A stretch of 59,595 bases of DNA from a virus (taxonomy: Duplodnaviria > Caudoviricetes), in the IMG/VR virus record IMGVR_UViG_3300027791_003052, positions 1-59,595 of that record, one strand, 5' to 3'. Shown in pieces: positions 1 to 59,595 of this stretch; position 1 is the first letter of the stretch; every line of letters begins with the position of its first letter. Both the position numbers and the translations under genes were made by a program. The notes beneath the pieces are model-generated. The model ran no database searches, was not told where the DNA came from, and saw only the letters and a list, made by a program, of their open reading frames with translations.

Positions 1-99
1 ATCACCACTACAAGTTCTCATCAATAAGATGATTCCTACCAATCCAATAATTAATACTTCTTTAAAGTATTTTTGTAAAATTTTAAAGATAATGCTCAT
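1..99 (-). CDS. 5' part of a membrane-anchored/lipoprotein-like protein (runs off window edge)
   Basis: Manual translation from ATG at 99: MSIIFKILQKYFKEVLIIGLVGIILLMRTCSGD. Hydrophobic stretch then Cys; overlaps the stop of the upstream gene. Not in the ORF track. Confidence 0.6.
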   Translation of the reverse strand, partial: MSIIFKILQKYFKEVLIIGLVGIILLMRTCSGD

Positions 100-739
100 A
101 ATTCTTTTCCCTCAATTCGTCAAAGGCTGATAATCTATTTGCCTCTAGTTCTTCTATTTCCTTAGTACCGATATCAATCATTTCCTGTATCTCGGCTTTT
201 ACTTCATCTATTGATTTTGGCAATTTCCACTTCTCAACAGTTCCATCTTCGTTAACATACTCATATTCTTCTTTAACTTCAGTAAGAGAATGTTTTAGTT
301 CTTCTAATTTTTGTTTTCCATAAACAATCATCTTAGTCCAAACTTTATAATTCTGAAATGGAGCAAACATGCCATCTACTCTAAGTATAGTTTCTCTTTC
401 AGTAGTACAACCCATACAAAAACCTCCGTTTTGAATAAATTGTATATCGTTATTGGTTTTTTTAATTGTCTTACAAGTAGGATTCTTGCAGCTATTCTTT
501 TCTTGAAGATATTTTCGTATCTTTTGGAAAGCATCATGGTTCTTACCTGTTTTTACTGTATATCCTTCTTTCTTTTCGAATTTATGATTATCATCTTCCC
601 AAACATCACCCACATTATGAGAGATATCTGCTTTATCATAACCAACGGTTGTATTTTTAGCATATTCACCAGTTTGCACCATGTCCATCAACTTTCTACG
701 AGTTGGGTGCATATATTTTTTCTTAAATTCTTTTCCCAT
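83..739 (-). CDS. Hypothetical phage protein with putative Zn-binding Cys pairs and C-terminal coiled coil
   Basis: 218-aa ORF; CKNPTC and FCMGC; preceded by the ATATTTATA motif. Confidence 0.75.
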   Translation of the reverse strand: MGKEFKKKYMHPTRRKLMDMVQTGEYAKNTTVGYDKADISHNVGDVWEDDNHKFEKKEGYTVKTGKNHDAFQKIRKYLQEKNSCKNPTCKTIKKTNNDIQFIQNGGFCMGCTTERETILRVDGMFAPFQNYKVWTKMIVYGKQKLEELKHSLTEVKEEYEYVNEDGTVEKWKLPKSIDEVKAEIQEMIDIGTKEIEELEANRLSAFDELREKNYEHYL

Positions 740-766
740 TATTACACATTAGGTTATATTGTTGTA

Positions 767-775
767 TATAAATAT
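767..775 (-). promoter_or_regulatory. ATATTTATA motif (putative phage late promoter)
   Basis: Intergenic, about 27 nt upstream of ATG at 739; recurs upstream of most operon starts. Confidence 0.6.
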
Positions 776-799
776 ATAAAAATAGAGAAACCGTTATTT

Positions 800-3700
800 T
801 TAGAAGAAAATACCGAGTATTTGATTTACAGATGCAAACGTTCCTGTTAACTTAAATGTACTACCATTATATACGAATACAATTCCCTCATTTGGTACAA
901 TTTTCTTAGAACCACCGATTGATTGTAATCTACCAAGTTCTAATTTAAGCTTTTCAATCTTTTTTGGGTCACCTGATTTCTTAACATCTTTAATTGTCTT
1001 ATCAATTCGTTTTTTCATATCACGAACGGCTTTATCAGGGTTAACTGTAAGTGCAGATGAAGTAAATTCTAATACTTCAGCTCCCAATCCTAAGAATATC
1101 TCTTCGAACTTCATTAAGTTGGTTTTACCAATCTTCTTTTGGTCTTCTTTATCTGTTTTCTTAGCCCACTCTAATGTTTTTTCATCATTAAAGTTCTTTT
1201 TATCTAATCTAAAACCCTTTTCCATGAATGCCCATCTCTTAACTAATCCCATTTTGGTTTTGTTATCAAGTGATGTAGGTGAATTCTTATCTACCCATTG
1301 TTCCCACCATGCTTGGTGATAGTTTGCAACACCATCAGTATCTTTTAAACTAAATTCTTTCTGTAATTTAGATATCTGTGATGAATATTTAGATTTACTC
1401 TTGTTTAAGTTCTGTGATTTGGGTAATTTGATTACAGGTGGTCCTTGGATTGTATAATTATCTTGTACATCCTTATTAACTTGTTTAATCATACCAGCTA
1501 GTACTCTTGCTGCATCACCATTCTCACCAATTGCAATTCCATCCATATTAAATTCCATAGTTCCATGGAATACCAATAATGCTTGTCCATAAGGAATAAC
1601 ATTAACTGATGTTGGATAAATTACTTCAAGGTTCATGAAACATGCTCCTTGTTTGAATACTTTATCTCTTTGTTTTTCGGATAATGATTTTATAGAATCT
1701 GAAAGGTCTTTCATTGCAAAGTTATAAGCTTTTTCTAATTCACCTCTACCAGCAAATTTATCAGCAACTGCTTTAATATCTAAAGCATTCTCACCTTTGT
1801 TCTTTAAGTGTCCTTTATTACGAGCTGCTACTAATCTTCCATCTCTCCATGAAATAGCCAATGCTTGACCATCTGTTTTTTCTCGTGTGAATTCTAATGT
1901 ACCCTCTAAGGCACGATTTACTATATCTTTAAGTTGTCCAAAGGTTAAATTGATATCAGTATCAAATGGATGAGACATATGCCCATACGCACCACCTTCT
2001 TGAAGTAATTTAGTTTCATTTATGTTTTCATTGATTAGTTGTTGTGGTGTTTTGGTGTTTGGTAAAAACATTTCAACTAACTTATTATCAATATCACTTA
2101 TTAACTGTTCTATACTATCCATATTTTCGTTTTCTTTAGATTCACCCAACCCACCTTTATCATGTTTTGAAAATTTACCTAATTTATCAAATGCTCTGAA
2201 TGATTTTAACTTATCTTGTTTTACAGGTCTCATATCAGATAGTTGTTTGTATCTCATGTGGTTTTTAACAATGTAATATACATTTGCTGCATTACCATCA
2301 ACCGATTCTATAAACTTTTTATACTTCTTTACTAATGAAGCAGATACTTTCTCATGTCCAAAGTGTGTGATGTGTCCTTTCTTTGGGTGAATACCCGCAG
2401 TTTCATCTTTTCCTATATCATGGAACATTGCTGCTATTGCAATATCAATATCATCTTCTTTGATTGAACGATTCACAACCATAATAGTATGTTTAAGAAC
2501 ATTACCCTCTGGATGTTTATCTACTCTTTGACCAAAGTTCTTTAGATTGTAAACTCTCTTTTGTAAATCAGAAGGCATCTTTTTAAATAGTGATTTAAAA
2601 TCTGTGATTCCTAAATCTTTTAAACCTTCTTTTAAGTTTGTTATTTGGTTAGTTTTCTTCCAAGCTTTTTTACTAAATACAACATCATCTTTTACCATCA
2701 TTATCATTAATGCTCTACCGAACTTTAACTTATCTTTAATATGAGTAAATTCTTTATTATCTTTTCTAGCCCATTTGTACCATAATGCCGATAGAGTTAA
2801 AAACATCTTTCCACCATTATCTTTATTTTTTAGAAGTTCCCTTTTAAACATTCCTCTATTTTTGTATGCATATTTTTTAAAATCTAAATATACAAACTCA
2901 TTAGGAGTATCCATTGGAAATGGTTTACCTTCTTTAACTGGTTTTGCTTTTAAAAATGCTTGGTCTACAATATCTTCATTCTTTTTTTCGAATTTTTCAA
3001 CTTCCTTTGCTCGTAATGTTGGTAAGAATCTGAATTTAGCTCTTTTTATTATTCTACCTTTTTTTCTTACTACATTCTTATGAACTACTTGAGTTTGTGC
3101 AATAGATAAATCAGCTTTCTTAATACCAGGATATAATTCTTCGGAGAATTCAGCATAAACTTGTCTATATGCCATCTTGTAAGCAATCTTCTTAAGTTTA
3201 GAAAGAGGTTTTCTACGTTTCATTGTTCTTGCTCTTCTTCTAGCAATTTCCTTACCCTTCCCTGCCATTGCTGCTTTTCTTCTCAATCTATCAGCAGGTC
3301 TCATCTTACCTCGTTCATCCAAATCCTCGGATTCAATTGTGTATTTTGCATCTGATGATTTAAAATCATCTTTTCTCATTATGGTTTTAGCGATTAGTTT
3401 ATTCGCTTGTTTCATAAATGGAATATTAAGGTTTGTTCGATTATCCTTTACTACAATTTGATTATATTGATTAAGGAATTTTATAAAATCTTTTTTCTTT
3501 TTACCCAATCGTTTAAAGAAACCAATTAATTCTGCATTAGATACTTCCTTTCCGTTTCTCGGGTCATTTAACCTATCGAAGAAATGTTTGCCTGTAAGAA
3601 CTGTATCTACCGGATTCAATTGTTTATCTGCAAACTTATCAATCTTTTGTAAGTCAGACATTGGCATTTCATTTAAGAAATTTTCTCTTTCTTTATTTTT

Positions 3701-6157
3701 TATCCACAATCCAATTTCTGCACCTTTGATATCAGAGGGTACATCGTTTCCACCAACTGATAGTTTAAAACTTACAAACTTCTTCATATCCTTTCCAATC
3801 GATTTACCAAAATCTACTATTTGGTTATCAGAAAGTGAAGTTTTTTGTTGTAGTTTTTTATAAACACCAACTTCTTCTGGTTTAAAATATTGTAATGATA
3901 CTAAAAATACAATATCATTTTTTTCAGCATTTGTATATGATAACTTATTTAATAGTTTTCCTAATAATGATGGAGAATTCTTTTTTAGAAGTACTGATAG
4001 GAATACAATGTAATCAGTAGTTTTAATATATGGTTTATTTATTTTAAGATTTGGTAAAATTTGAGAAGTGAATCCAATTTTATCACACAACTCCATATAC
4101 TTCTTTGTATCCTTTGATGTTTTAAGTGATTTTACAAATTCATCTCTAATTCTTTCAGCTGGAAGTGATTTAAGTGATGGGTCTTTTTGTAACGCATCTA
4201 ATAACTCCTTATCTAAACTACCACCCATTCTTGATTGAAATCTTAAAGCTCTTAATTTTCTTAATGGGTCTTCATCAAATCTCTCAACAGCATTTCCAAC
4301 TGTTCTAATGTTTTTCTTTTTAAGGTCTGCAATTCCACCAACTAAATCAACTATTTCTTTTCTTTCAATATCATAGAATAAAGCATTTATAGTTAAATCT
4401 CTTCGTTTTACATCTCCTTCAATATCTGTATATTCTACTGAATCAGGTCTTCTACCCTTTCCAATATCTTTTCTGAATGTTGCAACTTCATGTCCACCAA
4501 CGATTACAATTCCCAATCCCATTCCAGTACCTACATCTTGAGATGTTTTGAAACCACCATCTTTACCAATCTTCATTGTTTCTTCTGGTTTAGCATCAGT
4601 TGCCAAATCAAAATCTTTTGGGGATTTACCTAAAATAGCATCCCTAACTGCTCCACCTACTATATAAAGTTTTTTACCGTTTTTTTTAAATTGCTTTTGT
4701 AGTTTAACAATATCCGATGGTACTTTTAGTTTAAAATTTTTAGATTCATTTAAACCCATCTTTTCTTGCCACGATTCAAATGCATCGAAATCATATTCTT
4801 GTTTCTGAGAATCCCATCCACATGAATGACATAAATACTTCTCACTATCATCAGATTCGATTTCCCATTGATGATTACATTTTTCACACTTTACTTCTGT
4901 TCCTGCAAGTTCTACAATATAATGGTCAAATACATTTGGTTTTTTTGGTCCGTATCTGAAAGTTACTACCTTCTTACCATTAATTGTTGGTAATCCATGT
5001 TCATCTTCACCAATAGATTTAACAACTACCTTTTTGTTTTTGAATTTACCCATTAAAAGAGTATCTCCAATTTCTACTGGTAATTTAATTACTTCTTTTA
5101 ATGAATTTTCAAATTCATCTTGTGATTTCTTATCACCACTTTGAGAATCTAATGATTGTTCTTTTTCATCTTTATTAGTTTCCAATCCATTTACTATTGA
5201 ATATCCTACTAACGATGCTTTTCTTGTTACGTGTTTGAACCATTTAGAATAGGCATCACTTGAATAGATATCAACTTGATTAGTTGCAGTTTGTGCACCA
5301 AGTACACCTGCTGGGAATGGAGTTACTGCTTTAACAGGTCCGTTTGGGTAAGTTGGGTGTTCATAATAATCTTCTAATTCCTTAGTAGTTATCATGTTTA
5401 CAATATCATAACCAATCTTAGCTGCTCGTTTTGCATTTATACTTTTGAATACTTCATAGTTTGGAAAAAATACATTTGGTCCATCATCCGATTGTCCTGT
5501 TCCTGATTTTGAACTTTCATTTATTAACCATTCTTCAATTTGTTCTTTTGAAATGAAAATACCTTCGTTTAATTTTGAAGTAATTAAATTAAAGATGGTT
5601 TTATTGAATTTGTTATATGCTCTATCTGTAAAGAAATCTTTCTTTTGTTCATCTGAACCGTTTGATAATCCATTACGAACTTCAGTACCGCTTACAGAAT
5701 TACCTGCCATTGGTGCTACATAAACGTATCCTCTATCTCGATATCCTTCAGTTGGTTCACCCTTATATGGTTGGAAATATTTTCCACCTAAACGTGCTTT
5801 ATCCTTCTCACCAACTACTGTAATAAATGCAGTTGTATCCTCATCAAACTTTTTAAGTATTTCTGTTGGTTTGTAGTTATTCTTAACTTGATGTATTTTG
5901 GATTTTGGAATTCCAAACATCGTTGTCATGATTTTTACCTTCTCATTGAATTTGAAAGGTGATTTTAATTTATCAGTTTTATTAGAACTTCCTATAAACA
6001 CGTTATCCTTACCGAACTTCTTTACAAGATGCTGATACGTTCCATAATGTCCTTTGTGGAATGGTTGAAACCTACCCACATAGATAACTACGGTTTTTTT
6101 AATGGGATTATCACCCAACATTATACTCTCTACGAGAAATTTGGAAAGTTCATTCAT
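800..6157 (-). CDS. 1785-aa multidomain polyprotein: HxGH nucleotidyltransferase, KOW/SH3-like, Zn ribbon, class II CCA-adding enzyme, RNase-like, basic domain, HD hydrolase, ATP-dependent ligase-like domain
   Basis: GRFQPFHKGH (aa28-37); CEKC..CHSC; VGGAVRD/DFDLAT/RRDLTINA/EDPLRKLRALRF; HPEGNVLKH..HDIGK..HFGHE; EKTDG..NLEVI..NEGIVF..KLTG. Confidence 0.9.
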   Translation of the reverse strand: MNELSKFLVESIMLGDNPIKKTVVIYVGRFQPFHKGHYGTYQHLVKKFGKDNVFIGSSNKTDKLKSPFKFNEKVKIMTTMFGIPKSKIHQVKNNYKPTEILKKFDEDTTAFITVVGEKDKARLGGKYFQPYKGEPTEGYRDRGYVYVAPMAGNSVSGTEVRNGLSNGSDEQKKDFFTDRAYNKFNKTIFNLITSKLNEGIFISKEQIEEWLINESSKSGTGQSDDGPNVFFPNYEVFKSINAKRAAKIGYDIVNMITTKELEDYYEHPTYPNGPVKAVTPFPAGVLGAQTATNQVDIYSSDAYSKWFKHVTRKASLVGYSIVNGLETNKDEKEQSLDSQSGDKKSQDEFENSLKEVIKLPVEIGDTLLMGKFKNKKVVVKSIGEDEHGLPTINGKKVVTFRYGPKKPNVFDHYIVELAGTEVKCEKCNHQWEIESDDSEKYLCHSCGWDSQKQEYDFDAFESWQEKMGLNESKNFKLKVPSDIVKLQKQFKKNGKKLYIVGGAVRDAILGKSPKDFDLATDAKPEETMKIGKDGGFKTSQDVGTGMGLGIVIVGGHEVATFRKDIGKGRRPDSVEYTDIEGDVKRRDLTINALFYDIERKEIVDLVGGIADLKKKNIRTVGNAVERFDEDPLRKLRALRFQSRMGGSLDKELLDALQKDPSLKSLPAERIRDEFVKSLKTSKDTKKYMELCDKIGFTSQILPNLKINKPYIKTTDYIVFLSVLLKKNSPSLLGKLLNKLSYTNAEKNDIVFLVSLQYFKPEEVGVYKKLQQKTSLSDNQIVDFGKSIGKDMKKFVSFKLSVGGNDVPSDIKGAEIGLWIKNKERENFLNEMPMSDLQKIDKFADKQLNPVDTVLTGKHFFDRLNDPRNGKEVSNAELIGFFKRLGKKKKDFIKFLNQYNQIVVKDNRTNLNIPFMKQANKLIAKTIMRKDDFKSSDAKYTIESEDLDERGKMRPADRLRRKAAMAGKGKEIARRRARTMKRRKPLSKLKKIAYKMAYRQVYAEFSEELYPGIKKADLSIAQTQVVHKNVVRKKGRIIKRAKFRFLPTLRAKEVEKFEKKNEDIVDQAFLKAKPVKEGKPFPMDTPNEFVYLDFKKYAYKNRGMFKRELLKNKDNGGKMFLTLSALWYKWARKDNKEFTHIKDKLKFGRALMIMMVKDDVVFSKKAWKKTNQITNLKEGLKDLGITDFKSLFKKMPSDLQKRVYNLKNFGQRVDKHPEGNVLKHTIMVVNRSIKEDDIDIAIAAMFHDIGKDETAGIHPKKGHITHFGHEKVSASLVKKYKKFIESVDGNAANVYYIVKNHMRYKQLSDMRPVKQDKLKSFRAFDKLGKFSKHDKGGLGESKENENMDSIEQLISDIDNKLVEMFLPNTKTPQQLINENINETKLLQEGGAYGHMSHPFDTDINLTFGQLKDIVNRALEGTLEFTREKTDGQALAISWRDGRLVAARNKGHLKNKGENALDIKAVADKFAGRGELEKAYNFAMKDLSDSIKSLSEKQRDKVFKQGACFMNLEVIYPTSVNVIPYGQALLVFHGTMEFNMDGIAIGENGDAARVLAGMIKQVNKDVQDNYTIQGPPVIKLPKSQNLNKSKSKYSSQISKLQKEFSLKDTDGVANYHQAWWEQWVDKNSPTSLDNKTKMGLVKRWAFMEKGFRLDKKNFNDEKTLEWAKKTDKEDQKKIGKTNLMKFEEIFLGLGAEVLEFTSSALTVNPDKAVRDMKKRIDKTIKDVKKSGDPKKIEKLKLELGRLQSIGGSKKIVPNEGIVFVYNGSTFKLTGTFASVNQILGIFF
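803..1996 (-). other. Ligase/capping-superfamily nucleotidyltransferase domain (aa1388-1785 of the polyprotein)
   Basis: Motif I EKTDG, III NLEVI, IIIa LVFHG, IV NEGIVF and V KLTG in canonical order. Confidence 0.7.
2141..2626 (-). other. HD phosphohydrolase domain of the CCA-enzyme-associated type (aa1178-1339)
   Basis: QRVDKHPEGNVLKHT, AAMFHDIGK, HFGHEKVS, KNHM; parallels the HD domain of E. coli-type CCA enzymes. Confidence 0.85.
3668..4744 (-). other. Class II tRNA nucleotidyltransferase (CCA-adding-like) domain (aa472-830)
   Basis: Motif A GGAVRD..DFD, motif B RRDLTINA, motif D EDPLR (EDxxR template), ERIRDE. Confidence 0.9.
5564..6100 (-). other. HxGH (cytidylyltransferase/NMNAT-like) nucleotidyltransferase domain (aa20-198)
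   Basis: GRFQPFHKGH, SPFKFNEK, VVGEKD, SGTEVR. Confidence 0.85.
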
Positions 6158-6178
6158 ATATGGTACACCTTATCAGTA

Positions 6179-6187
6179 TATAAATAT
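6179..6187 (-). promoter_or_regulatory. ATATTTATA motif upstream of the polyprotein
   Basis: 21 nt upstream of ATG at 6157. Confidence 0.6.
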
Positions 6188-6201
6188 GGAGGAAATCAGA
6201 A

Positions 6202-6318
6202 TTAATGATTTTTGTAGATAAAGGGGTCTCTTTTACGAAGTTCCTCTAATTTCTTTTTATAAAGTTTATCTCTCTTACGATTTTTAAAGTAAGTGATAAT
6301 TTTTTTGATTAGGTTCAT
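6202..6318 (-). CDS. Small basic protein (38 aa)
   Basis: Manual translation MNLIKKIITYFKNRKRDKLYKKKLEELRKRDPFIYKNH; fills the gap after the upstream gene; below the ORF-track cut-off. Confidence 0.65.
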   Translation of the reverse strand: MNLIKKIITYFKNRKRDKLYKKKLEELRKRDPFIYKNH

Positions 6319-7741
6319 TTTTTATTAGAGTATTTAGATTTTTAATATAACAATTACCTACTTTTTTTGCATCGTAGGAAAGTAAATTATTTCTGTTATG
6401 TATTAATATGGGTTTCAGTTCCTCATTTAACACATCCCATTCTTCATTGGTTTTATTTATAAGAGTTTTAATAACACCCAATACCTTTTGCATCCTTAAC
6501 GAATTATCTTCGATATCATCATAACTTTCATCCCAATAATCTGCAAAAGTTTTAAATCCAAGGGATTGTAAGTATTTTAATACACCAGGTCTTCCAATTA
6601 AAACAAATGGATGTAAGTGTTGAAATGGTTTAAATGTTTTTTCTGATATATAATCCCCTGCTTCATAAAACAATGTTTCGGTTGTTATGGAAAAATAAGT
6701 TTCTTTATATAACTTAGCTGATTCAAATCCAAATCCCCATACATCCCATATGTTATCATAATCAAGAACATTTTTTTCTTTTTTAACAAGAGTACGAAAT
6801 CCTTTTATTATTTTATTTATAAAATCTTGGCCTGTCATATATGGCTTGTCATCAAATCCACTTCCATTAATTAAATCAAATCCAGCATCAGGTGTATATA
6901 ACATTTTTATATCAAAAGAAGTATTTGTTTCATCAAATAATCCTTCATCAATCAAATAACTTATTAATATTAATCTATGTGGGGCAAGTCTTCTGTTTAG
7001 ACATAATGATTTTTTACTACGATTTGTAAGTAAATCCAAATCAGATTCTTTCATTAAACTATTTACATTTTTATTACCATTAAAATTAACAATATTATCT
7101 TGAAATAATATAGCTTCTGTATCTTTGGATTTCGCCAATAAAGACCATGGGTAAAATGTAGTGTATAATAAATTTTTAGGAGATTTTGGTTGATTATCTA
7201 AATATTCTTTATAGATATCATATGTATTCATCGCTGCAGTTATAACGATTACCTTAGATGCATTTATACCAGTTCGTTCACAGGCCTTATGAATTGATTC
7301 AAATAAATTTCCATCAATACACCCCTCTGAACTATAATCAAATATGAAATAAAAGTTTTTTGCTTTAGAATATTCTATTGCTTTTTTAGAAATGAAATCA
7401 AAACAATGCTGTCCTTCGTGATATGATATATCAATTCCATTTGCAATACCACTATTACCAAATGGGTGAATTGTGTAGTAAAAGTTTTCGTTTGTGTTAT
7501 TTTCTATTATATTTTGAGTTGAATTGTAAACAAGCTCACCTATATGGATATCCCTACACTCTCCTATATTTAAATTACAATCATACACAGATACTTGAGT
7601 ATATACATTATTAAATTTATTTATGAAATCATGTGTTATAAAAAAATTATAATCCCACATCATATCTGTGTTATTCCAATTTATACCATTCGGAATAAAT
7701 CCTTTTGGTCCTATGATATCAAATATTCTTCTAATTGGCAT
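6284..7741 (-). CDS. Putative glycosyltransferase, GT-B/GT10-like family (copy 1)
   Basis: CLNRRLAPHR, YFSITTET, ISEKTFKP, LGFKTFADYWDESYD. Start moved to M29 (7741) to avoid a 95-nt overlap with the upstream gene. Confidence 0.6.
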   Translation of the reverse strand: MPIRRIFDIIGPKGFIPNGINWNNTDMMWDYNFFITHDFINKFNNVYTQVSVYDCNLNIGECRDIHIGELVYNSTQNIIENNTNENFYYTIHPFGNSGIANGIDISYHEGQHCFDFISKKAIEYSKAKNFYFIFDYSSEGCIDGNLFESIHKACERTGINASKVIVITAAMNTYDIYKEYLDNQPKSPKNLLYTTFYPWSLLAKSKDTEAILFQDNIVNFNGNKNVNSLMKESDLDLLTNRSKKSLCLNRRLAPHRLILISYLIDEGLFDETNTSFDIKMLYTPDAGFDLINGSGFDDKPYMTGQDFINKIIKGFRTLVKKEKNVLDYDNIWDVWGFGFESAKLYKETYFSITTETLFYEAGDYISEKTFKPFQHLHPFVLIGRPGVLKYLQSLGFKTFADYWDESYDDIEDNSLRMQKVLGVIKTLINKTNEEWDVLNEELKPILIHNRNNLLSYDAKKVGNCYIKNLNTLIKNEPNQKNYHLL

Positions 7742-8279
7742 AATACAGTTCAGGATATTCAACCAATACAGTTGGACCTCCTCTTTGTAAGGCTTCTGTA
7801 TATGCTGGTAATATTTTTTCGGCACTATCCAACTTTATTACTGGTGTGTGTTTTAACATGGATGAAAACTCATCCGTATAATCTGCTTTATGTTGATGAC
7901 CAGGATCTAATGGAGTATCAGAACCTTTACCAACTCTAATTAATAAAGTTGGATTCCACTCACCATCAGACATTACATTAATCTTATCAATATGATTAAT
8001 CAATTGATTAGCAGCACAAATAACAAAATCCCACCTAGGGTAAAAAGATACAACTGATTTACCAGCCATACCCATTCCCAATGTCATTCCCATTTGAACT
8101 TCTTCCATTACAGGAGTTTCTATCATTCTTTCTTTTGGCAAACCCTCAATTGTTTTACTCATTGGATTTCCATAATAAACAATTTGTTGTCCTATGAATA
8201 TCATATTAGGGTCATCCATACAAAGTTTCATAGATTCCGTTAAGGCATCTAAATATGGTGTGAATTCTGGTTGTGCCAT
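7731..8279 (-). CDS. TPP-dependent enzyme E1-beta/transketolase pyrimidine-binding subunit (short, no C-terminal domain)
   Basis: IFIGQQI, IETPVMEEVQMGMTLG, ANQLINH, GHQH; 182 aa. Confidence 0.85.
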   Translation of the reverse strand: MAQPEFTPYLDALTESMKLCMDDPNMIFIGQQIVYYGNPMSKTIEGLPKERMIETPVMEEVQMGMTLGMGMAGKSVVSFYPRWDFVICAANQLINHIDKINVMSDGEWNPTLLIRVGKGSDTPLDPGHQHKADYTDEFSSMLKHTPVIKLDSAEKILPAYTEALQRGGPTVLVEYPELYYAN

Positions 8280-9271
8280 TATGGTCTTGAGTTAGGGTTA
8301 AATTGTTCTTTGTTTGCTTTGTACCATTTTAGTGCATCTATCAATCCACTTCTTAAATCATATTTAGGTTTCCAACCAAGTTTTAATAATTTTTCGTTTG
8401 ATAATAATCTTGCTGGAATCATTGGTGCTTTGTTATTAACAAATTCTACTGGATTTGTATTTCCTTCAATTTCTTTAATTAAATCAAGTACTTCCATTAC
8501 AGTATGACCACTTCCATAACATACATTATAGATATCATATGTATCAACCTTTTCTGCAACTGTTATAAATCCACTTACCATATCATCAACATGAATAACA
8601 TCTCTTATTTCAGTTCCATCTCCCCAAACAGGAATAGGATTTAAGTTATCTGCTACTTTTCTAATATTTGCTGGTGTAACATGACATTTTTCAAAATCAT
8701 ATTTATCATTCGGTCCAAATGAATTAGAAGGTCTGATAATTATACATTGCATTGGGTCGTGAATCTGATTAGAGAAGAACTCACATAAAGTTTCTCCATA
8801 TCTTTTCATCCAACCAACTGCTTTATATGCAGGATATATGTTTGGTGTTTGTACATTCATATCTTCAGTACAATATTCTCCACCAATATCTGGATAAGTT
8901 GTGTTAGAAGAAATAAACATAAACTTACGAACTTTGTTTCTCCAACTTTGTTCCATAAGATTAGTATTCATTTCTACATTGGGTGTTACATGAATTAATG
9001 GATTTACTTTTGTATCTAATGCATTTGATGTATTTGCTGCCGCATGAAATATAACATCAACATCTTTAGAAACCAATTCACAAAAACTTGCTTCTCGTAA
9101 ATCTCCTAAAAGATGTTCAACAGAATCACTTCCATCGAAATCATTTCTTAATCCTCTACTCCATGAAGTAGAACGTAAATTTGTATAACCTTCTTCCCAT
9201 AGCATTTTTATTAATCGTGAACCTATGAATCCACTTGCACCTGTAACTAAAATTTTATCTGTTTTTTTCAT
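8279..9271 (-). CDS. NAD(P)-dependent sugar epimerase/reductase, GDP-L-fucose-synthase-like SDR
   Basis: TGASGFIGS, RPSNSFGPND, HVTPA, VWGDGTEIRDVIHVDD. Confidence 0.85.
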   Translation of the reverse strand: MKKTDKILVTGASGFIGSRLIKMLWEEGYTNLRSTSWSRGLRNDFDGSDSVEHLLGDLREASFCELVSKDVDVIFHAAANTSNALDTKVNPLIHVTPNVEMNTNLMEQSWRNKVRKFMFISSNTTYPDIGGEYCTEDMNVQTPNIYPAYKAVGWMKRYGETLCEFFSNQIHDPMQCIIIRPSNSFGPNDKYDFEKCHVTPANIRKVADNLNPIPVWGDGTEIRDVIHVDDMVSGFITVAEKVDTYDIYNVCYGSGHTVMEVLDLIKEIEGNTNPVEFVNNKAPMIPARLLSNEKLLKLGWKPKYDLRSGLIDALKWYKANKEQFNPNSRP

Positions 9272-10196
9272 AATATTTGTATGTTTGTTTTATTCCTTCT
9301 TCGAATCCTAATTTTGGTAACAATCCGTATTGTTTCTGTATCTCAGTACTCATACATCTTCTCATATCACCATTGGGCTTTGAAGTATCCCAATTTATTT
9401 TTATTTCTTTACCACTAACTTTAGCAACTGTTTCAATCATTCTCTTGATTGATATTTCTTCACCACTACCTAAGTTAGTAGTTATGTGTAATTCATCTTC
9501 TAAACACTTTATACACCCATCAGCAACATCACCAGCATAAATGAAATCTCTTGTTGGAGTTCCATCTCCCCATGCTTCTATTTCATCGGTTGCATCATAA
9601 ACCTTTCTACAAGTTGCACCAATTACAGTTGCTCCTTCTCCAAAGTTATCATATTCACCAAAGATATTAGCTGGTCTTACGATTGTAAACTTTTCATATT
9701 TGTGTTGTACTTTATGGGCTTCTAAATACAATTCCGGTATTCTCTTACTCCAAGATGGAAACCAATCATTTGGCGATGGAAGTGTTTTCCATACTGTATC
9801 TTCTACAAATACTTCTGCTGGTTCATATACACCTACTGAACTCATGAATACCAACCAACAATTATGTTTATGCGAATTTTCAATTATATTTGTATTAACT
9901 TTAATTGATGGTTCTAAAAAATCTAATGGTTTTTCTTTTGCTCGTATAGGAGAACCCTTGATACCAAATGCATTTATAACTCCATCAAATTTATATTCTT
10001 CAAATATAGCTTCAACCGTTTCCACATCTCTTAAATCCAATTCTAAAAATTGAAATCTATCACTCTCTGGTAGGGATCTTGAATATCTTAAATCAACACC
10101 CACGACCGAGTATCCCAAATCTTCTAATTTGTTACATAGATGAGTTCCCACCAATCCACTACATCCTGTTACTAATATTGTTCCTTTTGTTTTCAT
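9255..10196 (-). CDS. NAD(P)-dependent sugar epimerase/reductase, GDP-L-fucose-synthase-like SDR
   Basis: TGCSGLVG, RPANIFGEYDNF, WGDGTPTRDFIY, WDTSKPNG. Confidence 0.85.
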   Translation of the reverse strand: MKTKGTILVTGCSGLVGTHLCNKLEDLGYSVVGVDLRYSRSLPESDRFQFLELDLRDVETVEAIFEEYKFDGVINAFGIKGSPIRAKEKPLDFLEPSIKVNTNIIENSHKHNCWLVFMSSVGVYEPAEVFVEDTVWKTLPSPNDWFPSWSKRIPELYLEAHKVQHKYEKFTIVRPANIFGEYDNFGEGATVIGATCRKVYDATDEIEAWGDGTPTRDFIYAGDVADGCIKCLEDELHITTNLGSGEEISIKRMIETVAKVSGKEIKINWDTSKPNGDMRRCMSTEIQKQYGLLPKLGFEEGIKQTYKYYEKNR

Positions 10197-11340
10197 TTTC
10201 TATAACATTAAATATTTTTTTTAAACCATCAGGTGATTCCATTTCTTGGAATAATTTGTTATTATATATACATATATGTTTTACATTTTTATATAATAAA
10301 TTTATCTCTTCAATTGATTTTTTATTTAAATCAAGTATAACTTCTATCAATTTTAAATACCGGTTTTTTGGGTCTTTAATTTCATCATAACTCTCATCCC
10401 AAAATTCACCGAAAGTTTTAAATCCAAGTTTATGCAATTCTTTTAAATATCGATATGGTCCTATTAAAATAAATGGTTGAAAATTTAAAATAGGTTTAAA
10501 AATCTTTTCAGATATAAACATTTCATTACTTTCAAACGAAGTTTCGGATACTATATGTATAGCCGAATCTAGAAATAATTTTGTTGGAAACGTGTTAGAT
10601 ACTTTAAAACTATCAATGATGTGACCATAACCATGTGTATCCAATTCTATTGGCAATTTCTCATTATATTCACTAGAAGATAGTTTTGCAATAGTATCAT
10701 TATATATATTACAATTATTAGCAGAATTTATTTTTTGTAAAAAACTAAAATATGAATCTGAAAAATCATTTGTTAAATAATCATGTAGTAATGATTTTCT
10801 ATGTGTCTTATCATTATTTCGACTAAATGATAGAAATTTCTTATTTCTATATGAATCTAATTCTTCTTCTTTAATTTTTATACTAACATATCCAAGATCA
10901 TTATCCGTACCAAAGTGGGTGAGTTTATCTCTAACTGTCTCTTCAAAAAAATAATGCAATGTATATACATTTTCATCATTTTCTAAATTAGTATTTGAAT
11001 GAATATAAACTACGTTATCATATATTTTTTTAACTCTTGTAAGAGTCTTTGTTATTTTTAATGAGTCTCCCTCTACCTCATCCATATCAGGATCTATAAC
11101 TGAACATACACATATTATTAAGTTATTTTTCAATACATATGATACAAATTCATCGGTAAGCATTTTTTGAAAAGAAGTAGTCCCATGAAATGTTTCAATA
11201 AGAAGTACGTTCTTATACCCATCTAATATCTTTAAATCAGTTGTATATTGATAACCTTTGGATTTAATATAATTAGATATTGGACCGGTCTGTGTGTGCT
11301 CACTTGGTAGTGGAAAAATAAAATTTAAAATACTACCCAT
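10159..11340 (-). CDS. Putative glycosyltransferase, GT-B/GT10-like family (copy 2)
   Basis: KFLSFSRNNDKTHR, IHIVSET, ISEKIFKP, LGFKTFGEFWDESYD. Confidence 0.6.
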   Translation of the reverse strand: MGSILNFIFPLPSEHTQTGPISNYIKSKGYQYTTDLKILDGYKNVLLIETFHGTTSFQKMLTDEFVSYVLKNNLIICVCSVIDPDMDEVEGDSLKITKTLTRVKKIYDNVVYIHSNTNLENDENVYTLHYFFEETVRDKLTHFGTDNDLGYVSIKIKEEELDSYRNKKFLSFSRNNDKTHRKSLLHDYLTNDFSDSYFSFLQKINSANNCNIYNDTIAKLSSSEYNEKLPIELDTHGYGHIIDSFKVSNTFPTKLFLDSAIHIVSETSFESNEMFISEKIFKPILNFQPFILIGPYRYLKELHKLGFKTFGEFWDESYDEIKDPKNRYLKLIEVILDLNKKSIEEINLLYKNVKHICIYNNKLFQEMESPDGLKKIFNVIENENKRNNISNRM

Positions 11341-11966
11341 TTTCCTGTTCCATAGTGTGGATATTTTGATTTATACTTGTAATAAATTACATCTTCTGGT
11401 ATTTCTCTTTGGATCTCATTCCAAGTATGTGCCGTTGGTGTATTTGTAGAAACTTCATTATCTTCTACTACAAAGTTAATTGGTAAATCAAAGTTTCTTG
11501 CATATTTATGAACTTCGTAAAATATACCTGTTTCAAATGTCATATCTCCAATGAAACACCAAACTTTATTTGAACTGTTTTGTTCTTTTAATGTTTTTGC
11601 AACTCCCAGTGCAATTGGTAAAATTCCTGATACAATGGCAGATGAATAGAATTTGGATTCTTTATCTATTATTGTTATTGATTTTCCAGCTAATATTTTT
11701 TCTTTAAGAACATTAGGCTCTACCCCATGTAAAAGTGCATGATAATGAGACCTCCATGTTGAGAATACCCAATCTTCTACTCCTACCTTTTCAAATACAT
11801 TTATTAATTGCTCTTCATTACCATGTGATAAGTGTATTGGTCCGGTTATTTCTCCATTCTCCCAATGTGAAATTATATCATTTTCAAAAGAAATTAAATC
11901 TTCTTTTGATAAATTTCCCTCTAACCATCTATCTTCATGATAATCTAAATTAAGAATCTTTTCCAT
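11325..11966 (-). CDS. TPP-dependent enzyme E1-alpha-like subunit (short)
   Basis: GPIHLSHGNEE, STWRSHYH, SAIVSGILPIALG, TPP motif GDMT..VEDN; 213 aa. Confidence 0.85.
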   Translation of the reverse strand: MEKILNLDYHEDRWLEGNLSKEDLISFENDIISHWENGEITGPIHLSHGNEEQLINVFEKVGVEDWVFSTWRSHYHALLHGVEPNVLKEKILAGKSITIIDKESKFYSSAIVSGILPIALGVAKTLKEQNSSNKVWCFIGDMTFETGIFYEVHKYARNFDLPINFVVEDNEVSTNTPTAHTWNEIQREIPEDVIYYKYKSKYPHYGTGKWVVF

Positions 11967-12552
11967 TTTTGTCTCTTTTAGAAATTATTGGATTAGTACA
12001 AGGCCAGTCTATATTGAACTTTTTACTATTCCATTTTATTGTTTGTTGTTTATCTACATCATTAAATTCACCTTGATATGCCATTTTATAGTTAAAGATA
12101 CTATCATCCTTCATTACATAATGTCCATTTGCAAACATGGGTGGAATCAATACTTGTGTTGCCGTTTCTGGTGAAAGTATAAATGATTCCGATTTACCAT
12201 ATGTAGGATTATTTGTTATACTACCACCTCGTAAATCTAATACCACTAAATAAATTTTACCATGTAAGCAACTAACAAGTTTCCAAGTTTTTTCATCATA
12301 GTGGAGGCCTCTTAAAACACCTTCTTGTGATTTAGAATATCTATCATGTTTAAATACCAATCCTTTGTTTCTATCTTCAGCTGGAAGAATTCTATCATAA
12401 TAATCTGAATGATATGTTGTTGATATAGATCCTCTTGCTTCATGATATATCGATGGTTGTATTACCTTTACTTGATTAAGTATAGTACCATGGTAGAAAT
12501 GAAAATCATTCCAATCTCGTTCTTTATAAAATATACTACGTCCTTGTGCCAT
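11950..12552 (-). CDS. rmlC: dTDP-4-dehydrorhamnose 3,5-epimerase family (RmlC-like cupin)
   Basis: ARG, GVLRGLHY, KLVSCLHGKIYLVVLDLR, LIPPMFANGH, NIDWP, ISKRD. Confidence 0.85.
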   Translation of the reverse strand: MAQGRSIFYKERDWNDFHFYHGTILNQVKVIQPSIYHEARGSISTTYHSDYYDRILPAEDRNKGLVFKHDRYSKSQEGVLRGLHYDEKTWKLVSCLHGKIYLVVLDLRGGSITNNPTYGKSESFILSPETATQVLIPPMFANGHYVMKDDSIFNYKMAYQGEFNDVDKQQTIKWNSKKFNIDWPCTNPIISKRDKNGKDS

Positions 12553-13504
12553 AACCTAATGGGAAATCATTTCTATACTTTGAACTTAAATCTTGAATAA
12601 GTATTGTATATGTTTTTATTAATTCTTCTATTCCATCATCTAATGAGTACTCTGGATACCACCCAGCATCTTCTATTTTCTGATTAGATACAATGTAATC
12701 TCTTTTATCAGGGTCTTCAAAGTAATCAGAATATGTAACTGCAAAATCAGAAATATATTCTTGTATTTTTTCTACCAATTGTTGTTTTGATAAATTAGCA
12801 GTAGATAAACCTACGTTGAAAACTTCTCCACTATGTGTTTCATAATCTTCAATCATAAATAAAAATACATTAGCTACATCTCTTATATGTATGTAATTTC
12901 TAACAAAGTTCTTTTCAAATATAGTAATGTATTTATCGGTTAATGCTTTGTAAACAAATTCGTTTACTAATAAATCCATTCTCATCCTCGGTGATGTTCC
13001 AAATACAGTTGCCAATCTTACTGATATTCCTCCTATTTTTAAAACTTCACTTTCTGCTTTTACTTTAGTTACTCCATAGTGTGATAGTGGATTCAGAGGA
13101 CTTTCTTCAGTACACTCTCCATCAACTCCTATTCCATATCCACTATTTGTGTTTGGATACACTACTTTTACATTTGAGCCCTCTACTAACTCACATATAT
13201 ATCTTACGTGCTCATAGTTTATTGCCGTTGCTAATTCTTTATCTCTATCACACGCAGGAAATCCTACGATTGCCGCTAGTGGAATGATTATATCAAAATC
13301 AAAAACTAAATTTTCAAGTAATTCTTTATTTCTAACATCTCCATATATGAATTCAAAATTCTTATCGTGAGAAAATATTATAGATGATGTTTGATTATAC
13401 ATTAGATTGTCTAATATAGTAACTTCATAATTATTTTTTAATAATTTTTCTGTTATAACCGAACCGAGGTATCCTGAACCTCCTGTAATTAATACTCTTT
13501 TCAT
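12536..13504 (-). CDS. NAD-dependent sugar epimerase/dehydratase (extended SDR)
   Basis: TGGSGYLGS, LAAIVG, YGVTK (YxxxK), RLATVFGTSPRMR, RNYIHIRD. Confidence 0.9.
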   Translation of the reverse strand: MKRVLITGGSGYLGSVITEKLLKNNYEVTILDNLMYNQTSSIIFSHDKNFEFIYGDVRNKELLENLVFDFDIIIPLAAIVGFPACDRDKELATAINYEHVRYICELVEGSNVKVVYPNTNSGYGIGVDGECTEESPLNPLSHYGVTKVKAESEVLKIGGISVRLATVFGTSPRMRMDLLVNEFVYKALTDKYITIFEKNFVRNYIHIRDVANVFLFMIEDYETHSGEVFNVGLSTANLSKQQLVEKIQEYISDFAVTYSDYFEDPDKRDYIVSNQKIEDAGWYPEYSLDDGIEELIKTYTILIQDLSSKYRNDFPLGYGTRT

Positions 13505-14937
13505 ATTAAATTTGTTTTTTTGTAAAGTTGAGTTAATAATTTATTTTCAAATTCTCCGTTAACAAATAATTCTTTTAATAAATTTTTATTATATTCTAAT
13601 GTAGGTTTCATTTCTTTAATCATTTCAATCATTTCAGTAGGTGTCTTACTACAAATAGATTTAATTTCTTTTAAAGTCATTTCAACTCGTTTTTTAAAAT
13701 CCAATTCCGAATCATACGATTCATCCCACCATTTATCGAATGTTTTAAATCCAATGGATTGTAAGTGTTTTAATGTACCTGGATTTCCGTTTATAAAGAA
13801 TGGGTGTAAATTCATTATTGGTTTTAATGTTTTCTCTGTTATAAACAAATATTTACTTTCTGCATTTGTTTCTGATACAATGGAGAAATATGTTTTTTCA
13901 TATTCATCTTTTCTACTTAAGAAATTGTGATACCATGCAACTTCTTCTTCGTTACCATTATCAATAATAAGTGGATACCATTTATCAATATACTCACTCC
14001 ATTCATTCCAATCTGATTTAGAAATATTTAAATTACCATCATTGTTTTTTGATTTTAATTGGAAATCAAAATCTGGTGTCTTGAATAGTGATATTATCCC
14101 TTTATCTAATAAATTGTTTTTAAATAATTTATTTACAAAATAAGGTCTATGTAATCTTGCAGAATTACGGTTATACATTAAATAATATTTTTCTTTTTTA
14201 TCAAATATTAAATTCTGTTGTAGTGAATAGTTATATCCGTTTTCTACAATACTGTTTTCACGTTCTTCTGTTTCTACTATAAATTGTCCTGATTTATAAA
14301 CATAGTAATCATTATTATAAATAGCAATTCTTGTATTTTCTTTATATGATTTAAATTTATTTATATGCTCATTACACGTTGATATTACAAATTTTTGATT
14401 GGATGTTATACCAAGATTATCTAAAAAATTGTTTATTTTTTTAAAAAGAGCAGGTTTATGTGGATATGATCCTTCTCGATTATCAATCATTGCTATTTTA
14501 AAGTTTTCATATTTTTTATAATAATCCAACAATTTTGGTGAAAACATATCTTCAAATTTATTAGATACATCTGTGTAATATTCAAAGAAACTTGATGCAT
14601 TTGTTGATTCAAGTACTATAAAAAAAAGAGTATTGTTTTTATCATATCTACTAGATTTCATAATATCATCTACTTCATTTACACTAGTTCTAATCCATTC
14701 ATCATTATGAGTTATATACTCATCTGCAAACATTCCTTCTTGAAAATTAAATTTACCTGGATTATGTGGGGATGCTAATAAAACTCCAGGCGTATCTACG
14801 TGATTATCAATTTGATTCATCACATTTATAGGTAAGGTATATCGATTGTACCCAAACTGCAATGGTCCATTTGGTAATATGAAATCATATACAAAGTAAA
14901 CTCTCTTTTTCATTATATTAGATTTGCTGACATCCAT
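13501..14937 (-). CDS. Putative glycosyltransferase, GT-B/GT10-like family (copy 3)
   Basis: YLMYNRNSARLHR, YFSIVSET, ITEKTLKP, IGFKTFDKWWDESYD; true start may be M9. Confidence 0.6.
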   Translation of the reverse strand: MDVSKSNIMKKRVYFVYDFILPNGPLQFGYNRYTLPINVMNQIDNHVDTPGVLLASPHNPGKFNFQEGMFADEYITHNDEWIRTSVNEVDDIMKSSRYDKNNTLFFIVLESTNASSFFEYYTDVSNKFEDMFSPKLLDYYKKYENFKIAMIDNREGSYPHKPALFKKINNFLDNLGITSNQKFVISTCNEHINKFKSYKENTRIAIYNNDYYVYKSGQFIVETEERENSIVENGYNYSLQQNLIFDKKEKYYLMYNRNSARLHRPYFVNKLFKNNLLDKGIISLFKTPDFDFQLKSKNNDGNLNISKSDWNEWSEYIDKWYPLIIDNGNEEEVAWYHNFLSRKDEYEKTYFSIVSETNAESKYLFITEKTLKPIMNLHPFFINGNPGTLKHLQSIGFKTFDKWWDESYDSELDFKKRVEMTLKEIKSICSKTPTEMIEMIKEMKPTLEYNKNLLKELFVNGEFENKLLTQLYKKTNLI

Positions 14938-15641
14938 TTGTTATCAAATAAAATCATATGGTTTCCATTAAGTGAAATATCAAAAACTTTATATGGTGTC
15001 ATATCTTTTTCTTTAAAACTAAAAGCAGCTGCTGTTTTTAATCCTGAATCTGGTTCTATGATTTCATTAGAGGTCATATTGAATATACTTAGTTTATCAG
15101 TATCTGAAACTATACTATCAAATATTGATACGTGTGATATTGTTCCAAAGAGAAATCCCCTGTGTTCAACTGCACAACTATCTAATGAGTTGTTTGCACC
15201 CACCCATATCCAAGAATCTCTATAATCAATAATTTCACCCTCATATATGTTATCCATAGATTTTCCATCAACATTTAATGTCATTGTTTTGGTTTTACTA
15301 TTATGTAACATTGATATATTCATAAATTTATCATTATCCTCTACATCAAACCAAATATCTTTATATTCAATTTCACCACTTTCTGATAGAACCCACCATT
15401 GGGCCTTAATGTATGTACCATTGGTATATTTGAATGCGTTTATTCCACAATGTCTACCGTTTTTTGCAACAATACCACCTTCTTGGGTTGGAGTTTCTGG
15501 AGTCATTTTATCCCAATCAATTTTTACTTTTGCTAAGATAGAAAAATCATGTTCCGTTAAATCATATGTTTCATTGGTAGATAATCCATATCTATTTTTT
15601 GGTGGTACGAAATACGCATTATTTCCGTTTAATTTTATCAT
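14913..15641 (-). CDS. Stand-alone LamG/concanavalin-A-like lectin domain protein
   Basis: LNGNNAY, LNVDG, WIWVGA, LFGTISHVSIFD, DISLNGNH; paralogous to the inserts in the two GT7 genes. Confidence 0.7.
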   Translation of the reverse strand: MIKLNGNNAYFVPPKNRYGLSTNETYDLTEHDFSILAKVKIDWDKMTPETPTQEGGIVAKNGRHCGINAFKYTNGTYIKAQWWVLSESGEIEYKDIWFDVEDNDKFMNISMLHNSKTKTMTLNVDGKSMDNIYEGEIIDYRDSWIWVGANNSLDSCAVEHRGFLFGTISHVSIFDSIVSDTDKLSIFNMTSNEIIEPDSGLKTAAAFSFKEKDMTPYKVFDISLNGNHMILFDNKWMSANLI

Positions 15642-17077
15642 AATTTAATTTCTAAACATTTGTTATAAAAATCAGCTAACTCTGGAAATGTTTTTTCAAA
15701 ATTAGTACCTCTTCGTTCATCATGTGCTTTAAAATAATATCCGAAATTTCTTCTTTGAGTTTTTAAAGCCTGTTCATCAATTGGGGATATCATCCAATCA
15801 TGTGTTCTTTTAATTTTCTGTATTTCTACATCGGAGTATCCAATATATTCTTTTTCAAATAATGGAACTCCAAGGAAATCACAGTATTGTGCATCTTGAA
15901 ATATCTTATCCGACCATTGTTTTTCTCCTTGTAACACCTGTACTGTTTGATGTTTTGGATGTCTTAAATAAGAAGTATCTAAAAATGTAGCAGAATTCCA
16001 ATACCTATCAGTTGAACCATACTGTGTTTTTAAGTCATATACTCCTTTTATTAATTTATGATAATTAGGTATAGATAGTGCGTTGTAAGTTACCATGTAT
16101 GTTAATATTACCTTTGGACATTTCTCTAATACTTTATGACAATTATCCCAAAATTTATTAAATTCTAAACCATTACGAATGTACTCGGCCTGTTCACCCC
16201 ACGTATCAACCGAGGTAAATATTACAAATTCATTTACTCTATTATCATCACAAATCTTATTTATCTTATCAATAAATTTATCTATCAATTTATCAGGAAC
16301 TCCTAAATTTGAATTAATTGCAAGGTTAATTTTACGATTTGGTTCTGGATGTTCTATTATATAGTCCAACACTCCCCATGTATCTTTACTCAAAAGAGGT
16401 TCACCTCCTGTAATTCTAAAAGTGTGTAAATCTTTATACAAATCTGGCCACCACTTCCAAAATGCATCTACATATGGATTTGGTTCACTTGCAAGATATG
16501 GAACTTTTTTTTCAAACTCTAAATGTTTTGGATTATTAAAAGAATCAGTTGTTGGATATGCACCAAACTTTTCTATCTCTTGCATCCAACTGGATGAAAA
16601 AGCAGGACCACAATATGAACATTTAAAGTTACAAGCATTTGAGAAAGCAACTTCTACATATTTTGGATTATAATCTTCCCTCCAATTCAGTTGTTTGATT
16701 TCTTCCATGTATGGTCTTGACCAATTTTCACCTGATTTGAAAGTTCTATCTGAAAATCTATCTGAATTATCTTCTATATTCCAACAGAAATCACATTCAG
16801 TTGGTCGTTCACCCTCTAACATTTCCTTTCTACGTCTTTTTTTGAAATTCGTATTATGTAGAGCAGTTGGGTTTCTTTTTAACTCTTTTAAAGAAATTTG
16901 GTGAGTTGCAGGATGGTGACAGGAATGAGTATGTCCAAGTTGTAAGTGCATTGTAACTTGTGTCCATTTTGCTAAACAAAATCCATTACCGACACTATTT
17001 AACTCATCTCGTACTTTTACATAAACAGGACTATCATCATCAATAGCTATTGTAGTTTTTTTCTTTTCTTCTGACAT
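15638..17077 (-). CDS. Radical SAM protein with N-terminal twitch/SPASM-like Cys cluster
   Basis: CNFKCSYC (CxxxCxxC), TGGEPLL; N-terminal CLAKW..CHHP..CDFCW. Confidence 0.9.
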   Translation of the reverse strand: MSEEKKKTTIAIDDDSPVYVKVRDELNSVGNGFCLAKWTQVTMHLQLGHTHSCHHPATHQISLKELKRNPTALHNTNFKKRRRKEMLEGERPTECDFCWNIEDNSDRFSDRTFKSGENWSRPYMEEIKQLNWREDYNPKYVEVAFSNACNFKCSYCGPAFSSSWMQEIEKFGAYPTTDSFNNPKHLEFEKKVPYLASEPNPYVDAFWKWWPDLYKDLHTFRITGGEPLLSKDTWGVLDYIIEHPEPNRKINLAINSNLGVPDKLIDKFIDKINKICDDNRVNEFVIFTSVDTWGEQAEYIRNGLEFNKFWDNCHKVLEKCPKVILTYMVTYNALSIPNYHKLIKGVYDLKTQYGSTDRYWNSATFLDTSYLRHPKHQTVQVLQGEKQWSDKIFQDAQYCDFLGVPLFEKEYIGYSDVEIQKIKRTHDWMISPIDEQALKTQRRNFGYYFKAHDERRGTNFEKTFPELADFYNKCLEIKL

Positions 17078-17100
17078 ATTATCTTGTATATTAATATATA

Positions 17101-18576
17101 TTAGAGTTTTATATTTATCATTTTTGCTTTAGGTGATATTTCATCAATACCAACTAATTCATATTTTAATTGTTTTATTCCATCGGATTTATAATCCCAA
17201 GTTCCTTGTTGCATTTCGTGAATATATCTCTTTTCGTTACGAGCAGTAGTTTCTCCTTTTGCCCAAACATCATTTCCATTTTCATCTTTAACCATTCCCT
17301 CATCTTGATGTGGTAAACAATTCATTTTACCATCTTTACGATGTGGTATAACAGTATATGGGATTTTAATTTCTTCTTGATTAAACGTTCCTCTTGTAAT
17401 TATACCATCAATACTATTTCCACTTAAATCAATAGCTACTCTAGATGAATCCAACTGTTCTTTATTATTAAAATCATAATGTAACACAAGTTTATCAATT
17501 GGAATTTCTTTATGTAAATTTGAAATCTCGTTTGAATCTAAATTTCTGTTCCACATCATTACCTTAGCAATATCTCCCTTAAACCATTTATTTGGTTCTG
17601 TTTTAGCAGTTGATGTTGTTGTTCCTAAATAATAATCACCCAATCCATATGATTTCAATCTTTCTTCGTAATGAAGTGGTGATTGTGTACCATGACCATG
17701 TCTTGCATCTGATTCTTTACCATTTAAATAAAAATGTATATTTTGTTTAGATGTATCCACATTTAAAGTAACCCATGACCATTGATTTTCATATCTCTTT
17801 ATCCATTGATATAAGTGATTTTTATTAGTATCCCATAATTGTGCAGTATATGCTCTTGAATTATTATAACTTAAACCATAATCATATCCTGGTCTTCTTA
17901 GTATTGGATATTCACAAAATCTTCTTTCAGTATCACCAATTAACCAAATAGGAACTTTTTCTTCTTGTTGATTTGCTCTTACTAAAATTGATATTGTATG
18001 TGAACGTGATGTTAATGATTTTAATAATTTATGTTTTGGTATTTTTACAAAACTATTTTTACCATTAAATGATAAGTAGTTCTGAATTGTACTTGGAGAA
18101 TCCATGTAGGTATCATTTGCATATCCTTCCAAAACACATCTCCAAAATAAATCATCATCTTCCATTCCCCAATCCCAATAATCATTTGAATAACCATTGG
18201 TTTTTTCAATTTGTTCTTTTGAAAATAAAACCGCTCCACCAAAATATTCCTCATACTTTAGTTTATACTCCATTTGAGATATTGATGTTGCGATATGAAT
18301 TGGTGTTTTTTCTGGAAAAGAGTAATCTGCTCCACCACCATCTTCTGGTATCATATCAATATCATGGAATACAATATAATCACAGCCATCTTCAAATGCG
18401 TGTTTTGCTGCAATGTTTTTAGTTGCACCTCTATTAAATAATTTATCATCTACTTGATGACAAATGTAAATAACATAATCGATTCCCTGTGAATCCAAAT
18501 ATGCGCCAACTTTTGGTACAAATTCAGCCAAATGAGCTTCTCTATTTCTATATGGTACACAAACTCCTAATTTCAT
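17101..18576 (-). CDS. GT7 (beta-1,4-galactosyltransferase-like) glycosyltransferase with inserted LamG domain
   Basis: VPYRNR, FNRG, HDIDM (DxD), YFGG, NGYSNDYWDWGMEDDDL; LamG: FKGDIAKVMMWNRNL, DLSGN. Confidence 0.85.
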   Translation of the reverse strand: MKLGVCVPYRNREAHLAEFVPKVGAYLDSQGIDYVIYICHQVDDKLFNRGATKNIAAKHAFEDGCDYIVFHDIDMIPEDGGGADYSFPEKTPIHIATSISQMEYKLKYEEYFGGAVLFSKEQIEKTNGYSNDYWDWGMEDDDLFWRCVLEGYANDTYMDSPSTIQNYLSFNGKNSFVKIPKHKLLKSLTSRSHTISILVRANQQEEKVPIWLIGDTERRFCEYPILRRPGYDYGLSYNNSRAYTAQLWDTNKNHLYQWIKRYENQWSWVTLNVDTSKQNIHFYLNGKESDARHGHGTQSPLHYEERLKSYGLGDYYLGTTTSTAKTEPNKWFKGDIAKVMMWNRNLDSNEISNLHKEIPIDKLVLHYDFNNKEQLDSSRVAIDLSGNSIDGIITRGTFNQEEIKIPYTVIPHRKDGKMNCLPHQDEGMVKDENGNDVWAKGETTARNEKRYIHEMQQGTWDYKSDGIKQLKYELVGIDEISPKAKMINIKL

Positions 18577-18986
18577 ATCGAATCTGCTATTAACTTTTTA
18601 AATTTAGTTGTACTCCAACCATGTGAACGAGATATCCAATGAATTAATGTTCCTAATTCTTTTCCTGTATATGGTTTGGCAATATAATCATCACCTAAAA
18701 ATCTAACATCAGGGTTTATACTCTTAATTAAAAAAAGTAATTCCTTTTCTGTATTATAGGTTAGGAAAGTTGGTTTATTAAAAAAATATTCCAACATCTC
18801 TTTTCGTTCATCGATAGTTAGTACTGGTTTTAATTTTTCAGGTCTTTCTATTGTAGGATCGTTTTGTAATAAGATATATTGTTTCTGACACGTATCATTC
18901 ATCTCTTTAAATAATTTTACATATCCAGGATGTATAACATCAAAGTTACCAGCAACTATTCCTATTTCAACTTTTTCTATTTCCAT
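18573..18986 (-). CDS. Cytidylyltransferase (TagD/glycerol-3-phosphate cytidylyltransferase-like)
   Basis: AGNFDVIHPGY, KPVLTIDER, FLGDDY, RSHGWSTT. Confidence 0.85.
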   Translation of the reverse strand: MEIEKVEIGIVAGNFDVIHPGYVKLFKEMNDTCQKQYILLQNDPTIERPEKLKPVLTIDERKEMLEYFFNKPTFLTYNTEKELLFLIKSINPDVRFLGDDYIAKPYTGKELGTLIHWISRSHGWSTTKFKKLIADSI

Positions 18987-20410
18987 AATTCTACTGATAT
19001 GAAGTGATAATTATTTACAAATGTATCTGATAATAATTCGAATCGAACATTATCAATTCCATCTCGTTTATAATCAGATTTACCTTTTAATACTTTATTA
19101 TAAAAATGTAATTGATTTTTTCGTGTTTCTGTCCAGGTCCATTTGTTTTCATAGAAACCATTTTCTTGATGATATAACAATTCAAAAGTAGAATCTCTCC
19201 TCCATGGAACTGGTATTTTCATAAATTTATCAGCTTGTTGAATTGGTACTTTGCCACAATCCATAACTTCAGCATTTCTACCCTTTCCACTTAAATCAGG
19301 AATACCGGAATAATTTGCAGTTTTCATATCATAACATACTTCAAGAGTATGTGGTGCAATATAATCTCCGTAAGATTCAGTAAGTCCCATTGATTTGTTT
19401 TTAGATATTTCTTTGATTTGGGATTCTTCTAATGAATGATTAAAAACTGCTAAATAATCAACCGTTCCAGCAAAAGCCTTTCTATTATTATACTCTAGTG
19501 AAGGAGAATTACCTAAATACATTTTCTTTTCAGAACCGTAATTTAATAGTTTACCAGTAAAATTAACGGAATCTACCAATTCACCATCTAAATAAAATTT
19601 AATAATATTATCATTTTGATTTACAGTAACACACAATGTAGTTTGCTTAGGAGGAGTTATATTTGATTTTAAACTTATACATTCTTTATCAACATTGAAC
19701 ACTTCAAATTTATATCTTTTGTATGAGTTATATGAAAAACTTAAATCAAATCCAGGAATACAGAAAATATTATATTCATCTGATGGGTATTTTGCATTAC
19801 ATTCAATTTCACTTGGTTCAAAGGAACAAAATATAGTATAGTTATTTAACCGAAACGGCTTTGGTATGGTAACTACACTTGTATGTCCATTAAATTTTAA
19901 TGCAGCTGAAGAATGTGAGTTTAATGGTAATTCTTTTGTGTTAAAATCAAAAAAGTTTTCCTTACATCTCCAAAGTAAATCATCATCTTCATATCCCCAT
20001 CCCCAATATTTGTTAGAATATCCATTTATATGATAATAATCATTTATTGGAAACATGGTAACACCACCAAAATATTCATCAAAAACAATACGTTTCTGCT
20101 TTTTGTGGTGATTTGATATAAAATTAGTCGCAAAATGAGTAGGCCTATCTACCAATGAATAATCAACATCTGAACTTGGTAACATATCTACATCGTGAAG
20201 TACGATATAATTACACCCAAGTTCTTTAGCCTTTCTTACACCAATATTTAATAGAGAACCCCGATTAAACGGATTGTTATCAGATTGTTCTACTATAATC
20301 AATTCATAATCTAATTTAGATTTTTTGAAATGATTTTTTATTGATGTTGTAAAATGATTTAGATGTGTTCTACGATTTCTATATGGTACAATGATACCAA
20401 GCTTATTCAT
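18977..20410 (-). CDS. Second GT7 glycosyltransferase with inserted LamG domain
   Basis: VPYRNR, FNRGSLLNIG, HDVDM, YFGG, NGYSNKYWGWGYEDDDL; LamG: FYLDG, FAGTVDYLAVFNHSL, DLSG. Confidence 0.85.
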   Translation of the reverse strand: MNKLGIIVPYRNRRTHLNHFTTSIKNHFKKSKLDYELIIVEQSDNNPFNRGSLLNIGVRKAKELGCNYIVLHDVDMLPSSDVDYSLVDRPTHFATNFISNHHKKQKRIVFDEYFGGVTMFPINDYYHINGYSNKYWGWGYEDDDLLWRCKENFFDFNTKELPLNSHSSAALKFNGHTSVVTIPKPFRLNNYTIFCSFEPSEIECNAKYPSDEYNIFCIPGFDLSFSYNSYKRYKFEVFNVDKECISLKSNITPPKQTTLCVTVNQNDNIIKFYLDGELVDSVNFTGKLLNYGSEKKMYLGNSPSLEYNNRKAFAGTVDYLAVFNHSLEESQIKEISKNKSMGLTESYGDYIAPHTLEVCYDMKTANYSGIPDLSGKGRNAEVMDCGKVPIQQADKFMKIPVPWRRDSTFELLYHQENGFYENKWTWTETRKNQLHFYNKVLKGKSDYKRDGIDNVRFELLSDTFVNNYHFISVELWK

Positions 20411-20425
20411 CTGTGTTTATTTTGT

Positions 20426-20602
20426 TTATTTTTTTATAGTATTTTCATACCATTCAGATAAGTACCATTCAATTCGAGGTCCCCATGCTTCTTTATCGAT
20501 TTCTTCTACCCATAGAGTAAGTGCATCTAAGGAATTACCGATTTTTTCAAGTGCTTTTACTTTTCTTTCTTCTAAAATTTGTGAAGTTTCATCTTTTGCC
20601 AT
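20426..20602 (-). CDS. Small hypothetical protein (58 aa)
   Basis: Manual translation MAKDETSQILEERKVKALEKIGNSLDALTLWVEEIDKEAWGPRIEWYLSEWYENTIKK; fills the gap and follows an ATATTTATA motif; below the ORF-track cut-off. Confidence 0.75.
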   Translation of the reverse strand: MAKDETSQILEERKVKALEKIGNSLDALTLWVEEIDKEAWGPRIEWYLSEWYENTIKK

Positions 20603-20642
20603 AACGTAAATTAATTAATTGTTTTTGTTTTTGTTTGTTGTA

Positions 20643-20651
20643 TATAAATAT
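20643..20651 (-). promoter_or_regulatory. ATATTTATA motif
   Basis: Intergenic, upstream of the 58-aa ORF and the GT7 genes. Confidence 0.55.
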
Positions 20652-20660
20652 ATAAAATTA

Positions 20661-21509
20661 CTAAATAGTAATAATTTTTCTTGTTAATCTATTCCACTTT
20701 AAGTAATCGAAATGAAAATTACTTTCCATTTTTTCAAACATAAATTCAGGATTGTTAATATCGATTTTCCAATCATTAATCTGAATAGCTTTATACATCT
20801 TTTTGTACTCTTCCCAAAAGGAATAGTTCTCTTCTGTTTCAGATACTTCTTTTAATCGTTCTAAAACGGTTGAATCCCACTTAAAGTGATGAACTTGTAC
20901 GAATCCCTCACCTCTACCAATTGGATACCTGAGAGGGTGTAATATTCCATCAGTTCCCCATACATGAGTTTCATCTATAATAGCATAATGTTGACCAGGT
21001 GTTACATCCACCGAACCTTTCATTATACAAACTTTATTTGGACAAGCTCCACTCATTGGATATCTAAAATACCCCGCAAGTGGAAACTTACTCCATATAT
21101 CAGTTTCTTTTGTTACCAAAGGAAACTCTCCATTCTCTCCTATCCTATCGAGAAAACCTCCTGTTATAAATTCCCATCCATTTTCCTCACAATCAGAAAT
21201 CATCTCTCTAATTGGTTTAGGGTAAATATGGAATTCATCATCATCCGAAACCACCCACCATTCTTGAGGCTTGGTTCGTTTAATTTCATTATATAATTGG
21301 GTTACTCTTTCCCAATTAAATTTTTCTTCTGTTACTACTTTATATGGGGTTATTCCGAGAGATTTTATTTCATCTAAAATTCCATCGTTTTCATGTTGTC
21401 TATAAACAACAACATAAATTTCATCAACAATGTTTTTGTAGTGTTCCAACATATGTGGAAGCATTGTGATGTTGTGACCAACAACTGTAACTAAATTTAT
21501 TTTTTGCAT
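20661..21509 (-). CDS. GT2-like (GT-A fold) glycosyltransferase
   Basis: LPHMLEHY, WWVVSDDDEF (DxDEF), GQH, HHFKW. Confidence 0.75.
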   Translation of the reverse strand: MQKINLVTVVGHNITMLPHMLEHYKNIVDEIYVVVYRQHENDGILDEIKSLGITPYKVVTEEKFNWERVTQLYNEIKRTKPQEWWVVSDDDEFHIYPKPIREMISDCEENGWEFITGGFLDRIGENGEFPLVTKETDIWSKFPLAGYFRYPMSGACPNKVCIMKGSVDVTPGQHYAIIDETHVWGTDGILHPLRYPIGRGEGFVQVHHFKWDSTVLERLKEVSETEENYSFWEEYKKMYKAIQINDWKIDINNPEFMFEKMESNFHFDYLKWNRLTRKIITI

Positions 21510-22276
21510 CTTTGTAGAATCGTTAATCCAGTAGAAGATGGTCTACTTCTAAATATACCATTATTAAAAAAGTTGAAAATTTCCCACTCTTTATTTTCTT
21601 TTAATTCGGTTATAAGCTTAGAAGGCCCATCTGAATACTCTTGGTGAAATTCATCAAGAATATCATCCGAAGTAATGTGTTCCCTTTCATATGATGCATC
21701 AGTATCGTGAATTGTTATTATACCATGTGGTGAAAGTAATTTTGAATATAATTCGAAATCATTTTTCACGTCCTCGTATGTATGACCCGCATCAATATGT
21801 AAAAAATCTATTTTAATATCTTCTTTTATAAAAAAGTTATAATATGCATTTTCGGTTGTATCTAATATTACTCTACATGGAAAAGTTTTTCTAAAATATG
21901 AATTCTTATCAACCCAATCAGTATATCCACCAACTCCATTTGAAGCATCTACTAATATAGTTGTACCACTATCACCCCATTCCATTGCTTTGTTACCATC
22001 GAATATTTCTTGTTCGTGTAGGTCAATTCTTGCTTGAGATATGATTCTTGGAATAAACCCACCACCACTACCTAAACATACACAAGTTTTTGCTCTCATA
22101 TATTGTATGATAGTATAAATTAACATACCATCTCCTAAATGTTTATCAGTAGCTCCATGAGTCCATCGGTACTTAACAGGAGTTAGTTCATCATATATTT
22201 TACCATTAACATCAACAGATTCTTTTCTATTGTTGGTAAAGTATTCTTTTATAAGATTGAAATTGATGATGCTCAT
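21497..22276 (-). CDS. Class I SAM-dependent methyltransferase (Methyltransf_24-like)
   Basis: CLGSGGG, IDFLHIDAGHTYEDVKNDF, IITIHDT. Confidence 0.85.
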   Translation of the reverse strand: MSIINFNLIKEYFTNNRKESVDVNGKIYDELTPVKYRWTHGATDKHLGDGMLIYTIIQYMRAKTCVCLGSGGGFIPRIISQARIDLHEQEIFDGNKAMEWGDSGTTILVDASNGVGGYTDWVDKNSYFRKTFPCRVILDTTENAYYNFFIKEDIKIDFLHIDAGHTYEDVKNDFELYSKLLSPHGIITIHDTDASYEREHITSDDILDEFHQEYSDGPSKLITELKENKEWEIFNFFNNGIFRSRPSSTGLTILQRCKK

Positions 22277-22450
22277 ATAAGGTTATTGGAAGTAAAATTT
22301 TTTGATAAAAGGGGAAACCTTTAGTGATCTACTATATTAGTGTCTTAGTTATTAGTATTTCTTTTTTCTTTATCTTTTCAGTTATTACCTACTCTTAGCG
22401 CTGTCCCCCAAACCCCCATGTTTATAAGTATTAGGTTTTTTACCAAACGT

Positions 22451-22470
22451 ATATAAATATATATAAATAT
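22451..22470 (-). promoter_or_regulatory. Tandem double ATATTTATA motif
   Basis: atataaatat x2 on + strand, just downstream of the GT-B gene stop. Confidence 0.55.
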
Positions 22471-22479
22471 ATCAAATAA

Positions 22480-23673
22480 TTATGAAATATGTGAATTAAT
22501 TCTCTCAACCCACTTTGTTCTATTATCAAACGTCATCATATAAGTTTTTAATTTTGCAAACTCCGTAAATCTTTGTTCGTGTGTATCTTTACGTATTTGC
22601 TTTATACAGTTATCAAATTCATTTTTAGATTTTGCTCTATATTTGTAATCAACATCTACTGCCCAATCTGAATGTATAATTGGCAACTTACCATAATCAA
22701 CTGCTTGAAATATCGAATACCCAAATGGTTCTTTAAAATATGCTCCATGAAATATACCGAAATCTTTTCTCATAAAAGAATCAAGAATTGATGGATTCCA
22801 TTGGTAAAATTTAATATTAGGAAATGTATATGTAGTTGTTTCTTTTAAATTTATAAAATCATATTTACTCGATAAAATAAATCCATCATGTCCATGCATC
22901 CAATGCATACACTTTCGTGTTTCTGCTCTTGATGCAAAACCTACATTGTTATTGTTTACATCATCACTATAAGGAACATTGTGTTTGAATTCATAAAAAT
23001 TTGGAACAGAGTGTGTGTAGTTTGGAAAATCACTTACCATTTGAGTTGGATTGTTACCTACCCAAATTCTTTTATCAAATGTTTGACAAAATTCTTTATA
23101 AAAGGCAGAATCAACTTTGGTATTAAATTGTAATCTGGTTAATTCGGGTTGATGTTTTAACACCTCCTCCATCTCACTTGGATATGCATGAACGAATAAT
23201 AATTTGAATTTATTTTCATACTTCCAAATATGTTCTCTTTTATGATAATGAGAATGTAAGTAATATATCTCCGAACATTCTTCTAATAAATCATTTGTTA
23301 TCTCTACATCATCACCATGGAAATGCCATTCTAAATCATCTGGTAATGAACTTGGGTCAAAGTCAACAGGTCTTTTAGAATCAATTAGTAATTTCCAATT
23401 TTTTCTCCACTTAATTCCTTTCCAAATGTTTTCTATAAAATGATTTGTCCAAATATCAGCACCACCTTCAATGGTATTACCACATCCAGTAGTAATCATT
23501 AACTTCTTACCCATTTTTTTACCATCGGTAGGATTTCTTAATCTTTCCTCAAATGGAAGTTCATTATTAATTTTAGAAAGAAGTACATCGGTATCGATGA
23601 ATTCATCAGAACTTATTAAATAATTTACTAACGATGATGTTAGTTGTTTTTTTTCTTTTTTGTATAACTTCAT
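22480..23673 (-). CDS. GT-B (GT4-like) glycosyltransferase
   Basis: GGADIW, GFASRAETRK, EPFGYSIFQAVDYGKLPI (ExFG..A..G.P signature); start uncertain (M1 or M54). Confidence 0.7.
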   Translation of the reverse strand: MKLYKKEKKQLTSSLVNYLISSDEFIDTDVLLSKINNELPFEERLRNPTDGKKMGKKLMITTGCGNTIEGGADIWTNHFIENIWKGIKWRKNWKLLIDSKRPVDFDPSSLPDDLEWHFHGDDVEITNDLLEECSEIYYLHSHYHKREHIWKYENKFKLLFVHAYPSEMEEVLKHQPELTRLQFNTKVDSAFYKEFCQTFDKRIWVGNNPTQMVSDFPNYTHSVPNFYEFKHNVPYSDDVNNNNVGFASRAETRKCMHWMHGHDGFILSSKYDFINLKETTTYTFPNIKFYQWNPSILDSFMRKDFGIFHGAYFKEPFGYSIFQAVDYGKLPIIHSDWAVDVDYKYRAKSKNEFDNCIKQIRKDTHEQRFTEFAKLKTYMMTFDNRTKWVERINSHIS

Positions 23674-23684
23674 TAATTTTGTTT

Positions 23685-26600
23685 TTAACCACAGTAGAGG
23701 TAACCATATACCCCTTCAGAGAGTCCATTAGAATCAAATGTAACATCTTCCATTGCTTTAGCAACAGTATAAGAACATTGTGATTGTCTTTCTTCGTACT
23801 GAGGATTATTATCACCATCAAAGGAAGTAACTACCCACTCAGATGGTTGTTTCATTAAATATCCTGCCGTATCAGAAGAACATAATAAATCACCTCTTGA
23901 AACATCTCCACCTTGGTTACATACTTTAAATCCTGGTAAGATGGAATTTGAACCCGATTCATAACTATCCCCTATGGATGCAACTTTCCATATTGTTTTT
24001 GTATCTCTTTCATTTTCAGGCAACACATCACCTAATGAGTCATATTGAAGAGAACCACTTCTTAGTTCTTTCCATAAGATACCAACAATCTCAGTATCTT
24101 TAGCCGTAGTTGATTTTATTATTTGATTATTGGAATCCAACTTAACCAAATCACCAGTATCTATGCTTACATTATTTTGTTTTACATATTGGTGACCCGC
24201 AGTAAATTGTGATTTAACTAATGCAATATTATGGGAAAGTATTCCATCTGATATATAATTATGTACTATACTTAAATGATAGTTCCATACATCAACTTCT
24301 TCTTCAAATCTTTCAATACTTTTAATTGTATCAAGTACCAATTCACCATCAATTGCAACATATACTTCATCACCTTCAAGTAACCAACCAACAGGTAATT
24401 CTTTATTTTTAAAATCAGGATGATATAGTGCATGAGAGTTAGAACATCTAAGTTCCTTGCCTGATTCTGTTTTTAAAATACACCAACCTTTATTTTTACC
24501 TATAACTATTTCATCAATAGATGACCATCCGAATTCTTTGGTTTCAAAATTAAATACTTTTATAAGGTCATGTTGTGTTGTATCTTCTATGTTTACCTCA
24601 CCTCTTTTTGTAATAATTTTTGTACCAGGTAAAACACAATTATCTTCTGCAAAAGTTACAATATCAGCCTGATCAGATTGTAAAGTTCCGATTGAAGTAC
24701 CATAACCATCGTAAGCAGTAAACTTATCTGAAAACCGAAGACCACCAATTCTGGCGTTACTCTTTATCCTCAAACCATCAGTTGAATCAATTTCTATCAA
24801 ATCCCCAAATGGTTTTGTTCCTATTTTAGCACTCGTACCAAATGATGCAATACCATCTGTGTCTATATTAAAATCTGGTGCGGATATAAATCCACTTGCT
24901 CCAATTAACATACCAGAAGTTGTATTAACACCACTACTACCACCTGTTCCACCAGACCTAATACCAGTTGATGAAAGAGTCCATCCACCAATAGTTCCTG
25001 AGGTTGCAGTTACTAAACCTGCTGAAGATACTGAGAATTTTTGATTGGATGTTGTTGTACCTCCAAATGCAATTGAACCATCGGCTAAGCTAATTTGAGA
25101 ACCTGCTGAAGCAGTAAGAGTTACACTACGTATAGTTCCTGTCTTGATTACACTTCCATCGATTTCTGTTACGTTTGCATTTACATCAGCTCCAGATATA
25201 CCTTGTGTTAATGTGGATGATCCATCGGTTACAGAGGTACCTGAGAATGTTACCAATCCACTAAATCCTATTGCTTGTGTTACAGTACCAAATGATACAG
25301 TACTCGCGTATCCAGGTCTAGAAGCATCCTCTGTTGCGGTGTAGTTTGAATACCAATATTTGTTAGAGTTACCAGATGCATAAGTTGGTGTTGATGTACT
25401 CCAATTTGTTGTAAGTGATGTGAATGTATCTGGAAATGTTAATCTACTTGCAGTAGGTAAAGAAGGTGCGGTTGCAGATACATTTGCAAAGTTTACTCTA
25501 CCTGTTACTGTTCTCAATCCATTATCACCAGGATCACCAGGATCACCATCACCACCTTCTACTGATTTACTAAAACTTTGTATTTTAGGAATGGTTACTT
25601 CATTTTCGATATTAACACTAAATACAATATTAGCAGTATTAGCATCACAAGCACTTGCAACTGCAAATACCGCTGGATTACCAGTTACAGTTTGTGCACC
25701 TACTGTTATATTAGTATCTGATGTAACTGTAACTTTAAATTCATTTGTAGAAGGTGTACCTGTTACACTATTAAGTTCGGTAGCACCTTTATAAACAACA
25801 ATTGATGTACCTGAACCTGCATAAGTTACTGTACCTGTGTTTGTAGTTGGAAGTGTATGTGATTCATTTGTTAAAATTACAGTATATGAATCTGCACCAG
25901 CTGCACCAGCACCACCATCAGTTCCTTGTTTTAATCCATAAATATTTACTTCATCAAATGCAGCATAAGTACCACTACCACCTTCTCTTACTTCTACTCT
26001 CCAAAGGTCAGTTGTATTTGCTGCTGGTTCCTGTGCATCTGGTATTGTATATGTATTTGTTGTACTCCATGTTTGTCTTTCTGTACCATCTTGTAAAAAT
26101 CTATATTGAGGTGAACTAAAGTTTTGATGAGTACCAGTTAATGTAATTTCTACTGCAGTTTTTGCATTTGCTCCATTATATAAAACAGCATATTGAGATG
26201 CGGTTAATTTTATAGATTTAGCATTAGAACCCGCGGCTCCGGGTTGTCCATCTTCTGCAAAGTTAGCAAATAACCCAGGTGCTGAGAAATTACCAAATGT
26301 TCCATTTGTTGAAGTTCTTTGACTAACCCATACATATTTGTTAGAAGATGTAGGTGTAGCTGGAGTACTAGACCATCCCGTTGGGGATGAACCGGTTGGT
26401 GTAGTTGGAGCTGATGCTGAATTAGTAAGTTTGTATATATATTGAATACCATCACCTTCTTCACCAGCTTTTGATTTAGTTATTGTTTGGGTTTTAGTGA
26501 ATGGGGTGAATGTAGTTCCGTTTGCAGTTTTACCACTAATAGCGTATGATATGGTTACCGAATCTGTACCATCTACCATTCCTCCATGTTGTGGAACAAC

Positions 26601-29600
26601 GGCAAAGTTGGTTGAATCTGATATAGGGTCACCATCACCAATTGTAATTGTTGAGGCTGGGGATTGTGTGGCTGCAACTGTCCAATGACCAGCAGTTGTA
26701 CCACTTCCATCATAATCCAATGCAGTTGCTCCCTCGAATACACTTATTACAGTTCCACTACCACCATAACTTGTAGAATCTACTGAACCATCATTATTTG
26801 CCGGAACTATATGAGCTTCATTAGATAATAGTGCAGTTACATTTCCACTACCTTCATCTAATTGGGCTAATGTTACAGTATCTGCAATACTACCATCATT
26901 TGAATGAGCCGTATATGTTACAACCATTCCGTCTACAAAGTTTGCACTTGTAACAGTTGCAGAACCACCACTTGAATTTTCTGTTTTAGAAGTTAACGTT
27001 CCAGCTGAAGTACTAAATGCACCTGCTTGAGTTAAGTTTTGTCCGTTTGCAGTTATTACAATTGATGTTGGACTTAAAACACCAGCTCTATTTTTTCTGA
27101 ATATTGGTGATGCTGAAGTTAAGGTTACCGTTTTAGCATTTGTACCAACTACTCCCTCTTTTGCTTTTGAAAAACTTTGAGTTGTTGTACGTGTAAATGC
27201 TTCTCCTCCAAGTCTTTTTCCTGATATGGTATAAGTTAAAACAACAGAATCAACTGACATTGCAGATGGTGCTGATATGGTTGCTGAGGTTGTTCCATTA
27301 CCACTAACTGTTCCCTCTGTTAATCCTCCTACATCTTCTACACTAATACTAAACTCTCCGTTTGTAACTGTTCCTGTTGTAAAAGTAAGAATATCACCTC
27401 CTTCATAAACTTCTAATGTAGTTCCACCACCAGTAAAAGATGATACACTCCCATCTGCGAGTGCAGGAAATGTATGAGATGAGTTAGAGTTAGTTATTTG
27501 TATTGCATCCTTTCCTGCTCTACCCTTAGTAATACTTTGTTGGAACGAACCACTAAATAATTCTCCATTTAGTTTTCTACCGATATATGGATATGAAACA
27601 TTAACCACTTCAGTATCTCTATCCATTGCCGTATGTTCTGCAACCACTGCGTGTTTCCCACCATCTGTTATAGCACCTACTGATAATTTACCACTTGGTG
27701 TTACAACAGTTGTAGTTAATTTCCAATGTCCTTGATATGGACTTGTTGGATTTAGAGGATTGTATTCGAGTAGAGTTGCTCCTTCAAATATACTTAAGTG
27801 TGTACCACTATTAGAAAAATCTAAAATAGAACCAGTTGCATCTGCTGGAAACATATGAGCTTGATTTGTATTTAAAATAGTCAAACCATCCGTTCCAGTA
27901 TCTACTCTAATAATTGAAACTGAATCTTGAAACACAACTCCATCCTCAGAACCAGATATAGTAACTACCGTAGAAGTTTCTGAACCAGAAATTTCCTCTT
28001 TTGCAATTGTTCTTGTTAAACCAGATCCTCCCAATGTAATTCCGTTTGATGCACTAAAATCGAGTGATCCTGAGATGTTATCTTTAGTTGCAGTAAGTGT
28101 TATTGAAGATGGAGTAATACTACCATCTTTTGCTTTTATAAATACTTGTCCTGATGTAGCCAATGAAACTGTTTTTGAACTAATCCCATCTGCTCCATCG
28201 GAAATAATATACCAAGTTTCATTAATGGTATTTGTTTGTTTAGTTCCTGGGTCTGTAAATACTGCAGTAACATTTATATCTTTTGTTGCATAACCACTAC
28301 CAAATGGTATATTGGTTTCATCACCATCAGCAGCTGTCATTACTATATGACCTGTTCCACTTTGTCCAGAAGCAGGACTTGCAATTGTCCATTCATCTAA
28401 AGGGTCATTAAAACTAGGTGTAATTGTTGTAGATAATCTATATTCACTACCTGTTGTATCAAAAAATACGGCAGTTGCTTTTAAGAATGATGGGTCATAT
28501 GATGAACTTCCTACTAACCTTCTTGAAACTTTACCTTTTACTGCTACAAACGAACCACCACCAATACCATCGGTTACATCTACCAATGCTATGGTATCAA
28601 GTAATGTTCCATCATCTTTTTTTAATGAATATGTTGCTTGTCCATTTATTGCACTACTATCAAGAACTGGATTATAAGTTACTCCATTTCCACCATCTGT
28701 TGTTCCTAATAATGAGGTAGTAAGAAGAGTACTTCCACTATAAATTTGAGCATCTCCTTGAGAAGAACCACTTATATCAAATGAACCAGTTCCATCAATA
28801 CCTTGTACTTGTAATTCTAACGTATTTGCAATCCCATGACGTGGGTCAATAAATTTAAATCTACCTGCATTCTTTATTTGAGTACCTCTTAATGGTCTAA
28901 TAAAAAATGTTGGTTTTACATCTTCACCAGGTTTCACAAATATAATACTTTCTGTATCTGCAAATAATTCTGTTGTAGAATCAGTAGCTTCAGAAACACC
29001 AACCCTAAATGAAAGTGGTGTAGTTATATAATTAGCAGGAGATGTAAATGTTGTAGTTTTACTATTAGCACTATCTCCATCAGTAAACGATGTTTCATCA
29101 GTAAAATGAGATCCTCCACCTGTAAATTTGAATTGTGCATCTCTAAAATTAAGAGAAGTTGCAGTTAGAGTTACAGAAGATGGTACAGGGTTTGTTCCAT
29201 CTGAATCATACATAATAGAATTATCAGTAAATGATAAACCTACTTTTTTTGATGGTGAACCCGCTGCAGCAACTCCAACTATAAAATTAATTGTTTTACC
29301 TGTAAGTGCAGTTCCTTCTGAATTTGTTAAAGATACTGTGATAACTCCAGTTACTGCCGTTCCATTTGTTGGTGTATTTGGAGTGATTGTTCCATTATTA
29401 TTATTTGTTCCATTTGTTACACCAGTAATTTTAAATTTATTAGCAGTTACCGTTCCTGTTGTATGTGTAAAATCAGTAGAACCTTCGTTTACACTAACAC
29501 TTATATTTGATGGTGAAGTAAACGTAAGAAAGTCATATTCTGTACTTACAGTTTGAGTTTGTGGATTTGCTATTATTGTTGTAATGGGTTTTGCTTCTCT

Positions 29601-32600
29601 AATACGAGATATACTTGCAACAATATTTTTAGTACCAGAAGTTCCTTCACCATCTGTAAAGTTTACTGGAATAGTAATAGTTTCTGTATCAGATAACATA
29701 TCATCTGCAGTATCACTAAATGTAATAGTATTTGTTGATACCGTTCCACTCAATCCACCACTATATACCACAGTTCCAATTGAAGTAAATCTATTAGTTC
29801 CACCTTCTGTTGCACTTACTTCAATAGTTTTAGGTGATTCAGAACCACTTCCTACTGAATTTGCATTTATTCCTTGTGATTGTAAGTTTACACTTACCTC
29901 TACATTAGGAACTCCTTTTTTTGATTTAGTATAAGATACTATTTTTTTGAATGATTGTTCAGTTACATTATCACCTGATAGATATTCTATGTTTAATAAT
30001 AGTGAACCACTATCATGTTGATTTGGAAATGCAGATATTCCATACTCAGAGGTTGTTGGTGATGTATCTACTGCTGTTACATTTGTTTCTACTATTGAAG
30101 TAATATCAAATGTGTTCTTATTTCTCCCTCCTCCTACATCATCATGTTCTATTTGAGTTCCACCAATAAACATTTGAACATTCCCTTTACTTGAATTAAA
30201 CCCACCAGGTACATCTCCTGTTGATTTTGCTGGAAATGAAGTTGATTCATTTGAAAGAACAAGTGAAATACCATCAAAGTTTATAACCGGTGATATTGTT
30301 ATTTCATCAGAAAATGGTAACTCAAATTGATCAGAACCAGTAAATGAATAAGTCGTTTCTGGAAATGATGAATCAGCAAATGATGAAGAATATGCTAAAG
30401 CTGATATTGTGTATGTATCAATACCTGTTGCATTATCCGTTACAGGTCCAACCAATGGTGGAGCTCCACTTCCTGAATTTACTTCAATTGGAGTTGATAA
30501 TGAAAATAAGTTTTTTCTCTGTGCTCTTACCGTTATACTTTGTCCACTTGGTTTTGGTGAAAGAGTTGTTGGTTCATATATAAATTGATTTGCATTTGAT
30601 GTTACAATAAGTTGTGGTGCATTATCACCATCTTCTAATCTATACACCGTTTCAAATTCTTCTTGTTCTTCTATTGAAGCCGTATAAATAATCGAACCAA
30701 CTGTTATAGAATCATCACTACCACTAAAATCCGCCAATCTTATAATTGCTCCGGCTGATGTTACATTGGTAAGAGTTCCAGGATATGTTCCACTATATGA
30801 GGCAGGAATTATATATGCTCCATTTACATCAAATGCAGAAGATGCATATGTAACCGAACCTGTTAAATTGTTTGTTCGTGTTTTGAATTGTATTTGTTGG
30901 AATGGTGGGTTTCCTATTGAACCACTTGAAAATCTAAATGCATTTCTATCCGATTCAAATGTCATTAACTTATCACTTGATGGGAAATCATTACCACCTG
31001 TAAATGCTTTTGTTGTAGTTACATCAACAGGTATATAATTGTTATTTATATCATAAAACTCAAATTTGAAATCGAATGTTTCTATTGCAAGTTTTCTTGG
31101 TATATCTTGTATTAATGTAAACTCATCTGGTGAGAATGAGGTATCTTGTGCGTTTTTAAGAGATACGTTAGATATGTACCAATCACCCCCATCGATATCG
31201 AATTTTAAGTATGTATCTTTAGCTGTTGTTGTTGCTAATATATTTTGTGATACATTTTGTCTTGTTTTATATTTCGATAAATCTTTTTTACGTCTCGATG
31301 AATTTCGTCCAAATGGAGTTTTACGTGATGGTGGGGTATTAGAGCCATCTATTGTTAAAAATTCCTGTTCAAAATTAGAACCACTAAAATATGCTCTAAT
31401 TGATTGAGAAGTTCCCTTAGAACCACTTAGTAGAGTTTTAAAATTTATTGTATATTCAACACCACTTGTTATTTCAAAACTACCACTTGTAGATAATATT
31501 TGAGTTCCACCTGCCGCTTCATCATAATTTGTTTTTGCAGATGCGTTTAATATATCTGTGTTAATTGTAACGGGATGATCATCTGAGGAAGTTATCCAAT
31601 ACGTTGATAGGTTTGTTTCATCAAATGTACCATATGATAATTCAGTATCAGCAGTGGTTGTTATATCTTTTAATAGTTCGGAAGATTCTAATTTAGATTC
31701 TTGTACAAATTGAAAATCTCCAATTGTGTTTCTTGATTTTCTAAATACCTTAACTCTGGCAACATCCCCAACAAAGGTCTTTAGATTATTAAAGTTTATT
31801 TTAGCGAAAGAACCAGTTAATGCAGAATCTGTTACTGTTTGTCCTTCTACGAATTCAAAGGTTGTTGTGTATGGAGTTGGAAAGAAATCACTAACCGAAC
31901 CATCACTTGAAGTAAATGGAGTATCAACCATCACTTCTTTATTACTCAATACTTCAATTACATTTGAAGAGTAATTTAAGGATGGAACTGAAATTGTATT
32001 ATCATCTACTGAAGATGTCCAATTACTAATACCATCCTCTATTTTTAATTTATAATTTACACCAGCCCTCCATTTAGATAAATCAGTTCCACTTGGTGGA
32101 TTTTGTGAGATACCTGATAAACTACCTGTTTGTGTTACATTTGGTATATTTTTTGTAAATATTGGTTTTACTAACTCACTTACATTAACAATGGGTTTTT
32201 TGTAAAATCTAACAATATCTTCATTTGATACATTTTTATTTATCTGTATGTTCTTTTCCCACTTAACATTATAAGCACCAACCCATTCGGTTGGGATATC
32301 ATCAATTTGATTATTCTCACCAATAACAGTTTTTAATTCCCCAAGAATGGTAATTTTACCTATACCAATCGGAGTATCATCGTAAACGTGTATTGCAATT
32401 AATTTAGAATTACCTTCATAATATTCTGGAGTACCATCTCCTGGTTCAAAATATACTGGGTTTCCTTCAACATCTAAAATTTCTATTTTTATTTCAGTAG
32501 ATTCCTTTAAATGTTCAGAACCCTCAATTAAGAATCCATTTTTACCACCTGTAAGTGTTTCACTTAAATCAGAAATTCTAAAATATTCGGAGTTAGGTTG

Positions 32601-32669
32601 ATCATCATTTTCAAATACTTGAAAATTAGATAAATTTAAAAAGGGAGAATATGATTTTATTATAGCCAT
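23685..32669 (-). CDS. Giant tail fibre/virion appendage protein with repeated beta modules, Hint domain and C-terminal chaperone-like domain
   Basis: 2994 aa, S/T/G-rich; recurring NE(S/A)HTxP and KTVxL modules; short GxxG linkers (GDPGDPGDNG); GTIGGWT; Hint domain; C-terminal GDLLCSS..GYLMKQ..TVAK..YCG. Confidence 0.8.
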   Translation of the reverse strand: MAIIKSYSPFLNLSNFQVFENDDQPNSEYFRISDLSETLTGGKNGFLIEGSEHLKESTEIKIEILDVEGNPVYFEPGDGTPEYYEGNSKLIAIHVYDDTPIGIGKITILGELKTVIGENNQIDDIPTEWVGAYNVKWEKNIQINKNVSNEDIVRFYKKPIVNVSELVKPIFTKNIPNVTQTGSLSGISQNPPSGTDLSKWRAGVNYKLKIEDGISNWTSSVDDNTISVPSLNYSSNVIEVLSNKEVMVDTPFTSSDGSVSDFFPTPYTTTFEFVEGQTVTDSALTGSFAKINFNNLKTFVGDVARVKVFRKSRNTIGDFQFVQESKLESSELLKDITTTADTELSYGTFDETNLSTYWITSSDDHPVTINTDILNASAKTNYDEAAGGTQILSTSGSFEITSGVEYTINFKTLLSGSKGTSQSIRAYFSGSNFEQEFLTIDGSNTPPSRKTPFGRNSSRRKKDLSKYKTRQNVSQNILATTTAKDTYLKFDIDGGDWYISNVSLKNAQDTSFSPDEFTLIQDIPRKLAIETFDFKFEFYDINNNYIPVDVTTTKAFTGGNDFPSSDKLMTFESDRNAFRFSSGSIGNPPFQQIQFKTRTNNLTGSVTYASSAFDVNGAYIIPASYSGTYPGTLTNVTSAGAIIRLADFSGSDDSITVGSIIYTASIEEQEEFETVYRLEDGDNAPQLIVTSNANQFIYEPTTLSPKPSGQSITVRAQRKNLFSLSTPIEVNSGSGAPPLVGPVTDNATGIDTYTISALAYSSSFADSSFPETTYSFTGSDQFELPFSDEITISPVINFDGISLVLSNESTSFPAKSTGDVPGGFNSSKGNVQMFIGGTQIEHDDVGGGRNKNTFDITSIVETNVTAVDTSPTTSEYGISAFPNQHDSGSLLLNIEYLSGDNVTEQSFKKIVSYTKSKKGVPNVEVSVNLQSQGINANSVGSGSESPKTIEVSATEGGTNRFTSIGTVVYSGGLSGTVSTNTITFSDTADDMLSDTETITIPVNFTDGEGTSGTKNIVASISRIREAKPITTIIANPQTQTVSTEYDFLTFTSPSNISVSVNEGSTDFTHTTGTVTANKFKITGVTNGTNNNNGTITPNTPTNGTAVTGVITVSLTNSEGTALTGKTINFIVGVAAAGSPSKKVGLSFTDNSIMYDSDGTNPVPSSVTLTATSLNFRDAQFKFTGGGSHFTDETSFTDGDSANSKTTTFTSPANYITTPLSFRVGVSEATDSTTELFADTESIIFVKPGEDVKPTFFIRPLRGTQIKNAGRFKFIDPRHGIANTLELQVQGIDGTGSFDISGSSQGDAQIYSGSTLLTTSLLGTTDGGNGVTYNPVLDSSAINGQATYSLKKDDGTLLDTIALVDVTDGIGGGSFVAVKGKVSRRLVGSSSYDPSFLKATAVFFDTTGSEYRLSTTITPSFNDPLDEWTIASPASGQSGTGHIVMTAADGDETNIPFGSGYATKDINVTAVFTDPGTKQTNTINETWYIISDGADGISSKTVSLATSGQVFIKAKDGSITPSSITLTATKDNISGSLDFSASNGITLGGSGLTRTIAKEEISGSETSTVVTISGSEDGVVFQDSVSIIRVDTGTDGLTILNTNQAHMFPADATGSILDFSNSGTHLSIFEGATLLEYNPLNPTSPYQGHWKLTTTVVTPSGKLSVGAITDGGKHAVVAEHTAMDRDTEVVNVSYPYIGRKLNGELFSGSFQQSITKGRAGKDAIQITNSNSSHTFPALADGSVSSFTGGGTTLEVYEGGDILTFTTGTVTNGEFSISVEDVGGLTEGTVSGNGTTSATISAPSAMSVDSVVLTYTISGKRLGGEAFTRTTTQSFSKAKEGVVGTNAKTVTLTSASPIFRKNRAGVLSPTSIVITANGQNLTQAGAFSTSAGTLTSKTENSSGGSATVTSANFVDGMVVTYTAHSNDGSIADTVTLAQLDEGSGNVTALLSNEAHIVPANNDGSVDSTSYGGSGTVISVFEGATALDYDGSGTTAGHWTVAATQSPASTITIGDGDPISDSTNFAVVPQHGGMVDGTDSVTISYAISGKTANGTTFTPFTKTQTITKSKAGEEGDGIQYIYKLTNSASAPTTPTGSSPTGWSSTPATPTSSNKYVWVSQRTSTNGTFGNFSAPGLFANFAEDGQPGAAGSNAKSIKLTASQYAVLYNGANAKTAVEITLTGTHQNFSSPQYRFLQDGTERQTWSTTNTYTIPDAQEPAANTTDLWRVEVREGGSGTYAAFDEVNIYGLKQGTDGGAGAAGADSYTVILTNESHTLPTTNTGTVTYAGSGTSIVVYKGATELNSVTGTPSTNEFKVTVTSDTNITVGAQTVTGNPAVFAVASACDANTANIVFSVNIENEVTIPKIQSFSKSVEGGDGDPGDPGDNGLRTVTGRVNFANVSATAPSLPTASRLTFPDTFTSLTTNWSTSTPTYASGNSNKYWYSNYTATEDASRPGYASTVSFGTVTQAIGFSGLVTFSGTSVTDGSSTLTQGISGADVNANVTEIDGSVIKTGTIRSVTLTASAGSQISLADGSIAFGGTTTSNQKFSVSSAGLVTATSGTIGGWTLSSTGIRSGGTGGSSGVNTTSGMLIGASGFISAPDFNIDTDGIASFGTSAKIGTKPFGDLIEIDSTDGLRIKSNARIGGLRFSDKFTAYDGYGTSIGTLQSDQADIVTFAEDNCVLPGTKIITKRGEVNIEDTTQHDLIKVFNFETKEFGWSSIDEIVIGKNKGWCILKTESGKELRCSNSHALYHPDFKNKELPVGWLLEGDEVYVAIDGELVLDTIKSIERFEEEVDVWNYHLSIVHNYISDGILSHNIALVKSQFTAGHQYVKQNNVSIDTGDLVKLDSNNQIIKSTTAKDTEIVGILWKELRSGSLQYDSLGDVLPENERDTKTIWKVASIGDSYESGSNSILPGFKVCNQGGDVSRGDLLCSSDTAGYLMKQPSEWVVTSFDGDNNPQYEERQSQCSYTVAKAMEDVTFDSNGLSEGVYGYLYCG
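24228..24638 (-). other. Hint (intein-like, BIL-type) domain, 137 aa, no endonuclease
   Basis: Starts CVLPGTKI, block B CSNSH, ends VWNY..HNYISDGILSHN; the +1 residue is Ile. Confidence 0.85.
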
Positions 32670-32687
32670 AGGAATATTTCTTTCCTA

Positions 32688-32696
32688 TATAAATAT
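32688..32696 (-). promoter_or_regulatory. ATATTTATA motif upstream of the tail-fibre gene
   Basis: 18 nt upstream of ATG at 32669. Confidence 0.6.
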
Positions 32697-32718
32697 ACCT
32701 TAAAAATATTCTTATCTC

Positions 32719-32726
32719 TATTTATA
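32719..32726 (+). promoter_or_regulatory. TATTTATA motif in + orientation upstream of the only convincing + strand gene
   Basis: 26 nt upstream of ATG at 32753; orientation follows gene orientation. Confidence 0.5.
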
Positions 32727-32728
32727 TT

Positions 32729-32747
32729 AGAAAACTAGAGAAAACTA
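32729..32747 (+). repeat. Direct repeat AGAAAACTA x2 (candidate operator)
   Basis: agaaaacta-g-agaaaacta between the promoter motif and the RHH start. Confidence 0.45.
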
Positions 32748-32752
32748 AAGAA

Positions 32753-32917
32753 ATGAAAGAATATAAGATGATTCAAATTAGTAAGGAACACCATGCTAAG
32801 CTAAAGAGTTATTGTAAAATCAATGACAAAAAGTTAAGCAAGGTGGTTGAAAGGCTAATAGATACCCACACATTGAAATTGATAGTAGATACAAAAAATA
32901 TACTAAAAGTGGGTTAA
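32753..32917 (+). CDS. Ribbon-helix-helix (CopG/Arc-like) DNA-binding protein, 54 aa
   Basis: Manual translation MKEYKMIQISKEHHAKLKSYCKINDKKLSKVVERLIDTHTLKLIVDTKNILKVG; beta-alpha-alpha pattern; fills the gap, stop overlaps the convergent sbcCD stop. Confidence 0.7.
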   Translation: MKEYKMIQISKEHHAKLKSYCKINDKKLSKVVERLIDTHTLKLIVDTKNILKVG

Positions 32918-35900
32918 TATTTTACGTTAGAGAATCCTTTTTCTTTTTTGATTGTCATCAAGTCATCTACTACATCTCTCATAGAATCTATGTGTGAGAT
33001 AATCATTACGAAATCAAATTGAGTTTTAAGGTATGTGAACAACATAAAAAGGGATTGTAAGTTCTCACTATCTAAAGTACCAAATCCTTCATCTATAACG
33101 AGGAAATTAGGTCTAGGAAGGTTACATACATTTATAAGTGCAACTCGAATTGCCAATCCACTAATGAATCTTTCCATTCCACTTGCCATTTCTAAACTCC
33201 ATCTCTGGTCTCCATACACTAAATAGGCATTAATGTTTTTACCATCAATTTCCAATTGCATTCCGAAATCAACGATTTGACCTAATATATTGTTTACTTC
33301 TCCTTCAATCATTGGAAGTGCTTTTTCGATGAGTTCATACGAAACACCATCTCTACCAAGAGCATTTAAATAATAATCAAATAATTTAGATTGAGATTCT
33401 AACTCTTTAACTTCTGAAACTCTATCTTCAATTGTTTCCTTTTGGTTCTGTAATGCTGATATTTTACCATTTAATGAAAGAATTTCTGAATTGGAATTTC
33501 TAATCTGTTGTTTGATTTTTTCCCAATCACTTCTAACATCTACAATCTCATCTCGTATTTCTCTATTCTTGTTAATTTGAGTTTCATTCTTATAATACTC
33601 TTCAATAAGTTGCTCTTGTTGAGCCAATTGAGTAGAATTACGATATTCTTCGGTTTCCGTTGTTGATAACTTGTTAATAAGTCCTGATATTTCTCTATCA
33701 ATTTTATCTTCTTTAGATTTTGCTTCTTGAAAATTCGTCCATTCTTTTTCATATGGAACTAAAGAATCAATTGATAATGTTATTTCAAGGTGTTGTTGGT
33801 TAAAGTCATGTAAGTAAGATTCACCATCTTTTATGTTGGAATCTACCTTTGCCTTCTGTTCTCTAATTGTTTGAGAGTTCTCCATACAAACATCACACTC
33901 CTCATCATACTTGTGAGAATCTAAGTGTTCTTTCCTCTCGTACAAAGAATCTAATTTAATTTTAGTCTTTTCAATATCAGATTGTAAGGTTCGTTGGGTT
34001 ACCTTATTTTCCTTTAATTTAGTAATACCCTCTTCCAAATCCTCTTCATCGAACTTATCAAGAATTTCATCAAGGGTAATTTGTAACTCTTCTCTATGTG
34101 TAATTCTATCTTGAATTGAATTTTTAGATTCTTTTAACTCATCTTGTTTATTAGAAAGTATCTTTCTTCTTTTTTCCAATTCTTCAATAGAAACACCACT
34201 ATCTGCATTTAACTTAACAATTTTCTCATTTAATTTGATTATTTCTTTGTTAAGTTTTTCTTCTTTTGTCTTAGCAGAATCTTGTTGAATATCTAAAAGT
34301 TTGTATTCTGATTTCTTTTCTTTTAATTCAACTACAATATCTGCCAATTTCTGAGTGAAATCATCTTGTTTGAATTTTCTAATTAATGAAGCATTATCTC
34401 TATTTTCATCACTTGCTTGTTGATATAGTTTATCAAAAATATCTACACCAATAAATTGTGATAGAACTTCTTTTCGTTCACTTTGAGATTTATCAATAAA
34501 TAATGCATTGTTTCCTTGTAAAGAAAGTGTAGTTAAAACAAAATCTTCAAACTTACCTAAATACCTTTCTATCTCTTTATTTGTATCTTTTCGTTGTTCT
34601 CCGTTTAATGATTGGATAACTCCACCATCTTCTTTCCAAAAGTTTACATCCACTTTAACAGATGTTCCTTTCCTAACATATCTAGCACTTCTTTCAATAA
34701 AATAATCTACACCATCTATCTCGAAGTTAAACTTACAATAAAACTTATCCTTACGGTTGTTTAAGATGTTCTTAGAAACGTTTGTACGAGAAGTCTTATC
34801 ATATATACAAAACGATAATGCATCGAACAGAGAGGATTTACCAGAGGCGTTAGGAGCAAAGATACCAACGATACCACGAGCTCTATCAAATCTGATTAAA
34901 TTATCTTCTCCATATGAAAACATATTAGAAAACTTAAAATCCTTTGGTGTCCATAGAATATTCTCTGCTATCTTAGAATCATCTATTAAACCATTCATTT
35001 GTTTGTTTATATCTGTTATCTGATTTAATTCATCATCTCCCAGCAAATATCTTCTTTCTAAATAATCTCTGATTAATTGGTTCTGAAATGTTTCTTCTTT
35101 AACATTACCAACTATGTTTTTATTTAGTTTACTATTCTGTTTAAGTTGACCCATTGTATCAGTTCGTGTAACTGTTACTTCTGCAACTTTAAATATTTTC
35201 TTTAATTCTGTAATACGGAGTTTCATTTCTGCTCCTCCTGTATTTGTAAATCGTAATCGTAATCTTGGATTCTTTGGAAGTTTGGTATTAACCTCATCAT
35301 ATACCCATTGTGGTATTTTTCCATCAACCACATCAACAGTTATAAATCCATAATCATTATGAATATGATGTTCGGTAAATGTTCTTGTAGGAATATCCCA
35401 TAGTAGATATCCATGATTCTCTAACATCTCACCATGATTCTGTTGAACCATAGAACCTGCATATGCAATGTGTTCATATCCTTTACCAAAAGTTTGTCTT
35501 TTGTGGATATCTCCTAACATAGCCATATCGAATCCATCAAACATTTCCACTTGGAAGGAATTAGAAGAAACAACATATCCAATATCGGTTTGTGCTTTAT
35601 TTACCGGTCCATGAAAAAGACAAATTGTATTTTCACCTTCAACATCTTTACCCTTTGGCCAATTCTCTTTATCATCTAATATAGAATATACTACAAAGGT
35701 AAGATTGTGAATTGGATACACACCAGTATCTCGTAAATAATGTAAACGTGGATTCTTTAGGTTTTCTATTATTGGAGTCAATACATCCAATCTGTGATTG
35801 TTGTTTAAGTTACAATCATGATTACCTGTTATAATAATAGTTTCACGTAATTTTGCACACTCCGTAAAGAACCAAGATATTTCCTGAAGTAACTCTGGAC

Positions 35901-36072
35901 TCATCTCTGTTTTAGCGTGAGCAATATCACCAGCGAGATAAATAACCGAATCTTGGATATCATCTTCTACTACTTGTTTTAAGAATTTTTTGAATACCAA
36001 TCTGTATTCTTTGTGCCTTTGTAGATTTCTAATATGTAAATCTGCCAAATGATAAACCTTGTTTATAATCAT
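32914..36072 (-). CDS. Fused Mre11/SbcD nuclease - Rad50/SbcC ATPase (gp47-gp46-like)
   Basis: DLH, GDIAH, GNHD, HGP, GDIHK; Walker A NASGKSS; Q-loop SLQG; zinc hook CDVC; signature ASGMERF; Walker B IDEGFGTLD; ISH. Confidence 0.95.
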   Translation of the reverse strand: MIINKVYHLADLHIRNLQRHKEYRLVFKKFLKQVVEDDIQDSVIYLAGDIAHAKTEMSPELLQEISWFFTECAKLRETIIITGNHDCNLNNNHRLDVLTPIIENLKNPRLHYLRDTGVYPIHNLTFVVYSILDDKENWPKGKDVEGENTICLFHGPVNKAQTDIGYVVSSNSFQVEMFDGFDMAMLGDIHKRQTFGKGYEHIAYAGSMVQQNHGEMLENHGYLLWDIPTRTFTEHHIHNDYGFITVDVVDGKIPQWVYDEVNTKLPKNPRLRLRFTNTGGAEMKLRITELKKIFKVAEVTVTRTDTMGQLKQNSKLNKNIVGNVKEETFQNQLIRDYLERRYLLGDDELNQITDINKQMNGLIDDSKIAENILWTPKDFKFSNMFSYGEDNLIRFDRARGIVGIFAPNASGKSSLFDALSFCIYDKTSRTNVSKNILNNRKDKFYCKFNFEIDGVDYFIERSARYVRKGTSVKVDVNFWKEDGGVIQSLNGEQRKDTNKEIERYLGKFEDFVLTTLSLQGNNALFIDKSQSERKEVLSQFIGVDIFDKLYQQASDENRDNASLIRKFKQDDFTQKLADIVVELKEKKSEYKLLDIQQDSAKTKEEKLNKEIIKLNEKIVKLNADSGVSIEELEKRRKILSNKQDELKESKNSIQDRITHREELQITLDEILDKFDEEDLEEGITKLKENKVTQRTLQSDIEKTKIKLDSLYERKEHLDSHKYDEECDVCMENSQTIREQKAKVDSNIKDGESYLHDFNQQHLEITLSIDSLVPYEKEWTNFQEAKSKEDKIDREISGLINKLSTTETEEYRNSTQLAQQEQLIEEYYKNETQINKNREIRDEIVDVRSDWEKIKQQIRNSNSEILSLNGKISALQNQKETIEDRVSEVKELESQSKLFDYYLNALGRDGVSYELIEKALPMIEGEVNNILGQIVDFGMQLEIDGKNINAYLVYGDQRWSLEMASGMERFISGLAIRVALINVCNLPRPNFLVIDEGFGTLDSENLQSLFMLFTYLKTQFDFVMIISHIDSMRDVVDDLMTIKKEKGFSNVKY

Positions 36073-36100
36073 AAACCTTTATTTTTTGATTTTAATTTAA

Positions 36101-37282
36101 TTAAATTAAACTTATTTGTTTTGGTTGTTTATAATTTAATTCATTATAAACAAATTTCTGAGATTTTATTATGTCGTAATTTCTTTCAATGTTACGATGA
36201 TTTAACATATAATATTCTCGTAATTCATTTTTACTTATTTTATTTATAATATCCAAATTAGATTTGTATTGTTGTACAATCCCCTCTGGTGTGTTTTTTG
36301 TTGATAGTTCAAATAAATCAGTTGCCATCCAAAATCCTAAGTCTATAAGATATGCATTTATTCCAGAATTTCCAAGTATCAATGGTATATTGTGTGATAA
36401 AAATGGATTCCAAGCCTTTTCACTTAAATGAATTTCCGGTTGATTTACTGTTTCAATTCCGTCTGAACCTATGTGTCTTTCAGTACTACCATGAATAGAT
36501 GTTTCTAAAATACAACTAACATAACTATTCAGACAATATGGAAATGGTGGTATTTGTGGGTTTACATTCCCCTCCATAGATAGTTCAATTGGAGTATCCA
36601 ATATGGTAGGTATGTTTTCCTTTTTCCATTTTTTCAAAGGATCACTCAATATTGAGTCATCATATGTTGAACAAAATGCACTATATGCCAAATACGAACT
36701 TTTATCTAATCCAATATTATGAGTATATTTAAATACCTCAAATCGTTCTTTTTTATCTACACCGATTATCATATTCATTTTCTTCTCTCGAATATTATGC
36801 ATAAATGGTCTGATGATTTCTGGTATACTATCAAAGTATGATTCTTTGGAAGCTCGGTATCTATAATAATTAAAATTGTTTCTAACAGAATTATTTTTAT
36901 TTACCTCAAATCGATTTGAAAAAAAAGTATAATTATTAGTATCGGCATAGGTTTTAAAGTTATCATCATCCACAGCTACCAGTTTTATCCCATATCGTTC
37001 ACCAAGAGTTGTAAGATAGAATTCGATTGATATTCGATCTTCCATCTCTAGATACATAATATCGAACATAATAACATCCATTGGTTTTGGATTTATTTCT
37101 TTAATATGTTGTTCGAATGCATCTTGATATGGAGGTTGTTTTGAATTTAATGTTGCAGATTCTATTGCCTTTTTATCGGAAGATTCCCAATATGTAACAT
37201 CTTTTGGAGATTTAAAATTGATTAAATCATACCAAGCAACATAACCTCCTTTTTTTATATGATGTGTAATTATATAAATCAT
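36101..37282 (-). CDS. Putative glycosyltransferase, GT-B/GT10-like family (divergent copy 4)
   Basis: SYVSCILET, LSEKAWNPF, PLILG, LIDLGF. Confidence 0.55.
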   Translation of the reverse strand: MIYIITHHIKKGGYVAWYDLINFKSPKDVTYWESSDKKAIESATLNSKQPPYQDAFEQHIKEINPKPMDVIMFDIMYLEMEDRISIEFYLTTLGERYGIKLVAVDDDNFKTYADTNNYTFFSNRFEVNKNNSVRNNFNYYRYRASKESYFDSIPEIIRPFMHNIREKKMNMIIGVDKKERFEVFKYTHNIGLDKSSYLAYSAFCSTYDDSILSDPLKKWKKENIPTILDTPIELSMEGNVNPQIPPFPYCLNSYVSCILETSIHGSTERHIGSDGIETVNQPEIHLSEKAWNPFLSHNIPLILGNSGINAYLIDLGFWMATDLFELSTKNTPEGIVQQYKSNLDIINKISKNELREYYMLNHRNIERNYDIIKSQKFVYNELNYKQPKQISLI

Positions 37283-38220
37283 AATCCTTTTAATTTTTGT
37301 GATATAATATCACTAAATCCTGTTTGTTTGGATTCTTTTAATTTATTATTTACTTCTGTGAATCCCATATCAGCTGCATCTTTACCTGTTGGAATAATAT
37401 TTTTTGTAGTAATACCTTGATTTTGGAATTGCATTGTATAATGTAAGGCCTGTCCTTGGGCATCTTCATCTAAAAATATATTTATGGATTTTACTCCCTT
37501 TTTATATATATTTTCATTTAATTTTTTAGGTATAAATTTACCAAGTATAGGAATTGCATTTCGTTTAACTGCCATTGCATCAAATACACCCTCTACTAAA
37601 GTTATAGGCTCATCCCAATTGATTTGGTTTTCAAACATTATAACATTCTTAGAAACAGGTGGATTCTTGTATTTAAATGGTTCATCTGGAAATACAGAAC
37701 GTGCAATAAAGTAATTAATTCTATTATCCATATCATAAGAAGGAATGATAATACGACCTGCATAGTGTCCTCCATCACAATAACCAATGTTATATCTTCT
37801 GATATCTTCTGTACTAAGATTACGTTGTTTTGCGTATTCAGCCACTCTCTTGTATGTAGGATTAAACCCAACAGGCACCTTTAGTAATGATTTAAATTCA
37901 CTTGGTAATCTCAGTTCTACCTTTTCATCTTCATTGTTATCGGAATATACAATATAATCATCTCCATAAATTTCATATACCTTCTTTAACTTATGTGAAC
38001 TTACATTGAGTCTTTTTAATAATCGTTGTATTCGTTTTCCCTTTGCATCACATACCCAACAATGCCATTGCTGTGTAGTTAAGTTAATTTGTAATTTTTT
38101 CTTATGGTGATGACAAAATGGACAATGATGTGCTTGTTCATCGTTTTTCATTGATGTACCAATCCCTAAAGTATCATTTAATATATTAATAACCTCTTGT
38201 CTTTCGTGGTGTGAAAGCAT
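37279..38220 (-). CDS. DNA primase (CHC2 zinc finger + TOPRIM)
   Basis: CPFCHHH..WHCWVC; RIIIP; YKNP; VEGVFDA; LDEDA. Confidence 0.9.
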   Translation of the reverse strand: MLSHHERQEVINILNDTLGIGTSMKNDEQAHHCPFCHHHKKKLQINLTTQQWHCWVCDAKGKRIQRLLKRLNVSSHKLKKVYEIYGDDYIVYSDNNEDEKVELRLPSEFKSLLKVPVGFNPTYKRVAEYAKQRNLSTEDIRRYNIGYCDGGHYAGRIIIPSYDMDNRINYFIARSVFPDEPFKYKNPPVSKNVIMFENQINWDEPITLVEGVFDAMAVKRNAIPILGKFIPKKLNENIYKKGVKSINIFLDEDAQGQALHYTMQFQNQGITTKNIIPTGKDAADMGFTEVNNKLKESKQTGFSDIISQKLKGL

Positions 38221-38239
38221 ATTTTATCTTTTAATAATA

Positions 38240-38270
38240 CAAATATACGAAATTAAATCCATATATCCAA
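38240..38270 (-). promoter_or_regulatory. Bacteroidota-type sigma70 promoter (TTG-N20-TATATTTG)
   Basis: -33 TTG at 38270-38268 and -7 TAnnTTTG at 38247-38240, 20-nt spacer, 19 nt before the primase ATG. Confidence 0.7.
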
Positions 38271-38350
38271 GTCTTTTCTTGATTATTTTTATATCCAAAG
38301 AAAAGTTCATTTATTTTTAAATTAACAAACTATTAGTTTGGGTTTATAAA

Positions 38351-38381
38351 CAAATATACGAAATTAATTTGTAATATCCAA
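38351..38381 (-). promoter_or_regulatory. Second Bacteroidota-type promoter (near-duplicate)
   Basis: TTG at 38381-38379 and TATATTTG at 38358-38351, 20-nt spacer; overlaps the 3' end of the GIY-YIG gene. Confidence 0.65.
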
Positions 38382-38828
38382 GTCTTTTCTGAAAAACTTT
38401 CCTAATAAGTTATCGTTTAATGCTAATTCATCAGCTAATACATTATGTGAAAACTGTTCTTGTAACTCATAATAAGTTAAAGATTTCTTATTTCCACAAA
38501 ATTTAAGTATTTTTAATTCAAGTCTATCATTAGCCGTTAGATACGGTCTTCCATCCTTATCAAACCAACCACTAACGATTTTGTTTGAGGAACGATAATC
38601 TACCCAATTAGATTCTTTGGTAACCATTTCATATCGCTTCATTCTTTTATCAGTTAATGCAGCAGTTTCCTTTTTACCAAACTTTCTCTTACGAGTAGAT
38701 TGTACTTGTTTTTTACCGATGTAATATTCACCAGTTAATCCATTTGTTATTTTGTATATAAATCCATGTGTGCCTTCTGGCATATCATGTAGTTCGTTAA
38801 TTATTTTACCTTGGTAAGTCCATGTCAT
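38364..38828 (-). CDS. GIY-YIG family endonuclease
   Basis: GFIYKITN..YYIGKK, NWVDYRSS, LTYYE, NDN; start likely MTWTY at 38828. Confidence 0.8.
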   Translation of the reverse strand: MTWTYQGKIINELHDMPEGTHGFIYKITNGLTGEYYIGKKQVQSTRKRKFGKKETAALTDKRMKRYEMVTKESNWVDYRSSNKIVSGWFDKDGRPYLTANDRLELKILKFCGNKKSLTYYELQEQFSHNVLADELALNDNLLGKFFRKDLDITN

Positions 38829-39384
38829 AGTTAAATATTTTGAAATCATCTTGATATCTTTCTTTTACCCAATCGACCATCCACTCTTCTGTAAAGAAGT
38901 GTTTATAATAATTTTCTTGATTTAAAGTTGGATGTGTATCGTAAATTGGATTACGGTTAAGATGCGGAATAGTTGAAGTACAATTTATTTTATTTAATAT
39001 TTGTGTTACATCGTTCCCATAATTTTCATAATGAGCTACGTATGATATTTTTCTGTGTTTCGTCTTTCCCGCATTAATGTAGTAACTTTGGGGGAGAATC
39101 CATTGATGAAATGGATTTGCTTTTTTTAAAAACTCACCAAATGAATAATTGTGTGCTTTTTTTCTAAGCTCATGATTGTAAGCGGATGCGATTCGTGTGT
39201 ACGGATTTCTTACTATTGTAAAAATATAATAATCGGATACATCATCAACCCATCTTATAGAATCATGTCCTGTAATTTGTTGTGTTCCATCTATTCCCCT
39301 AATAATGGAAGATAGTGATGTTCCACCTGTTTTGGGTATATGAATAAATGCCCATTTTTCAGAACTATTTATCAGTAAACTCAA
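38806..39384 (-). CDS. Sulfotransferase (Sulfotransfer_2-like)
   Basis: 5'-PSB FIHIPKTGGTS, 3'-PB VRNPYTRIASAY, PHLN, YQDDF; TTG start. Confidence 0.85.
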   Translation of the reverse strand: MSLLINSSEKWAFIHIPKTGGTSLSSIIRGIDGTQQITGHDSIRWVDDVSDYYIFTIVRNPYTRIASAYNHELRKKAHNYSFGEFLKKANPFHQWILPQSYYINAGKTKHRKISYVAHYENYGNDVTQILNKINCTSTIPHLNRNPIYDTHPTLNQENYYKHFFTEEWMVDWVKERYQDDFKIFNYDMDLPR

Positions 39385-39393
39385 ATTATTGTT

Positions 39394-39576
39394 TTATCGT
39401 GTAACCGAATCAGAGTATTTTTTCTGGTTTAATGTACCTCCTCTAGCAGTTGCTAAAGCTTTGTCATCCTTATGTAGTTTGTTTCCCATGTCTGCAGATG
39501 TAGGAGTTTTATCCTTGCTACTTCCATTTAACTTTGAAAACTCCGAACCTTTGTATATGTCTTCGATTGATGCCAT
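39394..39576 (-). CDS. Small hypothetical protein (60 aa)
   Basis: In operon order, with short gaps to neighbours. Confidence 0.65.
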   Translation of the reverse strand: MASIEDIYKGSEFSKLNGSSKDKTPTSADMGNKLHKDDKALATARGGTLNQKKYSDSVTR

Positions 39577-39584
39577 AATTATTT

Positions 39585-39782
39585 TTATTCAGATACTATT
39601 TTTAAACATAAGTCATCATCTCCGAGTGCATCGTAAATATCAGTCCCATCTTCATAAGTATCATATTGAAATACACCTTCTAAATCATTATCTTCAGCAT
39701 ATGATTGAACTTGTTCTAATGTTAGTTCCAAGTTATCTGTTACTATTGATTTGTCTTTAGCTAATAATTGATATAATGCCAT
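39585..39782 (-). CDS. Small acidic hypothetical protein (65 aa)
   Basis: Follows the ATATTTATA motif at 39826-39834; in operon order. Confidence 0.65.
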   Translation of the reverse strand: MALYQLLAKDKSIVTDNLELTLEQVQSYAEDNDLEGVFQYDTYEDGTDIYDALGDDDLCLKIVSE

Positions 39783-39825
39783 AATATTTTTCCTTTTTAA
39801 TTTTAGTTTTAATTAAACCTTCACA

Positions 39826-39834
39826 TATAAATAT
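39826..39834 (-). promoter_or_regulatory. ATATTTATA motif
   Basis: Intergenic, upstream of ATG at 39782. Confidence 0.55.
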
Positions 39835-39858
39835 AGAAAACTAAATTAAACCGAATTT

Positions 39859-41046
39859 TTATGTATCTAATCTAACAATAAAGTTCATATCGTAATCTGG
39901 TAAATTCTTTATTGGTTGTGGTAATTTTGCTATTGCAATCATATCACCATCTTTATCATATAACCCAATAGTTGTTATATAAGGAGCTAAATATGAACCA
40001 GTAGGGTCAGTAGAAGACTTATTATCATAATCATCCCATGAACCACTTATTGATTGATTAAACGAACCACTATAAAATTTATTTTGAGTAATATCATTTA
40101 CTACTTTTATTTTTTTAGTTCCAGCTGGAATTGAATTGAATACTTCTGTTATTGGAGTATCATAAGAACCACTTAAATCTACATTAACTGCTGAAGGACT
40201 TTGTGAGTAATTAAACTCTCCTGCTTTTGCTGTTACTAAAACTTCTAATTCATTAATAGTTTTAGTTGATTTAAAATTCATTGAATAATCAGTAAATGGA
40301 GTAATACTATCATTAAATACGACCTGTCCCTCTGAATACATTATATTACCAAATCTTAATTGGTCAATATCCAATCCTCCAAAATCGAGTGCAATTAATG
40401 TTTGAATAGTTCCTCGTTCTAAATCTACCCTCATTATATTGATAGTATCCGTATCACCAGCAAAAGTTAATTTAGCTATTCCTACTTCAAAATCAAATGC
40501 AGCAACACCAGGTGAAGACCACAATGTTCCTACAAATTCACCATCATCGGTATCACTTAGTACCATTGTACCATTTTCTAAATCAATTGATACAAGAGTA
40601 TATTCTGGATTTGTAGATGTAATGTTTCCATACCCATCATCACCAAACTCTACATCATTCGTTAAATCTCTCATTATAAGAGATGTTGGTTTTACACCTT
40701 CTCCATATTTTTTTTGAGGAATTGAGATAACATATCCTGTTGCACCTAAAATCCTTTCAAAAGAATCACCAATAGTTTCCATTCTACCATGTAAAGTAAA
40801 TGGGTTTCCAATATCGGTATAGTATTTTGATTTTAACGATTTAAATAAAGGGTAGGTATATAGTTTTTCAATTGTAATACCATCACTTCCGGTAATTTGT
40901 TGATAATTCGCAGTTTCTTTATCAAATGATTCACCAATTGTAAATGAACCTGAGATTATAGGATAGTCTGTATTGGTAACAGTCCAAGTTTTATTAACTT
41001 GAAATGCTCTGCTGGATACGCTCGATTTTTGTAGTGTCTTTAACAT
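39859..41046 (-). CDS. Baseplate/tail-collar-like structural protein
   Basis: C-terminal PYITTIGLYDKDGDMIAIAKLPQPIK..FIVRLD, paralogous to the adjacent gene; structural-module context. Confidence 0.6.
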   Translation of the reverse strand: MLKTLQKSSVSSRAFQVNKTWTVTNTDYPIISGSFTIGESFDKETANYQQITGSDGITIEKLYTYPLFKSLKSKYYTDIGNPFTLHGRMETIGDSFERILGATGYVISIPQKKYGEGVKPTSLIMRDLTNDVEFGDDGYGNITSTNPEYTLVSIDLENGTMVLSDTDDGEFVGTLWSSPGVAAFDFEVGIAKLTFAGDTDTINIMRVDLERGTIQTLIALDFGGLDIDQLRFGNIMYSEGQVVFNDSITPFTDYSMNFKSTKTINELEVLVTAKAGEFNYSQSPSAVNVDLSGSYDTPITEVFNSIPAGTKKIKVVNDITQNKFYSGSFNQSISGSWDDYDNKSSTDPTGSYLAPYITTIGLYDKDGDMIAIAKLPQPIKNLPDYDMNFIVRLDT

Positions 41047-41064
41047 ATGGTTTTAACTCCTCTA

Positions 41065-41073
41065 TATAAATAT
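41065..41073 (-). promoter_or_regulatory. ATATTTATA motif immediately after a terminator
   Basis: 18 nt upstream of ATG at 41046, followed by GAGGAG. Confidence 0.6.
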
Positions 41074-41081
41074 ACTAAAAC

Positions 41082-41111
41082 AAAAAACCCCACTTTATAG
41101 GTGAGGTTTTT
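41082..41111 (-). terminator. Intrinsic terminator
   Basis: Minus strand AAAACCTCAC-CTATAAA-GTGGGGTTTTTT: hairpin plus U-tract. Confidence 0.75.
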
Positions 41112-41135
41112 ATTTGATTAGGGGGTATTCGTTTT

Positions 41136-42362
41136 TTAGAAATCTAATTTAACTTTAATTAGAACTTCTTTATCGTATGATTTAGGAATCGGTTGTGATG
41201 TTTTAGCCACCGCAATGATTTCATTTGCATCATTTAATAATCCAACTGTTGTGATAAACGTTTTAGGGTCTTTCTCAAATGTTGATTCAGCGAATGAATT
41301 ATCCGAACCAGTTACAAATGTAGGATTGTTAGAGAAGTTAAATTCTCTGTTCGTTGCTCTTATAAAGTAATGTGAAGTAGAAACATTTTCTGTTCTTCTT
41401 GCTTGAAAATCTATACCACCCTTAATAGAGTTGTGTAATAAGAAATGATTTTGTCCTTCACGTGTAGTTCCGTTATAAACAACAGCTCCTGAATTAGAAC
41501 CGCTATCAATTGATGATCCAACTAATGACTCAACTGCAGTTGGGTTAAGAATTACCAAACCTTGGTCTGGATAAAATAAACCAAAACCTCTACCATTGGA
41601 ATCAACCATTGTAGATACTGAAGCTTCAGCTTCTGTTCCTAAGTTTAATGAACCACTTACTACATTAAATACTCTACCAGATTTACCTACTGTATCAGAG
41701 AATTTCTTTCCGCTATCATCAATAAAAGTATGTGTTCCATTAGAACCACTTAATACTAATGACCAGTTTCCTGCATCCATTTTTTCTTTGTAACGTGCAC
41801 GAGCTACATTGATTACATAGATATCATCTGAATCATGTGTCCCAGCTGCTGATGAAGAATAAAATGTAAATTTATCATCATCTTGGTCTAATAATATTGA
41901 TTTGTATTGTGCGTATGTTGCTTTGGATGCTAAAGTAGATGAATCTGATGTTGTTAAATCAACAGAACCACTTGCGTATTTATGTCCATATGCAATTGCG
42001 TATTGTACAGCTGCTCCAACATCACTTGTAGGATTCTTATCATATACATTAACATAGTAGTTTTTAGTTGCTTCTGTTTGTGTAGATGATGTGTAGAAGG
42101 AAGTCATACTTCCAGTATCTCCACTCCATAGACCAGTTGTTACAACTTCTATTTTTCCATTAACTTGATCGAATTCACCAAATCTTTTATAGATACCATT
42201 GGAGATTGAACCTCCCGTTGCACCTAATTTATCACCACCAGATAAATACTGATTGGTGATTTTTAATAATCCGTCTGATGAGAGATTTCCCTGGTTAGCA
42301 TCTAAATAGTTTGCTAACTCTTGGGATAAATTCACTCCTGCTTGTCCTCTTATGTTTGCCAT
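41136..42362 (-). CDS. Baseplate/tail-collar-like structural protein
   Basis: EFNFSNNPTF, TFITTVGLLNDANEIIAVAKTSQPIPK..IKVKLDF. Confidence 0.6.
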   Translation of the reverse strand: MANIRGQAGVNLSQELANYLDANQGNLSSDGLLKITNQYLSGGDKLGATGGSISNGIYKRFGEFDQVNGKIEVVTTGLWSGDTGSMTSFYTSSTQTEATKNYYVNVYDKNPTSDVGAAVQYAIAYGHKYASGSVDLTTSDSSTLASKATYAQYKSILLDQDDDKFTFYSSSAAGTHDSDDIYVINVARARYKEKMDAGNWSLVLSGSNGTHTFIDDSGKKFSDTVGKSGRVFNVVSGSLNLGTEAEASVSTMVDSNGRGFGLFYPDQGLVILNPTAVESLVGSSIDSGSNSGAVVYNGTTREGQNHFLLHNSIKGGIDFQARRTENVSTSHYFIRATNREFNFSNNPTFVTGSDNSFAESTFEKDPKTFITTVGLLNDANEIIAVAKTSQPIPKSYDKEVLIKVKLDF

Positions 42363-42382
42363 TTTATTTTATTCTCCGTTTG

Positions 42383-43012
42383 TTAGCTTGGTTGTATATA
42401 TTTTATTGTTACTGGAATTGATTGTGAACCACCAGTTTCGTTACCATATACAGTTATTGTTGTTTTTATTGATGCCGTTATATTTGGATTAGGAATGAAT
42501 ACAAAATTTAATCCTGTTTCAATAGATGCGGTTGCTGTTATTTCATCACCTAAAAATGCTGGTGATGAACCTGCTCCTGCTGATAATCCTTCTCCAACGA
42601 TAGAACCTGCGTTCTTGTTTGCCAATATCATAGTATAACCACTCTGTCCATTACCACTTGGTGAAGTTGTAGGGGAAAGTTGTACTTTACCTGAATTTTG
42701 GTTTACACTTATCGATGGGATACCAAATTCTACCTTTGGCATCTTAGTTGTTCCTTTTGGCAATGTTACCAATTTATATCTTAATACTTGTGTTTCATCG
42801 GGTGAAGCTTCCGTTATCGGAATTGCTTTGATTGCCGAATCATAATATGCACTTCCTTTTGGATGTGCTGGTTCGTACAATGTGTAATCTACCTCGTCAT
42901 CACCTAAGGCGAATTTGGAGATATTAAGTCCTTCACCTGCTGCCAACTTCTCTCTACCTTTTTTGGTTAAGATAGCATCGACTGTAATTTCTGCGTTATT
43001 TAAATAAGCCAT
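42383..43012 (-). CDS. Baseplate/tail-collar-like structural protein
   Basis: DAILTKKGREKLA..ISKFALGDDEVDY, like tail-collar/fibre N-termini; adjacent to the gp7-like gene. Confidence 0.6.
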   Translation of the reverse strand: MAYLNNAEITVDAILTKKGREKLAAGEGLNISKFALGDDEVDYTLYEPAHPKGSAYYDSAIKAIPITEASPDETQVLRYKLVTLPKGTTKMPKVEFGIPSISVNQNSGKVQLSPTTSPSGNGQSGYTMILANKNAGSIVGEGLSAGAGSSPAFLGDEITATASIETGLNFVFIPNPNITASIKTTITVYGNETGGSQSIPVTIKYIQPS

Positions 43013-43040
43013 AATGTATTTTTCCTCTTGTTATTCAATA

Positions 43041-43049
43041 TATAAATAT
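43041..43049 (-). promoter_or_regulatory. ATATTTATA motif
   Basis: 28 nt upstream of ATG at 43012. Confidence 0.6.
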
Positions 43050-43090
43050 AAGGATTTAATAAAATCCTATAATTTATAAATTATTATTTA

Positions 43091-46000
43091 TCAATCTACT
43101 TCCAATATTGGTTGACCACTTCCTCTTCCACCAGGATTTACTCTTAATGTATTTGGATTCGTTGTGAACGTTTGAACAGGCGAACCACCATCTAAAGTAG
43201 TTAATGATGTTTGTTTTGAACCATTAAAGAAAGAATTTTCCAGTCCTGTTGTTAAATCTGCCACATTTCTGTAATGATATGGTACATACCCATCCAATGG
43301 AACTGCACTTATCGTATTACCAACAACAAGAGATCCACTTTGTGAAAATTCTCTAAAGTTTAGTTTTTTACGATATAATGTTTGTGTTACGAACTCTCTA
43401 CCTTTAGATTCATCATTTGGATCTATGTTTTGTGGAATATCAACGTTATAACTCTCTGTTATAACATCTACTCTTTTTCTTTCTTTTACAAAATTATTAT
43501 CTTTATCTAATCTTGTTATTATCGTATGTCCGTTTTGTGCATATATTGGAAATCCAGCAACTGTTAGTGAATCTACATCCATACCAATTTGATTGAATAC
43601 AGTTGAATCAAATTCTCCAGATTGAGAAGTTTCAAATTGTGCATTAACAGTAATTGAAATTCCACCCATATCCGAACCACTATTTACAGTTATAAATCCA
43701 TATTGGCTTATATCACTACTTGCTACTATTGTACTCGTATATGAATCTTTAGTACCTCCTAATGATGGTGCTATTGACTCTGATACTGTTCCTTCAAAAT
43801 TATTTTTACCACCACTTAGAACCGTAATATCTGATGTAATTAATGTACCTGATATTCCTTCATTTGTAGATTTTACATTAATATCATTTACATCGATTGT
43901 AGATGTATGATTATGTAATGATGCACCAGTAGGTTTTCTATCCACTTTACTTCTTTCAAGTATATGTGGTTCGATTAATATTCCACTTGCCACCTTTGCT
44001 CTTGCTGGTACTAGTGATTCTAATACATCAAATAATGATTTATCTATATATCTAACTAATTGTATATATTCTGATAAGTTTAATTGATATCTTTCAAAAT
44101 AATATTTTCTTAATTTATTTAATTCTGAATATTCTGTGTTATAATCATCAGATGGGTCACCAATATAATCGTCTATTTCAAAACCACCTAATGATTTCAT
44201 AATATCCATATTAATCTCTTTTATAGGAGAGAAAAATAATCCCAATTTATCCGAATCAAGTGGAGCTTGGTCAAATGATTTTTTAGTAGCCCTACTTTTA
44301 TATGATAAATCTAATATTTTAGTTTGAGTTTCAAATCTAACTTTATTTCCACTACTAAATCCACTTGATGGTACTTCTGCCGTTACATCTCTATCATATG
44401 AAACATATTGATGAGGATATTGTGTTATTGAAGTAAAATTAGATGCAGTTGCAAATGAACTATATGTTGTATCTATTGAAACATTCTTAATAGATGTATC
44501 TCCTACCGAACTTCTATCTTTTGGATATTCAAAATCTAATCTGAATATTAAATCTTCAGTAGATGATTTGATGTGATTTCCATTAATAGCTTCTGGTAAT
44601 AATGTATGATTAGAAATAACAGATTCACTCAAAGGAGCAGACCATAATCTAAATTCATCAATAGAACCAGTTAACGTAGAACCACCAATTGTTAATTCAT
44701 GTCCAGTTTCCCATCCATTATTACTACTTGGAACTTTCATAGTACTTGATGTACTATTTCTAATTCTTCCTTGCAATCCTTCTTTTAAATAAACATCAAT
44801 GGTATCTTCACCACTTCCCGTTATTCTGTTAATGGCAATTTGTGTATATTCATCATTAAAGAACGCAACTTGTTCAGTTGAAGAGGATATATAAGTACTA
44901 CCACTTAATATGTTTAATGTTAATTTAGCAAGTGAACCAGATTCAGGATAATCTACATCCAAACTCCATCCAGCCGTACTTATTAATCTTTGGTCTTTTT
45001 TCTGATCTGTATTTAATCTAAATTCTACTGAATCAGGATACTTTTCATTATGAGATTTCCATGGTACTATTATAGAATCACTTCCACTAATATTAATTGC
45101 AGATGTTCTATCCTCGTATGTGAATTGTGTAGTTCTATTTCCAGGTTGTGGTCCACCAAACTCCATTATAGTTAATAATGATTGTGGAATACCATAACAA
45201 CTTAGTGCTGCTGATAACGCCCTTCGTGTACCTTTGTGTTTATGTAAATATGGTAAGTTATTAAGTAATCTTCTCCAAACTTCATTCTGTCTATCTTTAC
45301 CACTCATCTCAGAGGCAATACTACCATCTGAATTTTTACCAAATGCATACTCCCACAAGAATTGTGATTGTACACCCATATCAGCATCCCAACCAAGAGA
45401 TTCTAACATATGATAAATCAATTTATCATTAATTCCGTTTTCGAATTTATGTTCTAATTTTTTAGTTTGTTTGATACCATTAATATGTGCCCACAATATA
45501 TCAAAGTGTTGACCAATCATATCAAAGAATAAAGTAAATGATTGACCTTCTTCATCATTTTGTATATGAGCTGGTAAATTATTAACTAATCTTGATGAAT
45601 TATCTCCATCATGTATTCTTGAAGTTGTTTTTATACTATTATACCAACTGGTTACGGATGAATCATTCGATTCAGATAATGCACTTCCACCAGCTCCAGG
45701 ATATGTCAATCCACTTACTGATGAACTTGTATATAAGAACTTTTCAAATGCATCAAATCCTTTTTTAGAATCATTTATTTTATCAAGAGTTCGTTTAGCT
45801 TCATTTTTAATAGCAACAGAACTTGTAGCAGAACCAGTAATAGTACTCGATACTCCACTTCCTAAATCAATTGAACTACCAGATACTAATCCATTGTATC
45901 TGTTTTCATATGATTGTATTAACTTAACTTTATAATAAAAGTTCTCAACTCGTTCTTCCGCGGAAGAGTATTTTACAAATGAACCCCAATCGATTTCTGA

Positions 46001-48394
46001 AGTACTACTTTCTTCAAAATAATTACCAGTACCATTTTCTACTAAAGTAAGAGATGATGTTACAAAGTTAATATTTAAATTATCTAAAGAATATTCTGAT
46101 GAAGAAATAAATTGATTTACAACTTCATTTGAAGTAGTTGATCCACTTGCAATTAAATCATCTAAAATTTGATAACCAATTACATCGTTTGTTTCTAATG
46201 CGAAATTAGGAGTAAGTGGTGTACAATGTGTAGATATATCATCAACAATAGTTATTTGATCTATTATAGGGATTGCCTGTAATTTTGATAACCAAATAGT
46301 ATCGTTAGTATTTACATTTTTAGGAAGTGGTTCATATAGTTTTAATACTAATGTTTTTTCTTCGTTTATTTTTACTTGTTGATTGGTTTGGTTGTTATAC
46401 TGATACGTTGATAATGTTTCCGTATCAATACCCCATGTAGCTACTAATTTATTATTACCATCCCCTAAATGTAAATAATGAGTTAAGAATGGAGAAATGG
46501 AATCTGTAAAAACATCTGTATTAAATCCTTTAGCAAATGCATTTCTTAAATCAGAAATTACATCCGCTCTTCTTAGATTTAAATCACCTACATCAAATGA
46601 AATACTTATACGTTCTTCCTTACCATCTGTTTTTGAATCTCCCTCGGTATTGGTAGGAATTAATAATAAATTAAACTGCAATATACCATTAACTTCTAAT
46701 GGACGTATTTTTGCAAGATTTAATTTATTTAAAATATCACCAACATTAAAAGATGCAACTCCAATTGCAGGAAATTGTCCTAATGATGAAACAGAAGTTT
46801 TCTTTCCAGCATATATGTTAATAAAGTTGGTATTAATAGATTGCCATGAAATTTCAAATGGAACGTTTGTTCCTTTAAAATCAGCTCCTACAATGTTTTG
46901 TGGATAATTTATAGTAGTAATATCAGGACCAGGTAAATAGGCTTTACTTTCAACTGTTACTGTTATTTTTTCTAAGGTACTACTACCACCCCTATCAGAT
47001 ATTGCCTGTAAATGAACGGTGTAGTTACCTACTCCATTATAGAAATCCGATGTTTTTAATATTAAACTACCATTTGTATCAATTTGTCTTTGTGTATTAC
47101 CAAGAGTGTAAATTACCTTATCGGCATTAACACTTCTATATGGTATTTTTATAGAATTTGAATCTGATATGTTAAGTTTAACACGAGTAATGTCTGCCTT
47201 TATACTTGGTGCATCTGGGGCTTCTTCAACTGCAACCTTAATGGCATTAACTACTATATTGTATTGTCCTCCAGATAGTGGTAAAGTAAATTCCTTTGTT
47301 TTAGTAGTTTTATTACTTCGATTATCTGGTGTATTATGTGTAAATGTAGTGGTGTGGGTAAAATCACTAATACCTACACTTATAAATTTTATAAAAGAGT
47401 TTCCTTTATTATTATTTGGTGTATATTTTAAGTTAATATCACTTTCATCAATAACAAATCCACTCTCACCCCATGAAGTTTGATATTGTATGATATCATT
47501 AGCAGATACATAACCTTCTATATTAACTTTTATTTCAGTTCCACTAACGGGTTCATCATCATCAATAATAACATCATTTAAATCAAACGCTAAAGTAAGT
47601 TGTTGGGTTTTAGTTATAGTATCTGTTATTTTATTTATTTGATCTAATACGGGGATTGATACTCCGTTTTTCTCTAATCTAAATTCATAATAATCATACT
47701 CAACAAAACCAACAATGGGTTGTTGTCTTTTTACATTAGGCTCAACTCCCCTTGAATACCCCAAGTAGTATGAGTCAACACCCTGTCCTGTATTAAACGA
47801 ATCGTTGGAATTAAAGTTAATTCCCATTGAATCTTCACCAAAACCTCGGTAAGTATCACTATCATTTCTGATAGGAATTCTATTGTCTGGTTCTATAAAA
47901 TCATCATCAAATTGTTCAATTAATGGTTTTATTGTTTTAGTGAATTTCTTCTTAGTGGAATATAATTTATATTCATCATTAGAAGTAAATCCACTTTTTA
48001 TTATCTTAAAATATTTAGGTGTTAATAATTCCTTTCCAGTATAATTGAATATCTTAGCAGGAGTTTTTAAAGTATCCTTACCATTTATAAGAATACTACC
48101 ACCTTTGTTTGATGTAATATTAACTGATAAATTTCTACTTTCCGATAATATCTTTGTTTCTTTTTTTATATATGTACAACTTCCATTACTAACAGTTGCA
48201 TTTGGATTATAGTTTGTAGCTGATCTATCCATACAACCACTAATAACTGACACAGTCGTTTTTGTAGAACCACCAGTTCCGCCTCCCCCTCCTCCGCCAG
48301 TATTTCTGACAAGTTCATATGAGTCACCATAGTTTCCATCTTCACCACTACCGCCACCTTCTATTTGGTCATAAAAATTTGCTCTAACTGCCAT
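43091..48394 (-). CDS. Large baseplate wedge protein (gp7/tail protein I-like) with LamG domain
   Basis: DMIGQHFDILW, LPYLHKHKGTRRAL..YGIP, LVPARA; LamG GSIDEFRLWSAPLS; N-terminal GCMD..GSCTY repeat. Confidence 0.7.
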   Translation of the reverse strand: MAVRANFYDQIEGGGSGEDGNYGDSYELVRNTGGGGGGGTGGSTKTTVSVISGCMDRSATNYNPNATVSNGSCTYIKKETKILSESRNLSVNITSNKGGSILINGKDTLKTPAKIFNYTGKELLTPKYFKIIKSGFTSNDEYKLYSTKKKFTKTIKPLIEQFDDDFIEPDNRIPIRNDSDTYRGFGEDSMGINFNSNDSFNTGQGVDSYYLGYSRGVEPNVKRQQPIVGFVEYDYYEFRLEKNGVSIPVLDQINKITDTITKTQQLTLAFDLNDVIIDDDEPVSGTEIKVNIEGYVSANDIIQYQTSWGESGFVIDESDINLKYTPNNNKGNSFIKFISVGISDFTHTTTFTHNTPDNRSNKTTKTKEFTLPLSGGQYNIVVNAIKVAVEEAPDAPSIKADITRVKLNISDSNSIKIPYRSVNADKVIYTLGNTQRQIDTNGSLILKTSDFYNGVGNYTVHLQAISDRGGSSTLEKITVTVESKAYLPGPDITTINYPQNIVGADFKGTNVPFEISWQSINTNFINIYAGKKTSVSSLGQFPAIGVASFNVGDILNKLNLAKIRPLEVNGILQFNLLLIPTNTEGDSKTDGKEERISISFDVGDLNLRRADVISDLRNAFAKGFNTDVFTDSISPFLTHYLHLGDGNNKLVATWGIDTETLSTYQYNNQTNQQVKINEEKTLVLKLYEPLPKNVNTNDTIWLSKLQAIPIIDQITIVDDISTHCTPLTPNFALETNDVIGYQILDDLIASGSTTSNEVVNQFISSSEYSLDNLNINFVTSSLTLVENGTGNYFEESSTSEIDWGSFVKYSSAEERVENFYYKVKLIQSYENRYNGLVSGSSIDLGSGVSSTITGSATSSVAIKNEAKRTLDKINDSKKGFDAFEKFLYTSSSVSGLTYPGAGGSALSESNDSSVTSWYNSIKTTSRIHDGDNSSRLVNNLPAHIQNDEEGQSFTLFFDMIGQHFDILWAHINGIKQTKKLEHKFENGINDKLIYHMLESLGWDADMGVQSQFLWEYAFGKNSDGSIASEMSGKDRQNEVWRRLLNNLPYLHKHKGTRRALSAALSCYGIPQSLLTIMEFGGPQPGNRTTQFTYEDRTSAINISGSDSIIVPWKSHNEKYPDSVEFRLNTDQKKDQRLISTAGWSLDVDYPESGSLAKLTLNILSGSTYISSSTEQVAFFNDEYTQIAINRITGSGEDTIDVYLKEGLQGRIRNSTSSTMKVPSSNNGWETGHELTIGGSTLTGSIDEFRLWSAPLSESVISNHTLLPEAINGNHIKSSTEDLIFRLDFEYPKDRSSVGDTSIKNVSIDTTYSSFATASNFTSITQYPHQYVSYDRDVTAEVPSSGFSSGNKVRFETQTKILDLSYKSRATKKSFDQAPLDSDKLGLFFSPIKEINMDIMKSLGGFEIDDYIGDPSDDYNTEYSELNKLRKYYFERYQLNLSEYIQLVRYIDKSLFDVLESLVPARAKVASGILIEPHILERSKVDRKPTGASLHNHTSTIDVNDINVKSTNEGISGTLITSDITVLSGGKNNFEGTVSESIAPSLGGTKDSYTSTIVASSDISQYGFITVNSGSDMGGISITVNAQFETSQSGEFDSTVFNQIGMDVDSLTVAGFPIYAQNGHTIITRLDKDNNFVKERKRVDVITESYNVDIPQNIDPNDESKGREFVTQTLYRKKLNFREFSQSGSLVVGNTISAVPLDGYVPYHYRNVADLTTGLENSFFNGSKQTSLTTLDGGSPVQTFTTNPNTLRVNPGGRGSGQPILEVD

Positions 48395-48397
48395 GTA

Positions 48398-48406
48398 TAT
48401 AAATAT
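48398..48406 (-). promoter_or_regulatory. ATATTTATA motif only 3 nt before the ATG
   Basis: ATATTTATA-TAC-ATG; suggests a leaderless transcript. Confidence 0.5.
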
Positions 48407-48421
48407 CCTTATTTAATATTA

Positions 48422-50398
48422 CTATCTCTCTCGTGGAGGTCTATTTTTTCGTATCACTATATCTCCTCCACCAAGGTAACTTCCACCTTGACCGGTAAAT
48501 GATGTATTGTCTTCTATCATATCATCCATTTGACCTGATGTTTGTCCTCCTCCGGTTGTTGATCCAACTGATACAATCGGTATTGATACCGGTGGTGGTG
48601 GTGTTGGTTTACCAACAACCGGTGGTTTCGGTTTTGGTGGTGGTGGTATTGGTTTAATAACAACAACCGGTGGTATCGGCCTTTTTGGTATTGTAACACA
48701 AGGTCCTAACTCAATACATACAATACCAGGTCCTTTTGATATCGAACCTCTTTGTGCACAAATTGTTGTTGTATCACCTGGAAGTAAATTACTTGATGTT
48801 TTAGTATTACCAACTGCATCTTTATAAGTTACCGATAAGGGAAAGCTTTCCCTTGTTGTATCATACCATGGGTTGGGTACAGTTTTACCTGCTCCATAAT
48901 TATTATTATAGCTATCTGTTCCTAATTGATTTTGTCCATAATAATTTGCAATATCGTTATACTCAGGATATGGTTTTGTAAGTAATGGAAGGTTGTTACT
49001 ATTTTTAACAATATACATACGAGTAGATGCTATTTTATCAGGCTTGGGTACTTCCCTAACATCATTTGTCCATTTAATCGAACCAACATCATGTTTGATA
49101 TTAAACGAATCATACATCTTTCCGTTAACAGGTGTTTGGATTTGTCCGTTTAATTTCCATTTAATATTTGCAGTTGAAGACCAAATATAATACTTTTTAG
49201 ATACACTTTCAATTACACCCTCATATTTACAACTTCCATTATCAGAAGTAGCGTTTGGATTGAAATTAAGTGCACTTGAATCAGTACATCCTTCGATTTC
49301 TTCTTCCTCAACAATCACTTCCTTATATGTACAACTACCGTCGTTATCTTGAGCCAATGAATTATAATTTTCAGCTTTTGGATCTGTACAACCTCGTACT
49401 CGTGCATTTACCTTATCTGGAACAGTAGAAGTGTATATTGAATTAGATGTGGTTGATTTTAAAATTTGACTAACCTTATCAAGTGTAATTTGCTCTTCTT
49501 TAGATAATATATTATCTTTCTGTATATCTCGTTTTGGTAAATAGAAATCAATACAATTAATCAAAGATGATTGTGCATCTTGTAATAGTTGTGCTATTGA
49601 TAAATCAATACAATCTGTTTTATCTCCATTTGGGTTACCATAATTTATATCATTAATACTCCAATTTTTATTTGATGCGTAATAGTTCATAGATTCAATA
49701 AACTTTGTTTTGATTCTATGTAATAAAACTTCAAAGCTTTCTATATTGAATTCTTTTTTAATTAAATTAATATAATCAACTCCATCTTTTTCCTTACCTT
49801 TGGAAAATAAAAAGTTTTGAAGAATTTCTTCCAATTTCAATCCCTCTATAAAAACATTTACATAATAAATCACATCATCTCTAAACGTTTCGTTTTCAAG
49901 AAATACATCCAATCGTTTTTCTAAATCTTTATTTTTCTTTTTAGCTCTATTTGGTAAAACTCTAATTTCTGTTCTTGATGGTGAAATTTCATGTATCCAT
50001 AAATTATCACCTTCAATTGAATCAACACCCACTCTTCTGTTTAAAAGAGTTACTTGTGTTTTAAATATTCCGTTTGAATACCCAGCTTCTCTAATTAATT
50101 TTTCAATATCTACTATAAATTCGGTTGTTCCGTTTTTCTTTTTTGTTTGGGAATTATCTGATATTATAAAATATTCAGATATATTAACATCATCAATATA
50201 AATGTATCGTACCAATTTACCATCATCCCCTTGTGGTAGTTGGTTTTCACTTGAATCAAATAAAATAAATTCGATCATATCAGAACAACCCAACCCAAAG
50301 TTAGATTTAGATATTTCTTTTTCAAATACCTTTCTATCCTCAGAGTCAACCTTGTACCCTTTTCTATCGATTATGTCTTTAAATCCTTTTATAGCCAT
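48422..50398 (-). CDS. Virion structural protein with two GCTD..GSC repeats and Pro-rich tail
   Basis: HEISPSRTEIR; GCTDPKAENYN..DNDGSCTY, GCTDSSALNFN..DNGSCKY; PPPPKPKPP. Confidence 0.65.
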   Translation of the reverse strand: MAIKGFKDIIDRKGYKVDSEDRKVFEKEISKSNFGLGCSDMIEFILFDSSENQLPQGDDGKLVRYIYIDDVNISEYFIISDNSQTKKKNGTTEFIVDIEKLIREAGYSNGIFKTQVTLLNRRVGVDSIEGDNLWIHEISPSRTEIRVLPNRAKKKNKDLEKRLDVFLENETFRDDVIYYVNVFIEGLKLEEILQNFLFSKGKEKDGVDYINLIKKEFNIESFEVLLHRIKTKFIESMNYYASNKNWSINDINYGNPNGDKTDCIDLSIAQLLQDAQSSLINCIDFYLPKRDIQKDNILSKEEQITLDKVSQILKSTTSNSIYTSTVPDKVNARVRGCTDPKAENYNSLAQDNDGSCTYKEVIVEEEEIEGCTDSSALNFNPNATSDNGSCKYEGVIESVSKKYYIWSSTANIKWKLNGQIQTPVNGKMYDSFNIKHDVGSIKWTNDVREVPKPDKIASTRMYIVKNSNNLPLLTKPYPEYNDIANYYGQNQLGTDSYNNNYGAGKTVPNPWYDTTRESFPLSVTYKDAVGNTKTSSNLLPGDTTTICAQRGSISKGPGIVCIELGPCVTIPKRPIPPVVVIKPIPPPPKPKPPVVGKPTPPPPVSIPIVSVGSTTGGGQTSGQMDDMIEDNTSFTGQGGSYLGGGDIVIRKNRPPRER

Positions 50399-50401
50399 TT
50401 C

Positions 50402-51742
50402 TTATCCTTTATTTTTTCTAATCTTCCAAGTAAGTCCTTCTTGTTTTAAGTTACCAGTACCATCTTCAAACTCAACTTCTATTTTAAATTTACCGGTATA
50501 ATCTCTGGCTTTGTTTCCCCAACGCTTTGGTTTTGGATTGTTCTTACCTCCGATTGATTTTCTAAAGAAAAATGGTATTTCTTGAGTTGCACCCTGTTCA
50601 ATGTTAGCATTAGCGGATGGTTTCAATGATGAATCAGAACCAAATCCCATTATAGGACCTATTCCACCAGCATCGGTAACTGTTAGTTTAACTTTAGTTA
50701 TTTTTTTACCATCATCTCTAAGATTTTGTATTTTTATAAAACCACCCTTTCCACTTTGTGGATTTTTCCTAGAAGTTGTCCATGAAGCATCAAACCCAGT
50801 CCAATCAGCTGGTTTATCTTTTATAACTCCCCAATATGCTTCATTACCTGTAAATGGTGTTAAACCACTTGCTGCAGCTGCTGTTTCTGCGGCAACTCCC
50901 GATACTTGACTTGTAAGTTGGTTAGTAATTGCTTTCTGAACTTCTAAAAGTTGTTGTAATGTTTTCTTTTGTGCCTGTAATCCTCGGACTTGTGCATTTA
51001 GAGAAACCCTCTCTACTCCCTCCTTACTACCTGCTATAACTGCGTTTTGAAAATCAGATAATAATGTAGTAAATCTGTTATTCGCAACTTGTGTTTCATT
51101 TTGAGCAGAAGCTTCTTGTAATTTTGCCAAATCCAATTGAACTTCCAATTCTGCAATTCTACTTTTTAAACTTTCTATTTCAGAAAGAGCAGTATTCCAT
51201 TTCTGTCTAAAATCTTCTGAAACTTTTACCAATGCTTCGTACTTAGCTAAAAGATCATTATATATTTTTTGTTTAACAAAAGGTCCTTTTTCAGGCTTCT
51301 TCTTTTTTATTAACTCATCGACTTTTACATCTAAGGATTTTTTTAGTTCTTCTTCATTATATTTTGGCTTTTCTATATAACCAGAAGTTTCTCCACTAAA
51401 CTTAGTTTGATTATCATCGTATTCTAACGTTTCTCCATCATCAACCCAATCTGATTTATATCTTGGGGAAATTTGCTTTCCCTTGATTGGTCTATCATTC
51501 CACTTTATTGGTGGTGGGACATCTCTAAACGGTCTAACTTGTTTGTTATTTTTTTTACGTACAAGAATACCACCTGTTTTTTTATCCCTTTGTATTCCTT
51601 TAGAACCTTTCTTAGCAAGTTGCTCTGTTCTAATCTCATCTCGGCGCGGAGGCAATCCACCCTTCATTAAGTCTTGCTTAGGTTTATCAGGAGACTTTTT
51701 GAAAAGTTCTCCTACTTTAAAATCTTCAGGTTTAGCTGCCAT
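50402..51742 (-). CDS. Coiled-coil structural protein with C-terminal beta domain
   Basis: 446 aa; central heptad region; baseplate operon context. Confidence 0.6.
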   Translation of the reverse strand: MAAKPEDFKVGELFKKSPDKPKQDLMKGGLPPRRDEIRTEQLAKKGSKGIQRDKKTGGILVRKKNNKQVRPFRDVPPPIKWNDRPIKGKQISPRYKSDWVDDGETLEYDDNQTKFSGETSGYIEKPKYNEEELKKSLDVKVDELIKKKKPEKGPFVKQKIYNDLLAKYEALVKVSEDFRQKWNTALSEIESLKSRIAELEVQLDLAKLQEASAQNETQVANNRFTTLLSDFQNAVIAGSKEGVERVSLNAQVRGLQAQKKTLQQLLEVQKAITNQLTSQVSGVAAETAAAASGLTPFTGNEAYWGVIKDKPADWTGFDASWTTSRKNPQSGKGGFIKIQNLRDDGKKITKVKLTVTDAGGIGPIMGFGSDSSLKPSANANIEQGATQEIPFFFRKSIGGKNNPKPKRWGNKARDYTGKFKIEVEFEDGTGNLKQEGLTWKIRKNKG

Positions 51743-51743
51743 G

Positions 51744-52805
51744 TTATAATTCTACGGTGAATGTTAAATCCTTGTCTTCAAAGTATTCAACTACACCATT
51801 TCTATTTATTTTTGTTTCAATATAGTAATCTCTATTGATTTCCCAATTTGTTAAATTTAATTTAAAGAAGTGTCCGTTTGCATCACAACTAATTTTAGTA
51901 TAGTCATCATCGAATGGAATTACCACTTCACCAGTTACTACATCTTTAATTTGATAGTATGTAGTTGTAGGTAAATATTTAACATCTCTATAAGAATATG
52001 TGTTGGTGTAAGTTTTAAGAGGATATTTTTCTCTTGCGAAAACTCTAATTGTAGGTTTACTTCCCCTCTTATACGAAGTTTTTAATCTTTTAAACGTTAC
52101 ATGAATATCATCCGATGCAAGTTCTGTAAGAGAACCTGTTGTATAAGTTGAATCATCCCAACCAATTCTTATTTTAGGTTGGTAAATTGTATTTGTTTCT
52201 TTTGAAAAGAACTTCAATTGTCCATAATCAGTAGTATCATTCTCTTTCTCAGAATCATGTTTCAATATTAATCCATTATTTGGAATTGAACCAGATACCC
52301 AATCTTGAACTGTATTTAATACATTCATTGATATATCAGATGATGAATAAGAAAATGTCTGTGATGCCGATGAACCAGTTAACCACATTCCTCCTTTACC
52401 ATTGTGTGAACCTGAACTTTCTAATGAAGCCGAACCGATTAACCAATTTGATAAAGTTGTTCTTTTATTCCAACTACATCCCTCAATTGATATCACATCA
52501 AATCGAGTTCCAATTCCAACATCCCATGATTGGGAAACAGGATGAGCATGAAGTGTATAATCTGTTGGGGATTCAATTGATTCACATTCTCTAATAATAA
52601 GTTCAGCAGAATGTACAGAAATATCTCCACTTGCATTTGAAGCAGATATTTCATTTGTATTAAATTGAATTAAAGAACGAGAAATATCCTTTAAGTTACC
52701 ATAATACGTTTTAGTTATTTCCAATACCTCATCCCTACCTGTATTTTGGGTAGGTTGTTGTAAATAAATTGTTGAATCTTTTGATGCTGTTACGAAATAA
52801 TACAT
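51744..52805 (-). CDS. Baseplate-associated protein with DNRLRE-like jelly-roll domain
   Basis: KDSTIY..QNTGRDEVLEI..RSLIQF..PVSQSW..NNGLILK..FFSKE..PKIRI. Confidence 0.6.
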   Translation of the reverse strand: MYYFVTASKDSTIYLQQPTQNTGRDEVLEITKTYYGNLKDISRSLIQFNTNEISASNASGDISVHSAELIIRECESIESPTDYTLHAHPVSQSWDVGIGTRFDVISIEGCSWNKRTTLSNWLIGSASLESSGSHNGKGGMWLTGSSASQTFSYSSSDISMNVLNTVQDWVSGSIPNNGLILKHDSEKENDTTDYGQLKFFSKETNTIYQPKIRIGWDDSTYTTGSLTELASDDIHVTFKRLKTSYKRGSKPTIRVFAREKYPLKTYTNTYSYRDVKYLPTTTYYQIKDVVTGEVVIPFDDDYTKISCDANGHFFKLNLTNWEINRDYYIETKINRNGVVEYFEDKDLTFTVEL

Positions 52806-54820
52806 TATATAACCCTCCCTTTTAAATCTTTGTTTGGATACTTCACTTCAAATATAGATGGATCTAAAGATGGATAAACCATTTTACCTTTAGTTGCATC
52901 TGATATATTATATGAGTGTTCTGAGTAGTTTCCTAAACACTTGTTAATAATTTCACATTTTGGTACAGACTGAACTCCCTCGATACCTGCGATTAATAAT
53001 TCTATTTCCGATATATTGATTGCCATGTTAAACGTCCAATTATCTATATTAAAGTATTTTGCTAATTCTTGTTGAACTTTAACCAACACCTCTCTTTTGT
53101 TATATCCACCATAAACTCGGATTTCAAAATCACATCCAATGTTTATAACAAATCCATCTATTAAATTAACACCATCCGTTAACATTCTGTATTCGCTAAT
53201 ATATGTTTTTAAGTTTTCTTTAACTGCTTGATTTAAAGTAGATAACGTTTTTTCTGAATTGTATCCAAGTATGTATAAATTAATTGCAAATGGATTATTC
53301 TTTTCAGATGTATTTGATTTCTTACCACCTAAAAATCGTGTTACTTCATCTTTTATTTCTTGTTCTGTTCGTTTAGTATCACCTAATTTTTGAACTAATC
53401 CTGTAAACTCATTAAGTGAAGTTTGATTGGCTAATATAGAAGCTGGAGAATTATTATCCAACTCACCATCTGGTGCACAATAAGCTTTAGCGATACCACC
53501 ATATTTTGCTGGTAATGATAATGCTCTTACTTGATAATCTTTACGAGTTACTGCTCTATTTTGTGAACCAAAGTTTGCTAATGCATTTTCTCTAATTTCT
53601 TCAATCGTATCTGCACCCTTACCACCAGTTCCTGTTTCTTCATTATCAACAGCAACAGAATTTTTGGATACTCTATAAAGAGCCTTTTCTGCTTCTTGGA
53701 AAGATGAAATATCATCATCAAATGAAATTGTTTCAAGATTATTTAATTCACCTACACCTACATTTGATTTTACTCCACCACCAACTAAATAAGATATAGT
53801 AAATTCTCCTGTTGGAGCTTGACCATATGATTTTGTTTTTAGAAAGTTTGAAGGATCAAATGATGCACCCATTTTATCAATAGAAGAGTTTAATCCCAAT
53901 CCTACATTTTTAAAGCTAGGTATTAGAGTTTCATCTCCTTTTGAAGAATTACCTGCACCGAATACAAGTGATGTTGTATTATCATCATTTATTTTAGTTG
54001 TAAATCTCCTTGATGTTTTTAAAACTTTAAGAACATTTGGTACAGATTCTTTGAATTGAGCCAAATCTTTATCTGTTTGTTCTGAGTTTGCATAATCAAC
54101 GTAAACCATTTCTTGTGCTAAGTAAGGAACTTGATACCACTTATTTCCATTAGAATCTCTAACATCATAAATATCAATTACATTATTATCTCCTAATTGT
54201 ATTTTAGAAAATTGTTCAGGAGAATTACCAAAAGTATAATTAATTGTTTTTAGTTCAGCAGACATTGCATTTACATATTTTTTTAATAAATATGTTGTTG
54301 GTGTTCCTTCGTTACTTTCGTAAATTGAAATTTCTCTGTCATCTTCTACCGAAAAATCAAGTAGTTCTGTACTTCTAAATCGTGTTCCTGAATTTGATGA
54401 TACTACTACCATTCCTTCTTTGATTCTCAAACAATAATCCAAATCTGCTCTTACTTCATCTCCAGTTCCAATTGATGGTACGGTTTGATATACTGCCAAT
54501 CTTACAATTGATGGTGAAGTTACTTTTGGCTTATATCCAAGATATTCTGCCAATGCAACTACATTCTGTTTATCTTCAGAATATAACATTAATGATTCTT
54601 TTAATGTATCATCTGTGTAATATGAAAGAACATCACCAAGATAAGATGCCATTTCAATGAACATCATTCCAGGAGAGGCTTCGTTGAAATCAGAATAAGT
54701 TTGAGGGAAATATGTTTTTGCGTACTGGATTAGATTTTCTCTAAATCCAGAGAAATCTTTATTAAGGTACTTTATGTCCCTACCTTGATTCGATTTTTTT
54801 GTTGAACTATTTAATGCCAT
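52805..54820 (-). CDS. Baseplate wedge subunit (T4 gp6/baseplate J-like)
   Basis: KDFSGFRENL..FIEMASYLGDVLSYYTD, LVFG, GGKGADTIEEIR, QNRAVTRKDY, IEGV. Confidence 0.85.
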   Translation of the reverse strand: MALNSSTKKSNQGRDIKYLNKDFSGFRENLIQYAKTYFPQTYSDFNEASPGMMFIEMASYLGDVLSYYTDDTLKESLMLYSEDKQNVVALAEYLGYKPKVTSPSIVRLAVYQTVPSIGTGDEVRADLDYCLRIKEGMVVVSSNSGTRFRSTELLDFSVEDDREISIYESNEGTPTTYLLKKYVNAMSAELKTINYTFGNSPEQFSKIQLGDNNVIDIYDVRDSNGNKWYQVPYLAQEMVYVDYANSEQTDKDLAQFKESVPNVLKVLKTSRRFTTKINDDNTTSLVFGAGNSSKGDETLIPSFKNVGLGLNSSIDKMGASFDPSNFLKTKSYGQAPTGEFTISYLVGGGVKSNVGVGELNNLETISFDDDISSFQEAEKALYRVSKNSVAVDNEETGTGGKGADTIEEIRENALANFGSQNRAVTRKDYQVRALSLPAKYGGIAKAYCAPDGELDNNSPASILANQTSLNEFTGLVQKLGDTKRTEQEIKDEVTRFLGGKKSNTSEKNNPFAINLYILGYNSEKTLSTLNQAVKENLKTYISEYRMLTDGVNLIDGFVINIGCDFEIRVYGGYNKREVLVKVQQELAKYFNIDNWTFNMAINISEIELLIAGIEGVQSVPKCEIINKCLGNYSEHSYNISDATKGKMVYPSLDPSIFEVKYPNKDLKGRVI

Positions 54821-54824
54821 TTTT

Positions 54825-55256
54825 TTATCCTCTTACCGTAAATGTTAATTCTTGTGATTCAAATTGACCACCTACTGAAAACTTTAAATGAATTCCAGCA
54901 GTATTTTTATCTTTCATTTCATCCGTCATATCTACTACAATTTCATCAATATCAATATATGGTAACCAGAAGTTAACACTATCCGTTATTAGTGATTCAA
55001 GTTGTATTTCTAAATCATCTGTTATTTGTTCAAATAATAGCTCTTGTAATCCTGTACCAAAATCTGGTTGTAGAATTCGTTCACCCTTATTAGTTAATAG
55101 TAAATTTTTTAAATTACTTTTTGCTTGTTCAAATGAAGAAAATGCCTGGTCAAAGTAACCACCATTTCCTCTTTGTACTGGCAAAGTAATTCCATACGCG
55201 GAGTTAGAAAACTCTTCGGTATCTTTTACTATTTTCTTATCAAGAATGTAAGCCAT
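54825..55256 (-). CDS. gp25/GPW-like baseplate (sheath initiator) protein
   Basis: NLKNLLLTNKGERILQPDFGTGLQELLFE, WLPYI. Confidence 0.9.
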   Translation of the reverse strand: MAYILDKKIVKDTEEFSNSAYGITLPVQRGNGGYFDQAFSSFEQAKSNLKNLLLTNKGERILQPDFGTGLQELLFEQITDDLEIQLESLITDSVNFWLPYIDIDEIVVDMTDEMKDKNTAGIHLKFSVGGQFESQELTFTVRG

Positions 55257-55272
55257 TTATTTATTCCTTATT

Positions 55273-55920
55273 TTATCTCTTAAACTTTTTAACAAGTTCA
55301 GAGTTATCTCTATTTAATATTCTATCTAAACCAGGTAATCCAGTCTGAACTCCTAATCCAGTTTTACTTGGAGTAGATGCCATTTGTTGATATCCCATTT
55401 TGTGGGCCATTTGAGCTCTTAATGCATCTGTTCCACCTGCTCCTAAAGATGTTCCCATACTAACTGTTTGGTCAATATCCGGTTCTGCATCCATATAAGA
55501 AGGTATGTGAGTATTTTCTTGAACTATTGGTTGTTGTGTTTGTTGTGGTAAACTATCTAATACAGATGCCCCACCACCTTGGCCACTTCTCTGTGCTTTA
55601 GAAAAGGGAGTTGTTTGATTTAATACTTGATTTAATACTGCGTTCTTTGAGAATGTTCTCTGTGGTGCTTGTGTGTTTTCTTGTATTGGTACAATAGTTG
55701 CTGATTGTTCTTCTCTAAGAATTTCATTAGCCATATCAAATGGATCCTGTGTTTTTTTCTTTAGTACCTTTTTTGATGTCTTTGTAACTTCCAATAATCT
55801 TTTACTAACTTCCGCTTCTAAGATTTTAGGAAATGTTTTAGACAAAAATAGCTCTTGCTTTTTAGCAACCTCTACTTCAACGAGTGCCTTTATTACTTTA
55901 ATTAATTGTTTGTTATTCAT
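55273..55920 (-). CDS. Hypothetical protein, possibly prohead/core-associated
   Basis: 215 aa; helical N-terminus, several LxE/IxE/VxE motifs; follows the ATATTTATA motif. Confidence 0.65.
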   Translation of the reverse strand: MNNKQLIKVIKALVEVEVAKKQELFLSKTFPKILEAEVSKRLLEVTKTSKKVLKKKTQDPFDMANEILREEQSATIVPIQENTQAPQRTFSKNAVLNQVLNQTTPFSKAQRSGQGGGASVLDSLPQQTQQPIVQENTHIPSYMDAEPDIDQTVSMGTSLGAGGTDALRAQMAHKMGYQQMASTPSKTGLGVQTGLPGLDRILNRDNSELVKKFKR

Positions 55921-55941
55921 TTCTAATTCTTGTTATCTTAC

Positions 55942-55950
55942 TATAAATAT
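55942..55950 (-). promoter_or_regulatory. ATATTTATA motif
   Basis: 21 nt upstream of ATG at 55920. Confidence 0.6.
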
Positions 55951-55981
55951 ATCTTTGTTGATTTTATGGTTCGTATTCACA

Positions 55982-57316
55982 CTAATAGTAACATTTGATT
56001 CCCATCTCGTATTTTTTATTTATCATAGTCATTTTCTTTTTACGATTAGTTCCAGTACGTTTACAAGTGATATGTAACCATATACTATTACCATGTTCAA
56101 ATATAAATTGGTCAAATGGGAGTGTTTCCACAATCCATTTAGAGATTGGTAAATAATCTCTTGGCCCAAGTCCTGTGAATTGAATATCTATTGCTTCACC
56201 AATCTCATGCTGAGAGACCCTACCTACTAAACTTGGTGTTCCTCGGAAAGCTGAATTGATTACTACATTTGGATATTTTGCTAGTATTGGCTCTACTATA
56301 TTTACCGCTACGTGTTTTAAGTTACACACAATATCATCAACAGTAAGACCATGTGCTGCTTTTATCTTATGTGGGAACGTAACATCCAATGATAAAGAAC
56401 GAACTTTTAAATTGGGTGATAACTCGGCCTCATAGTTTAATCCTACTCCACATTGTGAAGGTATTGCTTCTGCAGCATTTTCTGAAGGAGTTATTTCATC
56501 AGGAGTATCTGATAAATCTGGTGATACATCAGGAGCAGATTGTCTTTGAATCGCTGCTAATGTTGAGTTTTTTTCTTCACCATCATCTGTAAGTATTTCG
56601 GTTCCTGTTGCTGCAACAACCGCAGCTGCACCAGCTACGGTGTTGTTGTTATCAGGAATAATTTCTAATAATTCTTCTACCGTAAGAAGGAGTGTATCTA
56701 TAATACTCAAATCAATTGGTGGATTAACTACTGGTTTCGGTACACTAGGTCCTGCTGGTGGAACTGTAAACCCAGTCCATGTTAATACACCTGGTGCAAC
56801 GAATGGTGGTGCACCTGGATATAATGATGTTGTCATATATAATCCTTGTATGGTTGGTACATGAGACATCATGGATGCTATTAATCTATCTAAAAACAAT
56901 CCACTATCATCAACGGGACTAAGTGGTCCAACTGGTGTCCAAGTTCCAGGTGAAGTTGTTATAGCTGCGGTTGTTGTTATATTTAACATAGAACCTGGAG
57001 CTGGAATTATTGGTGGTATTCCTGTTACTAAAGTTGCACCGGTCCAATAACCTAATACACCCTTTCCTATATCATCGGCAAAAACATGCTTTCCTTTTTG
57101 TTTTGAAAGTGCAGTTGTACACGCAAGAGTAACTAAAGTTTCCATCAAAGCAATGTTTGGTGTTTGTATAGGGATATTGTTTATTGTCTGTAAACCTCTC
57201 CTAATACACATATCATATTCTTGTGTAATCTTTTTTGCAAATTCAGGGAAGGCTTTAATCCCATCTTGATTTTTCATATAACCTAACATGCTTTGTTTGA
57301 ATATTGCGAAAGACAT
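55982..57316 (-). CDS. Baseplate-associated protein with C-terminal peptidase M15 (Zn peptidoglycan peptidase) domain
   Basis: INSAFR..SQHEIGEAIDI..FEH..WLHI (H, D, H Zn ligands); Pro/Gly-rich N-terminal domain and acidic linker. Confidence 0.8.
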   Translation of the reverse strand: MSFAIFKQSMLGYMKNQDGIKAFPEFAKKITQEYDMCIRRGLQTINNIPIQTPNIALMETLVTLACTTALSKQKGKHVFADDIGKGVLGYWTGATLVTGIPPIIPAPGSMLNITTTAAITTSPGTWTPVGPLSPVDDSGLFLDRLIASMMSHVPTIQGLYMTTSLYPGAPPFVAPGVLTWTGFTVPPAGPSVPKPVVNPPIDLSIIDTLLLTVEELLEIIPDNNNTVAGAAAVVAATGTEILTDDGEEKNSTLAAIQRQSAPDVSPDLSDTPDEITPSENAAEAIPSQCGVGLNYEAELSPNLKVRSLSLDVTFPHKIKAAHGLTVDDIVCNLKHVAVNIVEPILAKYPNVVINSAFRGTPSLVGRVSQHEIGEAIDIQFTGLGPRDYLPISKWIVETLPFDQFIFEHGNSIWLHITCKRTGTNRKKKMTMINKKYEMGIKCYY

Positions 57317-57319
57317 GAG

Positions 57320-58558
57320 TTATTCTGTATAATTAAGAGTGGATAGGAATGTACTCAATTTGGATTTGATTGTATTAAAATCTCCACGATTGTTTGGTCC
57401 CATCATTGTAGGTCCTGCTGGTGTTGAGAATATTTGAGCATTTATAGCATCTATTAATTGTTCCATCAAATCAAGTAGAGTTTCACCTCGTACTAATGGC
57501 TCATCGGTGGACTCTGTATTTAAGTAGATTTCTCCAGCTCCACCGAGAATAAAAGTGTTATTATCATTTGTAGTAATTCTAACATCACCATTGAAATCCA
57601 TCTCCGCTCCATCTAATCCATTATCTATTGTAAGTTTACCATCTGATATAAATGAATAGTTTCCTTTAGAGTAAAATAACATTTCAGAATCCTTGGATGA
57701 TAATATAATTCTACCACTATTAATAAGAACTTGATCAGTTCCTTTTAATTCAGGTTCTTCTGCATATATTGGAGTAGTCTCCATTGGAGTGTCAATCTGA
57801 CCAGGAGTAAATTCTAATAAATGTTCTCCACTTGCCATTACAATAGTTGAACCATCATCTACTATATCTTCAAGTAAGAATTCTTGTTCTTTTAATTCAT
57901 CTAAAGATTTATCACCTTGTCTGTTTCTTATTATAATGGTTGGTGCTAAAACATTATCAACATTATTATAACCACTAAAACGAATTGATTGTCCAAAACG
58001 AGATTGTATAACTTTATCTCCTTCGTGAAATTGTAATGGATTTATTTGAGTAGCTTCAAAATATTCATTTTTAGGATCATCATCTGTTCCTGATGCTGAA
58101 GAGTTTGGTGTACCTGTTTGAGATGTAGTTGAATAATCATCAGATTTTCCTGATGGTGGTTTTTCCTTATCCGGATTAATCAAACTATTTGGATTACTTT
58201 TTGCTGAGTTACTGTTAATATCAGAACTTGGCATTCTTTTATAAACATACTTACCACTTGAAAGTCTAACCAATTCAACAGTTTCCCCAATTAATGGTAA
58301 CTCTATACTTGCAACATCCATCGGCCGTATGAATTTCAAATCTGCTAATGAAGTTGTATTATCATCCATTCTACGTATTTTTGCAGAACCAATTTTTCCA
58401 GTATTTTTAGGTCCGAATACTTCAGAGGAAATACCATGTGATGTTACGGCAGGATGATTTTCATCGAGAATAATATCTAGGACGAGACCAGATAATACTT
58501 CACTTCTGGTTTGGTTACTTCTACCCGATATATTTCCTGCTTGACTTAATCTACTCAT
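57320..58558 (-). CDS. Baseplate hub/central spike protein (gp5/VgrG-like)
   Basis: OB-fold-like VLDIILD..LPLIGETV, EGDKVIQSRFGQSIRF, beta-helix-like QVLINSGRIIL.., EPLVRGETL; upstream of gp25/gp6. Confidence 0.7.
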   Translation of the reverse strand: MSRLSQAGNISGRSNQTRSEVLSGLVLDIILDENHPAVTSHGISSEVFGPKNTGKIGSAKIRRMDDNTTSLADLKFIRPMDVASIELPLIGETVELVRLSSGKYVYKRMPSSDINSNSAKSNPNSLINPDKEKPPSGKSDDYSTTSQTGTPNSSASGTDDDPKNEYFEATQINPLQFHEGDKVIQSRFGQSIRFSGYNNVDNVLAPTIIIRNRQGDKSLDELKEQEFLLEDIVDDGSTIVMASGEHLLEFTPGQIDTPMETTPIYAEEPELKGTDQVLINSGRIILSSKDSEMLFYSKGNYSFISDGKLTIDNGLDGAEMDFNGDVRITTNDNNTFILGGAGEIYLNTESTDEPLVRGETLLDLMEQLIDAINAQIFSTPAGPTMMGPNNRGDFNTIKSKLSTFLSTLNYTE

Positions 58559-58967
58559 TCTTACCTACTTTTAGTTTTAGTTCCTCTACTTCATTAGTAA
58601 TATCATCAAGTTTTATATCATGTTCATTACTAACTTCTGAAATAGTTTGATCTAATTCTTTTAGTAATTGTTCTTTTTCATCGTTTGATAAAAACCCACT
58701 ATCTCCTTCTGATTTTTGATTGTTTCCAATAATCCTTTGGGCTATTGCTGCCATTTTAATAAGTGCATCATCATTACGAACAGATGAATCAATTAAATCT
58801 CGTATAATCGGTCCCATTGCCATCATATCTTGAGAATGACGGACAAGTTTTCTCATCTCAGCAATCAATTCTGATATTCGTAACTTCTTTGTTTGTTGGT
58901 TGTCGTAGATATCCTTAAATAACCCACCAAGGCTTTTACCTGGAAATAATTCGAATTCTGTACTCAT
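58551..58967 (-). CDS. Hypothetical helical protein
   Basis: 138-aa ORF overlapping the next gene; follows the ATATTTATA motif. Confidence 0.7.
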   Translation of the reverse strand: MSTEFELFPGKSLGGLFKDIYDNQQTKKLRISELIAEMRKLVRHSQDMMAMGPIIRDLIDSSVRNDDALIKMAAIAQRIIGNNQKSEGDSGFLSNDEKEQLLKELDQTISEVSNEHDIKLDDITNEVEELKLKVGKNE

Positions 58968-58989
58968 GATTTTACCATATTATCTTGTA

Positions 58990-58998
58990 TATAAATAT
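58990..58998 (-). promoter_or_regulatory. ATATTTATA motif after a terminator
   Basis: 22 nt upstream of ATG at 58967. Confidence 0.6.
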
Positions 58999-59005
58999 GA
59001 TAAAC

Positions 59006-59034
59006 AAAAAAACCTCACTTTTTAAGGTGAGGTT
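59006..59034 (-). terminator. Intrinsic terminator
   Basis: Minus strand AACCTCAC-CTTAAAAA-GTGAGGTTTTTTT. Confidence 0.8.
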
Positions 59035-59066
59035 CTCTTTTAATGTACATTGGTAAAAAGCGTATA

Positions 59067-59303
59067 TTATGCTTTCTTTTTCATGATGTGGTATATAACT
59101 CCAGCTCCTACTAAACCTAGTAAGCCTTCATTACTTAATGAACCAATAATACCCATAATGTTATCCACTACTGATATTTCAGGCCAAAAAGGAATCGATG
59201 CACCTTTGAATAATACTTCAAGTACTACTCCAAGAGCAATGATACTGATACCGATTTCTGTTAGTGATTTTGCCCAATCACCGATTTTGTTTAGAAATTC
59301 CAT
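59067..59303 (-). CDS. Small membrane protein (two hydrophobic segments, basic C-terminus)
   Basis: IGISIIALGVVLEVLF and GLLGLVGAGVIYHIMKKKA; AAGGAG upstream; own terminator. Confidence 0.8.
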   Translation of the reverse strand: MEFLNKIGDWAKSLTEIGISIIALGVVLEVLFKGASIPFWPEISVVDNIMGIIGSLSNEGLLGLVGAGVIYHIMKKKA

Positions 59304-59465
59304 ATTGTTGTTCTCCTTTGTTTTTTGTTAGAATTGTATAACCTCTTCCTTATTCAAAACATCGGACATGTCTAGAATAACTATGGTATATACAATGAAA
59401 AAAGTTCCAATATATATTCAATACCCAATTAGAGAAGTGTATGAGGGGTTTATATATTTATGTAT

Positions 59466-59490
59466 AAAAAAACCCCACGAAAGTAGGGTT
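59466..59490 (-). terminator. Intrinsic terminator
   Basis: Minus strand AACCCTAC-TTTC-GTGGGGTTTTTTT. Confidence 0.75.
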
Positions 59491-59595
59491 GTTTTGCTAA
59501 CCACTTTATTATACGATTAGAGATTTTCGAGGGAATTTATAACCTATTATTAGTATCCTCTATCTTACAATAAGTATTATAATATTTTCTTTTTA

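Follow-up and report, generated by a model that had tools for sequence, protein, structure and literature searches.

What a phage would do with a tRNA nucleotidyltransferase, a phosphohydrolase, and a ligase-like enzyme encoded in one open reading frame (ORF), and whether these domains act joined or apart, is the question raised by a locus in a 59,595-nt stretch of Caudoviricetes DNA (IMG/VR record IMGVR_UViG_3300027791_003052), the whole of which we call the window. An earlier note, made from the sequence, had read the interval 803..4744 as a gene with a candidate tRNA-repair set: a CCA-adding domain, a detached HD phosphatase, and a ligase-like domain. We found that this interval covers exactly residues 472 to 1785 (1314 codons) of a longer protein, P0001, and that the ORF has 471 more residues upstream. 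All of the strings quoted in the note are present in this one ORF.

A single ORF encodes a chain of about ten modules

About ten modules follow one another in the ORF, and relatives carry them in shuffled arrangements. The features are as follows.

800..6157, minus strand: whole ORF P0001, a modular polyprotein (1785 codons plus stop)
6179..6186, minus strand: promoter-like octamer (coding strand TATTTATA), 22 nt 5' of the start codon; putative function
6128..6157, minus strand: leader, residues 1-10, MNELSKFLVE, resembling the T4 capsid-targeting rule as given in the available text of PMC9026906
5564..6127, minus strand: module 1, residues 11-198, predicted HxGH nucleotidyltransferase, NMNAT-like; C-terminal end SKLNE
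5093..5563, minus strand: module 2, residues 199-355, function not recognized; C-terminal end NSLKE
4910..5092, minus strand: module 3, residues 356-416, small, recurs in many relatives; C-terminal end HYIVE
4745..4909, minus strand: module 4, residues 417-471, zinc ribbon; C-terminal end MGLNE
3668..4744, minus strand: module 5, residues 472-830, predicted class II CCA-adding-type tRNA nucleotidyltransferase; C-terminal end NFLNE
3329..3667, minus strand: module 6, residues 831-943, conserved, function not recognized; C-terminal end YTIE, noncanonical
2975..3328, minus strand: module 7, residues 944-1061, strongly basic and helical in appearance; C-terminal end KKNE, noncanonical
2627..2974, minus strand: module 8, residues 1062-1177, rare, function not recognized; C-terminal end TNLKE
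2141..2626, minus strand: module 9, residues 1178-1339, predicted Cca-type HD phosphohydrolase; C-terminal end GGLGE
2015..2140, minus strand: linker, residues 1340-1381, modeled as disordered
803..2014, minus strand: module 10, residues 1382-1785, predicted RNA-ligase-like covalent nucleotidyltransferase

The earlier note had overlooked the leader, the NMNAT-like HxGH domain, the module 2 of unrecognized function, the small module 3, and the CxxC...CxxC zinc ribbon, as well as the fact that the 347 residues between the CCA and HD domains are three more modules and that the whole ORF is modular.

Only its unusual length and mosaic makeup would lead one to suspect that the ORF was stitched together in assembly or reads through several genes, and we found no evidence in support of either. 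The recorded proteins include an identical one of 1785 residues with 27 member sequences, and many near-identical long forms (1571 to 1765 residues, with the C-terminal domain 98 to 99% alike) come from separate contigs and sources. We therefore concluded that the fusion is not an assembly artifact. The same locus is common to 80 viral contigs, and the ORF runs for 5355 bases without a stop at 30% G+C. The probability of a chimera or read-through is, in our judgment, negligible.

Modules 5 and 9 match the two parts of Cca

Module 5 has a complete set of class II motifs, with motifs A to E and the flexible loop at residues 501, 515, 561, 585, 607, 629, and 668. These include motif A (GGAVRD at 501 and DFDLAT at 515), the flexible loop FRKDIGKGRRPDSVEY at 561, RRDLTIN at 585, and the EDxxR motif EDPLRKLRALRF at 629. 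Pfam placed the PolyA_pol head (PF01743) at residues 497 to 618 (E value, 2e-29) and PolyA_pol_RNAbd at residues 650 to 704. The PHROG match of P0001 was tRNA nucleotidyltransferase (E value, 5.8e-61), and the PDB match of module 5 was the CCA-adding enzyme 6ibp (E value, 4.6e-32). In NCBIfam, the CCA model (174 bits; cutoff, 290) and the PcnB model (173 bits; cutoff, 306) scored nearly equally, both below their equivalog cutoffs. E. coli-type Cca likewise has a head and neck with motifs A to E. Judged by its motifs and matches, module 5 is a predicted CCA-adding-type class II tRNA nucleotidyltransferase.

Module 9 has the HD motifs HPEG (1215), HDIGK (1246), and GHE (1267), and Pfam HD matched residues 1229 to 1330 (E value, 2.4e-7). 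When the module was searched alone against NCBIfam, its best matches were the HD portions of Cca profiles: positions 251 to 350 of TIGR02692 (E value, 9.4e-10) and positions 215 to 329 of the E. coli-type NF008137 (E value, 1.2e-7). Its only PDB sequence match was the HD part of 3wfp (E value, 4.5e-4), whose chains are class II nucleotidyltransferases deposited as "Poly A polymerase." These matches identify module 9 as a predicted Cca-type HD phosphohydrolase, the type that the earlier note had named. According to the available text of PMC6961547 (citing Yakunin 2004), the HD domain of E. coli Cca removes 2',3'-cyclic phosphate. In E. coli Cca the HD domain is built in, whereas in P0001 module 9 starts 347 residues past the end of module 5 (830 to 1178), in line with the roughly 350 residues that had been proposed, and protease-type sites lie between them. 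Also unlike E. coli-type Cca, relatives place the HD module before the CCA module or have one without the other.

With the chain cut or uncut, modules 5 and 9 might work in the ordinary maturation and upkeep of tRNAs encoded by the phage itself and have no part in counterdefense. There are tRNA genes in related contigs (10 in G001 and 4 in G003; none found in three other fragments), and in at least 12 of these 14 the 3' end is not followed by CCA. CCA-adding enzymes are described in the available text of PMC7824862 as frequent among large phages rich in tRNAs. We found no tRNA gene in the 59.6-kb window, however, and hosts with CCA-less tRNA genes already possess a CCA-adding enzyme. Moreover, the company of a Cca-type HD, an RNA-ligase-like enzyme, and (in a relative) a Pnkp-type kinase suggests end repair, and stand-alone CCA-HD proteins have a head-loading-type leader that would be odd on a housekeeping enzyme. 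We consider a role in tRNA upkeep somewhat unlikely.

Module 10 resembles RNA ligases in its predicted fold

Module 10 contains EKTDG at 1426 and the motif residues Lys1427 (within EKTDG), Arg1446, Glu1511, His1531, Glu1757-Gly1758, and Lys1769. In an alignment of 32 sequences, K62/D64/G65, E146, H166, E392/G393, K404, and one R were invariant. Motifs I, III, IIIa, IV, and V are conserved and lie in order on the nucleotidyltransferase fold, and there is a Ia-like motif too. The model of residues 1366 to 1785 had a pLDDT of 91.2 (35 to 36 over the first 20 residues). We searched it against 48,161 PDB chains and found that the nine top matches were all RNA ligases, with Z scores of 8.8 for TbREL1, 8.7 for NgrRnl, 8.3 for T4 Rnl2, 8.3 for Trl1, and 8.0 for T4 Rnl1. 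DNA ligases (Z, 5 to 7) and capping enzymes (Z, 5.2) scored lower in the same search. With Foldseek, the best match of the model was T4 Rnl1 (E value, 1e-3).

The nucleotidyltransferase fold is thus common to module 10 and these RNA ligases (Rnl2/TbREL1, the Rnl5 enzyme NgrRnl, Trl1, and Rnl1), with 183 to 204 residues aligned at Z scores of 8.0 to 8.8. Like them, module 10 has these motifs in order and no OB domain; its chain stops 12 residues past motif V. DNA ligases and mRNA capping enzymes require an OB domain after motif V. In contrast to this shared fold, module 10 is only 11 to 15% identical to the RNA ligases and has no sequence or profile match to them. It also has a conserved N-terminal EGGAYGHMxHPFD element and a helical insert of roughly 170 residues between motifs IIIa and IV, which stands in for the C-terminal domain.

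The 404-residue module matched no Pfam family and no PHROG. A Pfam scan of 32 family members (E values up to 1) returned nothing but weak DNA_ligase_aden matches in 2 of the 32 (E value, 0.034), and DUF6267, a lead from 24% of one cluster, was not seen in that scan. The family profile found no ligase in the PDB; ribosomal protein eS6 matched the helical insert (E value, 2.8e-5), which we took to be compositional. We concluded from the model that module 10 is a predicted member of the covalent nucleotidyltransferase superfamily and is RNA-ligase-like, as the earlier reading of its KxDG motif had it. By sequence comparison, it falls outside the named families Rnl1 to Rnl5 as a putative new family, with neither detectable sequence kinship to them nor a family-specific flanking domain.

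Module 10 could also be something other than an RNA ligase, either a sealer of DNA (for example, of nicks in the incoming genome) or a nucleotidyltransferase with another acceptor, perhaps one that uses NAD+. The fold scores are middling (Z, 8 to 8.8, with DNA ligases next at 5 to 7), no sequence family is found apart from the two weak matches, which are to the adenylation domain of NAD-dependent DNA ligases, and the frequent HxGH partner (93 of 150 representatives) could make NAD+. These points are countered by the nine RNA ligases at the top of the structure search, by the missing OB domain, and by the cassettes that join module 10 in relatives, which are RNA-end enzymes (CCA, Cca-type HD, and Pnkp-type kinase). 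We think it rather improbable that module 10 is not an RNA ligase.

The family comprises 1763 clusters at 50% identity (E values up to 0.001), and the domain is found in just 3 of 50,697 deposited phage genomes. The enzyme is therefore unexplored and might serve as a new reagent for joining RNA. Our literature search, which took in few of the subscription journals, found no paper on this family or on Mel-JY01, a Microcystis phage that carries it, and nothing on RNA-repair polyproteins with head-protease seams.

Module 1 is NMNAT-like, and other modules lack a recognized function

Module 1 contains GRFQPFHKGH at 28 and SGTEVR at 156, which correspond to the HxGH and SxTxxR motifs looked for in NMN adenylyltransferases of the archaeal (NadM) type, and matches PF01467 (cytidylyltransferase-like) at residues 25 to 126 (E value, 2.7e-7). 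Its match to NCBIfam NMNAT models (E value, 1.8e-9) spans the first 60 residues only and scores 37 bits against a cutoff of 127. PDB entry 1f9a matches residues 26 to 167 (E value, 7.7e-6), and phrog_395 matches as well (E value, 2.7e-17). These matches suggest that module 1 is an HxGH nucleotidyltransferase of NMNAT-like type.

Module 2 usually stands behind module 1 in relatives and belongs to no family in NCBIfam or PHROG. It had 39 tblastn matches in related loci, each covering at least 80% of the module, and a weak SprT-like match occupies its place in the relative P0289. Module 3 includes the sequence ...GKFKNKKVVVKSIG...PTINGKKV..., and the zinc ribbon of module 4 has its cysteines in CEKC at 424 and CHSC at 443. 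Module 6 has an invariant KHFFDR...AKT in the alignment and matches phrog_23027, a family of unknown function (E value, 5.6e-9). With a His in the first helix and a later conserved Thr, it might at a guess have a BECR-like RNase fold of the kind described in the available text of PMC5512222. The model of module 6 had a pLDDT of 56, too poor for a fold search. Module 7 is common in relatives and module 8 is rare, and neither has an NCBIfam or PHROG family.

Modules are shuffled among relatives

BLAST break points on P0001 fall at residues 196, 355, 401, 471, 831, 943, 1061, 1176, 1342, and 1384. At each seam, one upstream module is followed by various modules in relatives. Even where the C-terminal domain is at least 85% identical, relatives vary in length from 1030 to 1853 residues and differ in their middles, and the modules turn up rearranged, singly, or next to a Pnkp-type kinase or GNAT. 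In Mel-JY01, module 1 is joined straight to module 10.

We scanned 150 representatives of the ligase-like family for motifs and found CCA in 6, HD in 4, and HxGH in 93. Given these counts, CCA and HD are optional cassettes and the HxGH enzyme is the ligase's usual partner; the constant pair is the HxGH enzyme and the ligase-like enzyme. The three domain identities of the earlier note are borne out, whereas the picture of a dedicated three-enzyme fusion gives way to a set of shuffled modules in which two of the three enzymes are rare.

The proposal that the domains heal ends, rebuild the CCA tail, and seal breaks fared less evenly. The RNA-repair theme fits the relative P0266 (1930 residues), which has an added kinase cassette; in the PDB this cassette matches Pnkp1 best (4xrp; E value, 4.1e-11) and also matches T4 polynucleotide kinase (1ly1) at an E value of 0.0095. 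We found no 5'-kinase domain in P0001 or in the window, as the note had observed, so that neither encodes a complete heal-and-seal pathway for breaks with a 5'-OH. A kinase and tRNA genes, both of which had been suggested for a search beyond the gene, are present in relatives and absent from the window.

P0001 shares with T4 Pnkp and Rnl1 and with the bacterial Pnkp/Pnkp1-Rnl-Hen1 systems the pairing of an end-healing phosphoesterase with an RNA-ligase-fold enzyme, and P0266 contributes the Pnkp1-matching kinase as well. P0001 differs from these systems in that its healer is an HD domain rather than a HAD or metallophosphoesterase domain and in having no kinase. In addition, its ligase-like module belongs to none of the named Rnl families and carries the helical insert where a C-terminal domain would be, and P0001 adds a CCA enzyme and an NMNAT-like enzyme.

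Seams and leader resemble sites for a T4-type head protease

The seams mostly end in L/I/M-x-Glu, which is the motif of the T4 prohead protease. According to the available text of PMC9026906 and PMC3012670, T4 gp21 cleaves after L/I-X-E, and the 10-residue capsid-targeting sequence (CTS) has its targeting residues at 4 and 7 and its processing residues at 8 and 10. Among distinct seam strings, which come from mutually related sequences and are not independent events, P1 was Glu in 27/27 (seam 355), 27/29 (471), 17/17 (830), 10/10 (1177), and 27/27 (1339), and P3 at these seams was L, I, M, or V. In the same alignment, the rows of seams 10 and 416 include false alignments.

An [LI]xE word lies within 4 residues of 7 of the 10 break points, a number reached by 0 of 20,000 random placements. 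In P0001, 16 of the 19 such words fall in the 285 seam and linker residues (expected, 2.5), and 3 fall in 1500 residues inside modules (expected, 13.2), with the module-interior intervals drawn once the sites were known. Across 125 ligase domains, again related to one another, [LI]xE occurs at 0.48 of the shuffle expectation, and the controls [LI]xD, [VA]xE, and [LI]xQ occur at 1.05, 0.98, and 1.13. The linker at 1340 to 1381 has further L/I-x-E words with P1 at 1362, 1377, and 1381, and a fourth lies just past it, at 1387. Seams 943 (x-I-E) and 1061 (K-N-E) have no L/I at P3, the site nearest to break point 401 is 15 residues off, and the Mel-JY01 junction has no canonical site. Its two constant domains may for that reason stay joined. 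Since the other seams look like head-protease sites, the parts of P0001 probably act as separate proteins.

In the leader, positions 4 and 7 are hydrophobic, position 8 is Leu, and position 10 is Glu. Among 66 distinct leader strings of relatives, some of them falsely aligned, P3 was L/I in 63 and P1 was Glu in 43. Stand-alone ligase-like proteins begin with MIRLKNILNE, and stand-alone CCA-HD proteins begin with MIKLETLLSLNE. An [LI]xE word ends at residues 8 to 16 in 8 of 16 ORFs of a related head-gene cluster versus 4 of 38 in the window. The eight include the protease, the major head protein, and an acidic ORF that immediately precedes the major head protein gene, matches no family, and is possibly the scaffold.

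The gene order in relatives is polyprotein, two small ORFs, large terminase, portal, protease, and major head protein. A search of four long related contigs gave Peptidase_S77 in three of them (E values, 1e-27 to 4e-28), 7 to 8 kb downstream on the same strand; the contig of the window (59,595 bases) stops short of the head genes, and the protease is known from relatives alone.

The L/I-x-E words at module ends could be a linker habit, in which case the protein would stay whole as a cytoplasmic multienzyme tRNA-repair machine. The single uninterrupted ORF and the noncanonical Mel-JY01 junction are consistent with this, and fused heal-and-seal enzymes are known (Pnkp, Trl1, and E. coli Cca). 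On the other hand, modules that stand alone with their own leaders, or are reordered and recombined, have no fixed interdomain geometry. The P1 Glu is invariant at five seams apart from two strings at 471, the depletion inside modules affects [LI]xE and spares [LI]xD and [VA]xE, and relatives carry the gene at their head-gene cluster. An intact machine therefore seems unlikely to us.

P0001 may be an injected RNA-repair cargo

We favor, at a probability of about 0.55, the reading that P0001 is a head-loaded, protease-cut, and injected cargo polyprotein of a distant T4-like phage, with pieces that would mend RNA or tRNA ends. Its cutting, packaging, and ejection are proposed by analogy with T4. 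The polyprotein, whose roughly ten modules would each fold independently, would be made late, and its 10-residue leader would carry it into the prohead. A T4-type S77 head protease would then cut the chain at L/I-x-Glu into single enzymes, which would leave with the DNA on ejection. In the cell, the HD module would clear damaged tRNA 3' ends of 2',3'-cyclic or 3'-phosphates, the CCA module would restore the tRNA tail, and the ligase-like module would seal 5'-P/3'-OH breaks through a Lys1427-AMP intermediate. We infer a counterdefense role for these modules, in that their combined effect would be to blunt host tRNA-directed defenses from the first minutes of infection.

One close parallel is with the T4 internal proteins IPI to IPIII and Alt. 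P0001 has a leader with the same hydrophobic 4/7, L/I 8, and Glu 10 and has L/I-x-Glu sites, its relatives have the S77 protease and adjoining head genes, and in both cases the payload varies while the tag is conserved. The available text of PMC9026906 and PMC3012670 describes the T4 internal proteins as diverse defense proteins whose sole common part is the CTS. The T4 cargo, in contrast, consists of single small proteins or one enzyme (Alt), whereas P0001 has up to ten shuffled modules. The T4 proteins are processed by gp21 and ejected with the DNA; a similar fate is proposed for the P0001 payload, a set of predicted RNA-end enzymes.

A second parallel is with the polyvalent proteins of Iyer, Burroughs, Anand, de Souza, and Aravind (2017; PMC5512222), which, as described in the available text, combine disparate catalytic domains in one chain, have virion-gene neighbors and mosaic architectures, and are predicted to be delivered with the DNA, as for P0001 and its locus in relatives. 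The same text has embedded zincin-like peptidases release their domains, whereas P0001 has head-protease-type sites; we found no HExxH in P0001. Their Pol-beta nucleotidyltransferases are described there as minimal, unlike the CCA enzyme of P0001, and their 2H domains as never seen with RNA ligases.

More broadly, and with odds that we put slightly short of even, an abundant aquatic T4-like lineage may pack a shuffled, protease-released RNA-end kit built around an undescribed RNA ligase family and an NMNAT-like adenylyltransferase. If so, the means for tRNA or RNA repair, and perhaps for NAD+-linked chemistry, would enter with the DNA and be active before phage gene expression. RNA repair by T4 Pnkp and Rnl1 is produced after infection. 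A packaged kit would alter the timing of the phage-host tRNA contest and widen the scope of head "internal proteins." It would be the first RNA repair delivered by virions and the trans-cleaved equivalent of a polyvalent protein. Reading each seam as module, L/I-x-Glu, next module also offers a simple means of breaking down giant mosaic phage ORFs, in their hundreds, into single enzymes that can be tested.

The T4 late-promoter word TATAAATA is not enriched overall in the window, with 21 matches versus 16.8 expected (at least 21 in 22 of 100 shuffles). The octamer TATTTATA upstream of P0001 is also found 19 to 29 nt upstream of seven further genes of the window.

Domain content of the polyprotein

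We found a single open reading frame of 1785 codons on the minus strand at window positions 800-6157. The window has a G+C content of 30%, its long ORFs all lie on the minus strand, and the polyprotein gene sits at the edge of its 59,595-base record. The stretch described in the earlier note (803-4744) corresponds to residues 472-1785 of the product, P0001, and every string quoted there is present: GGAVRD at residue 501, DFDLAT at 515, the loop string FRKDIGKGRRPDSVEY at 561, RRDLTIN at 585, EDPLRKLRALRF at 629, HDIGK at 1246, and EKTDG at 1426. Pfam placed a PolyA_pol head at 497-618 (E = 2e-29), a PolyA_pol RNA-binding neck at 650-704, an HD domain at 1229-1330 (E = 2.4e-7), and, beyond the range described before, a cytidylyltransferase-like HxGH domain at 25-126 (E = 2.7e-7). 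A protein identical to P0001 (1785 aa) is recorded with 27 member sequences, and separate contigs yield near-identical long forms. We therefore concluded that the fusion is real.

The CCA and HD modules

The CCA module (472-830) matched the solved CCA-adding enzyme 6ibp (E = 4.6e-32) and the PHROG tRNA nucleotidyltransferases (E = 5.8e-61). The NCBIfam scores, 174 bits for CCA-adding and 173 for PcnB-type poly(A) polymerase, both fall below cut-offs and do not tell the two apart. We found no tRNA genes in the 59,595-nt window. Two related contigs carry 10 and 4, and none were found in three other fragments. Because at least 12 of these 14 genes lack an encoded CCA, plain tRNA maturation is a live alternative to repair as the role of the CCA module.

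Searched alone, the HD module (1178-1339) best matched the HD portions of Cca models in NCBIfam (TIGR02692 positions 251-350, E = 9.4e-10; E. coli-type NF008137 positions 215-329, E = 1.2e-7). Its sole PDB sequence match was the HD part of class II nucleotidyltransferase chains that were deposited under the name "Poly A polymerase" (3wfp, E = 4.5e-4). The earlier assignment of this domain to the Cca type is therefore borne out. According to PMC6961547, which cites Yakunin 2004, the E. coli Cca HD takes 2′,3′-cyclic phosphate off tRNA ends.

As the earlier note had stated, no 5′-kinase domain was found in the window, and P0001 has no P-loop. In the relative P0266 (1930 aa), HxGH, DUF5661, an AAA_33 kinase, HD, and CCA accompany a ligase-like end. 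Its kinase stretch best matched the RNA-repair kinase Pnkp1 (4xrp, E = 4.1e-11); the match to T4 polynucleotide kinase was weak (1ly1, E = 0.0095).

The ligase-like and HxGH modules

The last 404 residues of P0001 had no sequence match in Pfam, PHROG, or PDB. We built an AlphaFold model from 32 sequences, the 31 relatives being picked as nearly stand-alone from the proteins then gathered, and obtained a pLDDT of 91.2. Against 48,161 PDB chains, the top nine matches were all RNA ligases: TbREL1 (Z = 8.8), NgrRnl (8.7), T4 Rnl2 (8.3), Trl1 (8.3 and 8.2), the Rnl2 N-domain (8.2), T4 Rnl1 (8.0), Candida Trl1 (7.5), and an archaeal Rnl (7.2), values that are middling by the search tool's own warning. 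DNA ligases (Z = 5-7) and capping enzymes (5.2) came behind them. The best Foldseek match was T4 Rnl1 (E = 1e-3).

The invariant columns of the alignment follow the canonical order: the KxDG lysine, Arg-Asn, the motif III Glu, the His of FHG, the motif IV Glu-Gly, and the motif V Lys. A helical insert of ~170 residues separates motifs IIIa and IV, and the OB domain is absent after motif V. A profile of the family matched no ligase in PDB. The ligase-like domain claimed previously thus stands by fold and motif order, with no ligase family matched by sequence. We concluded that the enzyme belongs to the covalent nucleotidyltransferase superfamily, outside every named Rnl family. Our literature searches found no paper on this family.

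The profile also picked up ribosomal protein eS6 of eukaryotes (E = 2.8e-5 to 7e-4), the matches falling on the helical insert (residues about 1560-1670; within window 803-2014). This probably reflects a shared Lys-rich helical composition, but the insert may act in RNA binding. DUF6267, an atlas lead for the family, was not seen in a Pfam scan of the 32 members and was dropped. In the relative P0337 (1245 aa), which also carries a ROS/MucR domain, the ligase-like domain is split into two matched stretches by an intein (Intein_splicing, E = 1.1e-10; Hint). This suggests strong functional constraint on the domain.

The HxGH module has both signature motifs. It matched NMNAT models weakly (37 bits; cut-off, 127) and PDB 1f9a with an E value of 7.7e-6.

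Mosaic architecture among relatives

A 639-aa protein of Microcystis phage Mel-JY01 aligns to P0001 residues 20-207 and 1366-1785, with nothing between. Relatives sharing 85% identity or more in the C-terminal domain are 1030-1853 aa long, and their middles differ: CCA plus HD, HD only, DUF5661, GNAT, or a zinc finger only. Among 34 diverse relatives, Pfam found AAA_33/Zeta-toxin-type P-loop kinases in some and a weak SprT-like match in one. The ligase-like family comprises 1763 clusters at 50% identity (E up to 0.001), many of them stand-alone 414-aa proteins, and is present in 3 of 50,697 deposited phage genomes. Among the best 150 representatives, motif counts were 93 for HxGH, 6 for CCA, 5 for the P-loop, and 4 for HD. 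We therefore concluded that CCA and HD are optional cassettes and that HxGH and the ligase-like module are the constant pair. The proposed one-gene tRNA-repair set holds insofar as CCA, HD, and ligase-like domains share one ORF; the constant partner of the ligase is HxGH, not CCA or HD.

A head-protease-like motif at the seams

BLAST against 386 relatives gave break points in P0001 that cluster at 196, 355, 401, 471, 831, 943, 1061, 1176, 1342, and 1384. One upstream module precedes different modules among relatives: CCA is followed by module 6, ligase, HD, module 7, or others, and HD by CCA, ligase, or others. Seam by seam, we took the final 40 residues of the upstream module and aligned them with each relative. 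Glu stood just before the switch in 27/27, 27/29, 17/17, 10/10, and 27/27 distinct strings at seams 355, 471, 830, 1177, and 1339, with L, I, M, or V two places before it. Seams 943 (x-I-E) and 1061 (K-N-E) are noncanonical, and the alignments for seams 10 and 416 include some false rows.

The T4 prohead protease gp21 cuts after L/I-X-E (PMC9026906). P0001 contains 19 such words ([LI]xE; shuffle expectation, 15.7 ± 3.6). The 285 seam and linker residues hold 16 of them (expected, 2.5) and the 1500 interior residues 3 (expected, 13.2), the interior intervals having been drawn after the sites were seen. Seven of the 10 break points lie within 4 residues of a word, which none of 20,000 random placements reached. 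Of the 146 representatives P0243-P0388, 125 yielded a ligase domain of 350-450 residues by regular expression, and we examined these domains as well. In them, [LI]xE occurred at 0.48 of expectation, a pattern rather than a probability, as these sequences are related to each other. The controls [LI]xD (1.05), [VA]xE (0.98), and [LI]xQ (1.13) did not depart from expectation.

In T4 internal protein III, the capsid-targeting sequence occupies residues 1-10; positions 4 and 7 serve chiefly in targeting, and 8 and 10 in processing (PMC9026906). P0001 begins MNELSKFLVE, with L4, F7, L8, and E10. Stand-alone ligase-like proteins start with MIRLKNILNE, and stand-alone CCA-HD proteins begin MIKLETLLSLNE, followed by the first CCA-module residues.

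Head-gene context in relatives

We found a Peptidase_S77 gene in 3 of 4 related viral contigs searched (E = 1.3e-27 to 3.7e-28), 7-8 kb downstream of the polyprotein on the same strand. There, the polyprotein gene follows a sugar epimerase gene and precedes two small ORFs; next come the large terminase, portal, and protease genes, then small ORFs, a gene for an acidic 419-aa protein, and the major head protein gene. [LI]xE ends at residues 8-16 in 8 of 16 ORFs of this cluster, those for protease, acidic protein, and major head protein among them, and in 4 of 38 ORFs of the window, a region of sugar, replication, and tail genes. By terminase, Mel-JY01 and Flavobacterium phage immuto (55%) are the nearest isolates.

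In one related contig, a run of small ORFs without assigned function (L086:9644-13491) lies between the protease gene and that for the major head protein. Several have a leader ending L/I-x-E within the first 8-15 residues, and one begins MIKLRNLLNE, the leader type of stand-alone ligase-like proteins. These may be the internal proteins of this lineage. A homologue of ribosomal protein bS21 (phrog_21469, E = 7.2e-8) lies inside the cluster at L086:13534-13860.

A proposed mechanism

We propose that the polyprotein would be expressed late and loaded into the head via its leader, that the S77 protease would cut the seams, and that the pieces would be ejected with the DNA. HD would then heal 3′ ends, the CCA enzyme would rebuild the tail, and sealing would proceed through Lys1427-AMP chemistry. 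The HxGH enzyme could serve the ligase by supplying NAD+ or by adenylylating another phosphate. Shown by computation are the ORF and its domain identities, the ligase-like fold, the mosaicism, a seam motif skewed in its distribution, and the relatives' head-gene context.

P0001 would work like T4 internal proteins, described as a diverse antidefense set whose sole shared part is the capsid-targeting tag (PMC3012670), and like polyvalent proteins (Iyer et al. 2017, PMC5512222). It differs in having up to ten modules in one chain and a payload of RNA-end enzymes. In contrast to proteins with an embedded zincin, it appears to use the phage's own head protease, and HExxH is absent from P0001. Iyer et al. 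2017 (PMC5512222) state that RNA ligases were never observed together with the 2H domains of polyvalent proteins.

Module 6 and other features of the window

In module 6 (window 3329-3667), KHFFDR is invariant within the first predicted helix, as is AKT farther along. This brings to mind the His/Thr pattern that PMC5512222 describes for phage BECR RNase-fold domains. Its structure model (pLDDT, 56) was too poor to probe this likeness.

An octamer, TATTTATA (coding strand, minus), precedes seven start codons by 19-29 nt and an eighth by 4 nt. Downstream genes include the polyprotein, a 2994-aa ORF, and baseplate-cluster genes. Of the plus-strand copies of its complement, 12 of 15 fall within the 2,574 intergenic bases. 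The octamer may serve as promoter for a single, perhaps late, class of genes.

Octamer copies and the sugar-modification block
767-774, minus, octamer
6179-6186, minus, octamer
32688-32695, minus, octamer
41065-41072, minus, octamer
43041-43048, minus, octamer
55942-55949, minus, octamer
58990-58997, minus, octamer
48398-48405, minus, octamer (also)
8279-22276, sugar-modification block: three NAD-dependent epimerase/dehydratases, dTDP-sugar 3,5-epimerase, split TPP-enzyme piece, radical SAM protein, second small cytidylyltransferase, GT2, methyltransferase, two glycosyltransferase-7 proteins fused to concanavalin-like lectin domains

The giant ORFs at 23685-32669 (2994 aa) and 43091-48394 (1767 aa) had no Pfam match at E 0.001. 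They lie among baseplate and tail genes, with gp25 at 54825-55256. A 1052-aa ORF (32914-36072) joins a calcineurin-like phosphoesterase (Mre11/gp47-like) to AAA_23 (Rad50/gp46-like); the T4 counterparts, gp47 and gp46, are two separate proteins. A SegE-like GIY-YIG homing endonuclease gene (38364-38849) adjoins the primase gene.
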